Virus record (IMG/VR): IMGVR_UViG_3300025108_000047
Location: 1-60,318 of that record
Direction: 5' to 3' (one strand)
Length of the DNA stretch: 60,318 nt
DNA from: a virus
Taxonomy: Duplodnaviria; Caudoviricetes
The notes under the pieces are model-generated. The model was not told the origin of the DNA, ran no database searches, and worked only from the letters and a program-made list of their open reading frames with translations. Numbering within the stretch: position 1 is the stretch's first letter; each line of letters opens with the position of its first letter. Positions 1 to 60,318 of the stretch are shown piece after piece. Both the position numbers and the translations under genes were made by a program.

Positions 1-143
1 TGAAAATGGATTAATTGTTAATAGCCCAATATCTGAAAAAAGAGTTATTGATATAATGGAAAAAGTTAAGAAAGAGCAAGGTAAGGGATACAATACTACA
101 AACCAAAGACTTACTGGTATGCACGCAACAAGTAGACTTTTAT
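1..143. repeat. Terminal direct repeat (circular overlap), copy 1
   Basis: 1-143 matches 60176-60318 with 2 mismatches (25 C vs 60200 T; 133 T vs 60308 C). Confidence 0.97.
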
Positions 144-508
144 TCCAATTTAAAAAATACTTACCTACTTTAGTTGCTGAAAGATTTGGTAAAGAAAGAG
201 TTAATAGACTTGGACAATATCAAGTAGGTTCTGTAAGGGCTGTCAAGGATGTAGTTACTGATTACATGACTGGCAAAATAACTTACGAAGAGTTAAAAAA
301 CCAACCTAAGCACGTTAGAGAAGGTGTGAGAAAGTTTAGAAACGGAGTCTTTTTAAGTCTTGCTATTGCGTTAATGTCTGGATGGGATGATGATGAAGAT
401 TGGAAAGACAAGTTGAGCAGAGACACGCAACTTCTTTACGACACTGATAAATATAAGTATAGATTAGCTCCCTCTGCATACTGGAACATTAAATCTATGG
501 TAGATTAA
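2..508 (+). CDS. C-terminal end of the giant virion RNA polymerase polyprotein (continues from 49020-60318)
   Basis: Open frame from position 2; MEKVKKEQGKG at 56 equals the sequence at 60231, which is in frame with ATG 49020. Confidence 0.9.
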   Translation, partial: ENGLIVNSPISEKRVIDIMEKVKKEQGKGYNTTNQRLTGMHATSRLLFQFKKYLPTLVAERFGKERVNRLGQYQVGSVRAVKDVVTDYMTGKITYEELKNQPKHVREGVRKFRNGVFLSLAIALMSGWDDDEDWKDKLSRDTQLLYDTDKYKYRLAPSAYWNIKSMVD

Positions 509-532
509 TTTTATTAAATTTACAAAAAAAAC

Positions 533-808
533 ATGGCTAATATTAATGACCACCATAATCAATCATTTGCTAGAAAAGGCACAAAGTTTTTATCTGGAGC
601 AGAACTTTCCAGTGTAAATATAGGGACGTATGTCGCTGTACAGTTTATTACTGATTGTACTCCAGGCTACCTAACGACTCATTTTGAGCCAGGGGTAGAA
701 TACGGAACTATTAAATATCTTGCTGGAACAATAATATATATTGATGTAGCTTCTATTAGACTTAATAGTGGAGAGGTTGCAATATTATATGAAAGAATAC
801 CATGTTAG
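533..808 (+). CDS. Small beta-rich virion/fibre-associated protein
   Basis: 91-aa ORF heading the fibre cluster; function inferred from context. Confidence 0.5.
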   Translation: MANINDHHNQSFARKGTKFLSGAELSSVNIGTYVAVQFITDCTPGYLTTHFEPGVEYGTIKYLAGTIIYIDVASIRLNSGEVAILYERIPC

Positions 809-1509
809 GATTAGGACTTAGTTTAGCTAAGCCATATAGAATATCTAAGTCATTTAACGTATTAGATATAGATTCTTTGGTTATATATAATGAGTATCAG
901 ACTTGGACTTACAGCTCTGGAAGCGTAGTAAATGCTTGGCCTAATCATTCAAGTTTATCAAGTAATTATAATTTGTCACAATCAAACAAAAGTTTTTCTC
1001 CAGTAGAAGAAAGTGGAAAACTTAACTTTAACAATCAATCTATTAATGGACAGCTAAATTATGCTACACAAATAGATGTAACTGACTTTACTTTAATTAT
1101 GTCTATTAATCTTAACGAAGCAGTAAACCTTACAAACGAAGGCCTTATCGGTAGGGGTTTAAATGATTTGGTAAAATTATATAGAGGTGCTGGAAATAAA
1201 AGAATAAACTTAAGGCTTGAGGGAAACAATTATGATGAAAACAATTTAAGCATTCCATACCCAACGGGAGACTTTATTTTGACTATAACCAGAGACACAA
1301 GCGGTAATGTTTTGTTTTACTTTGACACAACAGAGGTTGGAGACTTAACTTCAGACCCACAATATGATTTAAGAATAAGTCAAATAGGTTCTGGTCAATT
1401 AAGCAGCGTTAAATATGATGGATTTATTAATGAAGTCTATTTATTTAATGAAGTTATTTCTGATGAAGAAAGAGAAAATGTAATTAACTTTGCTTTAAAT
1501 AAATTATAA
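802..1509 (+). CDS. LamG/concanavalin-A-like lectin-domain protein (putative receptor-binding)
   Basis: MLGLGLSL N-terminus and a C-terminal IG..GFINEVYLFNEVIS pattern typical of LamG-like phage domains. Confidence 0.6.
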   Translation: MLGLGLSLAKPYRISKSFNVLDIDSLVIYNEYQTWTYSSGSVVNAWPNHSSLSSNYNLSQSNKSFSPVEESGKLNFNNQSINGQLNYATQIDVTDFTLIMSINLNEAVNLTNEGLIGRGLNDLVKLYRGAGNKRINLRLEGNNYDENNLSIPYPTGDFILTITRDTSGNVLFYFDTTEVGDLTSDPQYDLRISQIGSGQLSSVKYDGFINEVYLFNEVISDEERENVINFALNKL

Positions 1510-2739
1510 ATGAAGTGGATAGGACAACATATATGGGACTTTGTTTCAAGATTTAGAAACGATGTATACTTTGAAAACTTACAAGGTAGTTCAGAAACTA
1601 CTGCACTTGTTGTTGACTCAGATGGTAAAGTTACTACCAATAGTATGAGTGGTGGTAGTGGTAATGGAGAAGCTAGCAAAGTAAGACTTCCAGTTAGATT
1701 TAAAGAAGCTGTTGTTAAAGGTGACCCAGTATATATATCAGGATATAACAGCGGTCAAGACAGAGCTGAGGTACAAAAAGCTGATTGTAATGATGCTAAT
1801 AAAATGCCATCATTTGGTTTGGCAGATGCTGATTATTCTAATAACGATAATGGTTTTGTAATATCTATAGGTAATTTAGAAGATGTAGATACTCAAGCCT
1901 ATTCTGTAGGAGACACTCTTTATGTAGCTTCTGGTGGTGGGCTTACAAATATCAAGCCAGCAACTGAATTAAATTTAATACAGAATGTTGGTGTAGTTAC
2001 AAGGTCTCAACAAAACAGTGGTATGATTGAGGTAGTTGCTACAGGTCGTAGTAATGATGTTCCTAACCTAGATGAAAATGCTATATTTCTTGGAGACTCT
2101 AACCATAAGTCTGTTCAGACTGACGCACCTATGATTGGACTTGTGACTGCTGCTGATTCTGCTGCTGCAAGAACTGTATTAAATGTAGACGTGTCTGGTA
2201 CTGACAACTCAACAAATGTAACGTTGGCTGGTACGCCTGATTATATTACAATATCAGGACAGGAGATAACTAGAAATCAAATAGACTTAACAGCAGACGT
2301 CACGGGAGTTTTGCCGTCTAATCAGGTTAAGCAAATAAGTATGAGTCATCATCACTTTTTTATGAACAGTGCAAGTACTACAGCTGACTTCTTTTTTCCA
2401 TATAATAACTTAAACGAAGCTAGCAGCACAAGCCAATACTATACAAGAACAATAGCTCCTTATGCTGGGAAGATTGTAAAAGTAATTATAAGACCTAGTG
2501 CAGCTATTGGAACAGCTTGCAAACTACAGTTCCATAAAATAACAGACACAACATTAAACTTTGGAACAGCAGCAGAAGAAGTTACAAATGTAAATTTAAA
2601 CACGGCACAGACATCAGTGTCTACGGCATTTAGCTCTGCAACATTTGCAGCAGGAGATGTAGTAAATGTTTCTTTAATTAAATCAGCATCAGGAACAGCT
2701 AACATCCAAGCAGTTATTGTTTGGGAATACACAATATAA
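1510..2739 (+). CDS. Tail fibre-like protein
   Basis: 409 aa, Gly/Ser/Thr-rich, with KGDPVYISG and VGDTLYV motifs common in phage fibre/cement domains and a C-terminal beta-sandwich. Confidence 0.6.
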   Translation: MKWIGQHIWDFVSRFRNDVYFENLQGSSETTALVVDSDGKVTTNSMSGGSGNGEASKVRLPVRFKEAVVKGDPVYISGYNSGQDRAEVQKADCNDANKMPSFGLADADYSNNDNGFVISIGNLEDVDTQAYSVGDTLYVASGGGLTNIKPATELNLIQNVGVVTRSQQNSGMIEVVATGRSNDVPNLDENAIFLGDSNHKSVQTDAPMIGLVTAADSAAARTVLNVDVSGTDNSTNVTLAGTPDYITISGQEITRNQIDLTADVTGVLPSNQVKQISMSHHHFFMNSASTTADFFFPYNNLNEASSTSQYYTRTIAPYAGKIVKVIIRPSAAIGTACKLQFHKITDTTLNFGTAAEEVTNVNLNTAQTSVSTAFSSATFAAGDVVNVSLIKSASGTANIQAVIVWEYTI

Positions 2740-2740
2740 T

Positions 2741-3463
2741 ATGGCACTAGCAGACAGGAAATCACAAGATATATTTAATAAAAGAACTGGAGGGGATAGA
2801 GACTCTAAAAGTATAGACACGTCTAAAGAAACTGAAATAAAAAGTAAGTTTGATAATGGTGAGCATATACTAGACCAGGGTATGTTTGAAAACTTAGCTC
2901 CAGCCCTATACGCAGTACAACAAGTTGCAGAAGACATAGAGGAATTAAGAAGATTTGTTTCTTCTGAAATAACAAGCATAACAACTAGTCAGTCTAACGC
3001 CATAACAGCTAACACAGCTAAAAGAGACGCTCAACATATATTTATACCAGTTATTTGTAACTTTTATGGAGACATTAACACAGAGTCTTATGTTCCTTTT
3101 TCTGACGGAGAAACAGAAAGCACCTCAAGCTCAAACAGAAGAAATCAATTTATAGCTCCATTTGACGGCCAGTTTTACAAGGCTGTATTTAGAAGTAATC
3201 AAAGTCTGTTAGAAAGAGGTGCTGGAGTTACCCTTACTGTAAAGTCTAAAAGAGCTACAAATAGAAGTTCAAGAGTAGATGATTTAGAAACAGAAACAGT
3301 AACAACTACAGCAGGAGAAAACTTCATGGAAGTAACATTTTCTTCTAAGTCTTCATTTAGCAAGGGAGACAGGCTTTTAATGTCTATGGACTTGCCTGGA
3401 AATCCAAGAGGAAATAAAAACTGGTTTGTAACTGTTATATTTAAAATAGACCAAACTACATAA
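2741..3463 (+). CDS. Fibre-associated structural protein
   Basis: ATG 2741 follows the upstream stop; short coiled coil (AITANTAK), then a beta domain similar in style to the C-terminus of the previous gene. Confidence 0.5.
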   Translation: MALADRKSQDIFNKRTGGDRDSKSIDTSKETEIKSKFDNGEHILDQGMFENLAPALYAVQQVAEDIEELRRFVSSEITSITTSQSNAITANTAKRDAQHIFIPVICNFYGDINTESYVPFSDGETESTSSSNRRNQFIAPFDGQFYKAVFRSNQSLLERGAGVTLTVKSKRATNRSSRVDDLETETVTTTAGENFMEVTFSSKSSFSKGDRLLMSMDLPGNPRGNKNWFVTVIFKIDQTT

Positions 3464-3472
3464 TAACTTTAT

Positions 3473-3480
3473 TATCTTTG
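3473..3480 (+). promoter_or_regulatory. Bacteroidetes -7 promoter element TATCTTTG
   Basis: Matches TAnnTTTG; intergenic, 4 nt before ATG 3485. Confidence 0.7.
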
Positions 3481-3484
3481 CAAT

Positions 3485-3754
3485 ATGTATAAGACATACG
3501 TTATAAAAAATCTTCAAACTACAGACACTACTTTAAGAGATGGTGAAGAGTTGCTTTCTGTTTACGTATCAAACACGTCTACAGCAGACCAAGCATTTAA
3601 TTTAAAAGTAGATGAAGTTTACGTTTACGAAGGTATTGTTATACCTCCTAGCGTAACTTTAGTTTTAGACAACCCAATTATTTTTGACACTAATAGAATT
3701 ACAGTTTCAGCAGGAGCAGCAGATAAACTTGACATAACATATACGGTGAAATAA
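3485..3754 (+). CDS. Small beta-rich hypothetical protein
   Basis: 89-aa ORF, translationally coupled to 3754 (TAATG). Confidence 0.6.
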   Translation: MYKTYVIKNLQTTDTTLRDGEELLSVYVSNTSTADQAFNLKVDEVYVYEGIVIPPSVTLVLDNPIIFDTNRITVSAGAADKLDITYTVK

Positions 3755-4791
3755 TGAAAACAAAAATTTATTTATTTTTAATTTTAGCGTTTTTCACATA
3801 TACATCAGACGCTCAATTTAAAAAACCATTTAAGTTTTCTACATTTTATATTGCAGCCAACGGCGGAACTTCTTTAGCTGACGAAAACATTTACTCAGTA
3901 AATAACAGCTTTCTTTCTACAGACACAATAACAATACCTTTTGACTACTCTTTAACTATGGGTATTCGTAAAATTAAAAGATTTGGCTACGAATCCGTTA
4001 GCAAGTTTAAAGACGGTACTGAGTCTGCATACGGAGACGCTGCTACTATTGGCTTATCTCCTTTTGAATATTTATTTGAAGTAGATTATAGAAGACAAGA
4101 GGGAATAGAATATTTAGACCAACATCATTTTCTTAGATACGTAAAGCCTTTGTGGATGACTAAAGTGTCATACATTAAAGAGGGTTTTGCAGACATTGAA
4201 TATTACGAGGCTACACAAAGATTTAGAATTAATGGCAAAAAGAAATTATCTTTTAATATAGGAGGAGTGCAAAGACTTGCAGAGCCTTATGGATATGACC
4301 CATTAGAAGAATGGTTAATAGCTTCAGGACAGCTACACTATACTTGTTTAGCGATTGAAGAAGGTTACAGCGTAGATGTATACGAATCTGAATATAGAGA
4401 CCCAAATGGTAATTTAGTAGCGCAGAACGCAACTATATGGAATGAGGTTGTTATACCTGAAATGCTGAATGATTACGTAGAAAAGAAAAAGAATGAGTTA
4501 GACAATCAATGGCAATACTCTTTGGTAGTAGGATTTGACTTTTATCATTATAAGAAAAACTTCTGGTTACACTCTTGGGGTAACTTAATGCCTTATCATT
4601 ATAATGGTGGAGGTGAATATTCATATCACAACTTTAATGACGGAGAACAATGGTATGACTACTCAGGAGGATTAATCTTTGGATACAACCTAAACAGAAA
4701 TGTTGGTTGCTTTATAGAAGGTAAGTACAACAAGTATTGGAACAGAGAATGGTACGACTTTAAATTTGGTATTAATTATAGAATATTTTAA
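3754..4791 (+). CDS. Putative outer-membrane beta-barrel protein
   Basis: Sec-type signal peptide (MKTKIYLFLILAFFTYTSDA/Q), aromatic-rich alternating strands and a C-terminal beta-signal-like FGINYRIF. Confidence 0.65.
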   Translation: MKTKIYLFLILAFFTYTSDAQFKKPFKFSTFYIAANGGTSLADENIYSVNNSFLSTDTITIPFDYSLTMGIRKIKRFGYESVSKFKDGTESAYGDAATIGLSPFEYLFEVDYRRQEGIEYLDQHHFLRYVKPLWMTKVSYIKEGFADIEYYEATQRFRINGKKKLSFNIGGVQRLAEPYGYDPLEEWLIASGQLHYTCLAIEEGYSVDVYESEYRDPNGNLVAQNATIWNEVVIPEMLNDYVEKKKNELDNQWQYSLVVGFDFYHYKKNFWLHSWGNLMPYHYNGGGEYSYHNFNDGEQWYDYSGGLIFGYNLNRNVGCFIEGKYNKYWNREWYDFKFGINYRIF

Positions 4792-4792
4792 A

Positions 4793-5068
4793 ATGGCAAA
4801 AGAACTTAACGAAGAAACAGGGTTCAACATAAGTGTAAAAACATTAATAGGTATAGGCTTTGCAATGGCAACCTTAATAGGTATGTGGTTTACATTACAA
4901 GCAGACATAGCAGAAGCTAAAGAACTTCCTAAACCAGAAATTTCTAAGATGGAGTTTAATATGAAAGATGTTAATATACGTCAGTCTATTAAAAATACAG
5001 AGAAAAATGTGGAAAAGTTAGAAGAGCGTATGATTAGAATGGAAGACAAAATTGATGCACTAAGATAA
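4793..5068 (+). CDS. Single-TM coiled-coil membrane protein
   Basis: TM segment LIGIGFAMATLIGMWF followed by a heptad-like C-terminus; ATG 4793 preferred over the TTG start at 4766. Confidence 0.6.
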   Translation: MAKELNEETGFNISVKTLIGIGFAMATLIGMWFTLQADIAEAKELPKPEISKMEFNMKDVNIRQSIKNTEKNVEKLEERMIRMEDKIDALR

Positions 5069-5421
5069 TGAAAAAGATAGCAGAATGGAAGATGTTTGGA
5101 ATGTACTTGTTAGTATTATTTTTATTGGTAGCCTCACATACTGCTTTCTCTCAGGTAAAAGTGATACACTTTAATGCTGATTTTAATTCAGCTAATGATG
5201 TTATTTGGTTTTCAAAATTAAAAGAATGTGATAGACAAACACTTTTGATAGAGCAAAACGATAATCAAGCTAAATACGAAATAGCTATTGTACCAACAAT
5301 AGTAGTGTTTGATGATGGTGAAGAAGTAAAAAGATTTCAAGCAGACATAAGCTTTAAAATGGCTGCTACAAGAAAAGAAGTACAAGAATATATTGATGAA
5401 TTAATAATAAGCAAATTCTAA
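5068..5421 (+). CDS. Exported thioredoxin-fold protein lacking CxxC
   Basis: Signal peptide and YEIAIVPTIVVFDDGEEVKRF (Trx cis-Pro region); FNADFN replaces WCxxC. Confidence 0.65.
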   Translation: MKKIAEWKMFGMYLLVLFLLVASHTAFSQVKVIHFNADFNSANDVIWFSKLKECDRQTLLIEQNDNQAKYEIAIVPTIVVFDDGEEVKRFQADISFKMAATRKEVQEYIDELIISKF

Positions 5422-7250
5422 TGAACAGATTTACTAAATTTTTATATGCGTTTATTATGGTTGTAGTGTTTACACTTTCAACTGCTTTTTCACAATGTCC
5501 TAACGGAACTTACTTAAATGTAGTTATTAATCCCGACCAATACCCACAAGAAACATCTTGGGTTATCACCAATGCTTACGGAGACACTATAGTCACAGGA
5601 GGGCCTTATACTGATATAATAGATTATTCACCTCAAGTAACACAGCTTTGTGTTCCTAATGGTGACTACTACTTTGACATATACGACACCTATGGAGATG
5701 GAATACAAGGAAGTTTATGGGGAGGACAAGATGGTTCATACTACTTAATAAGATGTAATGATACTATAGTTGAAATGGATTCAGCTAACTTTGGCACGTA
5801 TACATACCATGAATTTACAGTAGAAGACTGCCCTCCTCCGCCACCTATATATGGTTGTATGAATAACAACTTTGTAGAGTTTTTACCAACAGCAACAGTA
5901 GACACAGGGATGTGTTTTACTGATAAAGTTTTCGGCTGCACAGAAGAAGACGCTTTTAATTACGATAGTCTAGCTAACACAAATATATTGGTAGACAGCT
6001 GTTTACACACCTTAGAGCTTACAGACTTAGCTGGTAATGGCTGGGCTGGAGCTTTTCTACAGGTATTTCAAGGTGACAACTTTTTAGGTATATTTACTTT
6101 AGAAGAAGGCTTTGACACTACTTTTACTTTTGAATTAAGTATATCAGAGCCTGTAGAGATAAAATTTAACACTACACAACAATCACAATTTACATCAGTA
6201 CAATGTGGTTATAGCTTATATTCAGAAGAACACTTAACAATAAGCGAACCAGGAGGTTTTGCAAATCCTTTAATTCCTTTTGCAATAAATACAGGTATGC
6301 CTTATTGTGGCAATAGTTGTGTAGAAAAAACATTTGGCTGTACAGATGATACAGCTTTAAATTATAACGAGAGTGTTAATACAGATGACGAAAGTTGCTA
6401 CTACGTTGCTGGGTGTACTAATCCAATATACTTAGAATATAGCGAAGAAGCTGACTTTGATAACGGAAGCTGTGAAACTCTTGTTGTTCTAGGCTGTATG
6501 GATGAAGCAGCCTTGAATTATAACCCTGAAGCAAACACACAACTAGAAGGTTCATGTGTTGATGTAGTTTTAGGATGTATGAATGAATTGGCGTTTAATT
6601 ATAACCCAAATGCTAACGTAGATGACGAAAGCTGTATACCTTTGTTGTATGGCTGCATAGACCCTGCGGCATTTAACTATTGCGATACTTGTAATACAGA
6701 CAACGAAAGCTGTATAGAATATTATTATGGATGTACAGACAGCACAGCAATTAATTATGACGATAACGCAAACTCTGATAATGGGTCTTGTGTTTATCCT
6801 TTGTCTGGCTGCACAGATGCGACTGCTATTAATTATAATGTCGAAGCTAACATATCAGACAGTAGTTGCTATTACTCTGCTGGTTGTAGCGTTGGTGATG
6901 TATACTACATTCCTAATGCGTGTTTTAGCTGGGTTATCCAAGTAGACCCGTATTGTTGCAACTCAACATGGGACGATGGTTGTGATGGGCTTTACGAATA
7001 TTGCGTAGACGGATGGACAGGGCCAGTAAGCGTTGAGACTTTTGACAGACTTGGAATAAACCCTTACCCAAATCCAACTAAAAATACTATTAATTTTAAT
7101 AACTTTGTAGACGTTGAGGTATATGATACAAAAGGAATTTTGGTAAACAGACACAAAAACATTAATGTTTTAAACTTGCCAAAAGGTATGTATCACTTAT
7201 TAATAACATTTGATGAATTAATTTTCAACAAAACAATAGTTAAATTATAA
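5421..7250 (+). CDS. Cys-rich GCTD-repeat secreted protein with T9SS-type C-terminal domain
   Basis: Signal peptide, nine GC(T/M/I)x..NY..A..DxxSC repeats, a DPYCCxxxWDxxC module and a C-terminal YPNP...LPKGMY..KTIVKL. Confidence 0.8.
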   Translation: MNRFTKFLYAFIMVVVFTLSTAFSQCPNGTYLNVVINPDQYPQETSWVITNAYGDTIVTGGPYTDIIDYSPQVTQLCVPNGDYYFDIYDTYGDGIQGSLWGGQDGSYYLIRCNDTIVEMDSANFGTYTYHEFTVEDCPPPPPIYGCMNNNFVEFLPTATVDTGMCFTDKVFGCTEEDAFNYDSLANTNILVDSCLHTLELTDLAGNGWAGAFLQVFQGDNFLGIFTLEEGFDTTFTFELSISEPVEIKFNTTQQSQFTSVQCGYSLYSEEHLTISEPGGFANPLIPFAINTGMPYCGNSCVEKTFGCTDDTALNYNESVNTDDESCYYVAGCTNPIYLEYSEEADFDNGSCETLVVLGCMDEAALNYNPEANTQLEGSCVDVVLGCMNELAFNYNPNANVDDESCIPLLYGCIDPAAFNYCDTCNTDNESCIEYYYGCTDSTAINYDDNANSDNGSCVYPLSGCTDATAINYNVEANISDSSCYYSAGCSVGDVYYIPNACFSWVIQVDPYCCNSTWDDGCDGLYEYCVDGWTGPVSVETFDRLGINPYPNPTKNTINFNNFVDVEVYDTKGILVNRHKNINVLNLPKGMYHLLITFDELIFNKTIVKL

Positions 7251-7555
7251 TGGCTGAAAAAAGAAAAAAGTCTAAAGCAATTAGAAAAACCACTAAAGGC
7301 AAAGGAGCTAATTATAGGTCTACAAAGTCTGGAGCTGGTATGACTCGTAAAGGAGTTAAAGCGTATAGAAAAGCAAACCCTGGTAGTAAATTAAAAACTG
7401 CCGTAACGGGAAAAGTTAAAGCTGGGAGTAAGTCTGCAAAAAGAAGAAAGTCTTATTGCGCAAGAAGTTTAGGACAACTAAAAAAGAGTAGTGCTAAGAC
7501 TAGGAATAATCCTAAATCAAGAATAAGAGCCGCTCGTAGGCGGTGGAAATGTTAA
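7250..7555 (+). CDS. Highly basic small protein (RRKSYCAR motif)
   Basis: 101 aa, K/R-rich. Confidence 0.75.
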   Translation: MAEKRKKSKAIRKTTKGKGANYRSTKSGAGMTRKGVKAYRKANPGSKLKTAVTGKVKAGSKSAKRRKSYCARSLGQLKKSSAKTRNNPKSRIRAARRRWKC

Positions 7556-7561
7556 TTATTA

Positions 7562-7684
7562 ATGAAAAAATGTAAGTGTATGTACGGAAGTAAAAGTTAT
7601 GGCAAAAGTAAAATGAAAGCTGCAATGCCTAAAAAGAAAAAAACTACAGCTAAAAAAAAGAAGGTTGTTAAAAAGAAAAAGTAA
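7562..7684 (+). CDS. 40-aa poly-lysine mini-protein (not in ORF track)
   Basis: Hand translation MKKCKCMYGSKSYGKSKMKAAMPKKKKTTAKKKKVVKKKK*; fills the intergenic gap. Confidence 0.6.
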   Translation: MKKCKCMYGSKSYGKSKMKAAMPKKKKTTAKKKKVVKKKK

Positions 7685-7709
7685 ATATTATTACGATTAT
7701 ACTAGAAAT

Positions 7710-7916
7710 ATGAGTGACTACAAACAACAAACTAGTTGTGATTGCGATAGAAACTTGGTTGCCTGCGTTTGCATTATGTCTGAAGCTGTCCAAAAAGAAT
7801 TAAAGAAAAAAGAAGACGAAGCTTTTTTTGATGCTTGGACTGAAAGCTTAGAAAAGATGGAGCAGCCTAAGGCTTGTAATATAGATAATCCTGACTGCGA
7901 AAACTGCGGTAGTTAA
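7710..7916 (+). CDS. Small Cys-rich protein ending in an RNR-tail-like CxxCGS
   Basis: MSDYKQQ...KACNIDNPDCENCGS*; ATG 7710 preferred. Confidence 0.65.
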   Translation: MSDYKQQTSCDCDRNLVACVCIMSEAVQKELKKKEDEAFFDAWTESLEKMEQPKACNIDNPDCENCGS

Positions 7917-7926
7917 ATAAATAATT

Positions 7927-8037
7927 ATGAACCCAACAAATAACAATCCTTTATACAAAAACAGTGTAAAGAAAAAGAAAAAAACAACTGCTTCAAAGAA
8001 AAAAAAGAAAGTAGTTAAAAAGAAAAAAAAGTGTTAA
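7927..8037 (+). CDS. 36-aa poly-lysine mini-protein (not in ORF track)
   Basis: Hand translation MNPTNNNPLYKNSVKKKKKTTASKKKKKVVKKKKKC*; stop lies 1 nt before ATG 8039. Confidence 0.6.
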   Translation: MNPTNNNPLYKNSVKKKKKTTASKKKKKVVKKKKKC

Positions 8038-8038
8038 T

Positions 8039-8449
8039 ATGCTAAATAATATATTAGGAGGAATACTTGGTAAGGTAGTAGACAACGCTGAGGGTATACT
8101 CGACAAAGTAATTACTACTGACAAAGAAAGAGACGAAGCTAAACTACAGCTACGTAAAGTTTTGTTAGACGCAGAGAAGGAAGCTTTTAACAAAGAGGTG
8201 GAAGACAGAAAGGACGCTAGAAGCTTGTACAAAGATGATGCGATTATACAGAAAGTATTAGCAACATTGTTTACCGTAGCTTACTTTGGCATAAGCTTTG
8301 TTATGTTTCAGCACTTTGTTAATGGCAGCATTGATATGGGAGAGTTTGAGATAAGCTTTATATCTACTATATTTGGAGCTATGTCTGCAAAGGTTAATAC
8401 AATAATAGACTTCTTCTTTGGAGGAAGTTCTAATAAAGATAAAAAGTAA
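8039..8449 (+). CDS. Holin-like protein (3TM/GTA-holin style)
   Basis: DKVITTDKER..AKL motif, two TM helices and a DFFFGGSS C-terminus; near the endolysin. Confidence 0.65.
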   Translation: MLNNILGGILGKVVDNAEGILDKVITTDKERDEAKLQLRKVLLDAEKEAFNKEVEDRKDARSLYKDDAIIQKVLATLFTVAYFGISFVMFQHFVNGSIDMGEFEISFISTIFGAMSAKVNTIIDFFFGGSSNKDKK

Positions 8450-8450
8450 T

Positions 8451-8645
8451 ATGCCAGCTAAAAAGAAAAAATCAACAGTTAACGCTAGTGGTAACTATAC
8501 TAAACCTACAATGCGTAAAAGACTTTTTAATTCTATAAAAGCAGGAAGCAAAGGAGGTAAGCCTGGACAGTGGTCTGCACGTAAAGCTCAGATGCTTGCT
8601 AAAAAATACAAAGCTGCTGGTGGTGGATACAGAAGTAAAAAATAA
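8451..8645 (+). CDS. Basic small protein (DUF5872-like)
   Basis: GNYTKP.MRKRLF..IKAGSKGGKPGQWSARKAQ motif. Confidence 0.7.
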   Translation: MPAKKKKSTVNASGNYTKPTMRKRLFNSIKAGSKGGKPGQWSARKAQMLAKKYKAAGGGYRSKK

Positions 8646-8887
8646 TGGCGCTAACTAAAAGACAAAAAAGTTTAAAGAAATGGACTAAACAAAAGTGGAG
8701 AACTGCTTCTGGTAAAAAGTCTAGTAAAACTGGTGAAGTCTATGCTCCATCAAAAACTATTGCACAGCTTAAAAAAACAAAAGCTGGTAAAAAAAAGTTA
8801 GCAGCAGCTAATGCTAAAAAAAGAGCTGCAACAAAAAAAGGTAAGCAGCACGCTAAACACGGATTGCATAAAGGCAAAAAAAGATAA
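8645..8887 (+). CDS. Basic small protein
   Basis: QKSLKKWTKQKWRT motif; K-rich, 80 aa, TAATG-coupled. Confidence 0.7.
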   Translation: MALTKRQKSLKKWTKQKWRTASGKKSSKTGEVYAPSKTIAQLKKTKAGKKKLAAANAKKRAATKKGKQHAKHGLHKGKKR

Positions 8888-9363
8888 TGAATTTACAAGT
8901 ATTAAGATTTAGTAGCGGTGAAGACTCAACGTCTGGATTATTGTTTGAAACAAACTTAGACATGAAGTCTTTTTTATGCTACACGTTAGAAGACGAAGCT
9001 AGAGACATAAAAATAAAAGGTGAAACTAGAGTCCCTGCTGGCACGTATAAAATAGAATTAAGAACCGAAGGAGGATTTCATGGAAGATACGCTAAAAAAT
9101 ATTCTGGTATGCACATTGGTATGTTGCATATCGTTGACGTTCCTGGGTTTGAGTATATTCTTATTCATACTGGAAACACTGATGAACATACTGCTGGCTG
9201 TCTTATCGTTGGAGATAGTCAAGAAAACAATAACATTCTTAAAGATGGTTTTATTGGAAAGAGTGTTAATGCCTATAAAAGAATCTATCCGAAAATAGCA
9301 AACGCTATTAAGTCTGGAGAAGATGTTACTATAACCTATATAGATTACGATATAAAACTATAA
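8887..9363 (+). CDS. DUF5675-type putative endolysin (L,D-peptidase-like)
   Basis: CYTLED..GETRVPAGTY...ILIHTGN..HTAGCLIVG motifs. Confidence 0.8.
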   Translation: MNLQVLRFSSGEDSTSGLLFETNLDMKSFLCYTLEDEARDIKIKGETRVPAGTYKIELRTEGGFHGRYAKKYSGMHIGMLHIVDVPGFEYILIHTGNTDEHTAGCLIVGDSQENNNILKDGFIGKSVNAYKRIYPKIANAIKSGEDVTITYIDYDIKL

Positions 9364-9375
9364 GTATTAATTTAA

Positions 9376-9383
9376 TATATTTG
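9376..9383 (+). promoter_or_regulatory. Bacteroidetes -7 promoter element TATATTTG
   Basis: Intergenic, 5 nt before ATG 9389. Confidence 0.7.
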
Positions 9384-9388
9384 CATAT

Positions 9389-9772
9389 ATGGCTAAATCT
9401 ATAACTCTCAACTCAACAACAGCATTTAAGGCAACCGACAACGGACTTTCTAAAATACTTTTTGACTTTCAAAAAAACTTTACAAACACCGTTGATAGTG
9501 ACTCTGTTCAATATGGAGAAATAACCATTCCTACAGTATCACTTATTACCTTAAACTTAGCCACTCCAGGAGCAGGTGTTTTTCTTTACGTAGAAAACAT
9601 TGAAGATGAAGATGATTCGGAAGTTCAAGTTCATTATGGTTCTGTAACTTTTGCTACATTACGACAAGGAGAGTTTCTTTTTGTTAAATTAAGAACTAGA
9701 GATGACATTAAGTTAAGGCTTAACAATGATGCAGGACAAGCTACTTGTAAATATTTTTTAATAGAATTTTAA
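9389..9772 (+). CDS. Beta-rich putative structural protein
   Basis: 127 aa; resembles the next gene (LxxGExLF). Confidence 0.55.
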   Translation: MAKSITLNSTTAFKATDNGLSKILFDFQKNFTNTVDSDSVQYGEITIPTVSLITLNLATPGAGVFLYVENIEDEDDSEVQVHYGSVTFATLRQGEFLFVKLRTRDDIKLRLNNDAGQATCKYFLIEF

Positions 9773-9774
9773 TC

Positions 9775-10155
9775 ATGGCAAAAACTTACACTTTAAAAGC
9801 AGATGCAGATATTACTATAACAGACAGTGCAAGCAACACGATAAATACTATTTCTGTTACAGAAACATTTGCAGCAATTAACTCAGACACAGTTGTTACT
9901 GGTACAGTATCTATAGCTAGTGGAGCTACGGAGCAGATTAACGTTACTACAATAGGAACTAGAGCTTTAATTCTTTTAAAAAACGACAACACTACTGGAG
10001 CTGCGGAGGCCAGACTTTTAAATAACGCAACCATAGTCACAGACTTAGCTTACGGTGAATGGTTATTTATGCCTGTAGATGCCGCTGGAACAAACATAAA
10101 CGTTAAAGCTGAAGGTGGTGCAGTAGAAATTACATACGTTATAGTTGAGCAATAA
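9775..10155 (+). CDS. Beta-rich putative structural protein (possible paralog of 9389)
   Basis: 126 aa, Thr/Ala-rich; LAYGEWLF vs LRQGEFLF. Confidence 0.55.
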   Translation: MAKTYTLKADADITITDSASNTINTISVTETFAAINSDTVVTGTVSIASGATEQINVTTIGTRALILLKNDNTTGAAEARLLNNATIVTDLAYGEWLFMPVDAAGTNINVKAEGGAVEITYVIVEQ

Positions 10156-10402
10156 GATTCCTATTTGGCTAAGTGATTGGACTTTTAAAGATTCCAAAGG
10201 TTACACTATAATCGTAAGAGACGTTTTCATTAAAGGAGAGTCTGATAATCAGTTTATTAACAATCCTATGTTGGTAAAAAAAGCATTAAGTAAGTATGGT
10301 AAAGTAAAAAAATCGCAAACTTACAAACCAATTAATGTCGTTTTAAAGTCTCAACACGGCTATGGGCCGAGATATGAAGACGAAAAACTTTTTACAAAAT
10401 GA
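10145..10402 (+). CDS. Hypothetical protein
   Basis: 85-aa ORF (TTG start) with an ATGA overlap to the next gene. Confidence 0.55.
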   Translation: MSNKIPIWLSDWTFKDSKGYTIIVRDVFIKGESDNQFINNPMLVKKALSKYGKVKKSQTYKPINVVLKSQHGYGPRYEDEKLFTK

Positions 10403-11688
10403 AACCAAAACAAGATACCGAAGGTATAAAAAAATATCTTTTAGCGAATCCAGAACTACTTAACTCTAAATATGCGCATACAGCAAAGCTATTTGATACT
10501 AACTATGAAGTTGTAAGAAGTATAGCAAGGAAGCTAAGAGAAAAAATAAACCCACAACATAGTAAAGAAACTACAAACTTTGAAGAAAATAAAGACGGAG
10601 CTATAGTCACTTGTGAAGACAGCAAACGAGTTAAGTCTTTAGATGACCTTTTAGAAGCTTGTAATGTAGACTTAGATGTTTGGGAAGTAAATAAGTACGA
10701 TATAGGTACTTATGAGGTTACAGGCTTTGATAAAGCTAAAAGACCTATAACAGTTCCAATGTTTAGGACGAAAGCTTGGTTAAAGAAAATAAACCCATTA
10801 CAAAACATAAAAAAAATAAGAGAGGAGCTAATAGAAGATTTAACTCCTCTTTTTTATTCTAAGCCTAAATGGATAATAAGGCCAGACAGCTATAAAGAAG
10901 ACGACCCACACCTTTTAGAAATTAATGCCTTTGACTTACACTTAGGTAAGATAGGAATAAAAGGTGACGAGTACAGCCTTGAAATAGCTAGAGAAAGAAT
11001 GATTAACGCATTAACACACTTAGTAAAGAGAGCAAGTGGTTATTGTGTAGATGAAATTCTTTTTGTTGTAGGTAATGATTTTTTAAACTCAGACGGAGAC
11101 TTTCCGTTAGCAGCAACAACAAAAGGAACGCCACAATCTAATACAAATACGGGAATGCAAATGTATAGAGCTGGACGTAAACTAATTGTTGAGTGCGTTG
11201 AAATGTTAGTTGAGTATGCTAATGTTCATATTGTTGTAATTCCAGGTAATCACGACAGAGAGTCTATGATGCACATAGGAGACGCTTTAGAGATGTTTTA
11301 TGAAAACAACGAAAATGTCTCTGTAGATAATAGCGACAGCATGATGAAGGCGTACAGGTACGGTAGATGTCTTATTGTTAATGACCACGGAGATGGTGCA
11401 AAACTTATAAACTTACCAGGTATAGTGTCTCAAAGATATAGAGACGTGTGGAGTGAAGTAAAGTATGTGGAGGTTCATAGAGGACATCTACACACTAATA
11501 AGTCTTATAAGATGCAAGCCGTTGAAGAACTTAACGGACTTACAGTAAGAAATCTATCATCAATGTCTGCTACTGACGACTGGCATGATATGAAAGGTTA
11601 CGTTGGTAACGTAAAGAAAGCTTCCGCTTTTGTTTGGAGCAAGTACAATGGAGTACAGGCTAAGTTAAACTACAATGTAGAGGTTTAA
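10399..11688 (+). CDS. Calcineurin-like metallophosphoesterase with N-terminal extension
   Basis: DLH, GND, GNHD, HGD and GHLH motifs in canonical order. Confidence 0.8.
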   Translation: MKPKQDTEGIKKYLLANPELLNSKYAHTAKLFDTNYEVVRSIARKLREKINPQHSKETTNFEENKDGAIVTCEDSKRVKSLDDLLEACNVDLDVWEVNKYDIGTYEVTGFDKAKRPITVPMFRTKAWLKKINPLQNIKKIREELIEDLTPLFYSKPKWIIRPDSYKEDDPHLLEINAFDLHLGKIGIKGDEYSLEIARERMINALTHLVKRASGYCVDEILFVVGNDFLNSDGDFPLAATTKGTPQSNTNTGMQMYRAGRKLIVECVEMLVEYANVHIVVIPGNHDRESMMHIGDALEMFYENNENVSVDNSDSMMKAYRYGRCLIVNDHGDGAKLINLPGIVSQRYRDVWSEVKYVEVHRGHLHTNKSYKMQAVEELNGLTVRNLSSMSATDDWHDMKGYVGNVKKASAFVWSKYNGVQAKLNYNVEV

Positions 11689-12344
11689 TTTTTAGACAAC
11701 AACTCTAAAACTTCTGTTAAAGATTCGTGTCTATGATTGTCTTCAAGTACAATTCTATATACATATTTAGAAGCGGTTATTTTTGATACTTCATGTATTG
11801 CAGAATAATTTCTGTCCTTTAAGTCTATTTGTTGTTTATCTCCACAAAAAATCATCATAGAGTTTTTTCCAAGTCTACTTAAAGCCATTTGAAACTGAGA
11901 CCTTGTTAGGTTTTGAAACTCATCTACAATTACAACAGCATTATCAAAAGTCCTACCTCTGAAGTGAGCTAAACTTACCAGCTCTATGTCTTCATCGTTA
12001 GTCATTTTATCAAGCTTATCTGGTTTGTTGTAGACTTTACGCATATTAGACATGATAGGCACTAACCACGGCTCCATTTTTTCTTTTTCAGAACCAGGTA
12101 AAAAACCATTATCTTCAGTAGAAACAGTAGGACGAGTTATAATTATTTTATTATACTCTCTTTTAAAGAACATATCAAGAGCGGTTTGTACGGCCAACAA
12201 AGTTTTACCTGAGCCAGCTTTGCCAATAACAAAACTAAATGGATGCTTGAGTATTTCTGATTTAGCAAGCTTTTGCTCGTCAGACAGCTTAATAGCAAAC
12301 CTTATAGCTCCTTTTGGAGAAGGTTTACCTTTATTTTCTTTCAT
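11685..12344 (-). CDS. phoH: PhoH-family ATPase
   Basis: GKAGSGKT, GFLPG..EKMEPW, RGRTF, DEFQN, GD..QIDL; start MKENK at 12344. Confidence 0.9.
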   Translation of the reverse strand: MKENKGKPSPKGAIRFAIKLSDEQKLAKSEILKHPFSFVIGKAGSGKTLLAVQTALDMFFKREYNKIIITRPTVSTEDNGFLPGSEKEKMEPWLVPIMSNMRKVYNKPDKLDKMTNDEDIELVSLAHFRGRTFDNAVVIVDEFQNLTRSQFQMALSRLGKNSMMIFCGDKQQIDLKDRNYSAIHEVSKITASKYVYRIVLEDNHRHESLTEVLELLSKN

Positions 12345-12450
12345 ATTTGTATGGAGGTTTATTATATTCTGCAATCAATAAAGAATCAATCTTTTTTATC
12401 ATTGCAACGTAATACCTTCTTAGTCTCTGTAGCTTGTCTTTTTTTGTCAT
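12331..12450 (-). CDS. 39-aa hypothetical protein (not in ORF track)
   Basis: Hand translation MTKKDKLQRLRRYYVAMIKKIDSLLIAEYNKPPYKYERK*. Confidence 0.45.
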   Translation of the reverse strand: MTKKDKLQRLRRYYVAMIKKIDSLLIAEYNKPPYKYERK

Positions 12451-12470
12451 TATTTTTGATTTAGTAATTT

Positions 12471-12686
12471 TTAGTTTTTAAAATAATCGTCTTGGAATTT
12501 TCCATGAAAAGGTTTTGATTTTACACCAGTCCTTTCATTAAATGAAGCTGTAGGATACTTAAATCCAAACATCATTTGAAACCCGTAATCTTCTGTGATT
12601 ACTTTAGGCAAGTCTACATATCTACTCGCTGGGTCTTTTGGGTCTTTATACTTAATTATGTTTTTTATTTTACTCATGCGTGCCAT
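12471..12686 (-). CDS. Hypothetical protein
   Basis: ORF in the contiguous minus-strand operon. Confidence 0.6.
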   Translation of the reverse strand: MARMSKIKNIIKYKDPKDPASRYVDLPKVITEDYGFQMMFGFKYPTASFNERTGVKSKPFHGKFQDDYFKN

Positions 12687-12886
12687 TCTTCATCAAAATA
12701 CATTCCTTTTACATCTATATCATCTTCTATTTCAAATAAGATGTGAGGAGGTTTATCGTTATTAATCCAATCATCACAAAGATTATAAATTTCTGAAATA
12801 CCAAACTGCATAGACTCTTCGTCATCTAATCCGACCCCAGGCTTAACATAGTATTCTAATTCTAATCTTACTTTTATTATTGGCAT
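12674..12886 (-). CDS. Acidic hypothetical protein
   Basis: 70-aa ORF in operon. Confidence 0.6.
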   Translation of the reverse strand: MPIIKVRLELEYYVKPGVGLDDEESMQFGISEIYNLCDDWINNDKPPHILFEIEDDIDVKGMYFDEEWHA

Positions 12887-12887
12887 A

Positions 12888-13094
12888 TTATTCCCAAGGT
12901 CTAGGTTTTCTTTTTACAGAACCGTCTGGCCCTTTCCTAATAGTTGCAAACCCAGTTCCTTTTTCTCTTTGTTGTTGCATATAGTTTTCACAACACATTG
13001 CTTCTGGAACAACCACCTTGTCCTCTACAACTTTTACTGTGTATTCAGCTATATATTTAGATTTTTTGCACAGCTTACATTTAAACTTACCCAT
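12888..13094 (-). CDS. Zn-ribbon small protein
   Basis: CKLC ... CC motifs. Confidence 0.6.
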   Translation of the reverse strand: MGKFKCKLCKKSKYIAEYTVKVVEDKVVVPEAMCCENYMQQQREKGTGFATIRKGPDGSVKRKPRPWE

Positions 13095-13279
13095 TAAAAA
13101 TCTTCTTTTAAAATGTTATAAACTGCTAAGTCAAGACTTTTTATTTCTTTATAAATTTTCTTAGCCTCACGTTTAGCTTCTGCTAACTTATACTTAGGAA
13201 CGTCAGTTCCAGTTGCGTTGTTAATTAAAATGTGTGCCTTTTTTAAAAGTTCACTAGTTTTACTATTCATTTTCTTCAT
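13094..13279 (-). CDS. Hypothetical protein
   Basis: 61-aa coupled ORF. Confidence 0.6.
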   Translation of the reverse strand: MKKMNSKTSELLKKAHILINNATGTDVPKYKLAEAKREAKKIYKEIKSLDLAVYNILKEDF

Positions 13280-13568
13280 CTTGTATTGCTATTTTTAAAA
13301 GTACTAAATATCCTATTAAATCATCTATAGTATCTAAAGTATTTTCAGTTATACCCTTGTTTTTAATTCTCATCATCTTGTCGTCTATACGACAACAAAT
13401 AGATTCTACAGCTCCCAATTTACTAAAAATTTTAGCAGGTTTTGTTGCTGAGTCTCCATATTGAGCATTTTTTTTAATTAAAAGTTTCTGTATGTCAGAC
13501 ATTGTTTTTTCAATTCTGTACTTAGTGTCTCCAGCGTGTTTACTTTGCATCTTCTCCTTTTTTAACAT
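13263..13568 (-). CDS. Nucleotide-modification-associated domain 1 (DUF1599-like) protein
   Basis: KKNAQYGDS...RIDDK..R...D.IGYLVL motif. Confidence 0.65.
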   Translation of the reverse strand: MLKKEKMQSKHAGDTKYRIEKTMSDIQKLLIKKNAQYGDSATKPAKIFSKLGAVESICCRIDDKMMRIKNKGITENTLDTIDDLIGYLVLLKIAIQDEENE

Positions 13569-13830
13569 TTTTTTCTAATTCTAATTTAACATCATTTATA
13601 ACATCCATCATTACATCTACCACGCCATCTAAGTCTTCAACAGAATCACCCATGTTTTTTATCATCTCATCTTCGTATTGTCTAGCAAGCTTTATAAGTC
13701 TATTAAACTTTAGTTTTACTACTTTTGAATGACTACCCTTTAATAAGTATAATTGTTCGTTAAAACACCTAAAGGTGGCAAATGCAAGTGTCAAATCTAT
13801 TTGATGCTCCCTTGTTATTTCATATTTCAT
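13540..13830 (-). CDS. Hypothetical protein
   Basis: 96-aa ORF in operon. Confidence 0.6.
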   Translation of the reverse strand: MKYEITREHQIDLTLAFATFRCFNEQLYLLKGSHSKVVKLKFNRLIKLARQYEDEMIKNMGDSVEDLDGVVDVMMDVINDVKLELEKNVKKGEDAK

Positions 13831-13832
13831 AA

Positions 13833-14057
13833 CTATAAAAGTTTAAATAATTTATTAATGTTTTCATCCATATTGTCAATTACATTAAAATAAGCAACAA
13901 TATTGTTATCAATACTTTTTATTTTAACTGGAGATATTGTTTTTTTAGAAAGAGCTAAGTCTTTTATTTCTTTTTCTTTCTTCCAGTTTGCTGATTTTTT
14001 TTGATAGTAACCAGGATACTTTGCCCTGATTTTATCTAAGCTTCCTTTTTTCTGCAT
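13833..14057 (-). CDS. Hypothetical protein
   Basis: 74-aa ORF in operon. Confidence 0.55.
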   Translation of the reverse strand: MQKKGSLDKIRAKYPGYYQKKSANWKKEKEIKDLALSKKTISPVKIKSIDNNIVAYFNVIDNMDENINKLFKLL

Positions 14058-14446
14058 TAGTCTAATTTTGTTTTTAAATGTTCTATAATGTTATTCATCT
14101 TACGTCTGTAATATAAATCAAACTCAACGTATTGTGTGCTGCCATCAGGGCCTACTTCAGTTGGCTGTTCTTTTTCCCAAAGTCTGTAAAGTACATTTCT
14201 CATTCTTTGACTTGGCGTTTTAGTTTCAAACTCAGCTTCTTGACCTGCTGTTTCAACTAAGTCTACCATTTCTTTTTGCACGGGTGAGGTAGATATTACC
14301 ACGTATCCTGGTTGTTTTAAAAGTCCAAAAAGTCTAGCCATTGTTTCTGCTGACAATTCAGGAGTTCCTAATACTACTTTTAACGATGAGTCTGCCATAG
14401 TTCTTATGCCATCTATTCCCCCTTCAAATACAACTGTGTTTTTCAT
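14057..14446 (-). CDS. Conserved phage hypothetical protein
   Basis: KTPSQRMRNVLY.LW motif; 129 aa. Confidence 0.65.
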   Translation of the reverse strand: MKNTVVFEGGIDGIRTMADSSLKVVLGTPELSAETMARLFGLLKQPGYVVISTSPVQKEMVDLVETAGQEAEFETKTPSQRMRNVLYRLWEKEQPTEVGPDGSTQYVEFDLYYRRKMNNIIEHLKTKLD

Positions 14447-14448
14447 AA

Positions 14449-14667
14449 TTATTTAGTTTTTAATGTTAAGTAAATTAAGTCTTCAAATTGCAGTCCAGCT
14501 TCTACAAACTTAGGATGCTTAGATAAAAGCTCTATATGTTTAATTCTTAATTCTTTTGGATTTTTAATGTACTTGCTTCTTGTTGTGCCAGCAACATTTA
14601 TAATTTTTCCAAACTCTTCTTGCGTTATGCTAAGAGCTTTAACAGTCATTTTAAAATTTAATTTCAT
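14449..14667 (-). CDS. XRE-like HTH protein
   Basis: ITQEEFGKIINV..TT.SKY helix-turn-helix pattern. Confidence 0.55.
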   Translation of the reverse strand: MKLNFKMTVKALSITQEEFGKIINVAGTTRSKYIKNPKELRIKHIELLSKHPKFVEAGLQFEDLIYLTLKTK

Positions 14668-14685
14668 TTTTTTTTAATTAATATG

Positions 14686-15507
14686 TTAATACAAGTCTTC
14701 GGCAGTTAATGTTACTAAGTTTAATTTACCATCAAATCTTTCGTAACGTTTTGGATAAGAATCTTCAGCTAAACACTTTTGATATATTCTAAGTAAATGG
14801 TCTATCTTTTCGTTGGCAACCTCCATAACAGAAGCGTCTAACTCAAACATAGCTATTTCAAAAGGAGGTTGTTTTTCTACAACAGCAAACACAAACCTTG
14901 CGTTTGGACTTACAAGCTTGTTAGCTATAAGACCTCTTAGGTAATACGCAGCCTGTCTGTCATATCCAAACTTTTTAATACTAGAAGTAAACGCTTTAAC
15001 TGAAGTAGTAGTTTTTAAGTCTACTACCAAATCGTCAGAGTCTCTTCTTAAGTCTATTAAACTTTTGCAGTTAATTATATGAGTCTCATCGTTATCGTCT
15101 CTAATACTTTCTGTCCATGCGTTTACAGACTCTGTAACAGCTTTATTACATGAAAACAACTCTTTCATTGTTTCGTTGTTATTGACAGCCTCTTCCATTC
15201 CTAGAATTTTAGAGTATTGTTCTGTCGTAAGTATTATTTTATTTCCAGCATTAAGCAAATGTTCAGCAAAAGCTTCTTTACCAGCTTTAGTTCTTTTGTC
15301 AATTTTTGGAATAATATAATATAAGTCATCAAACTTTTCTGGTTCTAAGACTTTACAGTGAAAAGCAGAGCCAAACACCATTGCTTCCGTAGAAGTAGAT
15401 TGTGATTCTATTTGTGATTTAAAGTAAGCAGGACTTTCGTTTAGCCAACCTAACATAGAATTTGTAATGTGTGATTTGTCTTCGTAATAATTATCTTGAT
15501 TTATCAT
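14686..15507 (-). CDS. PD-(D/E)xK exonuclease, RecE/Exo VIII-like (DUF3799)
   Basis: FGSAFH..LEP, K..ID, VVDLKTT and YDRQAAYY motifs. Confidence 0.85.
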   Translation of the reverse strand: MINQDNYYEDKSHITNSMLGWLNESPAYFKSQIESQSTSTEAMVFGSAFHCKVLEPEKFDDLYYIIPKIDKRTKAGKEAFAEHLLNAGNKIILTTEQYSKILGMEEAVNNNETMKELFSCNKAVTESVNAWTESIRDDNDETHIINCKSLIDLRRDSDDLVVDLKTTTSVKAFTSSIKKFGYDRQAAYYLRGLIANKLVSPNARFVFAVVEKQPPFEIAMFELDASVMEVANEKIDHLLRIYQKCLAEDSYPKRYERFDGKLNLVTLTAEDLY

Positions 15508-15511
15508 AGTT

Positions 15512-15709
15512 TTATATATTATCTTCTTCTGTTTCTTGATTTTGTTTAAAGTATTCTCTTATCCTACTTTCAGAAAGACTAAATCTATCAGCTATTTCTT
15601 TTACACTGTAACCTTCTTTAAAATGTAAAATAGAAGCTAACTCAGCTTTTTTTCTTATGTCTAAGTCTTGAATAGGAGTCCATTCGTTTTTATGACTATT
15701 TCTGTTCAT
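15512..15709 (-). CDS. Sigma70-region-4-like HTH protein
   Basis: EGYSVKEIADRFSLSESRIR. Confidence 0.6.
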   Translation of the reverse strand: MNRNSHKNEWTPIQDLDIRKKAELASILHFKEGYSVKEIADRFSLSESRIREYFKQNQETEEDNI

Positions 15710-15953
15710 CTTTTTTAGGCTCTAAGTCTTGTTTTAAAAATTCTTTTTTATACAATTTGTAATTAGGCAAATGCTTTGCTGCTTCATATACATCATTGTG
15801 AAGTTTTTTTGCTGTGCCATAAAGCTCATCGTAATGTTCTTTAGTTACATAAACATCTTTCATTTGCTGCAACACGTGTTCTACAACCATTATAGTATAT
15901 TCTTGGTTTGCTAAAGCATCTAAATAAGCTTTCTCTTTTTTCTTATTAAACAT
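15696..15953 (-). CDS. Hypothetical protein
   Basis: 85-aa ORF in operon. Confidence 0.55.
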   Translation of the reverse strand: MFNKKKEKAYLDALANQEYTIMVVEHVLQQMKDVYVTKEHYDELYGTAKKLHNDVYEAAKHLPNYKLYKKEFLKQDLEPKKDEQK

Positions 15954-16419
15954 AATCTAATTCTTTTTTTAATTGTTTTTTTAATTGTTCTATTTGTAGT
16001 TTAAGGCCTACGTTTTCTGCCTGTAAGTTTTCTATAATTCTACCTTTGTTTAAAAGCTTATCTCTGAGCTTGCTATTGCTTGTAAGGATAGAAGAAACAA
16101 AATCATTTGTAACTTCGTCTTGTATGTATATGTTAGCAAGACCTACCGCTTGCATATATGACGTATTGTATTCTTTGTATATACCACACAAGTCATCAAA
16201 CTTTTTACAATGATGTATAATTGAAGAGTGGTCTCGGTTTATAAGTCTACCACAGTCAACAAGTCCTAAGTCAAACATTTTAACTAAGACTACGCTAATT
16301 ATTGTTCTATGATAAACCAACTGTCTTTCTCTACATTTACCCATAAACTCATCATAATTAACATGATTGTAATTTAGGTAGTGTTTTATAAATTCTTTTG
16401 CATTATCTAATTCTTTCAT
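15946..16419 (-). CDS. DnaA domain-IV-like HTH protein with coiled coil
   Basis: R.RQLV..R...GRLINRDHSSIIH resembles the DnaA C-terminal RDHTTV motif. Confidence 0.7.
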   Translation of the reverse strand: MKELDNAKEFIKHYLNYNHVNYDEFMGKCRERQLVYHRTIISVVLVKMFDLGLVDCGRLINRDHSSIIHHCKKFDDLCGIYKEYNTSYMQAVGLANIYIQDEVTNDFVSSILTSNSKLRDKLLNKGRIIENLQAENVGLKLQIEQLKKQLKKELDYV

Positions 16420-16781
16420 AATACTCTTATTATTACACCTGCTTCTTCTTTATTATAAGTATATGGCTCAAAAAAAGGAATGATAAACTCACAGTTATCA
16501 TCTTCTATCCAGCCGTACTTAACCATTAAGTCTTGTACAGTCTGACAGGGATTTATGTAATCAAACCTGTGTCTTGAGCCTCTTATAAATTCAAAAGATA
16601 TTTTATAGGGAGCTTCCTTACCTACAAGCATAGCTTTAAACTTCTCCTTGTTCGACAAGTAGTCAGCTTTTGTAGCGCTTATGTAAGTCATTACAGTCTT
16701 AGAGTGGATTAGCATTTTGCCAGTCCATCTCTTTCCGTTCTTGCTTGAAGGTACGTTACCCCCTATAAATATCTCATTCAT
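16416..16781 (-). CDS. RusA-like Holliday junction resolvase
   Basis: GNVPSSKN, FDYIN...QDLM..GWIEDDN. Confidence 0.7.
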   Translation of the reverse strand: MNEIFIGGNVPSSKNGKRWTGKMLIHSKTVMTYISATKADYLSNKEKFKAMLVGKEAPYKISFEFIRGSRHRFDYINPCQTVQDLMVKYGWIEDDNCEFIIPFFEPYTYNKEEAGVIIRVL

Positions 16782-16800
16782 AACAGATGTTATTGGTTAA

Positions 16801-17400
16801 TTAAAATGGTAAGTCTGTATCCTCTGGCGTAGATGCAACAGGCTCAGTATCAAACTTGTTTTTTAATGCGTCCATGCCGTCTAATAATTGCTGGTCGTCA
16901 GCAGACAGCACTTTGTTGTATTTAGAATTATAAGTAAGTTTCTTACCTACCTTAGAAGACCATAAGTATTTTACAGCAGTTCTTTTAACTAAAGTTCCAG
17001 TCTCTTTATCTTTACCTACATACTCTTCAGAAACAAGAGCTACCTGAACGCGTCTGTTTAAAGCAGACTTACAAGCTTCAGCGTCTGAGTTAAACTCAGT
17101 AACACCACAGTTCATTAAGAAATCTTTTAGTTGTTTCTTTTTCCATTCTTTAGTGCTGTCTTTGTCGGTTTGTTTTACAACCCAAAATCTTGCACTTGCT
17201 TGTTTACCATCTTCTGTTAAAAGATAAAACTCAATAAAAGGTGAGCTTGTGTAGCCTTCTATCTCAGAAGAGTTTTTAAGTCCTGTCACAGTACATAAGT
17301 ATCCTCCTGGAGTAGCTCTTTCTGGGTATTTACCATCAGAACCTTTAGGGTTAGTTTGTCCTCCTTTGAAATTTGCTAAGTTGAATGCTTCCATTGTCAT
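16801..17400 (-). CDS. Putative single-stranded DNA-binding protein
   Basis: Acidic C-terminus EDTDLPF; adjacent to Sak. Confidence 0.55.
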   Translation of the reverse strand: MTMEAFNLANFKGGQTNPKGSDGKYPERATPGGYLCTVTGLKNSSEIEGYTSSPFIEFYLLTEDGKQASARFWVVKQTDKDSTKEWKKKQLKDFLMNCGVTEFNSDAEACKSALNRRVQVALVSEEYVGKDKETGTLVKRTAVKYLWSSKVGKKLTYNSKYNKVLSADDQQLLDGMDALKNKFDTEPVASTPEDTDLPF

Positions 17401-17427
17401 AATTTTAATGTTTTAATAATTTATTAA

Positions 17428-17961
17428 TTAGTTTTTTTTCCAGTTAAATCTTACCTTACCATTTTGGTCTTTAGCAGCTAACTGAACAAGCTGTCCATTT
17501 TCATCTCTTTTGTCTCCCCAAGTCCACTCTTTGAGTTTTAATCCCCAAGTAGCTTTAGGTCTACCGCCTACTTCTTGAAACTCGCTTGAGTCAAGTTTAG
17601 CTTGTATAAGAGGAAAGTCGTAAAGCTCACGACCTATTCCCCAATTAAAGCAAGCACGTTTAAATGCGTCTGAAGCTTGACCTTTTTCTGCTTCTGTATT
17701 AGACTCAGTACCTACGTCTTGTTTCCAAACCCATTCTTTTGTTTCTGGGTTGTAAATACCAACAGAACAATAAAGTCTGTTGTCTATTACCTCATAGCGT
17801 TTAGACCAATTCTCAGGGCCTACAGCTTTGTCTAGGACATTCATGTCATACCTTGCGTCTTTATACGCTAAGATGGTCGCATAACCTCCTTTGTTGATTG
17901 ATTGTACTCTAAAGTCTATTTGACTTAATTCTACTGGTTGATTTAATTTTTTAAAATCCAT
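17428..17961 (-). CDS. Rad52/Sak-like single-strand annealing protein
   Basis: AYKDAR..MN.LD..VG..NW and EKGQASDAFKRAC..WGIGRELY. Confidence 0.9.
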   Translation of the reverse strand: MDFKKLNQPVELSQIDFRVQSINKGGYATILAYKDARYDMNVLDKAVGPENWSKRYEVIDNRLYCSVGIYNPETKEWVWKQDVGTESNTEAEKGQASDAFKRACFNWGIGRELYDFPLIQAKLDSSEFQEVGGRPKATWGLKLKEWTWGDKRDENGQLVQLAAKDQNGKVRFNWKKN

Positions 17962-17976
17962 AATTTTAATTTTGTT

Positions 17977-18201
17977 TTATTTGTTTCTTGTTTCATAACT
18001 TTTAATATCTCTGTCTAACTTTTTTAGAACAACAGCAGCCATAACTATTTTAATAAATCTTCTTATTAAGATTGGTGATTTACTTGTAATAAGTATAAAT
18101 CCTATTTCTTTAAAGATTCTGTGTAAAATAGAACGGACAGTTGATTTACTAAAGCCAGTTCGTTGAGATACTTTAGCTATTATTTTTTCATAATTTGACA
18201 T
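17977..18201 (-). CDS. HU/IHF-like DNA-binding protein
   Basis: IIAKVSQRTGFSKSTVRSIL, an HU N-terminal helix pattern. Confidence 0.55.
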   Translation of the reverse strand: MSNYEKIIAKVSQRTGFSKSTVRSILHRIFKEIGFILITSKSPILIRRFIKIVMAAVVLKKLDRDIKSYETRNK

Positions 18202-18241
18202 AAATTATTTTTAAATACTTTGCTAAAATAATAAATAACTT

Positions 18242-18391
18242 TTATTTATTAAAGAATTTTTTTAATTTAATTACAGAAAAACCTATAATAAATAACGCTA
18301 TAAATGGTAGTAAATTTACTGCCAAAACAGCGCAAACAACTAAGGCTAATACACCTAAGAATGCTCCTCCGATAATATCTATTTCGTTCAT
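18242..18391 (-). CDS. 49-aa membrane protein (not in ORF track)
   Basis: Hand translation MNEIDIIGGAFLGVLALVVCAVLAVNLLPFIALFIIGFSVIKLKKFFNK*. Confidence 0.55.
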   Translation of the reverse strand: MNEIDIIGGAFLGVLALVVCAVLAVNLLPFIALFIIGFSVIKLKKFFNK

Positions 18392-18395
18392 AATT

Positions 18396-19682
18396 TTAAA
18401 TTAATGATGTGAATTTAGTTCTACTTGAGTCAAAGCTCATATTAATTTCTCCTACACCTATGTTACGACCTTTTGCAAATATTATTTGCGCAAGTCCAGC
18501 AGCGTCAGTTCCGTCTTCAAGTGATGGGATGTTGTAGTATTCTGGTCTAAATAGTAGACAAACTATATCCGCTGCTTGTTCGATTTCGCCTGATTCTCTC
18601 AAGTCTGACATTGTAGGTTTTGGATTGCCTCTAAACGAGACACCTCTGTTTAATTGCGATAAAGCTATAACAGAGATATTAAGTTCTTTTGCAAGATTTT
18701 TGAGCGTTCTCGCAACCATTGATACTTCTTGTTCTCTTGTTCCGTTCTTTTTTCCTTGGACGGAAACGAGTTGGAGGTAGTCGATAAATACCACCTGCAC
18801 ATTGTCATTAATAGCATATTTTCTAATTTTTGCGGTTAAATAACTTAATGATGTTCTTTTACAGTCATCAATCTTTAATGGTAAGTCTTCAATAACGCCT
18901 ATAGCTTTGTTGATTAATTTCAACTGCTCTTTATCTATTGCGCCTTGATTTAATTCTCTTAAAGATATTCCTGACTCTATACTTATAATTCTTTGTAATA
19001 ATTGTGGAGCAGACATTTCATAACTAAATACTGCAACTGGGTGTTTAGCACGTACAGCGTTATACGCTACGTTTAGAGCAAAGCTCGTTTTACCCATAGA
19101 TGAAGCAGCACCTATTATTGTTAAGTCTGTTGGTTGTAAACCATTAGTGAAATTGTCAAGACAAGAATAACCAGTTGTTACACCAGTTATCCCGTCCGTA
19201 GACATACGTGTTGTTAAGGTTGTATAATAATCTTTTAATTGACCTCCGATGTTTTCGTCATTAGACGACTCATCAGTCTGTATAATTTCTATGCCTTTCT
19301 TAAGCTCGTCAGAAATTGTATCCAACGGTTCGTTTTTTTGCATTAAATTATTTATGTTCAACAAAAGATTGCCCATAGTTTGATATTTACTTCTATACGA
19401 TAGGTCTTCTATCAATGAATTAAAATCAAAACTTGTATAACCATAAGATTCACAGTCAAACAAAACACTAAGAGAGTTTTTATCCATGCCTATTTCTTTG
19501 CCTATAGTAACCATATCTATCTTAGTCCCAGACTTGTGAACTTTCTTTATAGCTTCCCAAAGAAAACTATAGTTAGGTTCGTTTAACTTAATTTTCATAA
19601 GTCTGTCTTCGTCTTTGATAAAAAGCTCAGGGCTTACTAAAACTTTGCCTATTAAAAACTTTTCTCTTTCTGTATTTGTCAT
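18396..19682 (-). CDS. dnaB: Replicative DnaB helicase
   Basis: GAASSMGKT, FSYEM, IDYLQL, LSQLNR, DLRESGEIEQAAD. Confidence 0.95.
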   Translation of the reverse strand: MTNTEREKFLIGKVLVSPELFIKDEDRLMKIKLNEPNYSFLWEAIKKVHKSGTKIDMVTIGKEIGMDKNSLSVLFDCESYGYTSFDFNSLIEDLSYRSKYQTMGNLLLNINNLMQKNEPLDTISDELKKGIEIIQTDESSNDENIGGQLKDYYTTLTTRMSTDGITGVTTGYSCLDNFTNGLQPTDLTIIGAASSMGKTSFALNVAYNAVRAKHPVAVFSYEMSAPQLLQRIISIESGISLRELNQGAIDKEQLKLINKAIGVIEDLPLKIDDCKRTSLSYLTAKIRKYAINDNVQVVFIDYLQLVSVQGKKNGTREQEVSMVARTLKNLAKELNISVIALSQLNRGVSFRGNPKPTMSDLRESGEIEQAADIVCLLFRPEYYNIPSLEDGTDAAGLAQIIFAKGRNIGVGEINMSFDSSRTKFTSLI

Positions 19683-19696
19683 AATGTTTTATTTAT

Positions 19697-20212
19697 TTAA
19701 TTATATAAATGTTTATCTTGTGACTCGCAAGGCTCTTTACACTTACTGCAAGACGATTCATAATCATCGTCCCAATCAACTTCTTCTTCACAGCAGTCAG
19801 AAACGTATATAATTTCTCCCTGACTATGGTCAATGTCTCCGTCTGAATAATGAATAATACCACAAAAAGCCATTCCTGGTTCTTCGTATTCCATTTCCAT
19901 TGTTAAATTTGGAAACATTTTTGCAAGACTTTCAAAAAATTGTATAGGAGGAGACCAAGCGGTGTCAAAAGTAACACTAAATATTGAATTTTCCATATAT
20001 AATTCAGCATCATATATTTCCCACTTAGTACCCCAGTTTTCTACATTCCAACCATACCAGTTTTTTTCTTCATGTTCTGGTCTTGGGACAAACCAACCCA
20101 TTTTAAAATCATCACAAGTTCTGTGGTCGTTTACTTTAAATGAAGTATAAAATTTAATCATGTCTTTTTTAGTTCCTTGAACTTCAAGACGATTCCAACA
20201 CCAATTTGGCAT
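19697..20212 (-). CDS. DUF1281/Api92-like ferredoxin-fold protein with C-terminal Cys cluster
   Basis: MPNWCxN, NWGTKW, FDTAWSPP, YEEPG. Confidence 0.75.
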   Translation of the reverse strand: MPNWCWNRLEVQGTKKDMIKFYTSFKVNDHRTCDDFKMGWFVPRPEHEEKNWYGWNVENWGTKWEIYDAELYMENSIFSVTFDTAWSPPIQFFESLAKMFPNLTMEMEYEEPGMAFCGIIHYSDGDIDHSQGEIIYVSDCCEEEVDWDDDYESSCSKCKEPCESQDKHLYN

Positions 20213-20214
20213 AG

Positions 20215-20478
20215 TTAATCTAATAAAATCATATAGGCTTCTGGATTGGCGCGCCTAAACCATTGCAGTCCTTCTGCGTGTTCATTAAGAATTTTGTTAT
20301 CATCTAAGAACATTCCTTTTTCAAATAAAATACTACAACCCATAACAAAATCATACATGGAAAGTTCCACGGCAGTTAGCCGTGTCTCTTCTCCAGTAAA
20401 TCTATTTGCTACAACGTCTCCCTCTTTATAGAGTTCTCCGTCAAACCATTTTGGTAATTCTTGCATTTTCTTTTTCAT
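20215..20478 (-). CDS. Conserved phage hypothetical protein
   Basis: NRFTGE...ELSMYD...WFR..NPEAYMILLD. Confidence 0.65.
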   Translation of the reverse strand: MKKKMQELPKWFDGELYKEGDVVANRFTGEETRLTAVELSMYDFVMGCSILFEKGMFLDDNKILNEHAEGLQWFRRANPEAYMILLD

Positions 20479-20482
20479 AATA

Positions 20483-20743
20483 TTATCCTATTAATTTTTC
20501 GTGAGCTTCATGTTCTATATCTTCATAGAAGTCAGCTTCTATAAAGTGCCAAAACAAATCTGTAATGTCTGTGGTAATCCACAATCCATTTTTATCTTTG
20601 GACTGTAAATGTACTTCTGTGACCTCTACTTCTTTATGTTCGGGAAGCTCATGTGTGGCTGACTCATAACGATAAGTATATGATATAATCATTTCGTAAT
20701 TCTCATCTGAGACTAAAAAGTCTCCTGATATTTCTCTATTCAT
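20483..20743 (-). CDS. Acidic hypothetical protein
   Basis: 86-aa ORF in operon. Confidence 0.55.
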   Translation of the reverse strand: MNREISGDFLVSDENYEMIISYTYRYESATHELPEHKEVEVTEVHLQSKDKNGLWITTDITDLFWHFIEADFYEDIEHEAHEKLIG

Positions 20744-21002
20744 TATCTTCTTGATTTAAAGTTTCTTTTAATTTAATGAAAGCTGAATCAATCATTTTAT
20801 GTGTAATGTCTACAGCTGCTAATGTTTTATCCTTTAGATTTCTTTTAGGTTTTATTTTATCACCTATTTCTGGATAAGTTTTAAGCACAGACAGCACAAT
20901 ATGTGTTGCTTTGTTTTCATTTTCTTCGTCTTTAAAAACGTTGTTTGCGGTTAAGTTGTCAACAATTTCTAATGCAATGCTGATGTTTGTGATTTTTTTC
21001 AT
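20736..21002 (-). CDS. Hypothetical protein
   Basis: 88-aa ORF in operon. Confidence 0.55.
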   Translation of the reverse strand: MKKITNISIALEIVDNLTANNVFKDEENENKATHIVLSVLKTYPEIGDKIKPKRNLKDKTLAAVDITHKMIDSAFIKLKETLNQEDNE

Positions 21003-21059
21003 AATTTTGTATTGATTTTGTTTTAATCTATTTTGATAATTGATTCGATTAGTTTTTAG

Positions 21060-21092
21060 AAAGAGAGGTGTGATTCCCTCTCTTTTTTTTTA
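21060..21092. terminator. Intrinsic terminator-like hairpin
   Basis: AAAGAGAGG-TGTGATTC-CCTCTCTTT followed by a T-run on the + strand. Confidence 0.6.
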
Positions 21093-21407
21093 ATAATTTG
21101 GTTTAAGATGTGCAGTTCTTTGCTCTCTTTCTAAGTCTTCCAACTCGCATTCTATAAATGGTGTTCTAACTTTTGGTGCTTTAACTTTTTCAAACATCAC
21201 CTCTTTAATCTTGTTAGACTTTCTTACATGATTAGCTAATGTGTTAACTACTTTATAAACATGATTGCACAATTCTTTTTGCTTATCATCTAAATTGTCT
21301 CCAGGTTCTATTTCCCAGACTTCTCCGTAATTAATTTTTTGATTTTCAAAGTTACCAGTGTTAATGGTAACAGATTGATTGCTAATAATTTCTTTTACTT
21401 TAGACAT
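21090..21407 (-). CDS. Hypothetical protein
   Basis: TINTGNFENQKI motif; 105 aa. Confidence 0.6.
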   Translation of the reverse strand: MSKVKEIISNQSVTINTGNFENQKINYGEVWEIEPGDNLDDKQKELCNHVYKVVNTLANHVRKSNKIKEVMFEKVKAPKVRTPFIECELEDLEREQRTAHLKPNY

Positions 21408-21417
21408 AATTTTTACT

Positions 21418-21816
21418 TTAATATATTGTTAAAAATTTTTTTGGAGTTCCTTCAAAGATTACTTTTTCACTATAAGTGTCATAAACTTTAATTGTTATGT
21501 CATCATGATGAACATATATATAATATATATATTCTTCTCCGCAATCATCTGCATCTGGATGCATCAAATAAATACCTCCAGGCCCATTTTTAAAGTGGGC
21601 AAACATTTGTGCTGCTAAACAATCTGTCCCGTTTGCAACTTGTATTTCTTCGTCTAAGCTTATACCATTTACAACACTAAACTTAGATAGCCATTCTGCT
21701 AAGTCTACTCCGTGTCCTGACATATACCCATCGTATTGACGATACATAGTTGTTAATACTTGTTCTTCGTTATCATCATATTTTTCTATGATTTTTGTTA
21801 AACTTCTTGTTCCCAT
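21418..21816 (-). CDS. Conserved phage early protein (MGTRS...YDGY)
   Basis: MGTRSLT, MYRQYDGY.SGHG, EEYIY. Confidence 0.7.
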   Translation of the reverse strand: MGTRSLTKIIEKYDDNEEQVLTTMYRQYDGYMSGHGVDLAEWLSKFSVVNGISLDEEIQVANGTDCLAAQMFAHFKNGPGGIYLMHPDADDCGEEYIYYIYVHHDDITIKVYDTYSEKVIFEGTPKKFLTIY

Positions 21817-21835
21817 AATATTTTATTTTTATATA

Positions 21836-22264
21836 TTAAAATGTTTGTTCTATTAATTTATGAAAATCCTCTACTGAAGCAACAGCTTCTTTCCAGTCAT
21901 TGTTTTTCTGACAAGCCTTAACCATTTGCAACATTGTGTATGAGCCTAGCTTAACTAATGCTGTGTCTGAATTGTCACCTTTATTAAGTTGACTATACTC
22001 AAAAGCTCCAACCATATTTCCTATAGTCATAACCTCTAGTAAATTTTGTGGGTCTAAATGGTATAAAGCACCAACCCAAATGTCTGAACGTTTCGTCATT
22101 TTTTTACCCTCTAAAGAATCTAAAACGTATTTTTTAAAGTTATCTGCAAGTTCAGATAATCTTTTGTTATCAATACCTATAGCTTCTGATAGGCTATCGC
22201 TTTCAGAGCTTGGTTTAAATTCAGATAATGTTTCTTGATAAAATTTCTTAAATTGATTTTTCAT
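21836..22264 (-). CDS. Hypothetical protein
   Basis: 142-aa ORF. Confidence 0.6.
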   Translation of the reverse strand: MKNQFKKFYQETLSEFKPSSESDSLSEAIGIDNKRLSELADNFKKYVLDSLEGKKMTKRSDIWVGALYHLDPQNLLEVMTIGNMVGAFEYSQLNKGDNSDTALVKLGSYTMLQMVKACQKNNDWKEAVASVEDFHKLIEQTF

Positions 22265-22277
22265 AATAATTTATTTT

Positions 22278-23255
22278 TTAATTAGTTTCTAATAATTGAT
22301 TTTGTGTAACAGACTTTAAAAGTTTAGAAAGAAAAGCTTTTTCTTTTCCATTTTTAACCCACTTAACCTCTAATAAGTTTTTAATGTTTAATAAGTCTTT
22401 AAGGTTTTGAGTTGTTTCTAGTCCTGAACCTAGTCCACTTGAGGCGTTGCCATCTAAAAAGTTAATCCAGTTTGTAAAGCCATAAGACCTGTAGAGTCCA
22501 GGGATACCAATACAGGCAACCCTAGACACGTCAAGTTTTTCACTAGCAGACTTTAACTTAAAGGTAAAGCCTTGCTCGTAACTTCCAACTTCAACTCGTT
22601 TATCTTTATGTTCAAATGTTCTTGTAACATTATGAGCAACACAAAGAGCCAAGACTTCTACAGACAAACCACAACGTTGTAACATATCTACTGCAACAGT
22701 AGTTAATGCCGCAAGTCGATTGAGTTGTTTTTCTGTATGACCACAAGAAACAGAAAAGTTGACAGCAAGTCTGACTACATTTTCTTTCTTACCTTTAGTC
22801 ATGGACTGCCAGTGTTCAGGGTCTCCTGAAAGAACTCTATCTATATCAAGCTCTGAGCCTGAGTCTGAAAACTTTCTTCTACGTTTAAATGACACAGCTC
22901 TACGCATTGATTCCTCTATTCCATCCATGCTTAATAATATATCTCTGTATTTAGATATTTGTTTAAGAGTTTTGTTGGAACATTCACCACTACGCAAAGC
23001 TTCTGTTGTAGAATCTAAGTCTGGAAACTCTGTACCAAAAGTCCAGTCGTCTCCGTCCCTATCTTCTAAGTATTTTTTAGACTTGCCCGTAAGAGAGTGA
23101 CTAATCATTTCGCTTGCATTATCATAGTGTATGATTTCTGCACCGCATATATTATGAGATTTATCTCCTTTCTTTTTTTCAAATATAACCTTGTCATATT
23201 CGTATGGTACGTTTTTATCTTTATCTAATCTTTTCTTTATCATGCTATATTGCAT
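22278..23255 (-). CDS. vWA-like partner of the MoxR-type AAA ATPase
   Basis: G.ELDIDRVLSG then a beta-strand/xSxS MIDAS-like segment; directly downstream of the AAA gene. Confidence 0.6.
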   Translation of the reverse strand: MQYSMIKKRLDKDKNVPYEYDKVIFEKKKGDKSHNICGAEIIHYDNASEMISHSLTGKSKKYLEDRDGDDWTFGTEFPDLDSTTEALRSGECSNKTLKQISKYRDILLSMDGIEESMRRAVSFKRRRKFSDSGSELDIDRVLSGDPEHWQSMTKGKKENVVRLAVNFSVSCGHTEKQLNRLAALTTVAVDMLQRCGLSVEVLALCVAHNVTRTFEHKDKRVEVGSYEQGFTFKLKSASEKLDVSRVACIGIPGLYRSYGFTNWINFLDGNASSGLGSGLETTQNLKDLLNIKNLLEVKWVKNGKEKAFLSKLLKSVTQNQLLETN

Positions 23256-24447
23256 TAATTATTTCATCCATTTTTATTTTAGACTTTTCTTCAGAAGACC
23301 AGTCTATCATTAGATTGTTTATAAAATCTTTAATAGACTTTCCAGAAGACACTTGTCTTTGACCAGATATAAATACACGAGTACTTATTACTCTACGTAT
23401 CTTCTTATCTAATACAGCTTTTCTTAATTTATTAAGAGCAGTGTATAGAAAGTCGTCAGTACATATCTTCTTTTCTAGCTTTTCGTCATAGTTAACTACA
23501 ACTTTAGAGGCTGAAAATCTGTCCATGAAGGCTGCGTCCATGTAGTTTCTACCCGCGTATTCTATAGAGCCAGAACCCCACGTGTTACCAGCACATATAC
23601 ACATAAAGTCTTTGTGTCTTTTTGCTGATGGGTTATCTTTCCTATTAGGTACAGACATAGAACCATTGGCTAGTGCAGAGTTAACGACTAACAAAGTGTT
23701 AGCGTCTGCCGCATCTATCTCGTCAAACAAGAATATGCCACCATTCTCGTAGCAGTCTACAAAGTCTGACATAACGTAAGTGCCGTCAAACAGCATACGT
23801 CCCAACAAGTGAGCTTCTGAAAGACCAGCAGAACATGAGATATGTTTGAACTGAAGCCCTAATGCTTTAGCCACTTGTGATGCCATGTGTGTTTTTCCTG
23901 AACCTGACGGGCCAGCCACAAATACTTGTCTCTCCATTTCACAGAAATATAGCACGTCTTTAAAAGCCTTGTGTAAGCTTTCTTCTAATACAACTTCTTT
24001 TCTGCTAGGAATGCGTACTAGAGTAGGCTTTAATTTAGCCACCTCTTTCTCAACCTTAGCATTAATCTGCTTATTGATGAGTTCTTCGCGTTGTCCTTCT
24101 AGTAAGTTTTGGACAGCGTTACTTATTACAGCTCCCAGGTCAAGACCTAAGTCGATTTTCATTTGATTTCCTTCCATTGATTGTGTTTGTTTAGGTGTTG
24201 TTAATTCTTCAGTTTTTGCAGGAGGGTTTGTTTCTTCAAACAAATCTTCTACAGTTAAAGGCTCAGTATCTTTAATATGCTTGTGTATATCTTCTTCTGA
24301 TGTAAAGCTTTCTATTGCATATATTAAACCTGCTTTACTAGCCCTATTAACTGCTTGATAATTGTCAATTAGATAGTCTATTGCGTGAGATTCTCTTCTT
24401 GCAATTTTTCTAAGTCTGTCTACTGATAATTCTTTTAATTCTTTCAT
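23245..24447 (-). CDS. MoxR/CbbQ/CobS-like AAA+ ATPase
   Basis: GPSGSGKT, LFDEID, AGNT.G.G..YAGRN.MDAAFMDRF. Confidence 0.9.
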   Translation of the reverse strand: MKELKELSVDRLRKIARRESHAIDYLIDNYQAVNRASKAGLIYAIESFTSEEDIHKHIKDTEPLTVEDLFEETNPPAKTEELTTPKQTQSMEGNQMKIDLGLDLGAVISNAVQNLLEGQREELINKQINAKVEKEVAKLKPTLVRIPSRKEVVLEESLHKAFKDVLYFCEMERQVFVAGPSGSGKTHMASQVAKALGLQFKHISCSAGLSEAHLLGRMLFDGTYVMSDFVDCYENGGIFLFDEIDAADANTLLVVNSALANGSMSVPNRKDNPSAKRHKDFMCICAGNTWGSGSIEYAGRNYMDAAFMDRFSASKVVVNYDEKLEKKICTDDFLYTALNKLRKAVLDKKIRRVISTRVFISGQRQVSSGKSIKDFINNLMIDWSSEEKSKIKMDEIINAI

Positions 24448-24452
24448 AATTT

Positions 24453-24746
24453 TTATTTATATATTTTAGCGAATGATTTGAATAAGTCTCCTAGAACAGA
24501 TGTCTGTTCTTCTTCAGAGTCTTGTTTTGTAACCAGGGTATACTTAGCGTATGAAACTGGTTCGTCAAACTTATTCTTAGACGTAATTGATTCTGACTTT
24601 ATATTGTGTCCCTCTTCTTTTAGATTGAAGATGACAGCGGCAAGTCTCATAATGCTGTAGTCAAAGTAAGCCTGACGTGGGTCAATGCTTCCGTAAGTTT
24701 CTAGGTGTCTTAACACTCTGTCCTTTTGATTTAATTTCTTAGCCAT
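24453..24746 (-). CDS. Winged HTH (HTH_39-like) protein
   Basis: QKDRVLRHL..GSI....A...Y.IMRLAAVI..LKEEGH.I. Confidence 0.7.
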   Translation of the reverse strand: MAKKLNQKDRVLRHLETYGSIDPRQAYFDYSIMRLAAVIFNLKEEGHNIKSESITSKNKFDEPVSYAKYTLVTKQDSEEEQTSVLGDLFKSFAKIYK

Positions 24747-24750
24747 AATA

Positions 24751-25068
24751 TTATTTTTTAAGATTATATTCTAAATTTCTAGTTTCATCTATGAATGTTG
24801 TAATATTTTCAAACAGCTCTTCTTCTGTCTCGCCATACTCTTTGTATAGTTCTATATACTTGAGTGTTTGAACAAGTAGCATATTAGCACTGTCTGCAAT
24901 ATTACCTATTGCATTTATGTATGATTGTTGCATCTCTTCGATTTCAACAAGTTGTTGTTTATGAGCCACCTCAATTTCTTTGAGGAGTTGCTCAAGCCTG
25001 ATAATTGATTCCATATTATTTAGTTGTTTTTTTGCTGTACGCATATTTATTAATTGTTGTAAATACAA
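24751..25068 (-). CDS. Coiled-coil hypothetical protein
   Basis: ORF in the early operon; start uncertain. Confidence 0.5.
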   Translation of the reverse strand: MYLQQLINMRTAKKQLNNMESIIRLEQLLKEIEVAHKQQLVEIEEMQQSYINAIGNIADSANMLLVQTLKYIELYKEYGETEEELFENITTFIDETRNLEYNLKK

Positions 25069-25258
25069 ATCCTGATATTAAGCCGACAAACAAAGCACCT
25101 TGTGTGCCAGTTGTTGATGTCAGAGCTATAATACCCATTGTATATAGTATATCTACGATTAGTCTCATAGTTGGATTACGTAAAGCCCATTCTGCTTTAG
25201 TGTCCTTAAGCATCCAGTATGCACCGAATGCCGTTCCGATAGCTGATAATAATATCAT
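25016..25258 (-). CDS. Multi-TM membrane protein
   Basis: MILLSAIGTAFGAYW...; ATG 25258 follows the stop of the upstream mini-ORF. Confidence 0.6.
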   Translation of the reverse strand: MILLSAIGTAFGAYWMLKDTKAEWALRNPTMRLIVDILYTMGIIALTSTTGTQGALFVGLISGFVFTTINKYAYSKKTTK

Positions 25259-25259
25259 A

Positions 25260-25436
25260 TTAGTTAACTTTTTTATTGGTTGAACGTTTCTTTTTTTGAG
25301 AGACATCGAAATTCTTAAGTCTTTCTTTTTGTCTCCTCCACATCTTCTCTTTATGTATTTCTGATAACATTAAGATTAGAAACCATATCGCACATATAAG
25401 TACGAATGTTGCAATAATTGATTGTAATTGTGACAT
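25260..25436 (-). CDS. 58-aa membrane-anchored basic protein (not in ORF track)
   Basis: Hand translation MSQLQSIIATFVLICAIWFLILMLSEIHKEKMWRRQKERLKNFDVSQKKKRSTNKKVN*. Confidence 0.55.
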   Translation of the reverse strand: MSQLQSIIATFVLICAIWFLILMLSEIHKEKMWRRQKERLKNFDVSQKKKRSTNKKVN

Positions 25437-25553
25437 AATGATATTCCCTGTTCTTAGTTATTGTATACTCAAGGGTGATGTATTTAGGTATACTATTAGT
25501 TTGCTCCCACACTCAATATTCTCTACGTGAATGTGGGTTAATTTGACAGTAGG

Positions 25554-25790
25554 TTATGCAAAGTAATTGTTAACCTGTATGTCTAATACTTGATTGACGT
25601 GTTCGTCAAACTTGTTATCGTCTATTGACAATAGTGTTGAGGCTGGTGTCATTCTCGTTGAGAGGTCTTTGACGTTAGCCTTGACGTAGTTAAAGTTGTT
25701 AAACTTTGGCTCAAAGTCTGTTGCCTTGAGAATCTTGTATGTCCACGTACCTGGTACGTTAATGACATGGTATCCGAAGATTGTTTTCAT
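25554..25790 (-). CDS. Early hypothetical protein
   Basis: 78 aa with an A-rich leader. Confidence 0.6.
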   Translation of the reverse strand: MKTIFGYHVINVPGTWTYKILKATDFEPKFNNFNYVKANVKDLSTRMTPASTLLSIDDNKFDEHVNQVLDIQVNNYFA

Positions 25791-26069
25791 AATTATTTAA
25801 TTGATTGATTTAGTTACTATTTATTTAGATGATTGATAATTTATTTGTTATTAAGTTTATTAACATAGACTTGTTTTTGTCACAAAAAACCCCGAACTTT
25901 GGTGGGTAAGAGGTCTAGTATTACTTATTATGTAGTGAACTTCTAAATAACATAACGACAGTTATATTCTTGTTATTACACTACATTTTTATTATAAGTC
26001 TCTGATAATTAGACAGTTATATGTTATTATCCACATAAAACGTATTAGATTATATGATAATATAGGTGA

Positions 26070-26318
26070 TTATAGAGTATCACTCGCTGTCTTAAACAGA
26101 TTAAATTCTATATTATAGTAGTTATCTACTAGTTTATTTGGGATAAATCTGTCTATTAATGAGATGTTATTAGATTTATTAGGTAGAACAGTATAGCCGA
26201 CAGACTCAAGTTGTCGTTTTCTATAGTTAAATACACGTCTCATCTTCATTCTTTGTTCGTTAATAGCTTGTACCTCGTACGTAGTATTAACTTTCTTGTA
26301 GTTGATTCTTGTTCTCAT
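26070..26318 (-). CDS. Early hypothetical protein
   Basis: 82 aa, 2 nt downstream of the previous stop. Confidence 0.55.
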   Translation of the reverse strand: MRTRINYKKVNTTYEVQAINEQRMKMRRVFNYRKRQLESVGYTVLPNKSNNISLIDRFIPNKLVDNYYNIEFNLFKTASDTL

Positions 26319-26320
26319 AG

Positions 26321-26740
26321 TTATATAGTCTCAATAGAGTATTGTGAGTAAGTACTTCTATAGTTATTGTACTTAGCTCTGGTTGTTATTGTGAAGTATC
26401 TGTTGCCTTGGGCTGATAGCTTCGTGAGTATTAGTATTGGATTGTCTGGTGTTCCCATTGACTTGATATAATCTATCATTGTATTTAGATTACGTTTCTG
26501 CATGGAGTTCCAGATGTCTTCCATTCTCCTTGGTAGGTGAGAGTAGAAGTGTACTGGTAGTTCTTCCCAGTCTCCTTTGCCGTTGAACTTGTGGTTAACG
26601 TCTAGGTTTGCTTGGATGTACCTTTCTCCTTGGTTGTCATAGGCCACCTTAGTGGTTGATTTACTAAAGCTTTCGCTGTAGTTGTTTAGTACTTGGCTTC
26701 TTACGATAGCCTTTACTGGTTGATACTTTTTAGTATACAT
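26321..26740 (-). CDS. Early hypothetical protein downstream of the hammerhead ribozyme
   Basis: 139 aa; ATG 18 nt 3' of the ribozyme. Confidence 0.65.
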   Translation of the reverse strand: MYTKKYQPVKAIVRSQVLNNYSESFSKSTTKVAYDNQGERYIQANLDVNHKFNGKGDWEELPVHFYSHLPRRMEDIWNSMQKRNLNTMIDYIKSMGTPDNPILILTKLSAQGNRYFTITTRAKYNNYRSTYSQYSIETI

Positions 26741-26758
26741 AGTTTACTTTATTAAGTT

Positions 26759-26809
26759 ACTGTTTCGTTCTTTTGAACTCATCAGATAAGATACTCATCT
26801 TATTACAGT
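26759..26809 (-). ncRNA. Type III hammerhead ribozyme
   Basis: Minus-strand RNA ACUG-UA^-AUAAGAU-GAGU-AUCUUAU-CUGAUGA-GUUC-AAAA-GAAC-GAA-ACAGU: full core, three perfect stems and a GUA cleavage triplet. Confidence 0.92.
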
Positions 26810-26862
26810 GAGTAGTTTTGAATCTTACTCAGGATTATTGATTTACTTTTAGTATTATCAAT

Positions 26863-27072
26863 TTACTTTTTGATTTTACTTATAGTATGTTTAGTTAGTA
26901 TTTCTACGTTTGCTAATAGGTTTCCTATGGTGTAACCTGCTTGTCTTCTACCTGATTTATGTTTTAGGTAGTAAGCTGCTGAGTGGGTCATACCGTCTAT
27001 GAACCCTTTAGTTTTGTTGCCTCCTTCTTGATACATTTTTGCCAAGAGGATAGCTTTTTCTTGATTTGTCAT
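26863..27072 (-). CDS. Early hypothetical protein upstream of the ribozyme
   Basis: 69-aa ORF. Confidence 0.55.
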   Translation of the reverse strand: MTNQEKAILLAKMYQEGGNKTKGFIDGMTHSAAYYLKHKSGRRQAGYTIGNLLANVEILTKHTISKIKK

Positions 27073-27083
27073 AATAGTTTTAG

Positions 27084-27260
27084 TTATTTAGTTTTGTTTA
27101 TTACTTCGTTAATAATTGGTTTTAGTTCTTTAAGTATGTTTAGTATTAGTATTCCATTTTCTTTTAGATATTCTGGAGTTACTTCTACGTTTACCTTGAT
27201 GTTTTCTATTTTAACCTCTTCTGAGATTTGTAGATTTGATAATTCGAATGATGTTTTCAT
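27084..27260 (-). CDS. 58-aa early hypothetical protein (not in ORF track)
   Basis: Hand translation MKTSFELSNLQISEEVKIENIKVNVEVTPEYLKENGILILNILKELKPIINEVINKTK*. Confidence 0.55.
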   Translation of the reverse strand: MKTSFELSNLQISEEVKIENIKVNVEVTPEYLKENGILILNILKELKPIINEVINKTK

Positions 27261-27286
27261 AATAGTTTAATTTGATTTGGTTTTAT

Positions 27287-27487
27287 TTATTTAATTAGTG
27301 ATTTATAATAGTGATAAGCTTTTACTATTGGTATAGTTATTAGTGCTTCTATTGTTTGTAATATAAATGGGATTGGTGTTAATATTAGTAAGAGTAGTTC
27401 TCCTAATAGTTTTAACAATGTTTTTAATGTGTTTGTGAATCTGACTTGTGTTGATGAAGTCATTTGTTGTAGTGCAATTTTAAGCAT
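27287..27487 (-). CDS. Hydrophobic early protein (first gene of the minus arm)
   Basis: 66 aa with a hydrophobic central segment. Confidence 0.5.
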   Translation of the reverse strand: MLKIALQQMTSSTQVRFTNTLKTLLKLLGELLLLILTPIPFILQTIEALITIPIVKAYHYYKSLIK

Positions 27488-27592
27488 AATGTTGTTATTA
27501 AGTTAATTAGTACCCCCCGTTCGGGTTAAGTGTATGTGTAGGGGGGATTGACACATATAGCATCCCTCAACCTCAAACCAAAAAATTTTTTT

Positions 27593-27600
27593 TAACTTTG
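27593..27600 (+). promoter_or_regulatory. Bacteroidetes -7 promoter element TAACTTTG
   Basis: 4 nt before ATG 27605, at the start of the late arm. Confidence 0.65.
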
Positions 27601-27604
27601 GCAA

Positions 27605-27880
27605 ATGATGGAAATGGAAAATGGAAAGATAAACTGCGTTGATGACGTTTGCGTGGTAGACAAATATTACCGTGAGTATAGCGAGCTAATGGCTGACGCT
27701 AATAAAATAAGAGAAAGGTTTAAGGAGGAAGACTTTAAGTTGGTAGAAAAGAAGGAGTACATAATGGACGAACTAATGTTAGAAGATGACTTTAGAAGAA
27801 AGTATGTAAACGTAGCTCAAATATCTTGTATTCCTGGCTATAGATTTATGACTAGACTTATATTAAAACAAATAAGTTAA
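27605..27880 (+). CDS. Hypothetical protein
   Basis: 91-aa first late-arm ORF. Confidence 0.6.
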   Translation: MMEMENGKINCVDDVCVVDKYYREYSELMADANKIRERFKEEDFKLVEKKEYIMDELMLEDDFRRKYVNVAQISCIPGYRFMTRLILKQIS

Positions 27881-27885
27881 ATTTG
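27878..27885 (+). promoter_or_regulatory. Bacteroidetes -7 promoter element TAAATTTG
   Basis: 5 nt before ATG 27891. Confidence 0.6.
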
Positions 27886-27890
27886 CATAT

Positions 27891-28424
27891 ATGTATTTAT
27901 TAAAGGTGAGCAAAAAGGGTAGCATCCACAAGGACGCTGACTCGATTATGGTAATTCCAGAGTTCGTAAATCTTATGAAAGCTGAAGGTATGGGTGAAAC
28001 TGCAATGAAATGGGTTGCGCTTATGCACGACTACGAAAGTCCATACAGATATTTAAGTGTAGACGAAAGGTCGAAGGCAGTTAGTAAGGACTTGTTTGAC
28101 ACGTATGACTGGAACGGCAAAAAAAAATCCGTGCTGCAAGCAGCAGTAGATAAATACAAGAAACTACAATTCGACCCACTAGACGAACAGTTAATAGCAT
28201 TCAATGCTAAAATAGACCAGTTCACTAAGTATATGAATAGTATGATTATTAATGATGATAATGCTGAAAGCTTACAGAAGTTAATGATTGGTATCGAAAA
28301 GATATTAAAGACACGACAGACTTTAGTAGACGTTATTGAAAGGAGGGGTGAGCGTCAAAAGATTGTAGGTGATAAACAACTTAGCTTTTTAGAAAGCAAG
28401 TTAAATAGAGATAATGATAAATAA
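27891..28424 (+). CDS. Putative terminase small subunit
   Basis: 177 aa, helical, overlapping the start of TerL; positional inference. Confidence 0.5.
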   Translation: MYLLKVSKKGSIHKDADSIMVIPEFVNLMKAEGMGETAMKWVALMHDYESPYRYLSVDERSKAVSKDLFDTYDWNGKKKSVLQAAVDKYKKLQFDPLDEQLIAFNAKIDQFTKYMNSMIINDDNAESLQKLMIGIEKILKTRQTLVDVIERRGERQKIVGDKQLSFLESKLNRDNDK

Positions 28425-30228
28425 AGACGTACAAAGATACAGACCTGTTGTTAATAATGGACATCCTGATTTAAGTCCAGACTCTATTTCTTATCAAGAA
28501 TATTGGGAACAAGAAAGAGACAGATGTATTAATGGATACAAGCCAAGAGGAATGGATAAGATTTCTGGCAAGTATTACTTCTACTTAAATTACTTTAAAA
28601 TATTAGGTAACTCTGGAGCTGCTGGAAACAGAAAGACTCTTATTAGTCCTTGGTACAGAGAAATGGATAAAGAGTACTTTGAAACTTTTGAGACTTGCAA
28701 AGACGAAGGAAAAGGTATGATTGTTATTAAAGCCAGAGACAAAGGGTTTAGTTATATGAACTCAGGACTTCTAGCACACGAATTTACATTCTTTCCCTTT
28801 AATGATGTAGGGGTAGCGGCAGGACTTCAGTCTTCAGCAACATCATTCTTTAACAAAGTAAAAAATGGACTTAATAATATACATCCTAACTTTAGGCACT
28901 CATCACTCAAAGATACTGATGAGATTTATAAAGCTGGATACAAGCTTAAAAATAAAGACGGCAAGTGGGAAACTGGGGGATACCAGTCTCAGATTATCTG
29001 TAGAACAATGGATAACCCAGAAGTATTCAAAGGGGAAAGGCTCGGTGTTATGGTTTTTGAAGAAGCAGGGGAATTTAAAAGATTAAAGAACGCATATATG
29101 TCTTCTAAAGCCTGTTTCATGGATGGTGACATTCAATATGGTGTTCCTGTTATTGGTGGAACGGGTGGTGACATTACTAAGTCTTCTAAAGATTTTATGG
29201 AGATGTATTATAATGCAGACGCATTCAACCTTATACCTTCCTTTATACCTGCTAGTAGAGCGTATTACGGATTTTACGACATTGAGTCGGGCATAGAGGA
29301 TGAAGTGGGAGCTAGAAAAAAATTAGAGTCAGACAGAAAAAAGGTCGAGGCCGACCAAAAAGCGTACAACCTTCACTTACAAAACTACCCTATGACTGTG
29401 GAAGAGGCTTTTTTAAATACAAAGTCTAGTAGATTTAATATCTCACTTATTAACCAACAACGTGGTAAAATAATGACTGATACTAAATTAAAAGGTCAAA
29501 TACAAAAAGGAGACTTACACTGGGTGTCTGACGACAACGGAACACTTTCCGTGGAGTTTGAACCTCATCAACACGGGAAATTCAAGATTCTCCACCACCC
29601 GCGAACCAACTTCGTTGGTTTAGACATTGGAGGTGTGGATAGCTATGACCAAGACCAAGCAGGAGCTAGTACGTCTGAGGGGTGCGCGATGATATATAGA
29701 AGATTTTATAATGTAGATGAGCCAGGCGATATGCTTGTAGCTGAGTATACAGACAGGCCAGACAGAAAGGAAGACTTCTACGATGGCGTTTTAAAGTTAG
29801 CAGTATACTATAATGCAAAAATGTTAATAGAATATACAAAAATTGCTATTATAGACTACTTTAAGAAAGAAGGTATGCAAAGTTTGCTAAAAGAAAAGCC
29901 TGCATCAGCACATAATATTAGAACATTAACGCGAAACACCTACGGTGTTCACATGAATAAACAAGTTAAATCTTATATGGAGGATTTAATGGATGATTAT
30001 ATTAAGTCATCTATAAACGACATTTGGTTCTACGACTTACTTGAAGAATTATCACTATATGGACAAAGAAATACTGACCGAGCAATAGCGTTTGGACTAT
30101 GTCTTTTACATAATAATGACAATTATAGAAGGAAAGTTTTGGATGCTGAAGAAAAAATTAGTAAAGAATCGCTAGGATTTCGTAAATTTGCAATGAATAG
30201 CCAAGGTATACCAAAAAAAATACGATAG
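28414..30228 (+). CDS. terL: Terminase large subunit (crAss-like)
   Basis: KARDKGFSY Walker A-like, FEEAG Walker B, GGTGG, GVDSYD nuclease motif and NTDRAIA. Confidence 0.92.
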   Translation: MINKDVQRYRPVVNNGHPDLSPDSISYQEYWEQERDRCINGYKPRGMDKISGKYYFYLNYFKILGNSGAAGNRKTLISPWYREMDKEYFETFETCKDEGKGMIVIKARDKGFSYMNSGLLAHEFTFFPFNDVGVAAGLQSSATSFFNKVKNGLNNIHPNFRHSSLKDTDEIYKAGYKLKNKDGKWETGGYQSQIICRTMDNPEVFKGERLGVMVFEEAGEFKRLKNAYMSSKACFMDGDIQYGVPVIGGTGGDITKSSKDFMEMYYNADAFNLIPSFIPASRAYYGFYDIESGIEDEVGARKKLESDRKKVEADQKAYNLHLQNYPMTVEEAFLNTKSSRFNISLINQQRGKIMTDTKLKGQIQKGDLHWVSDDNGTLSVEFEPHQHGKFKILHHPRTNFVGLDIGGVDSYDQDQAGASTSEGCAMIYRRFYNVDEPGDMLVAEYTDRPDRKEDFYDGVLKLAVYYNAKMLIEYTKIAIIDYFKKEGMQSLLKEKPASAHNIRTLTRNTYGVHMNKQVKSYMEDLMDDYIKSSINDIWFYDLLEELSLYGQRNTDRAIAFGLCLLHNNDNYRRKVLDAEEKISKESLGFRKFAMNSQGIPKKIR

Positions 30229-32493
30229 ATGTACAACACAATTACGTTTCCTAAACAACTACTTAAAGATAGCGAAAAAGACGACCAGTGGTGCGATGCT
30301 ATGATTGACGCAATCATTAGTACCATAAACACTGATGACTCGCCATTGATTCACTCAAGACTTGATGATATAAGAAATTATAACATATACAATGGACACG
30401 TAGACGTAGATGAGTACAGATATGTTACGGAACAATATGGCGCTGCTTACCCAGCTAAACTAGTAAACTACCCTATCATAAGCCCTAAAATAGATTTATT
30501 GATGGGTGAAGATATATCAAGACCTTTACAAAAAAGGGTTACTACTATAAACAAGTCTGCTACTATTAGAAAGATTGACCATAAGATTGCTATTGAACTA
30601 AAGAAATATATTAATGAGCAGCTTGAGGAAATGAAATCAAAAGCTCCAGCAGACATAGACTTAAAGATTGACCAAATACCAATGCCAGATGATGTAGAAA
30701 GATACATGATGTATACCTACAAAGAAGCTGTTGAAGAAGTTGTAGAAGATGGATTAGAGTATGTTATTAATAAGTATAATATGAAAGATGTGTTTAAGTC
30801 TGGATTTAGAGATATGCTTGTTACGTCTAAACAATTTTATAAAGTATACATTAAAAACGGAGACCCATTCCTTAGAAGAGTAGACCCAAGAAATGTAATA
30901 TATGATACAAACTCTGAGTCAGACTTTTTAGATGACGCTCAATGGATTGGTGAAGAAAGATGGCTTTCTGTAAACGAAATACTAGACGAGTACTCTGAGG
31001 TTTTAAAAAGAGATGATATTGCTTTAATAGAGGATATGAGTAGAGTAAACTCATTAAACGCTGCTAACGTATACAATCAAGACTTTGAATGGCTAGACTG
31101 GAACGAAACTACAGGAAGTAGAGTTAGAGTTGTTTCTTGTGAGTGGAAATCTATCAAGCCTATAAAATACAAGGTATCAGAAAACAAATATAATCCAGAA
31201 AAACCTTTTAAGAAGATTGTACCAGATGGATACAAAAGAAGAAAGGGAGACCAAATAGAAACTAGATACATAGATGATATATGGGAAGGAACTAAAGTTG
31301 GTGGTGTTGTTTTAGTTAACTGTAGAAGAAGACCTAACCAAGTACGTTCAGTTGATGACTATGGTTCTACTCCATTATCTTATGTAGGTGTAATTAGAAA
31401 TAATAGTACGGGTAGACCTCAGTCTCTTGTAGACTTACTACACAACATACAAATGTTATATAATATTACTATGTACAACATCGAACTTGCTATGGCTCGT
31501 TCAGGTGGTAAAGCTGTAGTATATGATGTAGCTCAACTACCTACTAATATAGGTATGGACATACAGGATGTAATGTATCACCTTAAAAATGATGGTATTA
31601 TTCCTATAAACTCTAAGGATGAAGGTAATCAAATGGCTACATTTAATCAGTTCCAACAAATAGACTTTACTATTTCTCAGTCTATATCTCAGTTGTTTAA
31701 TCTAAAATTAATGTTAGAAGAAACAGCAGGACAGATTTCTGGTATTAGTAGACAAAGAGCTGGAGCTATTAACACAAGTGAGTATGTAGGTAACGTACAA
31801 AGGTCTGTTCAGCAGTCTGCACTAACTACAGAAACTTGGTTCTTTATGCACAATGAAACTAAAAAAAGATGTTTTGAAAGACTTGCTAACTTAATGAAGC
31901 TTGCTTGGAAAGATGGACATAAAGCTGCTACTATATTAGGTGATGGCGCTCATAAAATTTTAAGTGTAATGCCAGGAGAAATAAATCTTAACGACTACGG
32001 AGTATTTGTAGGAGACACTGGTAAAGAGCAGTCTGACAAACAAATAATAAATCAAGTTGCTCAAGCTGCTATGCAGTCTGGTAAAGCTGGTTTGTTAGAC
32101 GTTCTTAAAGTCTTAAAAGCTGACACAGCTACTGAAGCAGAACATACCTTAGAAAGAGCTATGAAAGTTATGGCTGAACAACAGCAACAACAAATGGCTA
32201 TGCAACAGCAACAAGCTCAAATGCAAGAACAAGCAAGAAGCGCTGAACACGCTAGAAACTTAGAGCTTGAACAAGTTAGAGTTGGAGGTAAGGTTAAAGT
32301 TGCTGAACTTGAAACTGAAGCTAAAAAGAAAATAGCAGATATAAGAGATGATGGAAATAGAGATATTTCTGACATGAAAGAGAAAGCAAAGCTGGCTGGT
32401 ATGCAAGATAGCGGAAAATATCAATTAGGCACACAAGTCCCAAATACTAAACTTCCTAGTGAAACTAAGAGCTTAGACGAGTTATTAGGATAA
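30229..32493 (+). CDS. Portal protein
   Basis: 754 aa directly after TerL; YPIISPKIDLLMGE, ISGISRQR.G and a Q-rich tail. Confidence 0.88.
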   Translation: MYNTITFPKQLLKDSEKDDQWCDAMIDAIISTINTDDSPLIHSRLDDIRNYNIYNGHVDVDEYRYVTEQYGAAYPAKLVNYPIISPKIDLLMGEDISRPLQKRVTTINKSATIRKIDHKIAIELKKYINEQLEEMKSKAPADIDLKIDQIPMPDDVERYMMYTYKEAVEEVVEDGLEYVINKYNMKDVFKSGFRDMLVTSKQFYKVYIKNGDPFLRRVDPRNVIYDTNSESDFLDDAQWIGEERWLSVNEILDEYSEVLKRDDIALIEDMSRVNSLNAANVYNQDFEWLDWNETTGSRVRVVSCEWKSIKPIKYKVSENKYNPEKPFKKIVPDGYKRRKGDQIETRYIDDIWEGTKVGGVVLVNCRRRPNQVRSVDDYGSTPLSYVGVIRNNSTGRPQSLVDLLHNIQMLYNITMYNIELAMARSGGKAVVYDVAQLPTNIGMDIQDVMYHLKNDGIIPINSKDEGNQMATFNQFQQIDFTISQSISQLFNLKLMLEETAGQISGISRQRAGAINTSEYVGNVQRSVQQSALTTETWFFMHNETKKRCFERLANLMKLAWKDGHKAATILGDGAHKILSVMPGEINLNDYGVFVGDTGKEQSDKQIINQVAQAAMQSGKAGLLDVLKVLKADTATEAEHTLERAMKVMAEQQQQQMAMQQQQAQMQEQARSAEHARNLELEQVRVGGKVKVAELETEAKKKIADIRDDGNRDISDMKEKAKLAGMQDSGKYQLGTQVPNTKLPSETKSLDELLG

Positions 32494-32497
32494 ATTG

Positions 32498-32505
32498 TAT
32501 ATTTG
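32498..32505 (+). promoter_or_regulatory. Bacteroidetes -7 promoter element TATATTTG
   Basis: Intergenic, upstream of the scaffold/MCP operon. Confidence 0.65.
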
Positions 32506-32532
32506 CAACGGAGTAACAAAAAAAATTATATT

Positions 32533-33471
32533 ATGAGCGAAGAAAATAAAAGTGCAATAGTAGATAATTCTGAGACAAGTGAAAAGTCTTTTAACCCTAT
32601 TGCTTTTGGAGACAATTTTGTTTCTGAGGAAGCTACGGCTACTGAAGCTGTTGACGGTGAAGTCACTGAAGAAGCGAAAGCTACGGAAGAAAATGCAGAC
32701 GATTGGTCTTTTGAAGAGCAAGAAATTGTTGAAGAATCAAGACCTGGAGACGATGCTGCAAGAGACGATGTTAACTGGGGAGCGATTGCAACACAGCTTG
32801 GACTTGATGGAAAAAGCACTAAAGAAGAAATACAAGCAGCCTTAAAAGGAGTGCAAGACGCTAAAGAAGAGAAGGAAGATAATGCTCCTGAACAAGAATT
32901 TGAGCAGTTCGAGTCTTTGTTAAAGCTAGACGACAGGGGTATAATGGTTGAAGAATTAAAAGCTAGAGGTTTTGGTGAAGGAGAAATAGAAGACTATATA
33001 GATAGACTTGATGACTCTGGAACATTAAAGTATGAAGCTTTAAAAATTCGCAACGATGTTAGAAAGCATATTGTAGAGAAAGAATCTCAAGCAAAAGCTC
33101 AAGTTAAGCTAGAAAAAGAACAACAAGCTGCAAAGGTTGAGGAAAATAAAATTCAACTACAAAAAACTATTAAAGACCGTGAGGACTTTTATGGTTATAG
33201 CTTAGGGAAGGAACAAAAGAAAGAAGTATATAAATACATCACTAGTGGTGATTTTTATAAAGAGTTGAGTTCTTCGCATGAAGAAGTGTTTGAACAAGCG
33301 ATGTTTAAACTGTTCAAAGAACGTGTTATGTCGCTACAGTCTAAAAAAGGATACGAAGACGGTAAGTCCCAAATCCTAGACAACATCACTTCTCCAGACT
33401 TAGGGAGAACTTCAAAACCGAGACCTGTGTCGTCAAAAGCATTTGACCCATCGCAGTTCTCAAGAAAATAG
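32533..33471 (+). CDS. Acidic scaffold-like protein (crAss gene77 position)
   Basis: Very acidic coiled coil between portal and MCP; ATG 32533. Confidence 0.65.
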   Translation: MSEENKSAIVDNSETSEKSFNPIAFGDNFVSEEATATEAVDGEVTEEAKATEENADDWSFEEQEIVEESRPGDDAARDDVNWGAIATQLGLDGKSTKEEIQAALKGVQDAKEEKEDNAPEQEFEQFESLLKLDDRGIMVEELKARGFGEGEIEDYIDRLDDSGTLKYEALKIRNDVRKHIVEKESQAKAQVKLEKEQQAAKVEENKIQLQKTIKDREDFYGYSLGKEQKKEVYKYITSGDFYKELSSSHEEVFEQAMFKLFKERVMSLQSKKGYEDGKSQILDNITSPDLGRTSKPRPVSSKAFDPSQFSRK

Positions 33472-33600
33472 TCGGGTATGTATGAAGCCCGAATGAGATG
33501 ATGCTTAGTCCGAAACAAAGTTTCACTAACAAGTAAAGTCAAGAGTAATTCATGCAAGAGATTTTTAATAATAATAATAATAATATTTAATTCATTTACT

Positions 33601-35100
33601 ATGAAAACATTTAATGGTACTTATGGGGTAAATACTGAAAAAAGCAACTCTCTTGTAGATAATCTTTTGAAGTACCCAGAAATTTCAAAAACATTGGTTC
33701 GTCAGCACCAACGTTATTCTTTAACATATTTATTAGAGCGTGCTGGCCGTTTCTCTAACGCTAAAGTATTAGCTGACAACTCTTACGAGTGGAAAGTATT
33801 AGGTAGAACTAACAAGCCTCTAGTAGGTCATGGTTTCTTTGACTTAAACGATGCGGATGCATATACAGCAACTACAGACAACGCTCAAGATGTTGCAGAC
33901 ACTGCTAATGAAATTTTTTACGCTACGTTTAAAGACAACTCAACAAATGGTCACTATGTTCTTTGTAACAGAAATGATGTTGTAAGATTTAAAGGTGGAG
34001 CTACTGCTTTAGTTTTGGCTGTTATTAATAGCGGTGATGAAAGTGGTTCTGGTATTACTGCTGGTGCTGGTTACAAAGTAGTTAAGTTTAGACTTATTTC
34101 TGGTGACGTTAACGGTTCTGACATCCACGGTGATGTTGTTGCTGGTACTATCGCTTCTGCTTATGGTGAGGCTTCTTTAGGTTCAACTGTAGGTCAAAAC
34201 CAAGTTTACCCAGATACATACAAAAACTGGTTAACTATTTCTCGTAAGAAGAAAAAAGTTACTGGTGGACAATTATCTGACGTTACTTGGATTGAAAACA
34301 ATGGACAAGCTTTATGGTACTTTACTGCTGAAGAATTAATGATTCAAGAGTTTATGTATCAATTAGAGCTTCAAAGATGGTACGGTGTACGTTCTGCTGG
34401 TTTAGGTGGTTCTGTAGGCGCTCCTGGTGAGAACACTGCTTCTACACTTACTGACGCTGACTCTTCTGTTGTACAGACTGGAGACGGTATCTTAGCTCAA
34501 ATTTCTGGTTCTAACGATGGTTCTTATAATAATTCTTTAACTGAAGAGGCTTTAGTAGACTATATGGCTGACCTTTCTAAAAACGCTACTACTGCTGAAG
34601 GTATGGAGTACGTTGTAATGACTGGTACTGAAGGGCGTAAGCAATTCCACAGAGCTATGAAAGATTTATTAGTAGGCCCTGGAACTTCGTCTAACGGAGC
34701 AGGTGGCGCTATGATTTTTGATGCTCAAGCTGGACAAGATGTTGACTTAGGTGTAAACTTTACGTCTTACAACGCTTTAGGTAATAAAATTACTATGGCT
34801 TACTGCCCAGCATTTGACGACCCGAACTTGCACTCTAGTGCTTTAGAAGGTGGAAAAATGGCTTTCTTAGACTTTTCTTCTCAAGGTGATGGTTCAAACA
34901 TTGAACTAGTTGCTAAGGGTGCTGAAGGGTACAACAGAAACTACATCCGTAAGTATGTGCCAGGTATGGTTAATCCTTATGACTTTAAAGGTATGATGGC
35001 TGCTAATGGCGATGATGCTTTCGAATGTCACGTAATGTCTGAATCAGGAATTATTGTAAGAAACCCACTTTCTTGTGGAATCTTTACAAAAGCTTCGTAA
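33601..35100 (+). CDS. Major capsid protein (crAss-like HK97 fold)
   Basis: 499 aa with TGDGIL.QI and TG.EG..QF motifs, codon bias typical of high expression, and crAss gene order. Confidence 0.88.
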   Translation: MKTFNGTYGVNTEKSNSLVDNLLKYPEISKTLVRQHQRYSLTYLLERAGRFSNAKVLADNSYEWKVLGRTNKPLVGHGFFDLNDADAYTATTDNAQDVADTANEIFYATFKDNSTNGHYVLCNRNDVVRFKGGATALVLAVINSGDESGSGITAGAGYKVVKFRLISGDVNGSDIHGDVVAGTIASAYGEASLGSTVGQNQVYPDTYKNWLTISRKKKKVTGGQLSDVTWIENNGQALWYFTAEELMIQEFMYQLELQRWYGVRSAGLGGSVGAPGENTASTLTDADSSVVQTGDGILAQISGSNDGSYNNSLTEEALVDYMADLSKNATTAEGMEYVVMTGTEGRKQFHRAMKDLLVGPGTSSNGAGGAMIFDAQAGQDVDLGVNFTSYNALGNKITMAYCPAFDDPNLHSSALEGGKMAFLDFSSQGDGSNIELVAKGAEGYNRNYIRKYVPGMVNPYDFKGMMAANGDDAFECHVMSESGIIVRNPLSCGIFTKAS

Positions 35101-35115
35101 TTCATATTACACACT

Positions 35116-35148
35116 AATTTGGGGGAGATTAATTTCTCCCTCAATTTT
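35116..35148 (+). terminator. Terminator-like hairpin after MCP
   Basis: TTGGGGGAGA-TTAATT-TCTCCCTCAA followed by TTTT. Confidence 0.7.
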
Positions 35149-35179
35149 AGAACAGGTATTAACAAATTTTTAATTAATT

Positions 35180-35851
35180 ATGAAACATAGAGTACAATTA
35201 TTAGTAGCAGAGCCTAAAAGATTTTCTTCTTTAACGTTGTCTGACTACAAAGACGAAAAAGGAAGGTATGTTAAGTATGAGGACATTAATGGAGAAACTC
35301 CAGGATTGTACAAGATTACAAAAACTAGCTTAGAGTTTGATTATGTTGATGAGCATGATAAAAAACTAGTAGACTTTTTAAGAAATCATCCTTTAAAAAA
35401 TTCTTATCATTTACACGACCTAAAAGTAAACGAAGAAAAAGAAGTGGAAGCTTTATTATCTTCAGCAGACGCCATACTAATTGCTTCTAAAATGGGAATG
35501 GTTGAGACTAACGATTTTGCTAGACTTTGCGGTATACCTTTAGACGCAGACACAGACATTATAAAAGCTAGACTTATTAAAATGGCTAGCATAAGTGCAG
35601 ATAAATTTATGGAGCTTTACACGCATCCAGAAAAAGAAGACATTGTTTTTATTCGTAAAGCTTTAGATAAAGGTGTTATAAGTAAAGATAGAGGTTCTTA
35701 CAAGCATAACAGAGTAGTTATGGGCTTAACAGAAGAAGCTACTATTGTGTGGTTGAAGGAAAATGCCGATATTTACGCTTTAATGAAACAAGAGCTTAGA
35801 GGCAACGTAAGTGTTAAAGTAAAACCAACTAAAAAAAGTAAAGTTAAATAA
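35180..35851 (+). CDS. Conserved crAss-like protein (gene75 position)
   Basis: Follows MCP; IRKALDKGVI motif. Confidence 0.6.
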   Translation: MKHRVQLLVAEPKRFSSLTLSDYKDEKGRYVKYEDINGETPGLYKITKTSLEFDYVDEHDKKLVDFLRNHPLKNSYHLHDLKVNEEKEVEALLSSADAILIASKMGMVETNDFARLCGIPLDADTDIIKARLIKMASISADKFMELYTHPEKEDIVFIRKALDKGVISKDRGSYKHNRVVMGLTEEATIVWLKENADIYALMKQELRGNVSVKVKPTKKSKVK

Positions 35852-36864
35852 TGACGTTTTTAGAAGCTCACAACTTAATGGACTTACTGCTTGATAAAGC
35901 AGACCAAGCATATTTCACGACAGCCGAGAAAGATAAATTTCTTTCTATGGCTATCATGGAATGGTTTGAAGGATTAACTTCAGACTATTTAAAAAATGCA
36001 GGACATGAAAGTCATGAGGGCGGTAAATATGTTCAAAGCGAAGAAAGAACTTTTAAAGAAGATGGTGTAATAAACCTTGCTAATAATACAAAAGCAATTA
36101 CGCCACATCCACTTATTTGGGCAACTGGAACTGTTTATCCTTTTTACAAGTTAATTAATCTTAGAGTTAAGGCTGTTGATGGTAGTTGGGAAAAAGTAAA
36201 TCCCATGAATCCTGGAACTTTAGCTGTTGAAGGTGTTAAAGACCCTTTTAACACTCCTACTGTTGGAAATAGGGTTTATAATTATCACGAAAACAAACTT
36301 AAAATATTTCCAAACACAGATTTAGTTGCTAATGATGCTTTAGTTAGCTTTTCCATAAGTAGTGGAGCTGTGTCTTCAGTTTCAATAATTGATGGAGGAG
36401 CTGGATACACTTCACCACCAGCAGTAACATCTAGGGATAATAGTTCTACAGGAGCAACTTTTACAGCAACTATAAATGGTAGCGGAACCGTTACAAGCGT
36501 TGCTATTACCAGCGCTGGAGCTAATTCTGATATGTCTAGCGGTAGATTAAAAATTGATGAAAGTCCTACTTCTGCTAAATTTCAAATGAATTACTTTACA
36601 TATCCATTGCTTTCTAATGTAGCTGGAGGAAATAGTGGCGGAGTATCTGCTGAAACTATAGCAACCTCTAATGCTCAGTTAGGAGCAACAACAATGGCTT
36701 ACGCTCCATACGAGTGGTCTGATGGAGGAAGCTCTATATCAAACCTAGGAGCTGCACCAAGAGAAGCAGACAATATTGTAAAAATAGCTGTAAGAATGAT
36801 GACTGCAAACATAGAAAGTCCTCTTTACCAAACTAATTCAATCGAAGGGAAACGAAGTGAATAA
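35851..36864 (+). CDS. Tail ring/adaptor protein (gene74 position) with a beta-rich insertion
   Basis: LDKAD..YF...EKD.FL N-terminus and an IVKIAV C-terminus. Confidence 0.6.
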   Translation: MTFLEAHNLMDLLLDKADQAYFTTAEKDKFLSMAIMEWFEGLTSDYLKNAGHESHEGGKYVQSEERTFKEDGVINLANNTKAITPHPLIWATGTVYPFYKLINLRVKAVDGSWEKVNPMNPGTLAVEGVKDPFNTPTVGNRVYNYHENKLKIFPNTDLVANDALVSFSISSGAVSSVSIIDGGAGYTSPPAVTSRDNSSTGATFTATINGSGTVTSVAITSAGANSDMSSGRLKIDESPTSAKFQMNYFTYPLLSNVAGGNSGGVSAETIATSNAQLGATTMAYAPYEWSDGGSSISNLGAAPREADNIVKIAVRMMTANIESPLYQTNSIEGKRSE

Positions 36865-36953
36865 AAATATTAAAGAGGCTCTTTTTGTTTCTCCTTGTTC
36901 GAAAGTAGGTGGATTCACTATTAGTGATGAAGCCTATTTTCATTTAATTTAAT

Positions 36954-36961
36954 TAACTTTG
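36954..36961 (+). promoter_or_regulatory. Bacteroidetes -7 promoter element TAACTTTG
   Basis: 4 nt before ATG 36966. Confidence 0.7.
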
Positions 36962-36965
36962 CAAC

Positions 36966-37625
36966 ATGGCAACTTTACGTGAAATAGTATATAATATAAA
37001 AAACATAGCTGAAGGAGGCTCTTCTCTTACTGAAGACTCTAAAATTTCAGACTCTCAAGTAGAATTTTTAGTTAATGTATATAGAGCTAAAACTCTTATG
37101 CAATACACTAATTCTGGTAGAAGTGTACACCCTCAGACTTTACAGACTTTTAAACACGTAGCGACTACAAACAACAATACATTTATAGACTTTCCTTCTG
37201 TAATTAATTTTAATGAAAACAGAGCTGTTAAATCAATACTTTTTTACGACAGTAGTGCGTCTACATCAGAATATATAGAGATTGGAACAAAAGGTTCTAC
37301 AGTTTATTTAAGTGGTAATAGATTTACTTCTGCAAAAAAATCTGCACGAATACAAGATGGTAGAATTTATTTTACAAATTTTGATTTAGATGATGGAGAC
37401 TATTTAGAAGTTTCTGCTATATTTTCTAATCCAACAGAAATTACTACAGACGCAGGGTTGTTTGATAAAGACACAAGTATATATCCTTTGCCTACTGAAT
37501 TAATTACAACTTTAAGTCAGGAAATATTAGCTAAAGAGTATAGAGTGGTAATGTCAACACCAAGAGATAAAGAAATAGATGGAGAAGCACCAACGGAAGT
37601 ACAAGGACAAGTACGTAAGCGTTAA
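36966..37625 (+). CDS. Tail ring protein (gene73 position)
   Basis: TLREIVYNI...DS.IS...YRA and IFSNP..YPLP motifs. Confidence 0.65.
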   Translation: MATLREIVYNIKNIAEGGSSLTEDSKISDSQVEFLVNVYRAKTLMQYTNSGRSVHPQTLQTFKHVATTNNNTFIDFPSVINFNENRAVKSILFYDSSASTSEYIEIGTKGSTVYLSGNRFTSAKKSARIQDGRIYFTNFDLDDGDYLEVSAIFSNPTEITTDAGLFDKDTSIYPLPTELITTLSQEILAKEYRVVMSTPRDKEIDGEAPTEVQGQVRKR

Positions 37626-37998
37626 GGATATTTATAACGCTACAAAAGGAGATGTAGAAAAGATTAACTATAGTGGTTTTTATAATATAGTTAAAACGTT
37701 TTTTGAAGAGTTAATACACGAGCTTGTTGTTGAAAAAGCAACAGTTACATTACCAGCAAAGTTTGGTAAAGTATATATAAAGAAAATGCTACATAAAAGA
37801 GCTTTTCACTATAGGTGCAACATCAATGAAGTTGATGAACAAGGAAACAGAGTAACATATAAAGTGCCAATACTAAATGACTACTATTATAAGTTAGTTT
37901 GGTTAAGGCCTAAAAAATATAAGATGGCAAAAATTAATCCAATGGGATTTTTTAAAAAAGCTATTAATAATGAATTAAACAAAGGTAACGACTTTTAA
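37579..37998 (+). CDS. IHF-like protein of the crAss structural block
   Basis: VTLPAKFGKVYIKK HU/IHF arm; conserved position. Confidence 0.6.
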   Translation: MEKHQRKYKDKYVSVKDIYNATKGDVEKINYSGFYNIVKTFFEELIHELVVEKATVTLPAKFGKVYIKKMLHKRAFHYRCNINEVDEQGNRVTYKVPILNDYYYKLVWLRPKKYKMAKINPMGFFKKAINNELNKGNDF

Positions 37999-38000
37999 AT

Positions 38001-38657
38001 ATGAATTTTGTATCTATCAAACGAGTATTGGCTTCAGTAACTAGAAATCTAGGTATTGATGTTTTAGACAAAGAACAGAGTATAATAGAATGGGCTTTTG
38101 AAGCAGAAAAGTTTATTGGAGGCTTAAAGTCTTTTATACAGACAGAAGAAAATGTAACTATAGCTTCTAATAGAGCTGCACTACCTTCTAATATAGTTAA
38201 GGTTCTTTCTGTTTCTAATAGCAGTTCTATACTAAAACCAACACACGCTCACTTTAGAGGAAACCCTGTTGGAGTAGACGCAGATTCAGATAATATGGTA
38301 ACTGGAGACAGATACTATATACAAGATGGATATATAAATGCAAAGCTTGATGACGGAGTAGTTCTTACTTTATCTGTGCTAACAATACCTTTAGATGCTG
38401 ACGGATACCCTAAAATTAATGACGCACACATTGAAGCAGTTACAGCTTATTGTATGTGGATGATTAAAAATATAGACTACTATAATGGTAAAGTTCCTCA
38501 ATATGTTATAAACGATTTGCAAAAAAGATGGTTCTTTCTATGTGGTCAAGCAAGAGGTATTGATGGAATGCCAAGCTCTCAGGAACTTTCTGAGATAGGT
38601 AAGTATTGGAACACTTTAATTCCAATAAAGTCTTCTAACGGTCTTAAAAATCACTAA
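38001..38657 (+). CDS. Tail tubular/ring protein
   Basis: IIEWAFEA...IG and PLDADGYP.I.D motifs. Confidence 0.7.
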   Translation: MNFVSIKRVLASVTRNLGIDVLDKEQSIIEWAFEAEKFIGGLKSFIQTEENVTIASNRAALPSNIVKVLSVSNSSSILKPTHAHFRGNPVGVDADSDNMVTGDRYYIQDGYINAKLDDGVVLTLSVLTIPLDADGYPKINDAHIEAVTAYCMWMIKNIDYYNGKVPQYVINDLQKRWFFLCGQARGIDGMPSSQELSEIGKYWNTLIPIKSSNGLKNH

Positions 38658-38659
38658 TA

Positions 38660-41600
38660 ATGCCAAAAGCAAAACCAAATACATTTCAGGCTGGACTTAA
38701 TATGGATGTAGACCCAAGAATGCAGCCTCCAGGCACATACAGGGACGCAAACAACATTAAAATAGTTGGACTTGAAGGAAATACATTTTCTGTAGAAAAC
38801 TATAAAGGTCAAACAGAAAGAATTGATACTGGACTTGCAGATGGTAATATTGTAGGTTATTGTTCTTTTGCAGATAAAATTGTTTTAATTCACGTAAACG
38901 GAATTACAGCATCAACTTCTACTACAAAGATTTTTATGTTCACTAAAAATGATGATGACACTTTTTCTAGTGAAACTGATTCAAACGGTGCTGCAACCCA
39001 CTTGTATTCTGCTGCTTTAAATATGACAGAAACACAGCCAGTAAAAGTTGTAGGTTCTTATGAAAATAAATCAACAAGAAGAATTTACTGGACTGACAAT
39101 ATAAACCCAGTAAGGTCTATGAACCTAGAGCTTCTGGTATATGATTTAGAAAGCTATCCAATAACAATTAATCAGTTACCTGTAAATAATTTAGAACTGT
39201 TGCCTTCTGTGAGACCACAAAGCCCATATTTATCAGGCGTTATAGGAGGCTCTTTAAGGGTTGGTACTTATCAGTATTGCGCAAAGTACGTAACTCAAGA
39301 TGGTGCAGAAACAGCAGCCTTACCTTTGTCTGGACTTTATCATACCACGGCTAACACAGGCTCTTATAAAAACTTTATGGGTTCTCCTCAAGGAGTAGAC
39401 TCTGCGATGGGTTTTACTTTAAAGCTTGACAATGTAGATTCAAGTTTTGAAAGAGTAAAACTTTTTGCTATTTTTTACGAACAACTTAATGGCACACAAA
39501 AAGTGTATCTTGTTTCTGACAGGATTACAGATGGCTCTAGCTCTTTAACATTTACCCATAGTAGAAATGAAAGTGATAATGAAGTTTCTATTAACGAAAT
39601 ACTTGAGCCTAAAAACACTTTTGATATAGCAAAAGACTTAGCAATTAAAGATAATATTTTATTTGCTGTAAACACAAGAAAAAGAGATGCTTTTGTAAGT
39701 GCTGATGAGTTTAATCCTACCTTAGAAAGGTGGAATAATACTTTAATGGAGAAAAAACCTACAAGGTATTTACAAAATGGCGCTTACGTAAGAGCTAATC
39801 AAGATATAAATAATTATAGATTTTTGCCTTCAAGTTTTAGTGTTAACTATTCTAAAAATTTAAGCTCTTCTGTTCCTACTACTAGTAATGTTATGTATGA
39901 GCCAAAAACAAACGGATGGACGCTTGGAACAGCTGTTGAAGAAACTTTTGCAACTGGAGTTGATTTTACTGATATAAACATAACTTCTTCTGCTAATTAT
40001 ATAAACGCAGGAGGTAATGATAGCGTAAAACATTATGAAAGTTCAGATAAATTTAAGTATCACTGGAGAATAAAAGTAGATACAACTGGAGATGGAAATT
40101 ATAATAAATTTTATAATTCTAATGGAGTCTGGCAAGACACATCAACCACACACGTTATAAATGGAGCAGAAGTAGGTGAAGGTTTTGCTAATTATCAAAA
40201 TGGTACTGGATATATGACTTCCTGGGATAATATTGGACTTACAATTACAAATGTTCCCACTGGAGTTAGAAAATTATTTATAGAGCTAGACGAGGTTAAT
40301 ATTATAACAAGCGACAACATTGCTCTTAATCTTGTTACATCTCACACTTACTCTTGGTATGGAAATGATATTGTAATTACTGCTGATGAATTAAGTTCTG
40401 AGGGAGGCTACAGTTATACCATTATTGAAACTGTCAATCCTAGTGAAACAAATCAAGTAAGCGATACGTCAAGAGTTTTAGGCGCAATGTCTCCTGGTTA
40501 TAATTCTGGAGCTGGAGTAAGGCTTTCTTTTAAAACAATACCTAAAGTTTCCGATGAAGTAAAGTCTAATCCTAGTGAAGCACCATACATACAAACAAAC
40601 GACAGCATAACTTCTGTTGACATAAGCAATGTAGACGCTAAGGTTTTTTCTAGCACCGCATCTTCTAGCAATAAAGACCCTCAAATGCTGACTTTAAAAG
40701 GCTACAAAAGAGGAGAAATATATAGGCTAGGTGTATTGTTTTATGATAAAAAAGGAAATCCAATAAACACATTATGGATGGGAGATGTTCAAATGCCTGA
40801 ACATGGAGATAGAAATTTACAACTAGAAAAAGGAGTTATAAAATCAACAAAAGGAGGAACTCCAGTGGACATAATTACAACTGTTGCTTCTCCACCAAAA
40901 ATAAATGGTAATGTTTGCGCAGAAGACTATAGACTTGATGTAGTAGATGGCATAGCTGTCCCTGGACACGTTGTATTACCTAATTTTGCTACTAACGGTG
41001 TTTCTAATTATAACTTAACAAATAATAACGCAAGAAATTTTTTATATCCAATTACAGACACGGACTCAGCTTCACAGCGTACTTTTAAACACTACACTAT
41101 GGATTTAGCTATAGTGTGTGAGTTTAGATTTCCTCAGTCTGTTTTAGATAAAATATCAGGATTTCAAGTAGTAAGAGCTGAAAGAAGTATGCAGGACGCG
41201 TCTGTAATGCAGTCTGGACTTTTTAGAGAAGGAGCGCAATTTATATTTAATGATGAAGGAACTGCTAACAGTCTTAAAAATGAAGCAGAAGGAAATATAG
41301 GTGGTACTAATGAGGCTAATAGAATTTTAGTTAATGAAAAGCTAGAAGACTTTAGGGCAAAGTTTGGAGTTTCAGAACACATATTTTATGATGAGATTAA
41401 TGAATCGAATCATGAAGAGCCTACTTCTTTTATTTTTGGTTCTTCATACTCGCAAAACTATTCAGACACAAGCGCTGTAAGAAATAGATTTTGGGGTGTA
41501 CCAAATATAGGTGTAGTGTATAGCCCAGATAGTCTTTTTGGTGTATATCCATACAAATTCTCATCAACAGATAGAATAAAAACTGTATCAACGATAAGTC

Positions 41601-43831
41601 TTAAAGACAACATTCAATTTCAATCAACAGAGGCTTATACGTTTGGAAATTCAACTCCTTATGAACATAGATTTTATGGATTCAAAGTTGTTAATGAAGC
41701 AGATGGTCAGCATAAATATTTTGGAAAAACATATACTGTAGACACGCAGTTTTCAATTTTAGCAGAAGAAACATTTTCAAATGGAGACTCTGCAATCAAA
41801 GCTTATAATAATAACACCTCTTTTGGTAGTTACTTTTTTGATATACAAAACGACCAAAATCAACCAAATTACAATCCTACTGGTAGTCGTGACGCAAATG
41901 AACTTTTCGTTAGAAGCATTCTTTTAGACCAAGCAGAGGAGGTTTTTGAAGGAGATACTACTAGAGTTAATAAATACAATAGGAATTTTATTAACATGAC
42001 TTATGGTAACGTAAGGTCAGCGGGATTAACTCCAGAAGGGTCTCCTGATGATGACGCGACCACATACACAAGTTATTTTGAATCTTATTTAGTTGACTCA
42101 ACATCAACCAATTATTGGAAAGTAAAAAGTGTACAAAAAGGTAATAAAGGAATATTTGTTTCTCCTGCTGGTATGCCAAGAATACCTAATCTTAATAGAC
42201 TTATTTTGGGTGATGGTAATTTACTGTGGCCTAACTCTTATAGACACAAAAAGAATCCTTATATGTTACTTGTAGACATAGTTAAAAGTAGCTCTGAAAG
42301 AGAATCTATGTATGGTGGAGTATCAAACGACTCTTTATTTAGCACACGATACATTAAAGCTGGAGAATTTACCAAAGTAGTTATTCCTGGACATACTCCA
42401 GACACAAACTTTAAAGTGAATGTTCATGGTGGAGATGTATTTACATCTATTTTTTCTCATCAATTAACAATGTCTCATTATCATCCAGACGGTTCTGCTG
42501 CTAAGTTTATAACTTTTCCTGTAGAGTCAAGAGTTAATCCAGACATGAGAAGTGGATTTCATTTACAAGCAGGTAAAGCTGAAGCTGGATTTTTTCCTGA
42601 TGTAATACCAAATAAAAACGACTTAATGTATAATCCCGTTTACAGTCAAGAGCCAAACTTTAAAGGTTATATATCTGTAGACGAATCAAAAAAAGCTATA
42701 GACTTAGACCAACCTGTTCAAGTTGCATACAGCAAAAGCAAAGTCTCTGGAGAATTAGAAGATTCTTATAGACAATTTCCTATTGTGCAGTTTCACGATT
42801 TAGATAATGATGCTGGTGAAATAAACTCTATAGTTAATTTTAGAGATAATTTATACTGTTTACAAGACTCAGGATTTGCAAAATTATTTATTAATAGTAG
42901 GGCTTTAGTTGGAGGAGCAGAAGGAATTTTAATTGGCTCTGCTAATACTATTGAAAATCACTCTTATATATCAAAACAATACGGAAGCATACATAGAGAA
43001 GGGGTTTTATCTACAGATAATGCTTTGTATTTTATAGATGCAAAAAACTCGAAGATACATAGGTTTACCGATAGACTTGAAAGCATTTCTGACAAAGGAG
43101 TGATGAAGTTTATGAACGACACAATTTCTTCTACGTCTACCTTTAAGTCTAAAAAACCTAATACTACATACTCAAGAATACAAGATTCACAACAGCATTT
43201 TGCTAGTGAGGCTAGAGGCGTAAGTATTGGCTATGACCAAAAAGAAAAAAGAGTAATATTCACTTTTAGCGATAGAACTGGAAGTAATATAAATAAAATA
43301 TCTATTGCTTACAACGAGTACATGAATGCTTTTGAAAGCAAGCTAAGCGCAACTCCTCCTTTGTGGATTATGCACCAAGGTAACTTGTATTGTCATGGTA
43401 GAATACTACCTACAATGGGTAATGGTAATATTGCTTGTAACAAAGTTTCTGAATTTAACGTTAATGAAAGCGCTTACGGAATGAATGCTAACGCAGTTGT
43501 TTTACAAGATATAGAGATTATAGTAAATGATGGAGCTGTAAAAAATAAAAAGTTTGATACTGTTGAAGTTATAGGTGATACTGATATTAACGGGACTGTA
43601 ACTTTAAGTTCAGCAGATTTTAGCACAGACAAAACAGCACAACAAACCACTAATTTTGCTATTGATTTAATACACACAATTAGAGAAGGTGTACTTAGCT
43701 TTCCATTAAGAGGAAAAACGGCTGCTAAAAGGCTTGTAGGTACATACGCTAAAATAAAACTTAAAAATAACAATAACACTAAATTTAGTATCTTTGCGAT
43801 AGTAGCTAAAATTAGACAATCTTTAAAATAA
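38660..43831 (+). CDS. Tail muzzle/stabilisation protein (P22 gp10-like)
   Basis: 1723 aa; F..GLNMD...YRDANNI N-terminus, IYWTDN.NP.R, GYKRGEIYRLG and RLVGTYAKIKL. Confidence 0.8.
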   Translation: MPKAKPNTFQAGLNMDVDPRMQPPGTYRDANNIKIVGLEGNTFSVENYKGQTERIDTGLADGNIVGYCSFADKIVLIHVNGITASTSTTKIFMFTKNDDDTFSSETDSNGAATHLYSAALNMTETQPVKVVGSYENKSTRRIYWTDNINPVRSMNLELLVYDLESYPITINQLPVNNLELLPSVRPQSPYLSGVIGGSLRVGTYQYCAKYVTQDGAETAALPLSGLYHTTANTGSYKNFMGSPQGVDSAMGFTLKLDNVDSSFERVKLFAIFYEQLNGTQKVYLVSDRITDGSSSLTFTHSRNESDNEVSINEILEPKNTFDIAKDLAIKDNILFAVNTRKRDAFVSADEFNPTLERWNNTLMEKKPTRYLQNGAYVRANQDINNYRFLPSSFSVNYSKNLSSSVPTTSNVMYEPKTNGWTLGTAVEETFATGVDFTDINITSSANYINAGGNDSVKHYESSDKFKYHWRIKVDTTGDGNYNKFYNSNGVWQDTSTTHVINGAEVGEGFANYQNGTGYMTSWDNIGLTITNVPTGVRKLFIELDEVNIITSDNIALNLVTSHTYSWYGNDIVITADELSSEGGYSYTIIETVNPSETNQVSDTSRVLGAMSPGYNSGAGVRLSFKTIPKVSDEVKSNPSEAPYIQTNDSITSVDISNVDAKVFSSTASSSNKDPQMLTLKGYKRGEIYRLGVLFYDKKGNPINTLWMGDVQMPEHGDRNLQLEKGVIKSTKGGTPVDIITTVASPPKINGNVCAEDYRLDVVDGIAVPGHVVLPNFATNGVSNYNLTNNNARNFLYPITDTDSASQRTFKHYTMDLAIVCEFRFPQSVLDKISGFQVVRAERSMQDASVMQSGLFREGAQFIFNDEGTANSLKNEAEGNIGGTNEANRILVNEKLEDFRAKFGVSEHIFYDEINESNHEEPTSFIFGSSYSQNYSDTSAVRNRFWGVPNIGVVYSPDSLFGVYPYKFSSTDRIKTVSTISLKDNIQFQSTEAYTFGNSTPYEHRFYGFKVVNEADGQHKYFGKTYTVDTQFSILAEETFSNGDSAIKAYNNNTSFGSYFFDIQNDQNQPNYNPTGSRDANELFVRSILLDQAEEVFEGDTTRVNKYNRNFINMTYGNVRSAGLTPEGSPDDDATTYTSYFESYLVDSTSTNYWKVKSVQKGNKGIFVSPAGMPRIPNLNRLILGDGNLLWPNSYRHKKNPYMLLVDIVKSSSERESMYGGVSNDSLFSTRYIKAGEFTKVVIPGHTPDTNFKVNVHGGDVFTSIFSHQLTMSHYHPDGSAAKFITFPVESRVNPDMRSGFHLQAGKAEAGFFPDVIPNKNDLMYNPVYSQEPNFKGYISVDESKKAIDLDQPVQVAYSKSKVSGELEDSYRQFPIVQFHDLDNDAGEINSIVNFRDNLYCLQDSGFAKLFINSRALVGGAEGILIGSANTIENHSYISKQYGSIHREGVLSTDNALYFIDAKNSKIHRFTDRLESISDKGVMKFMNDTISSTSTFKSKKPNTTYSRIQDSQQHFASEARGVSIGYDQKEKRVIFTFSDRTGSNINKISIAYNEYMNAFESKLSATPPLWIMHQGNLYCHGRILPTMGNGNIACNKVSEFNVNESAYGMNANAVVLQDIEIIVNDGAVKNKKFDTVEVIGDTDINGTVTLSSADFSTDKTAQQTTNFAIDLIHTIREGVLSFPLRGKTAAKRLVGTYAKIKLKNNNNTKFSIFAIVAKIRQSLK

Positions 43832-44661
43832 TGATAGACGGTATAGACGAGTTTGCAGAACTTAGAGCTAATCCAGCTCTTGCTGGTATGACTGACGAGC
43901 AAATAAGGCAAATGATTAACTCACCATCAGCTGTTGTTAATGGTAATTCATCACAAGACCCTTACGCATACAACTCAATGACTTTAGCTCCTGGCGCTTC
44001 TACAGACTACGGAGTGCAAGCTCCTAATCCATATATGTCTCCAGCGGGAAATCAATTTGACTTCTTTAACGTTCAGGAACTTGCAACACCTAACTCATAT
44101 AATTCAATGAGTCTAGCTCCTGGTTCTAACATAGAAGGAAGCACTGGCCCTAATCAATATCAAAGTGCTGCTGATGGAACTTTTACAAATTCTTACCAAG
44201 AAGCTCCAACTACAGTACAACAACTTACAACAACTGGCCCTAGCAAAGTAATGAATACTGTTTCACAAGGAGTTAATCTTTATAATCAAGTTAAGCCAAT
44301 AATAGCTAGTGCTAAAGCAGCGTTAGCAGGAGGAGCAGGTGCAGCAGCAGCAGGTAGTGCAGCAGCAGCAGGTGCAGGTGCAGCAGCAGGTGCAGGTGCA
44401 GCAGCAGGTAGTGCAGCAGCAGGTGCAGCAGGTGCAGGTGCAGGATTAGCTGCATTAGCTCCATTAGCTCCTGTAGCTTTAGGTGTTGGAGCTTTACTAT
44501 ACATGAAGAATAAAAAGAAAAAGAAAAGAGAGAGGCAAAAAGCAAAAGAAGAAGCTCAATACAAGAGTAGAAAGTTAGAACAAAAACAAGACTTGATTGA
44601 CGCCAATCAGGATTACATGGAAATGGCTTCTAAATATAACAATACTTACGACATATCATAA
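43831..44661 (+). CDS. Ejection/cargo protein with a Gly-Ala tract, TM helix and basic tail
   Basis: Low-complexity AG tract, hydrophobic helix, then KKKKKR. Confidence 0.6.
   Translation: MIDGIDEFAELRANPALAGMTDEQIRQMINSPSAVVNGNSSQDPYAYNSMTLAPGASTDYGVQAPNPYMSPAGNQFDFFNVQELATPNSYNSMSLAPGSNIEGSTGPNQYQSAADGTFTNSYQEAPTTVQQLTTTGPSKVMNTVSQGVNLYNQVKPIIASAKAALAGGAGAAAAGSAAAAGAGAAAGAGAAAGSAAAGAAGAGAGLAALAPLAPVALGVGALLYMKNKKKKKRERQKAKEEAQYKSRKLEQKQDLIDANQDYMEMASKYNNTYDIS
44326..44445 (+). repeat. Coding GCAGCAGCAGGT-type repeat tract
   Basis: Encodes the AAAG/AGA repeats. Confidence 0.8.
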
Positions 44662-47222
44662 TGGCAAAACCATCAGAACAAGAAATATATAATTACTTAA
44701 GAAATAAGCCAGGTGTTTCTCATGAACACGCTATGGGAATAATAGCTAACATTAAAGCTGAAAGCGCATTTGACTCTGGTGTAAGGGGAGATTTTATGAT
44801 ACCTGACCCAACAGGTAAATTAAAAAACAAAGAAAAGCTAGTTAATAAAAAAGGAAGTGGTTATGTTTATAGTAAACATCATCCTACAAAAGCTGGTCAA
44901 GAAGTAGAACAGAATTTAATAGCAGACATTAAGCCATCAGCTGGAGGCTTATTTCAACATCAAGGAAGTAGATTTAAAGATATGGTTGATGCAGCTGGTA
45001 AAGACTGGGAAACCAACTGGAAAGGACAAATAGACTTTGCGCTACAAGAACAAGATGGAAAAAATTATTTAAAACAAGACTTTACTTCTGTTGCAGATTC
45101 TACAAAGTCATTTATGATAAATTTTGAAAGACCTGCTGACCAATCTCAAGAAAAAATACAATCAAGAATAGCTGGAGTTAATAATTTAGACTTAGAGACA
45201 AACTATACTCCAGGGAAAAACACCTCTAATAATACTACAGCTAAAGAAGTTACTATAGAAGATATAGAAGCTAAGTACGGGCCAACCGCTAGATTAACTG
45301 AAGTAAATGGACAACAAAAAATAACATATACAGATAAAGATGGTGTTTTTCAACAAATAGATAGAGATACATTTTTTACAAACAATGAAGAGCTTACTGT
45401 TGATGAACAAATACAACAAAACAACAATGAAGAAGTAGACTCAAATAATGAAGAAGAGGTAAATAATGATACTGAATCTAATACAACTCAAACTAAACTA
45501 GAAAGGTCTTACAGAGTTTATGACAATAAAACTGAAAAGTATATTAGCATTAACTCTAACTACAATACGGAAACTAAGTCTTGGGAACATACTGCTAGCG
45601 GAGAAACAAGTTTAACCGAAGAAGAGGTTAATCAAATTGGAGGAATGTATACAGACCCTCTTGGAAAAACACCAGCAGGAGCAAGCTCTAATTTTAAAGA
45701 AGAAAAACTAGAAGATGGCACTACTTATTATAGGCCGTATTTTGGAGATAGTAATGAACAAACTTCTTTTCAAAAAAGATTTTCGTTTTTTGATTCTGCT
45801 CCTATACAAAAAGAAACTGACGTAAAAATACTACAGCAACTTTCTGATGCAGAAAGCGAAAAAAATATTAATAAAGCGAAAGCACTAAAAATAAAAGAAA
45901 ACGAAAAACAAAAAGCAGAAGACATTAAAAAAATTAATGCAGCTAATTCTAATATTGCTAAGTTAAAATTAAGATACGAAAAGACTAAAGACCCTAAAGA
46001 CAAAGTTGCCTACGAAAAAGCTAAACAAGAATTAAATAATATAAATAATAGCATAAAACAAAGAGATGCAAGTAAAAACTTAAACAAGCTAGTACAGCAA
46101 GAAAAAGATTTAAGAAAGCAACTTGCTGAAATGCAAAAAAATCCAGACAACTTTTCTTTAGAAGATATTAATTCTATTAAAGCAAAAATAGACAAAGTTG
46201 CTATTGATTTATCTGCTGGCACTAATAATGTTAGAACGGAAGGCCCGTTTGGAAACACTATTGAAGACGTGCAAAATGTAGTTATTGAAGATAAAGATTT
46301 AATTTTAAACTACAATAGCAAAGAAATAGCTAAAGAAGGTGAGTCTGCAATTATATCTCCTAAAATAGAATATACTGATGATGGAGAAGAAAAAATAGTT
46401 AAAGCTAATGAGTTAGACGAAGTTGTAATAGATGGGACAGACCCAGTCGTTGGAAACATAGATGGTGATGCAGACGATTTAGCTAATACAGAAGGAGGAG
46501 GAGGACTTCCTGAAATGACTGTTCAAAAAGGACTGTTAGACAGTATAGGAGGTATAGGTACTGTTGCTTCTGCATTAGTAGGAGCTAAAGCATTAAAAGC
46601 TGCTAACGAGCCTAAAGCTGAAATAGATATGCCTGAGCTGTCTGATGCTTTTAACGCAGAGTTATATCAGCAAGAGCAGTTATCAAAAAGAGGTTTTAGT
46701 CCTGACCAAGAAGCTGCTGCTAGAAAACAAATTAGCGACTCTTATGCTTTAGGTATAGAAAACGCTGTAAGAGGAACTGCTGGAGACAGAGCTAAGTTGT
46801 TAGCTATGAGTGGAGTGTTAGACTCGCAAAGACAAGCTGCGTTATTAGACTTTGCTGCAAAAGACGATGCTGCAATGCAAGCCAACAAAGAGCAGTTTAA
46901 CAGAACGTTAATGTTTAAAGAAAAGTTTGACATTAATAACGCTCAACAGATGAGGAATGAGAAAATGCAGGAAATTAACAATCGGTATAGCACAAATCAA
47001 CAATTAGCTGCATCAGCTTTTAAGTATGCTATGGACAATGTTAATAATGCAAAAGCAGACGCAATGCAAAATCAACTTACACAAGTTATGATAAATGATG
47101 CTAGCGCAGGTTATGATGTAAAAGAGAAATATTCTTCTGGACTTCTAGGTAAGTTTGCCTCAAGGCTTTTACCTAACTTGTTCGGTGAAAACAATACAAA
47201 CGATACAGAAACAGAACAATAA
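44661..47222 (+). CDS. Ejection protein with N-terminal phage tail lysozyme domain
   Basis: GIIANIKAES...GGLFQH..R...QIDFALQE...FERP (Phage_lysozyme2-like), then coiled coils. Confidence 0.75.
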   Translation: MAKPSEQEIYNYLRNKPGVSHEHAMGIIANIKAESAFDSGVRGDFMIPDPTGKLKNKEKLVNKKGSGYVYSKHHPTKAGQEVEQNLIADIKPSAGGLFQHQGSRFKDMVDAAGKDWETNWKGQIDFALQEQDGKNYLKQDFTSVADSTKSFMINFERPADQSQEKIQSRIAGVNNLDLETNYTPGKNTSNNTTAKEVTIEDIEAKYGPTARLTEVNGQQKITYTDKDGVFQQIDRDTFFTNNEELTVDEQIQQNNNEEVDSNNEEEVNNDTESNTTQTKLERSYRVYDNKTEKYISINSNYNTETKSWEHTASGETSLTEEEVNQIGGMYTDPLGKTPAGASSNFKEEKLEDGTTYYRPYFGDSNEQTSFQKRFSFFDSAPIQKETDVKILQQLSDAESEKNINKAKALKIKENEKQKAEDIKKINAANSNIAKLKLRYEKTKDPKDKVAYEKAKQELNNINNSIKQRDASKNLNKLVQQEKDLRKQLAEMQKNPDNFSLEDINSIKAKIDKVAIDLSAGTNNVRTEGPFGNTIEDVQNVVIEDKDLILNYNSKEIAKEGESAIISPKIEYTDDGEEKIVKANELDEVVIDGTDPVVGNIDGDADDLANTEGGGGLPEMTVQKGLLDSIGGIGTVASALVGAKALKAANEPKAEIDMPELSDAFNAELYQQEQLSKRGFSPDQEAAARKQISDSYALGIENAVRGTAGDRAKLLAMSGVLDSQRQAALLDFAAKDDAAMQANKEQFNRTLMFKEKFDINNAQQMRNEKMQEINNRYSTNQQLAASAFKYAMDNVNNAKADAMQNQLTQVMINDASAGYDVKEKYSSGLLGKFASRLLPNLFGENNTNDTETEQ

Positions 47223-49018
47223 TGGAAATAAATAAAGGTACATCAGCAGCTTTATTAGGTGTTTTTTCTTCAGACAGAAAAGCTGCTAAAGCAAGAGAAT
47301 TAAATATTGCACAAACGCAATATCAAATATCTCAAAAAAAACAACAACAGCAGTATCAACTGTCTCAGACTTTAGCTCAGAACAGACAGGCAGCACAAAA
47401 AATAGCTGCTAGTGTAACTACTAGAAAAGCTGACGCACAAAATTTAGTTACTAACATGGATAATGTTATTGACGAAATGAAAGCTGGTGTAGCTAAGTAT
47501 GGAGGTAATGTAATGAGATACATGACTGCTGAAGGTAACGACAAGTGGACTTCGGCTATAGGAGATTATGAAACTAAAATTGGTGAAATAAAAACTAACG
47601 AAGCAGAAATTGCTAAGTACTATGAATTAACTAATAGTGATAAAGCTCACTTAGTTATGGATAGAGATACAAAAGCTTTAGAAAGTTATATAGATGGAAC
47701 AACTAATTCTTTTAAATTTTCTGGACAAATACAAGATATAGAAAACTATCAAAGTGCAGTAAGTTCAGGTAGAGAAGTTTTACCTTCTGATGTATTAGCA
47801 GGAGGCGAAGGAAAAAATCAACAAATAATTATTTCTAATTATATGAGGGAGTATGGAATTACAGACCGCTCTCAAGTAACACAAGCCAACCTAGAACAAT
47901 ACGTTAGTCTTAAATACCTAAAAAATCAACCAGGATTAATGGGTACAAAAGAAGATGATAGAACTGTGGGAGGAGAAATACTTCAATCAGCTCAAACTTT
48001 ACAAAAAGTAAATCTTAATGATACTAATCCGTTTGACGCAAATGCTTCAGAAAATATATTTTCAGTTGTTGATAGTGAGCTTGGTAGACATGGTTATACT
48101 AAAAAAGCAAAACCTGAAACTAAAAATGGTGTAAGCGTAGTTGGTTCTGGTACAGTTTATGAAAACTATTCAGATAAAATTACTAAAAGTGTATTTGGTT
48201 CGGATAGCAAAATGCTAAAAAATGTAGAAGCCAAAGGATTATTTAAACAGTCTGATGGTTCTCAAATAGAAGACACTCAATGGTATGGAGAAACTTTAGG
48301 CGGAGAAAGCGAAACTTATGATTTAGAAGTAACAGGCTATCATTATGCTTACAAATACATAATAGACGGTAAAGAGCAGTTAGCTGTAATGACAGACGAC
48401 CCTGAAAAAAATGAAGAGTTAAGAAAAAATTACGAGGCTAGCGGAGCAAAGCCTTCTATGGTTATGGTTGCTCAGTTGAGAGAAGATGACCCTATTAGAG
48501 ACGATTATTATTATAAAGAAATACAAATGTCTCAAAGTTTAGCTTCTGAAATATCTAAAGAAGCTGATTTTAAAATTATTTCTAATGAAGCTAGTGATAG
48601 AAAAAATCAAACAGCTCATAAAGATAATAAGAGAAAAAATAAAGAACAAAGCATTCTAAACATCTCTACTAATCATTTTGATGGTAATGACGTTTTTGTT
48701 GAACAAACTCAATCAGAAGCAGCTAACACGCTTTTACCTGTATTTAAAAGACATGGCGTTCAAAACTCTATGTTTACTCCGTTACTTTCTAGTTTAATGG
48801 CTCAGTCGTCTAGCACATCAGATTTGTTTAGTAGAATAGACTTAATAGACCAAGCGTTATCAGACAAAAATAGTGAAGTGGGTAAAGCTTTATTAACAAA
48901 CAACATATCAGAGTTTAATAGTTTTGTAAAAAATAGCTTAAATTCGCAACAAGAAATAAATGAGTTCCAACAGTTACAAAACGACTGGAATCAACTAAAC
49001 GCAAATTCACAATATTAA
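47222..49018 (+). CDS. Ejection/cargo protein
   Basis: 598 aa with a Q-rich N-terminus, directly before the RNAP gene. Confidence 0.55.
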   Translation: MEINKGTSAALLGVFSSDRKAAKARELNIAQTQYQISQKKQQQQYQLSQTLAQNRQAAQKIAASVTTRKADAQNLVTNMDNVIDEMKAGVAKYGGNVMRYMTAEGNDKWTSAIGDYETKIGEIKTNEAEIAKYYELTNSDKAHLVMDRDTKALESYIDGTTNSFKFSGQIQDIENYQSAVSSGREVLPSDVLAGGEGKNQQIIISNYMREYGITDRSQVTQANLEQYVSLKYLKNQPGLMGTKEDDRTVGGEILQSAQTLQKVNLNDTNPFDANASENIFSVVDSELGRHGYTKKAKPETKNGVSVVGSGTVYENYSDKITKSVFGSDSKMLKNVEAKGLFKQSDGSQIEDTQWYGETLGGESETYDLEVTGYHYAYKYIIDGKEQLAVMTDDPEKNEELRKNYEASGAKPSMVMVAQLREDDPIRDDYYYKEIQMSQSLASEISKEADFKIISNEASDRKNQTAHKDNKRKNKEQSILNISTNHFDGNDVFVEQTQSEAANTLLPVFKRHGVQNSMFTPLLSSLMAQSSSTSDLFSRIDLIDQALSDKNSEVGKALLTNNISEFNSFVKNSLNSQQEINEFQQLQNDWNQLNANSQY

Positions 49019-49019
49019 G

Positions 49020-52000
49020 ATGGGAAAATTTTCTGACGCTGGTAGTTTTTTTAATTCAAGAAATCAAAAACCACAAGCTCCGCAACAGCCAGACTCACCT
49101 TCTGCTAACTTGCAGAATCAACTATTGAAAGAACAAGTTGATGCTACAACAAAAAAGAGTGAAGGAGGGTATGATGCTTTTCAGCAATATAAAGGTGGCT
49201 CTAACTTTGACGAACAAGGACAGCGTGTAGGAAATACTCAGGAAGATATTTTAATGAGTGGAGGCACAAAGCTTGGAAAAAGTTTAGTTGCTGGTACTGG
49301 AGACGTTATAGAACAAGTTGTAGACTTAACTCAATTAGTTTATAATTTTGGAACACCTCTTGGTGCAGCAGAAAGAGCTGTTGGATTAGACTTTAGCAAA
49401 AACTTTTTTGACTGGGTTAAAGAAAATACATCTCAAGAATTACAAGACTATGCTGTAACATATCAAAAGCCAGGGTCAGAAGACTTCAAGTGGTCAGACT
49501 TGGGGACATCAGACTTTTGGACAACAGACTTTGCAAGACAAGTCCCCAACTTATTATCAATGATGGCGGGGGGTGCAGGACTAGTTAAAGGAGCGGGAAC
49601 TCTTATGACTAAAATGGCAACTAAGTCTATTGCAAAAGGTGGAGCAAGATTAGCAAAAGCTGGCGCATTATCTTCTAAGGTTGTAGACCCAGCTGGAAGA
49701 ACTATTGGACAGATAGGCGGAAAAGGTATTGGTAAATTATTTACAAGGTCAGAAGGTGCTGTAGGATTAAGTACAAAAGGAAAGCTTGTAGCTGGTATTG
49801 GAGGTGGTGCAGGAATGAACTTAGTTGATGGTGGTATTGTTGCTGGTATGGCTTATGATAGAGCTTTAGAAGAGTTTGGAAGCGATGAAGAAGGAAGAAA
49901 GTTAGCTGGGCAAATAGCTGCTGATATATTTATAGACAACTCTAAGTGGATGGCTGTAGACGCATTGTCTTGGGGATTTACATTCGGAGGTGGTTCTAAA
50001 GTTATACTAGGTAAAGCAACACAAAAGCTAGGGCAAATAAAAAACGGATTTGGTAAAAGAGCTGCAAATATATTAGTTAATGCAAGTGCAGGTTCTGCTG
50101 CTGGTGCTGCTATTGGAGGAGCTGCTACGTTAGGAGAAGAAGGAATGGGTGACGCTATGAAGACAGGAGCGTTAGCTGGACTTGGAGCTGGACTTCTTAA
50201 AGGAACTAGAGGTGTAAAAGCTGCTGGTATGTTAGCTCCAGAAGGTATTGAAGAAATGTTTCAGGAAACTTATCAAGAGTGGATTGAGAAGAAAGCTTTT
50301 AACGAAGCTAGAGGTGAAGAAGAAAAAACACCTACTTACTGGGACTTTTATTCATCTGATGAAGCAAGAAAAACAAAAGCTATATCGCTTATATCTGGTA
50401 TGGCTGGCTCTACTGTAGGTGGATACACAAACTTAATTAATGACGTAGCGGACAGAAGTTTTGAAAACGACAAAAAGATAGACGCTATAAGCTCTATAAT
50501 GGATAGAGCCAATAATGCAGACAACACATACGACAAAACATCTGCAATGTATGACATGGTTTCTCAGTCTGTAGCTGACCAAAACGATGACAACTTATTA
50601 GCATGGATAAACGGAGAAGCAAGTAAAGAGGGTGGCGCTGTAGACGCAAAACTACAAACTGAGCTTGTTGCTTTTATGAATGAGCAAAAAAAGACTTACG
50701 AAAAAGTAGGTAGTGGTATGAAAAATATTACCGCTAATGAAAAGTCAAGATTATTTAGAATGCAAACTGGTATTTCTAAAAACGCTGCTGAATTTAGTGA
50801 GCAGTCTACAATATACAACGAACAAAAAGCTGATTTAACAAATCAACTTAAAGATATAGAAAGCAGCAACTTAAGTGATTCTGCTAAAAAACAAGCTGTA
50901 AGCAATCTTAACGAACGTATAGCAGAGCTAGACGCAGACTTTAATACATTACAAAATAATGTTAACAAAGCTAATAGCGAAATACAAGAAGAAATAAACA
51001 CCTATACTACTGGTTTAATTACTAAATCTAAAGTAAGAAAAGCGGCAAGCGTAGAGGGTATTAAAGATGCTGTTAAGTCTGCTACAAGTCAAATAGGTAA
51101 GTTTGGTAAAGGAGTAAAAGAATTTTCAGAAGGAGTTTTTGATGGTGTAAATAAAGCAAAAGCAGACTATACAAAAAGAAAACAAGAGGAGCAGGCACAA
51201 CAAGCTGAACAAGCACCAGAAGGGCAAGAGCCTACGTTAGGTGAAGATATTTTTGATATGCCTAAAGAAAATGTGTTTAACACAATGGTTCAGTTGTTTA
51301 GAACAAGTTACAAAGGCAGTGATATTGATACTGATATGTTCACAAACGAACAATTAGATAAAATAATCTCTGAAGCATTTACTGAAAACGGAATAGACGG
51401 AACAGCAAGTCAAGAAGAGTTTGCAGCTAAATTTGATGCAATAGAAAAATCTGTTAACGCAAAGCACAAAACTTTTGTAGAAAATAAAGCTAAAGCTGCT
51501 GAAGAGTCTGAGCCTACTAAAAAGTCTACTTTTCAAAAAGCAAAAGAAAAAACAACAGAAGTTGTTGGAAAAGTTGTAGATACTGTTAAAGAAGGAGCTG
51601 AATCTGTTAAAGAAGCTTTTACTAAAAAAGAGCCTGAAGCAGAAGTTGTTTCTAAAAAAGAGTCTGATACTCCTAAAGTTAAAGATGATGTTTCTTCTGA
51701 TGTTATAGAAGATATAGAGTTTGAAGAAGTTACAGAAAACTCTGAAAAAGATAATCCTTTAAAATCTAAAATTAACGAAGAGTTTGATAAAGAAATTGCT
51801 GAAATTCAAGTTGAAATAGATAAAGAAACTGATGAAGAAAGAATAAAAATACTTCAAAAAGCTTTGGCTGAAGTTAAAGAGTCTAAACTCAGAAAAGTAC
51901 AAGGAGAGCCGTCAAAGCCTATAGGTAAAAAAGAGTCTGTAAGAAAGGCTAAAAAAGATGCTAAAAAAGCTAAAGATAAATATAAATTTAGCTGGTATAA

Positions 52001-55000
52001 TCCTTTAGGAATATTAGAAAGAAGAAAGTTTAGAAAAGAAAGAAATAAAAAAGTAAAAGAAGCTATAGCTAAATTTGACGAAGCTAAAAAACAAAACTCA
52101 TTACATTACGTTTATGCTTTAAAAGACGCTAACTATCCAAACTCTGCTATTATTACTTTAGCTGAGATGTCTCAAATGTTTGGTGAAGCAGGTACTTCTG
52201 CTGTAGTAAACGCAACTATATATGCTTCTAACAGACCAGACTTTGCTAATATAGTTAAGCATGAGTTTGGACACGTACTTTACCCTTTGTTTCAGGACAC
52301 TCCTTTAATGCAAGATATTAAAAGACTAATTCTTGAAGATGGTAAAATAATTAAAAATATAACGCAGACTTATCCTGAGTTAATTTTATTTGACACAGAA
52401 CTAGGCCCACAAACTATTGAAGAAATAATAATAAATCCTAACATATATAAAAATATGTTAGACCACAATTCTACTATAGAGGGTGACATGAAAAGTATTG
52501 TAGAAAGTTTAAACACAGGCAGAATATTTACTAATGAAATAAACTCTTTACTTAGCAAGATAAAGGGCATGGACTCTATATCTATTGCTAAACCAGAAAA
52601 TCAAGAATTACTTATAGAAGAAGCTTTTGCTCATTACCTAGAAAAAGACAGCATTACTCTTGCAGACATAATAGCTAAAGACGTTAAGACTGAGCAAAGA
52701 CTTAAAAGAAAGGTTAATATTGTTGCAGAAAAAATTAAAGTTCCTTCCAAAACTACAGACGAACAAAAGTTTGAAATTATAAAAACAATGGACTCTCCTG
52801 CTAATAGAGCAGACACGCTAGAAGAAGCTTTAGATATTATAAGAAGAGACGCTGACAGAAGAAGTAAAATACATAAGCCTAAAAGAAGTTCTAGGGTTAT
52901 GAGAAAAAAGCCAAACAAATCATTAAATGATATAGCTCAAGCACATTATGAGAACTCAGAGCTTGTTAAAGCTATTCTTATAAACAATAGAGGAGCGTAT
53001 GAATCTATGATTATGTCTTCTATAGAAGAGCTGTCTGGTAAAGAATTGTCGCAAGAACAAATAAAAGAGGTTTTACAAAAAGAAGCGCGTATATTTTTAA
53101 ATGTTATTAATAAACAAGAATCCGCTACCTCTGGACTTATAAATAAAAACAAAAATTATCAATATGACGAAGCAAGTATAGACGACATATCTGGCTCAGT
53201 ACTAAGTGAGCTTATAGCAGAAGGTACTTTAGGTAATAATGAAATTACACAAGCTTTAGAGTTTGCTGGAGTATTAGACAAAAATGCCGAAAGAATACCT
53301 TTCTTGTTTGAAGAAGAGTTAGATGACTTTGTGATGACAAAAGACTCTAATGACAATGTCGCAATACAGAACGAAAGGTCTTCTACATCTAAATTTATAG
53401 ACGCTTTTGTTCTTTACTTAAATAGCGAAAGAGGTAAGTTTTTATTAGAAAGCGGAAAGCTAGAAGGAGAGTTAAATCTTTACAACGAAGGAGCTATCAG
53501 AAGAAATATTAGAAAAGAGTTTAGAAAAGCTTTAGTTCCTAAAGGAGAAAATGTATTTATAGCAGACTTTATGGACTCTATAATTAATCCTAAAACACCT
53601 TTATTAAAAGCATTTAAACAATTTACTTTAGACCTATATAAAGATAAGTACGGAAGTGTTGCTGGCTCTAATCAGTACTTGAATGCTATAGCAAGAGGAA
53701 TACATCACGAACAATCTTCTAATGTTGTTGAGTCCAGAGATATTTTATTTTACACAGAACAAGACTCTGATTATTTTATAGAGCCTAGTATAGCTGAGTT
53801 TGAACAATTTGTAATTGAAGACCTTATTACAGACAATGAAACCAATGTAAGCTTAGATAGACTTAACCTCTTAAAAGACTCTAAAAGAGTTAATATGCTT
53901 GAATTAATAGAGGCTATAGGTGATATTAAGTTTAAATCTAAATCTGCACAAGCATACTTAGACCAATTTGCAATACAAGAGTCTTTTACTTTTATGCACA
54001 AAGGTAAAACTCTTAAGGCTGTAGACGTAGTAAATGATATTATTAAGTCTAACGGTAAAATAGATTCTGAGTTATTAAAAAGCATAGCAACTGAAATAAC
54101 AATGCTTTCAAGAGACCTTAACCAAATTACGATGGTTGATATGGCTAGACTTGAAACTGGAACAAGTCTTTTAAACAAAACATCTTCTTTGTATGAGGGC
54201 TTTAAGTCTATGAAGCAATACCTTAATGACCAAACTACACCTACAAATGAAATAATTAAAGAGGTTTCTAATGGTTCTGTATTTGATTATTTAATAAACA
54301 AACTGGGAATAAGTCCTAAAATATCTGCTTCATCTGGAGTAAGGGTAACAGATATTGATGGAATGATAAAAGGTGATAGTTATGTAAACCTTTCTCCTGA
54401 CGAAATATTAATGAGTGACATTTTAAGAATGCTTACTGTAGACGAGGAGTCATATCAAATGCCTATAATGGTATTTAGTGAAAAGTCTAGAAGATATAAT
54501 GTTACTGTTCCTAAATATAAAAACCTAAGAACTACTAAAAACAATTTTGTAGAAGATTTAGCTAAAGAAATAGAAGGTGCAAGATATTCTAAAGGAGACA
54601 AAGTTTCTAATTTATTTCAAATCTCAAATAAAAATAATACTTTCGATAGCATTGTTAACAAAAAAGAACTTGCAAAACAAGTTAAGTTTTTAGAAAATTA
54701 TATTAAAGACAATCCTTATATAATTACCAACTTAATTCAAAACGGAGTTATAAAATCTACTGATGGTAAAGTTCCTAATTCATTACTGGAGGATTTAGTT
54801 GTGTCTACAGCACTAAACAAATACTCTGCTCAAAAAACTTTAGTAGCTAAACATAGTGATAGAAAGAATGCAGTAGACTATACTAAGCGTTCTGCTATGG
54901 CAATAGCTAGACGTAGACCTGTGTTTGAGCATATAGAATATATCATAACTCCTGACTTGTATTACAATCCTAACGCTGAAGAAGGACTTGAATATCTTAC

Positions 55001-58000
55001 AGATGAGGACTTAGAGTCTGGCGACTTTACTGCTGCTCAAAAAGCAGAATACAAACAAGTGGATGACGCACAGTCTTTAATGCTTCCTGAAGACGCAAGA
55101 CTTTTAAATAAAAACGCTGGTCTTGGTAACGAATATGGCTCTGTATATAAAACAGTACACTCTGGTAGAGACACAAGAGTTGATAGTTTATCTTATGAAG
55201 AAAAAGGTAAAAAATACGATACTGGAGATACATATTTAAAACACAACACTGTTGTTCTTAGTGATAAGTATGTAGCAATGTCTATTGAAAATGGTTATGT
55301 TGGGCTTGCAAAGCTTAGGGCTATTATGAAAAACAGAAAAGAACACTTGCTTAATAAGTTTGGAGCTAATGTTTCAATAGTTACTATGCCAAAGTCTGCT
55401 GTTAAATCTGATACAGAAAACAAATTTCTTACTCCTTTAGATGTAAAAGAAATAAAAATTACAGAAGACGAAATACTTTCTACTTTTAGTAATTTAAGTA
55501 GCAACAGCATAAATGCAACACAAGCAAAAATTAAACTATTAATTAAAAATGATAAATTTGGTGGTGGTATTTCAGAGCGTACATCTTTAACTGAACTTAA
55601 TGAGCAAAGAGACGGTTTGTTTGCTAAAAGCAACGAGGAAGGATTAAGGTACATAGGTTTTGATGCTTCTAAGTTTGGTGTACAAAATATATTAGAATCT
55701 AAAAGAAATGAAACTTCTTCTACGACACCTATACAGTTACTTAGTAATTACCTACAGTCAGTACCTACTGATGCTTTAAAGTCTGAAGTAATAGACTTAT
55801 TAGCTACATATGCTAAAGCCGTAGACCTTTATAGCAATGAGCAAATAGACAATTTGCCTCAAGACATTAAAGACATGATTGACCCAAGCTGGGCTGGTAG
55901 TCCAATGTCTTATCTTGTAAGCAGTGGATTAATAAATCTACCTGGAATACAACTAAAACTACAAGAGGTTCTTTCTAAAAATGTTATATCAGGAGCAACT
56001 AAGCTTAGAGGGCCAGGTGGTATAGCTTTTGAAACATCTCCTTATGGATTTAAATTAAAATCAAGAGTAAGAGCTTCTGAAATTAAATATATTAAAGGTA
56101 GCTTAAATCCTGACTCTATTGTTTCTGAAATTGTTTTACCAGAATCTATGTCAAAAAAGTTTGGCGTTGGAGATATTGTTACTGCTACCCGTATACCAGC
56201 AGATAAACTTTCTATGTCTCAGGTATATGTAATTAAAGACTTTTTTGATGGCGATGCTGGACAGGTTGTTGCTATACCAGAAGGCAACTCTGCAATTAAA
56301 GGCTCAGATAAAGATGGTGACTCATTGTTTATTGACGGTAGAATTAATAAAAAAGAATTAACTGAAGCTGAAAAAGCTTACAATAATTATATTTTTAAAT
56401 CTACAAGATTTATTTCCAATCCTGCAATGACTGATGTTACTGGGTTGTCGTTAGAAAACGTTGCAGAAAAAGCTGATGACTACATAAGTGCTTTAGAAAA
56501 ATCTGGAGTAAAAGTTCCTGAAGAACAAAAAGATATGCTCACAATGCAATTTGACAAATACTCTTTACAAAACAACTTAGAAATAAGAAATGTATTAGGA
56601 GAGCTTATTATTGCATTTAGAGACACAAACTATTTGTCTTTTTATAATCAAGAAATAAACGCAAACATAGAAATAGAAGGTAAAATTTTAAATAAATTTA
56701 AAGACTCTAAAAACGGCAAAGAAGTACAGTTTATATCTGAGCTTGTACAGCTTGTTTTAGATAACCCTTCTAAATTAAAAGCCTTTAGTTTAGGATTAAA
56801 TACTGTGGTAATAAAAGACTTAGTGTTGTTGTCGAGAATGGGTTTTGACGCTACAAGTGCTTTAAGTTATATAAATAGTCCAGAAATGCTTTCTGTTTAC
56901 AAATACACTAATCAAAGCAGAATATTAAAAGGTATAGACCCTAGCTTAGATTATTACTCTCCTGAGTTTATGGCTTGGCTAGAAATAAGCAATAATGGAA
57001 TAAAAGATGTTAGAGGTTTTGTAAACGACATTAATAATACAAAAAGAGTAGAAGAGTTAAAAACTGAATTTAATACTACTACATATCCTAAGTACAGAAA
57101 ACTTGAAAACTTTAAATTAGGAATTAGAATTTCTAAAAAGCCATCTACCGATTCTGACTCTTACGCAATAATTAAAGTTTTAAAAGCTGTTAAGTCTGAC
57201 TTATCTGCAATGAGTGATATATTAAATGTGTACAACACAAATCCACAAAGCAGTTTAGAAATTGAAACTAGGATTAATAACTGGAAAAATACTAAAGAAA
57301 ACCCTCTTATTATAAACTTTACAGATGCTCTTATAAACGACCCTATTATAAAAAATAGAGAGAATGCTCTAAACAATCTTAAAAGAGCATTAAAAGAAAA
57401 CACAGCTATATCAAATGACAAATTTGTTAATCTTTCTGAGTCTTTATCTAAAGTGTTTAAGTTTGATAAAGGTTATAAGTCTAAAAGTATTTCTAACGAA
57501 ATTATAGAGTCTGCTTACGATAAAGCTTTATTAGACATACTCAAAACAGACATTAGTCAAAGCGAACTAGAAAACATTAGAAAAGAAATACAGTCTGCTA
57601 TAGGCAATATGTCTGTAGATGCCCTTATTCCTTCTATGTTAAAAACTTTAGAAGATAGTATTTATGTTATACCTGGATACGTTTCAAGAGCTACGTCTCC
57701 TGAAATACTAAACAACATTAGAAGTCAATTTGAGATTGAGTCTAAGGATATAGAAATAATGGGAATGAGTTTTGCAGAAGCTTTACTTGTTTATAAATAT
57801 AACCAGCCAAGCAAAACAGGAAAAAAAGGTAGACTTATTAATGATAACTCATTATTGTCTGTTATGCCTACGTCTATAGTTAATAAAATTAACGAAAGCT
57901 TAACTGCTGAAAAAATAAATAAAGGACTTTCGCTTAGCAGGGCAGATGTTCTTAGTTCAGCTAGAAGCAATATTTATTCTGTTCCTAATGTATACTTTGG

Positions 58001-60318
58001 AAATGATGTTTTATCTCCTGAAATAAAAGAAGCTATACAAACAAATATAGACTTTTTAAAATTTACTGAATCTAACGGAGTTTTTAAACTTGCAAACATA
58101 CCGTATCAAAAATTAACATCAAGCAATAAAAACATTGTTGATATGTTATTTACAAGACAAGGAGATAATTTAGTTTTTGATATTGAAAAAGTTAAGTCTA
58201 TTATAGAAGGAGGTATTGATATTGCTCCAATAATGTTTAACAAGGAGTTGCACTATATTGATTTAAAGTCTATTGTTGATAATAACAATCCTTCTCAGTG
58301 GATTAAAAAAGCAGGCACAGTAGAAACTACACCAACACCTTTTAATGAAAAAAAAACTAAACTAGTTAATGCAGAAAATATAAACAGAACTTTAAACATA
58401 AAGAATGGTAGTAGAAAGAAACTTAGGAAAGTAATTAACGATTCTGCGTTAAGAAGCTTTAATCAAGACATGACTTTAGAAGAATACTTTGAAGCTAGAG
58501 GTTTGAAAAAGTCTTTAATGAAAAACGACACTATTTCTCAAGAAGTAGAGAAAGAATTTAGAAAACTTAAAAACTCTAAAAAGTTTATAGACTCTTTGCT
58601 TGATAACGCAAATGAATTTTCTCTTGCTAATATGTCTAAGTTTACTAAAGAAGAGCTTATGGGTACTGCTGTAGCTATTTCTACAGACGATTCTTTAGAA
58701 AAAGTAGGAAAGAACGCTATAACAAAAGAAATATCTATTCTTATTGCACAAAAAGCAAGAGACGAACAAATGGCTTTAAATCCTGAAGGATATGCAGGAG
58801 CTAACGAAGGCGATGTATCTTTCTTTAAAAAGTGGCTAATGTCTAATGACGTAGACACAAACAACCCAGACGTTCAGGCTATGACCAGAACTGTTGAAGA
58901 GCAGTACTTTAAGTTTACACAAGAATACTCTAAACAAGCTAGACCAATTAAGGTAATTGCTAAAAGCTTGAAAGCAGACTTTTATAAAAAAGTAGGAGCT
59001 GTAGAATATGTAAAGCTTTGGTTTAAAGGAGATTTAAATAAAGAGATTTACAAAAACGTTTACGAAATGAGAACCGATAAAGATGGTTCTGAATACATAG
59101 TTTTGAAAAAAGACACTACTACTCTTAGCAAAAACGAAAAAGCTTTTCACACAGAGTTTGGTAGAATAATGCAAACAGTTAGTGGTAATGAAGAATACAC
59201 TGGTTCTATACCTTATCATACAATTAACTCTAACGAAGCATTTATGAGACAAGGGCTTTATGGTATGTATTTAACTAGCGAAGGCATGGAGAATCACTTA
59301 AATAGTGTTCCTGTTTATTCTACTGACCCTATTTCTGGACAGCAAGTACAAAGAACATTTTTAGAGTGGAAAGAGTTGTATGCAAATAAAAACGTGTCTA
59401 AGTCTAAGTTTAAAAACTTAAAAGATTTTTCTGAAATAAAGAAAAGAGCAGAAGAACTTTTAAAGTCTGGAGTAGATGAAGATGGTACTGCTATTGAGTA
59501 CGACAGAGTAGCAATTAACTTACTGCTAGAGACAGATGAAACAAGTGGTTATATAGCTCAAGAGTCTGTAAACATGAAAGAGTTTGCGTCTTATGACTTA
59601 GAGTCTATAGCGTTAAAGACATTAAGAACACAGATGTTTAATTATGGCTCTAATGGCTTTATAGGATTTAAGAACTTAGGATTTATGATTGATGGTGTTT
59701 TAGAATATAACGAAGACAACCCAAATCTTAAAGAGTGGGTTCAGACTATATACAAAGAGTATTTAGCTAAACAAGGCCCTAAAAAGAAAACATCTAAATT
59801 AGGTAAGGCTGCTGATGCTTTTGTATTATTTACTACACTTAAAGTCTTAGGCCCTTGGAATATAGGAATACCTTTAGGAAATATAGCTATTGGAAAGTAT
59901 CAAGCTATGAGAGCTACTGGCATGAAGCAGTTTATAAAAGGTGAATCAAGATTTTTAAATCCTAAAAACTTTAAAAAGAACGCAGCCCTTATAAGAAACT
60001 ATGTGTCGTTTGATATGTCTATGTATGAAAACTTTTATTCAATGCAGGAAAAGACTCCATTTGACCAAATAGCAGACTTAATAATGTTACCGATGGAGCA
60101 GTCTGAAAAATATATACAAGGAGCTACTTTTTTAAGCTTTTTAACTGATGAAGAATACAATAACATTAATGTAGATGAAAATGGATTAATTGTTAATAGT
60201 CCAATATCTGAAAAAAGAGTTATTGATATAATGGAAAAAGTTAAGAAAGAGCAAGGTAAGGGATACAATACTACAAACCAAAGACTTACTGGTATGCACG
60301 CAACAAGCAGACTTTTAT
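49020..60318 (+). CDS. Giant virion RNA polymerase polyprotein (zincin domain + two-barrel RNAP); wraps to 508
   Basis: ATG 49020; in-frame HEFGH (52260), DDAQS (55062), SAVK (55395), RIP (56190) and GSDKDGD (56301-56321). The absence of a stop before the window end is inferred from the ORF track. Confidence 0.88.
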   Translation, partial: MGKFSDAGSFFNSRNQKPQAPQQPDSPSANLQNQLLKEQVDATTKKSEGGYDAFQQYKGGSNFDEQGQRVGNTQEDILMSGGTKLGKSLVAGTGDVIEQVVDLTQLVYNFGTPLGAAERAVGLDFSKNFFDWVKENTSQELQDYAVTYQKPGSEDFKWSDLGTSDFWTTDFARQVPNLLSMMAGGAGLVKGAGTLMTKMATKSIAKGGARLAKAGALSSKVVDPAGRTIGQIGGKGIGKLFTRSEGAVGLSTKGKLVAGIGGGAGMNLVDGGIVAGMAYDRALEEFGSDEEGRKLAGQIAADIFIDNSKWMAVDALSWGFTFGGGSKVILGKATQKLGQIKNGFGKRAANILVNASAGSAAGAAIGGAATLGEEGMGDAMKTGALAGLGAGLLKGTRGVKAAGMLAPEGIEEMFQETYQEWIEKKAFNEARGEEEKTPTYWDFYSSDEARKTKAISLISGMAGSTVGGYTNLINDVADRSFENDKKIDAISSIMDRANNADNTYDKTSAMYDMVSQSVADQNDDNLLAWINGEASKEGGAVDAKLQTELVAFMNEQKKTYEKVGSGMKNITANEKSRLFRMQTGISKNAAEFSEQSTIYNEQKADLTNQLKDIESSNLSDSAKKQAVSNLNERIAELDADFNTLQNNVNKANSEIQEEINTYTTGLITKSKVRKAASVEGIKDAVKSATSQIGKFGKGVKEFSEGVFDGVNKAKADYTKRKQEEQAQQAEQAPEGQEPTLGEDIFDMPKENVFNTMVQLFRTSYKGSDIDTDMFTNEQLDKIISEAFTENGIDGTASQEEFAAKFDAIEKSVNAKHKTFVENKAKAAEESEPTKKSTFQKAKEKTTEVVGKVVDTVKEGAESVKEAFTKKEPEAEVVSKKESDTPKVKDDVSSDVIEDIEFEEVTENSEKDNPLKSKINEEFDKEIAEIQVEIDKETDEERIKILQKALAEVKESKLRKVQGEPSKPIGKKESVRKAKKDAKKAKDKYKFSWYNPLGILERRKFRKERNKKVKEAIAKFDEAKKQNSLHYVYALKDANYPNSAIITLAEMSQMFGEAGTSAVVNATIYASNRPDFANIVKHEFGHVLYPLFQDTPLMQDIKRLILEDGKIIKNITQTYPELILFDTELGPQTIEEIIINPNIYKNMLDHNSTIEGDMKSIVESLNTGRIFTNEINSLLSKIKGMDSISIAKPENQELLIEEAFAHYLEKDSITLADIIAKDVKTEQRLKRKVNIVAEKIKVPSKTTDEQKFEIIKTMDSPANRADTLEEALDIIRRDADRRSKIHKPKRSSRVMRKKPNKSLNDIAQAHYENSELVKAILINNRGAYESMIMSSIEELSGKELSQEQIKEVLQKEARIFLNVINKQESATSGLINKNKNYQYDEASIDDISGSVLSELIAEGTLGNNEITQALEFAGVLDKNAERIPFLFEEELDDFVMTKDSNDNVAIQNERSSTSKFIDAFVLYLNSERGKFLLESGKLEGELNLYNEGAIRRNIRKEFRKALVPKGENVFIADFMDSIINPKTPLLKAFKQFTLDLYKDKYGSVAGSNQYLNAIARGIHHEQSSNVVESRDILFYTEQDSDYFIEPSIAEFEQFVIEDLITDNETNVSLDRLNLLKDSKRVNMLELIEAIGDIKFKSKSAQAYLDQFAIQESFTFMHKGKTLKAVDVVNDIIKSNGKIDSELLKSIATEITMLSRDLNQITMVDMARLETGTSLLNKTSSLYEGFKSMKQYLNDQTTPTNEIIKEVSNGSVFDYLINKLGISPKISASSGVRVTDIDGMIKGDSYVNLSPDEILMSDILRMLTVDEESYQMPIMVFSEKSRRYNVTVPKYKNLRTTKNNFVEDLAKEIEGARYSKGDKVSNLFQISNKNNTFDSIVNKKELAKQVKFLENYIKDNPYIITNLIQNGVIKSTDGKVPNSLLEDLVVSTALNKYSAQKTLVAKHSDRKNAVDYTKRSAMAIARRRPVFEHIEYIITPDLYYNPNAEEGLEYLTDEDLESGDFTAAQKAEYKQVDDAQSLMLPEDARLLNKNAGLGNEYGSVYKTVHSGRDTRVDSLSYEEKGKKYDTGDTYLKHNTVVLSDKYVAMSIENGYVGLAKLRAIMKNRKEHLLNKFGANVSIVTMPKSAVKSDTENKFLTPLDVKEIKITEDEILSTFSNLSSNSINATQAKIKLLIKNDKFGGGISERTSLTELNEQRDGLFAKSNEEGLRYIGFDASKFGVQNILESKRNETSSTTPIQLLSNYLQSVPTDALKSEVIDLLATYAKAVDLYSNEQIDNLPQDIKDMIDPSWAGSPMSYLVSSGLINLPGIQLKLQEVLSKNVISGATKLRGPGGIAFETSPYGFKLKSRVRASEIKYIKGSLNPDSIVSEIVLPESMSKKFGVGDIVTATRIPADKLSMSQVYVIKDFFDGDAGQVVAIPEGNSAIKGSDKDGDSLFIDGRINKKELTEAEKAYNNYIFKSTRFISNPAMTDVTGLSLENVAEKADDYISALEKSGVKVPEEQKDMLTMQFDKYSLQNNLEIRNVLGELIIAFRDTNYLSFYNQEINANIEIEGKILNKFKDSKNGKEVQFISELVQLVLDNPSKLKAFSLGLNTVVIKDLVLLSRMGFDATSALSYINSPEMLSVYKYTNQSRILKGIDPSLDYYSPEFMAWLEISNNGIKDVRGFVNDINNTKRVEELKTEFNTTTYPKYRKLENFKLGIRISKKPSTDSDSYAIIKVLKAVKSDLSAMSDILNVYNTNPQSSLEIETRINNWKNTKENPLIINFTDALINDPIIKNRENALNNLKRALKENTAISNDKFVNLSESLSKVFKFDKGYKSKSISNEIIESAYDKALLDILKTDISQSELENIRKEIQSAIGNMSVDALIPSMLKTLEDSIYVIPGYVSRATSPEILNNIRSQFEIESKDIEIMGMSFAEALLVYKYNQPSKTGKKGRLINDNSLLSVMPTSIVNKINESLTAEKINKGLSLSRADVLSSARSNIYSVPNVYFGNDVLSPEIKEAIQTNIDFLKFTESNGVFKLANIPYQKLTSSNKNIVDMLFTRQGDNLVFDIEKVKSIIEGGIDIAPIMFNKELHYIDLKSIVDNNNPSQWIKKAGTVETTPTPFNEKKTKLVNAENINRTLNIKNGSRKKLRKVINDSALRSFNQDMTLEEYFEARGLKKSLMKNDTISQEVEKEFRKLKNSKKFIDSLLDNANEFSLANMSKFTKEELMGTAVAISTDDSLEKVGKNAITKEISILIAQKARDEQMALNPEGYAGANEGDVSFFKKWLMSNDVDTNNPDVQAMTRTVEEQYFKFTQEYSKQARPIKVIAKSLKADFYKKVGAVEYVKLWFKGDLNKEIYKNVYEMRTDKDGSEYIVLKKDTTTLSKNEKAFHTEFGRIMQTVSGNEEYTGSIPYHTINSNEAFMRQGLYGMYLTSEGMENHLNSVPVYSTDPISGQQVQRTFLEWKELYANKNVSKSKFKNLKDFSEIKKRAEELLKSGVDEDGTAIEYDRVAINLLLETDETSGYIAQESVNMKEFASYDLESIALKTLRTQMFNYGSNGFIGFKNLGFMIDGVLEYNEDNPNLKEWVQTIYKEYLAKQGPKKKTSKLGKAADAFVLFTTLKVLGPWNIGIPLGNIAIGKYQAMRATGMKQFIKGESRFLNPKNFKKNAALIRNYVSFDMSMYENFYSMQEKTPFDQIADLIMLPMEQSEKYIQGATFLSFLTDEEYNNINVDENGLIVNSPISEKRVIDIMEKVKKEQGKGYNTTNQRLTGMHATSRLL
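60176..60318. repeat. Terminal direct repeat (circular overlap), copy 2
   Basis: Matches 1-143 and lies inside a CDS, so it is an assembly overlap or terminal redundancy. Confidence 0.97.

Follow-up and report, generated by a model that had tools for sequence, protein, structure and literature searches.

The window analysed here, the whole of an IMG/VR virus record of 60,318 nt that is classed as linear and estimated to be 90% complete, carries a type III hammerhead ribozyme on its minus strand. As the sequence-only reading had placed it, the ribozyme lies on the coding strand between two co-directional ORFs, 26863–27072 and 26321–26740, and the next ATG, at 26740, follows 18 nt 3' of it. In the direction of the minus strand, the locus consists of the following features:

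26863..27072, minus strand: upstream ORF of 69 aa without a Pfam or PHROG family; the ribozyme follows 53 nt after its stop codon
26752..26839, minus strand: conserved cassette of about 88 nt, AAUAAU-CCUGAG hairpin-hammerhead-GUAACUUAA, defined by alignment with the relatives L130, L133 and L141
26810..26833, minus strand: upstream hairpin motif CCUGAGUA-AGAUUCAAAAC-UACUC, with a stem of 5–6 bp and an 11-nt loop, abutting stem III of the ribozyme
26759..26809, minus strand: type III hammerhead ribozyme, recognised by direct reading, RF00008 alignment, family model R2 and covariation
26321..26740, minus strand: downstream ORF of 139 aa without a Pfam or PHROG family; 18 nt separate the ribozyme from its ATG

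One protein of the phage matches the Crassvirus muzzle family (PF25731 crAss_MUZ, E 7e-123), and PHROG matches identify a terminase, a portal and a major head protein. The portal is about 30% identical to that of cr272_1 and similar phages, and 20–33% identical to 145 phage records, which are largely from crAss-like or Flavobacterium phages. The earlier assignment to the crAss-like phages is therefore borne out by muzzle, portal, terminase and head, but the relationship is distant. On the DNA level, the region 25500–28500 showed no match among GenBank phages. A type IX secretion sorting domain in one of the encoded proteins probably indicates a Bacteroidota host. The leader of the 139-aa gene has no Shine-Dalgarno-like run, which we take to agree with such a host.

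A densely packed block of 16 kb on the minus strand extends from 27487 to 11685; the ribozyme is situated about 680 nt from its start and occupies its fourth intergenic position. The block begins with small ORFs, followed in order by an AAA_5 ATPase, DUF7192, DnaB, a DnaA-C-like HTH protein, a PD-(D/E)XK-like protein and PhoH. For the eight ORFs nearest the ribozyme, we found no Pfam or PHROG family, save for a PHROG of unknown function for 24453–24746. To call this block early is only an analogy. The suggestion that the ribozyme processes the earliest transcript of the phage is unsupported. The same applies to the suggestion that this transcript is made by a virion RNA polymerase. The giant ORF at 49020–60317, which is cut by the end of the record, gave no match by phmmer against PDB, in Pfam, in PHROGs or, by tblastn of 3000 residues, among phage records, and its 3766 residues present contain no DFDxD motif, with DIDTD at residue 768. 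Judged by its position, this ORF could be a virion RNA polymerase. For phage phi14:2, whose early transcripts are made by a virion polymerase, the available part of the published report describes no detectable common upstream motif (10.1101/2020.03.07.982082). The polymerase using the window as its template therefore cannot be inferred from the sequence.

Four RNA-library runs (three recorded as RNA, one guessed) each contained small shares of the window, and at 88% likeness they gave only short contigs of relatives for 25000–29000. None of these contigs bridged 26742–26875 with meaningful depth, and contigs cannot show transcript ends.

The hammerhead core and its phage family

Read directly on the minus strand, the RNA from 26809 to 26759 has loops capping stems I and II and an open stem III. 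Stem III comprises 5 bp between ACUGU (26809–26805) and ACAGU, with CAGU of the 3' side at 26762–26759. In the 7-bp stem I, AUAAGAU (26803–26797) and AUCUUAU (26792–26786) enclose the loop GAGU (26796–26793), and in the 4-bp stem II, GUUC (26778–26775) and GAAC (26770–26767) enclose the loop AAAA. The core segment CUGAUGA (26785–26779) corresponds to C3-U4-G5-A6-N7-G8-A9, and in the second core segment, GAAA (26766–26763), the letters GAA at 26766–26764 correspond to G12-A13-A14. A26763 pairs with U26805 as A15.1-U16.1. The cleavage triplet G26806-U26805-A26804 has the form N-U-H with A26804 as position 17, and the predicted cleavage site lies between 26804 and 26803. Our re-reading thus agrees exactly with the motif first described, including stems of 7, 4 and 5 bp, the intact core, the GUA triplet and the predicted cut at 26804/26803. 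At the level of sequence, nothing that defines a type III hammerhead is missing, and the curated Rfam score alone falls short.

This ribozyme belongs to a large family of viral sequences. The 3' part of the ribozyme from the core onwards, 27 nt long, recurs exactly in five viral contigs, in which the flanks are unrelated and stem I is different yet paired. A broader family pattern, consisting of CUGUH, a gap, CUGAUGAG, a gap and CGAAACAG, has at least 120 matches in viral contigs, which we refer to as siblings. Among the matches listed, stems I and II are present in 129 of the 141 examined. The exact architecture of the window, in which a G-W-G-U loop closes a stem I of 7 bp and an N-A-A-A loop closes a stem II of 4 bp, is shared by 71 of these 129. 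The near-invariance of the loops GWGU and NAAA among siblings suggests a tertiary contact between stems I and II. At position 17, siblings have C in 87 cases, A in 23 and U in 5 (n = 115), showing that GUA is a triplet in use.

Covariation was analysed in 56 distinct sequences with the window's exact architecture. Standard pairs fill 94.9% of the pair cells, compared with 70.3% in shuffles, and double changes occur in 271 cells, compared with 77. Sliding the partners by 1–3 columns reduces pairing to 32–49%. Stem I is 99.7% paired, with six of its seven pairs changed on both sides, and stem II is 99.6% paired, with three of four pairs changed on both sides; this result is partly given by construction, because the core and 4 bp of stem III were prescribed by the sibling pattern and the filter required at least 4/7 pairs in stem I and at least 3/4 in stem II. 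The fifth pair of stem III, which was left free in the search pattern, is formed in 46 of the 56 siblings and includes all four Watson-Crick types. The covariation in related phage contigs that had been proposed as a check is therefore strong in both stem I and stem II.

The same conservation is seen at close range. Stem II reads GUUC/GAAC in the window, GUUU/AAAC in the relatives L006, L008 and L130, and UUCU/AGAU at 10.2–10.4 in L133 and L141, while L006 and L008 have the same stem I as the window. With the core intact and the stems kept by compensatory changes in close relatives, the fold appears to be under purifying selection.

We also scored the site against general and dedicated models. 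Our own descriptor, which required three stems around the core, U16.1 and any letter but G at position 17, had its sole match on both strands of the window at 26759–26809. In first-order Markov simulations, 0.01 matches per simulated window were obtained with stems of at least 4/3/4 bp, and none in 300 simulated windows with stems of at least 7/4/5 bp. The comparison with Rfam RF00008 (Hammerhead_3), also proposed earlier, was successful in one respect and not in another. A permissive search of 401 nt (26600–27000) yielded a match of 29.0 bits (E 2.7e-4) on the exact coordinates of the ribozyme, spanning model positions 3–52 of 54, but this score is lower than the gathering score of 48.5, and no Rfam match was obtained at gathering thresholds in the whole window. 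That score is reached by none of 16 sibling phage hammerheads from 14 loci, and the failed threshold thus reflects the seed of the model and not the motif. We further trained a covariance model, R2, on 54 hammerheads from other viral contigs, with neither the window nor its near-identical relative L006 included. R2 gave 72.4 bits (E 2e-16) at the window site. The next best match in the window to the family models measured only 14.8–15.1 bits, and the whole 60,318-nt record contains one hammerhead copy according to the family-model scan.

Could a hammerhead consensus have arisen by chance in A/T-rich DNA? The folding energy of the site does not stand out (z –1.53; 15 of 200 shuffles are equally stable), which would be in line with this explanation, as would the score under the Rfam threshold. 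However, the descriptor simulations, the covariation of siblings, the R2 score and the compensatory changes in close relatives all speak against it. We consider a chance origin to be exceedingly improbable and, in view of the conservation with compensatory changes, refuted.

The claimed fold was reproduced in part by energy minimisation. In the minimum free energy fold of a 58-nt piece, stems II and III form as read, but the register of stem I is shifted by a few bases, drawing in C3 and U4. In contexts of 51–451 nt, the canonical fold is 1.4–2.1 kcal/mol above the minimum, with a predicted equilibrium share of about 1–4%, in a nearest-neighbour energy model that ignores the non-canonical and tertiary contacts of the core. 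At –9.4 kcal/mol, the canonical fold is the second weakest among 56 siblings, and its helices are A/U-rich. The A/U-richness and the gap to the minimum weigh against robust activity. The canonical fold is the minimum in 18 of the 56 siblings, their median gap is 0.9 kcal/mol, and the gap of the window is within the sibling range.

The position of the siblings relative to genes resembles that of the window's ribozyme in many cases. Among 118 distinct phage examples, the distance from the ribozyme end to the next ORF start on the same strand has a median of 28.5 nt (65 of 106 within 45 nt), and the distance from the previous ORF end to the ribozyme start has a median of 34.5 nt (n = 114). By crude ORF calls, same-strand ORFs of 40 aa or more contain 28 of the 118, and opposite-strand ORFs of 100 aa or more contain 7. 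Therefore, either intergenic placement is common but not universal among siblings, or the ORF calls are loose. Two to three hammerheads are found in some sibling loci.

The upstream hairpin and the conserved cassette

A further hairpin directly 5' of the ribozyme, which the sequence-only reading had pointed out, is indeed present and recurs in relatives. Its strands GAGUA...UACUC span 26830–26810. The window holds a single copy of this motif, and its predicted energy is weak (–3.6 kcal/mol). In the general form CCURAGYA-loop-URCUY, the motif precedes 17 distinct hammerhead sequences, including that of the window, in phage contigs and bacterial MAGs. The stem of this recurrent hairpin covaries, appearing as GAGCA/UGCUC or GAGUA/UACUC, and the hairpin is kept in the relatives L130, L133 and L141.

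Other siblings have upstream structures in the same place. In phage siblings, the 45 nt before the ribozyme fold with an average energy of –14.3 kcal/mol, compared with –3.1 kcal/mol downstream and –6.7 kcal/mol for shuffled upstream sequence. Energies of –8 kcal/mol or lower occur in 93/113 upstream stretches, 13/113 downstream stretches and 40/113 shuffled ones. Of 100 upstream hairpins, 84 end 0–3 nt before CUGU. A hairpin abutting stem III is thus a general feature of most of the phage type III hammerheads collected here. A recurring hairpin of a different form, GUGUCYU...GACAC, occurs at 106 sites in 20 sibling loci, and a hammerhead follows at 20 of these sites. In those 20 loci, the hairpin is a general intergenic mark, with the ribozyme added to some copies.

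The proximity of hairpin and ribozyme raises the question of whether the two interact. UGAGUA is present at both 26831–26826 and 26797–26792, and UACUCA, the 3' strand of the hairpin, could pair either with the 5' strand or with the copy of UGAGUA that lies at the tip of stem I. Which of the two pairings forms would decide whether the RNA cleaves, and this choice might be set, for example, by a protein bound to the conserved loop or by ribosomes finishing the upstream ORF. In line with such a conditional switch, stems I and III are lost in the minimum free energy fold of a 161-nt context, where the stem I sequence is paired with the hairpin region instead. However, the ensemble in this context is flat, with a frequency of only 0.0015 for the minimum free energy structure. 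Moreover, the complementarity is lost in L133 and L141, which have a UGUGUA loop and a changed hairpin, and the loops of stem I are unrelated among siblings that share the upstream motif. We therefore regard regulation by alternative pairing as very improbable.

Hairpin and ribozyme are conserved together. In the alignment of the window with L130, L133 and L141, the columns of the cassette at 26752–26839 are invariant apart from compensated stem changes. Beyond the cassette, all four differ from one another downstream, and L133 departs from the others upstream. Among relatives with a terminase at least 90% identical, four different genes follow the same cassette.

The cassette might also contain, or lie just behind, a promoter. 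In this case, the ribozyme would remove a short 5'-triphosphate leader with the hairpin, and the mRNA of the 139-aa gene would start with a 5'-OH. Haloviruses HF1/HF2 offer a precedent, as the mapped 5' end of their major early transcript is within 3 nt of the hammerhead cleavage site according to the available part of the text of PMC3088659. In the window, a sigma-70-like TTGATA-16-AATAAT (10/12) is found at 26861–26834 on the minus strand, just before the hairpin. Its AATAAT is inside the cassette and is kept in all four aligned relatives, and the conserved sequence of the hairpin loop suggests recognition by a protein. On the other hand, promoter-like matches are at chance level in this A/T-rich region (16 compared with 11.7 ± 3.6 expected), the –35-like part is lost in L133, and Bacteroidota promoters differ from the sigma-70 consensus. 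In addition, sibling hairpins are mostly located about 35 nt after a stop codon, and in other phages a recurring form of the hairpin is repeated between genes and mostly without a ribozyme, as would be expected of a 3'-end structure and not of a promoter. Trimming of a leader is thus an unlikely role for this ribozyme.

Two further candidates in the region were rejected. The upstream hairpins (GGGUUCAAACCC-like) were considered as tRNA T-arms, an idea dropped because neither the window nor L001–L005 has a tRNA according to ARAGORN. AACUUAAUAA was considered as a leader or promoter motif and showed no enrichment when one mismatch was allowed (26 compared with 27.3). Without mismatch, this 10-mer occurs four times, always on the minus strand and within the minus-strand block, compared with 1.5 expected, and 3 of 100 shuffles reach four. 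Alignment of the four contexts revealed nothing shared outside the 10-mer.

Distribution among phage relatives and bacteria

Proteins 96–99% identical to the 139-aa protein are encoded in three viral contigs, of which L006 and L008 carry the ribozyme and L007 has none in 6.4 kb. Both L006 and L008 have an extra small ORF between the ribozyme and the 139-aa gene, and the end of the 69-aa ORF is identical in L006. In the very close relative L007/L129, no hammerhead was found within the 6.4–13.8 kb examined.

On a wider scale, we inspected 80 loci around relatives of the terminase and found a ribozyme match (E ≤ 0.01) in six. Five of the six belong to the group of 18 loci with a terminase at least 90% identical, and one is among the 62 loci with 65–70% identity. 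In the former group, 13 of the 18 loci span at least 1.7 kb upstream of the terminase, and a fourteenth, L133, spans 1.5 kb and has a match. The family model had no match in any of four reference Crassvirales genomes (phi14:2, crAss001, cr272_1 and Carjivirus communis). Flavobacterium phage Fpv2 gave a weak match to the model (19.8 bits), which was discarded, as it is coding sequence without the stems. A search for a replacement ribozyme in six relatives without the hammerhead (59,988 nt) returned no Rfam match at E ≤ 0.05. We thus regard the ribozyme as a dispensable accessory in this marine lineage, with the character of a cassette, and not as a trait of crAss-like phages in general.

Outside the phages, we compared two bacterial phyla, each represented by 151 genomes with 37 candidates scored per genome. 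The same architecture as in the window is present in 17/151 genomes of Patescibacteria and in 1/151 of Bacteroidota, the single Bacteroidota case being the centre genome itself. Our literature search found no paper on this architecture in Patescibacteria, and likewise none on hammerheads in crAss-like phages.

This distribution could be that of a selfish cassette, which recombination spreads among phages and some bacteria and whose ribozyme either cleaves without benefit to this phage or, in this A/U-rich copy, is decaying. Its patchiness (6/80 relative loci, 0/4 reference Crassvirales), the four different genes that follow it in the relatives with at least 90% terminase identity and its frequency in Patescibacteria relative to Bacteroidota would all be in accordance with such hitch-hiking, as would the rank of the window copy among the thermodynamically weakest. 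Decay could also be read from L133, L134, L141 and L144, in which U/U replaces G10.1-C11.1 and stem II is re-paired. However, a 10.1/11.1 other than G-C recurs in unrelated contigs with intact, covarying stems and need not mean decay; the U/U may be a tolerated variant. The intact core and the compensated stems imply purifying selection, and we consider it improbable that the cassette is a mere passenger.

Proposed function and comparison with known systems

Taken together, we consider it likely, with a probability of roughly 0.78, that the type III hammerhead is functional and cleaves itself, and that it is carried between cistrons in a portable cassette by a marine phage of distant crAss-like affinity, the host of which is probably a member of Bacteroidota. 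We infer that the minus-strand block from 27487 to 11685 is transcribed through the ribozyme, and that the RNA would then fold and cut itself after A26804 in vivo, splitting the message between the 69-aa and the 139-aa genes. Cleavage by hammerheads generates a 2',3'-cyclic phosphate and a 5'-OH end. The upstream piece would end in the cyclic phosphate, a few bases past the CCUGAGUA...UACUC hairpin. The downstream piece would start with the 5'-OH, followed by the folded stems I and II, the A/U-rich leader of 18 nt and the ATG. The likely outcome would be that stability and translation of the two genes are uncoupled, and the 5'-OH end may have the stabilising role that was proposed for it.

The window's ribozyme shows several similarities to the phage hammerheads described by Perreault et al. 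2011. As far as the available text of that study goes (PMC3088659), both have the consensus motif, co-directional phage genes and neighbours that vary among relatives, and the role proposed there, cutting long phage transcripts to shorter mRNAs, is like the one proposed here. Prophage hammerheads that flank genes were reported in the same text to cleave polycistronic RNAs of about 2 kb, both in vitro and in E. coli (PMC3088659). The hammerhead in the early operon of HF1/HF2 lies 13 nt before the start codon (PMC3088659), compared with 18 nt here. There are also differences. Whereas hammerheads in PMC3088659 are clustered and flank genes or short blocks, the window record has a single copy. The window's ribozyme is of type III, whereas the consulted text stresses type II as very common in bacteria, and its phage is crAss-like, unlike the cases reported there. 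A hairpin abutting stem III was not found described in the portion of PMC3088659 available to us. According to the accessible part of a review, the purpose of hammerheads in bacteria and phages is still undefined (PMC6765202).

With the Rfam model RF00008 (clan CL00010), the window's ribozyme shares core and topology; its loop II is 4 nt shorter than that of the model, and its stems are A/U-rich. An engineered counterpart is the RiboJ insulator, a hammerhead plus a hairpin placed before the ribosome site. In RiboJ, as would be the case here, self-cleavage just before the translation start leaves a defined 5'-OH leader that is independent of the upstream sequence. Whereas the extra hairpin of RiboJ is 3' of the ribozyme, that of the window is 5' and would stay with the upstream fragment. 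The cassette also resembles intergenic elements of well-known phages. T7 early RNA has intercistronic RNase III hairpins, and T4-type phages have repeated promoter-stem-loop elements between their early genes. These elements define mature mRNA ends and coincide with differences in gene content among relatives. Unlike the T7 hairpins, cleavage in the window would require no host enzyme. Moreover, the window has one hairpin copy, whereas the T4-type elements and one of the hairpin forms of sibling phages are repeated.

We tentatively propose, as a possible but less probable extension of the favoured reading, that hairpin and type III hammerhead form a composite cassette that is the unit of both function and inheritance. 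It would act as portable, enzyme-independent punctuation of messages and as a crossover point for gene swaps, and would be shared with Patescibacteria. The hairpin would provide a protected 3' end for the upstream mRNA and the ribozyme body a 5'-OH cap for the downstream mRNA. The cassette would also mark where marine crAss-like phages swap small early genes. In the small genomes of Patescibacteria, where this architecture is especially frequent, it may assume RNA-processing jobs.

The ribozyme of the window belongs to a kind of phage hammerhead that has been in the literature since 2011 (Perreault 2011), and the basic picture is unchanged. Less familiar are its occurrence in a crAss-like phage, the placement of the cassette at gene-content breakpoints, the abutting hairpin and the abundance in Patescibacteria. 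Our analysis adds a clean, previously unannotated ribozyme to a marine crAss-like phage. As the curated Rfam threshold misses a whole phage sub-family (0/16 siblings), phage hammerheads are under-annotated. Viewed as a cassette, the element offers a testable model for how mRNA ends could be defined without host nucleases and for where early genes may be exchanged.

Repeated 10-mer and hairpins in the minus-strand gene block

The 10-mer AACUUAAUAA occurs four times in the window, every copy lying on the minus strand and inside the 16-kb minus-strand gene block. The first of these follows a C6...G6 hairpin at the head of the block, where the order 3' of the hairpin is AACUUAAUAA and then ATG.

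27515-27548, minus: C6...G6 hairpin with a 22-nt loop, just upstream of the block's first gene
27495-27504, minus: AACUUAAUAA, leader, just 3' of the GC hairpin
26749-26758, minus: AACUUAAUAA, leader, just 3' of the hammerhead
25848-25857, minus: AACUUAAUAA, leader, just 3' of a terminator-like hairpin near 25880-25905
21981-21990, minus: AACUUAAUAA, fourth copy

The expected number of copies is 1.5, and four were reached in 3 of 100 shuffles. About ten other phage contigs carry similar AACUUAA words 3' of their hammerheads.

In L007, a relative encoding a near-identical version of the 139-aa protein, the C6...G6 element is one small ORF distant from the 139-aa gene; the ribozyme cassette is thus missing from L007, and the three small ORFs with it. 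Contigs from two RNA-library runs, belonging to different studies, skip 27084-27270 and 27091-27279. These stretches (within 27084-27280) approximately match a 58-aa ORF at 27084-27260, and the skips most likely reflect relatives without the 58-aa gene, not splicing.

Hairpin and stem II variation among viral relatives

The hairpin GUGUCYU-N3-5-GACAC is repeated at 106 sites across 20 loci, with up to 10 sites per ~12 kb. The loci include L001, L005, L009, L015, L023, L024, L039-L041, L049, L052 and L067, and further L073, L075, L084, L091, L103, L105 and L111. A hammerhead stands directly 3' of it at only 20 of the 106 sites, and the element looks like a lineage-specific intercistronic hairpin.

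Within the ribozyme itself, a recurrent phage variant replaces the usual G10.1-C11.1 pair of stem II by U/U, A/A or C/A (L133, L134, L141 and L144; also L022, L051, L102 and L111). Covariation persists in the remainder of stem II, and judging by sequence the variant looks tolerated or selected, rather than a product of decay. On another contig, L016, a DUF805b RNA motif (RF02914; 3733-3765, plus strand; 42.7 bits, above threshold) lies ~530 nt downstream of the hammerhead.

The same hammerhead architecture in Patescibacteria

The window's exact architecture, namely a 7-bp stem I with a G-W-G-U loop and a 4-bp stem II with an N-A-A-A loop, has at least 120 matches in bacterial and archaeal genomes (L208-L327). 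Among the matches listed, titles are overwhelmingly those of Patescibacteria (CPR) MAGs, ~1-Mb chromosomes included. We found no relevant paper on this architecture in Patescibacteria genomes. R1, a model of the hammerhead family, was surveyed in two phylum samples of 151 genomes each, with 37 candidates scored per genome only. Matches came from 17 of 151 genomes in the phylum sample of a Kaiserbacteria MAG and from 1 of 151 in that of a Flavobacteriaceae MAG, the sole match there being the centre genome.

The upstream hairpin that abuts stem III is also present in the bacterial and archaeal copies. Folding energies of -8 kcal/mol or lower were obtained for 97 of 133 upstream stretches versus 25 of 133 downstream stretches, and 120 of 132 hairpins lie 0-3 nt from CUGU. 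Directly 3' of many CPR copies (examples among L208-L242) stands GUUCUUU, the complement of loop II together with the stem II 3' strand (AAAGRRC). From this complementarity, GUUCUUU could form an alternative pairing in competition with stem II. No such sequence occurs in the window.

Giant ORF and a hint of the host

Two further reading frames deserve description.

49020-60317: open ORF of 3766 aa, running past the record's end
5421-7250, plus: 609-aa protein with a C-terminal type IX secretion sorting domain (PF18962, E 3.8e-7)

Comparison of the 3766-aa ORF with PDB, Pfam, PHROGs and GenBank phages detected no relative, and a DFDxD motif is absent from it. It is positioned after the muzzle and tail genes, and by this position could encode a crAss-type virion RNA polymerase or a cargo protein; the open frame 2-508 at the record's start may be its end. 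The sorting domain of the 609-aa protein hints at a Bacteroidota host.
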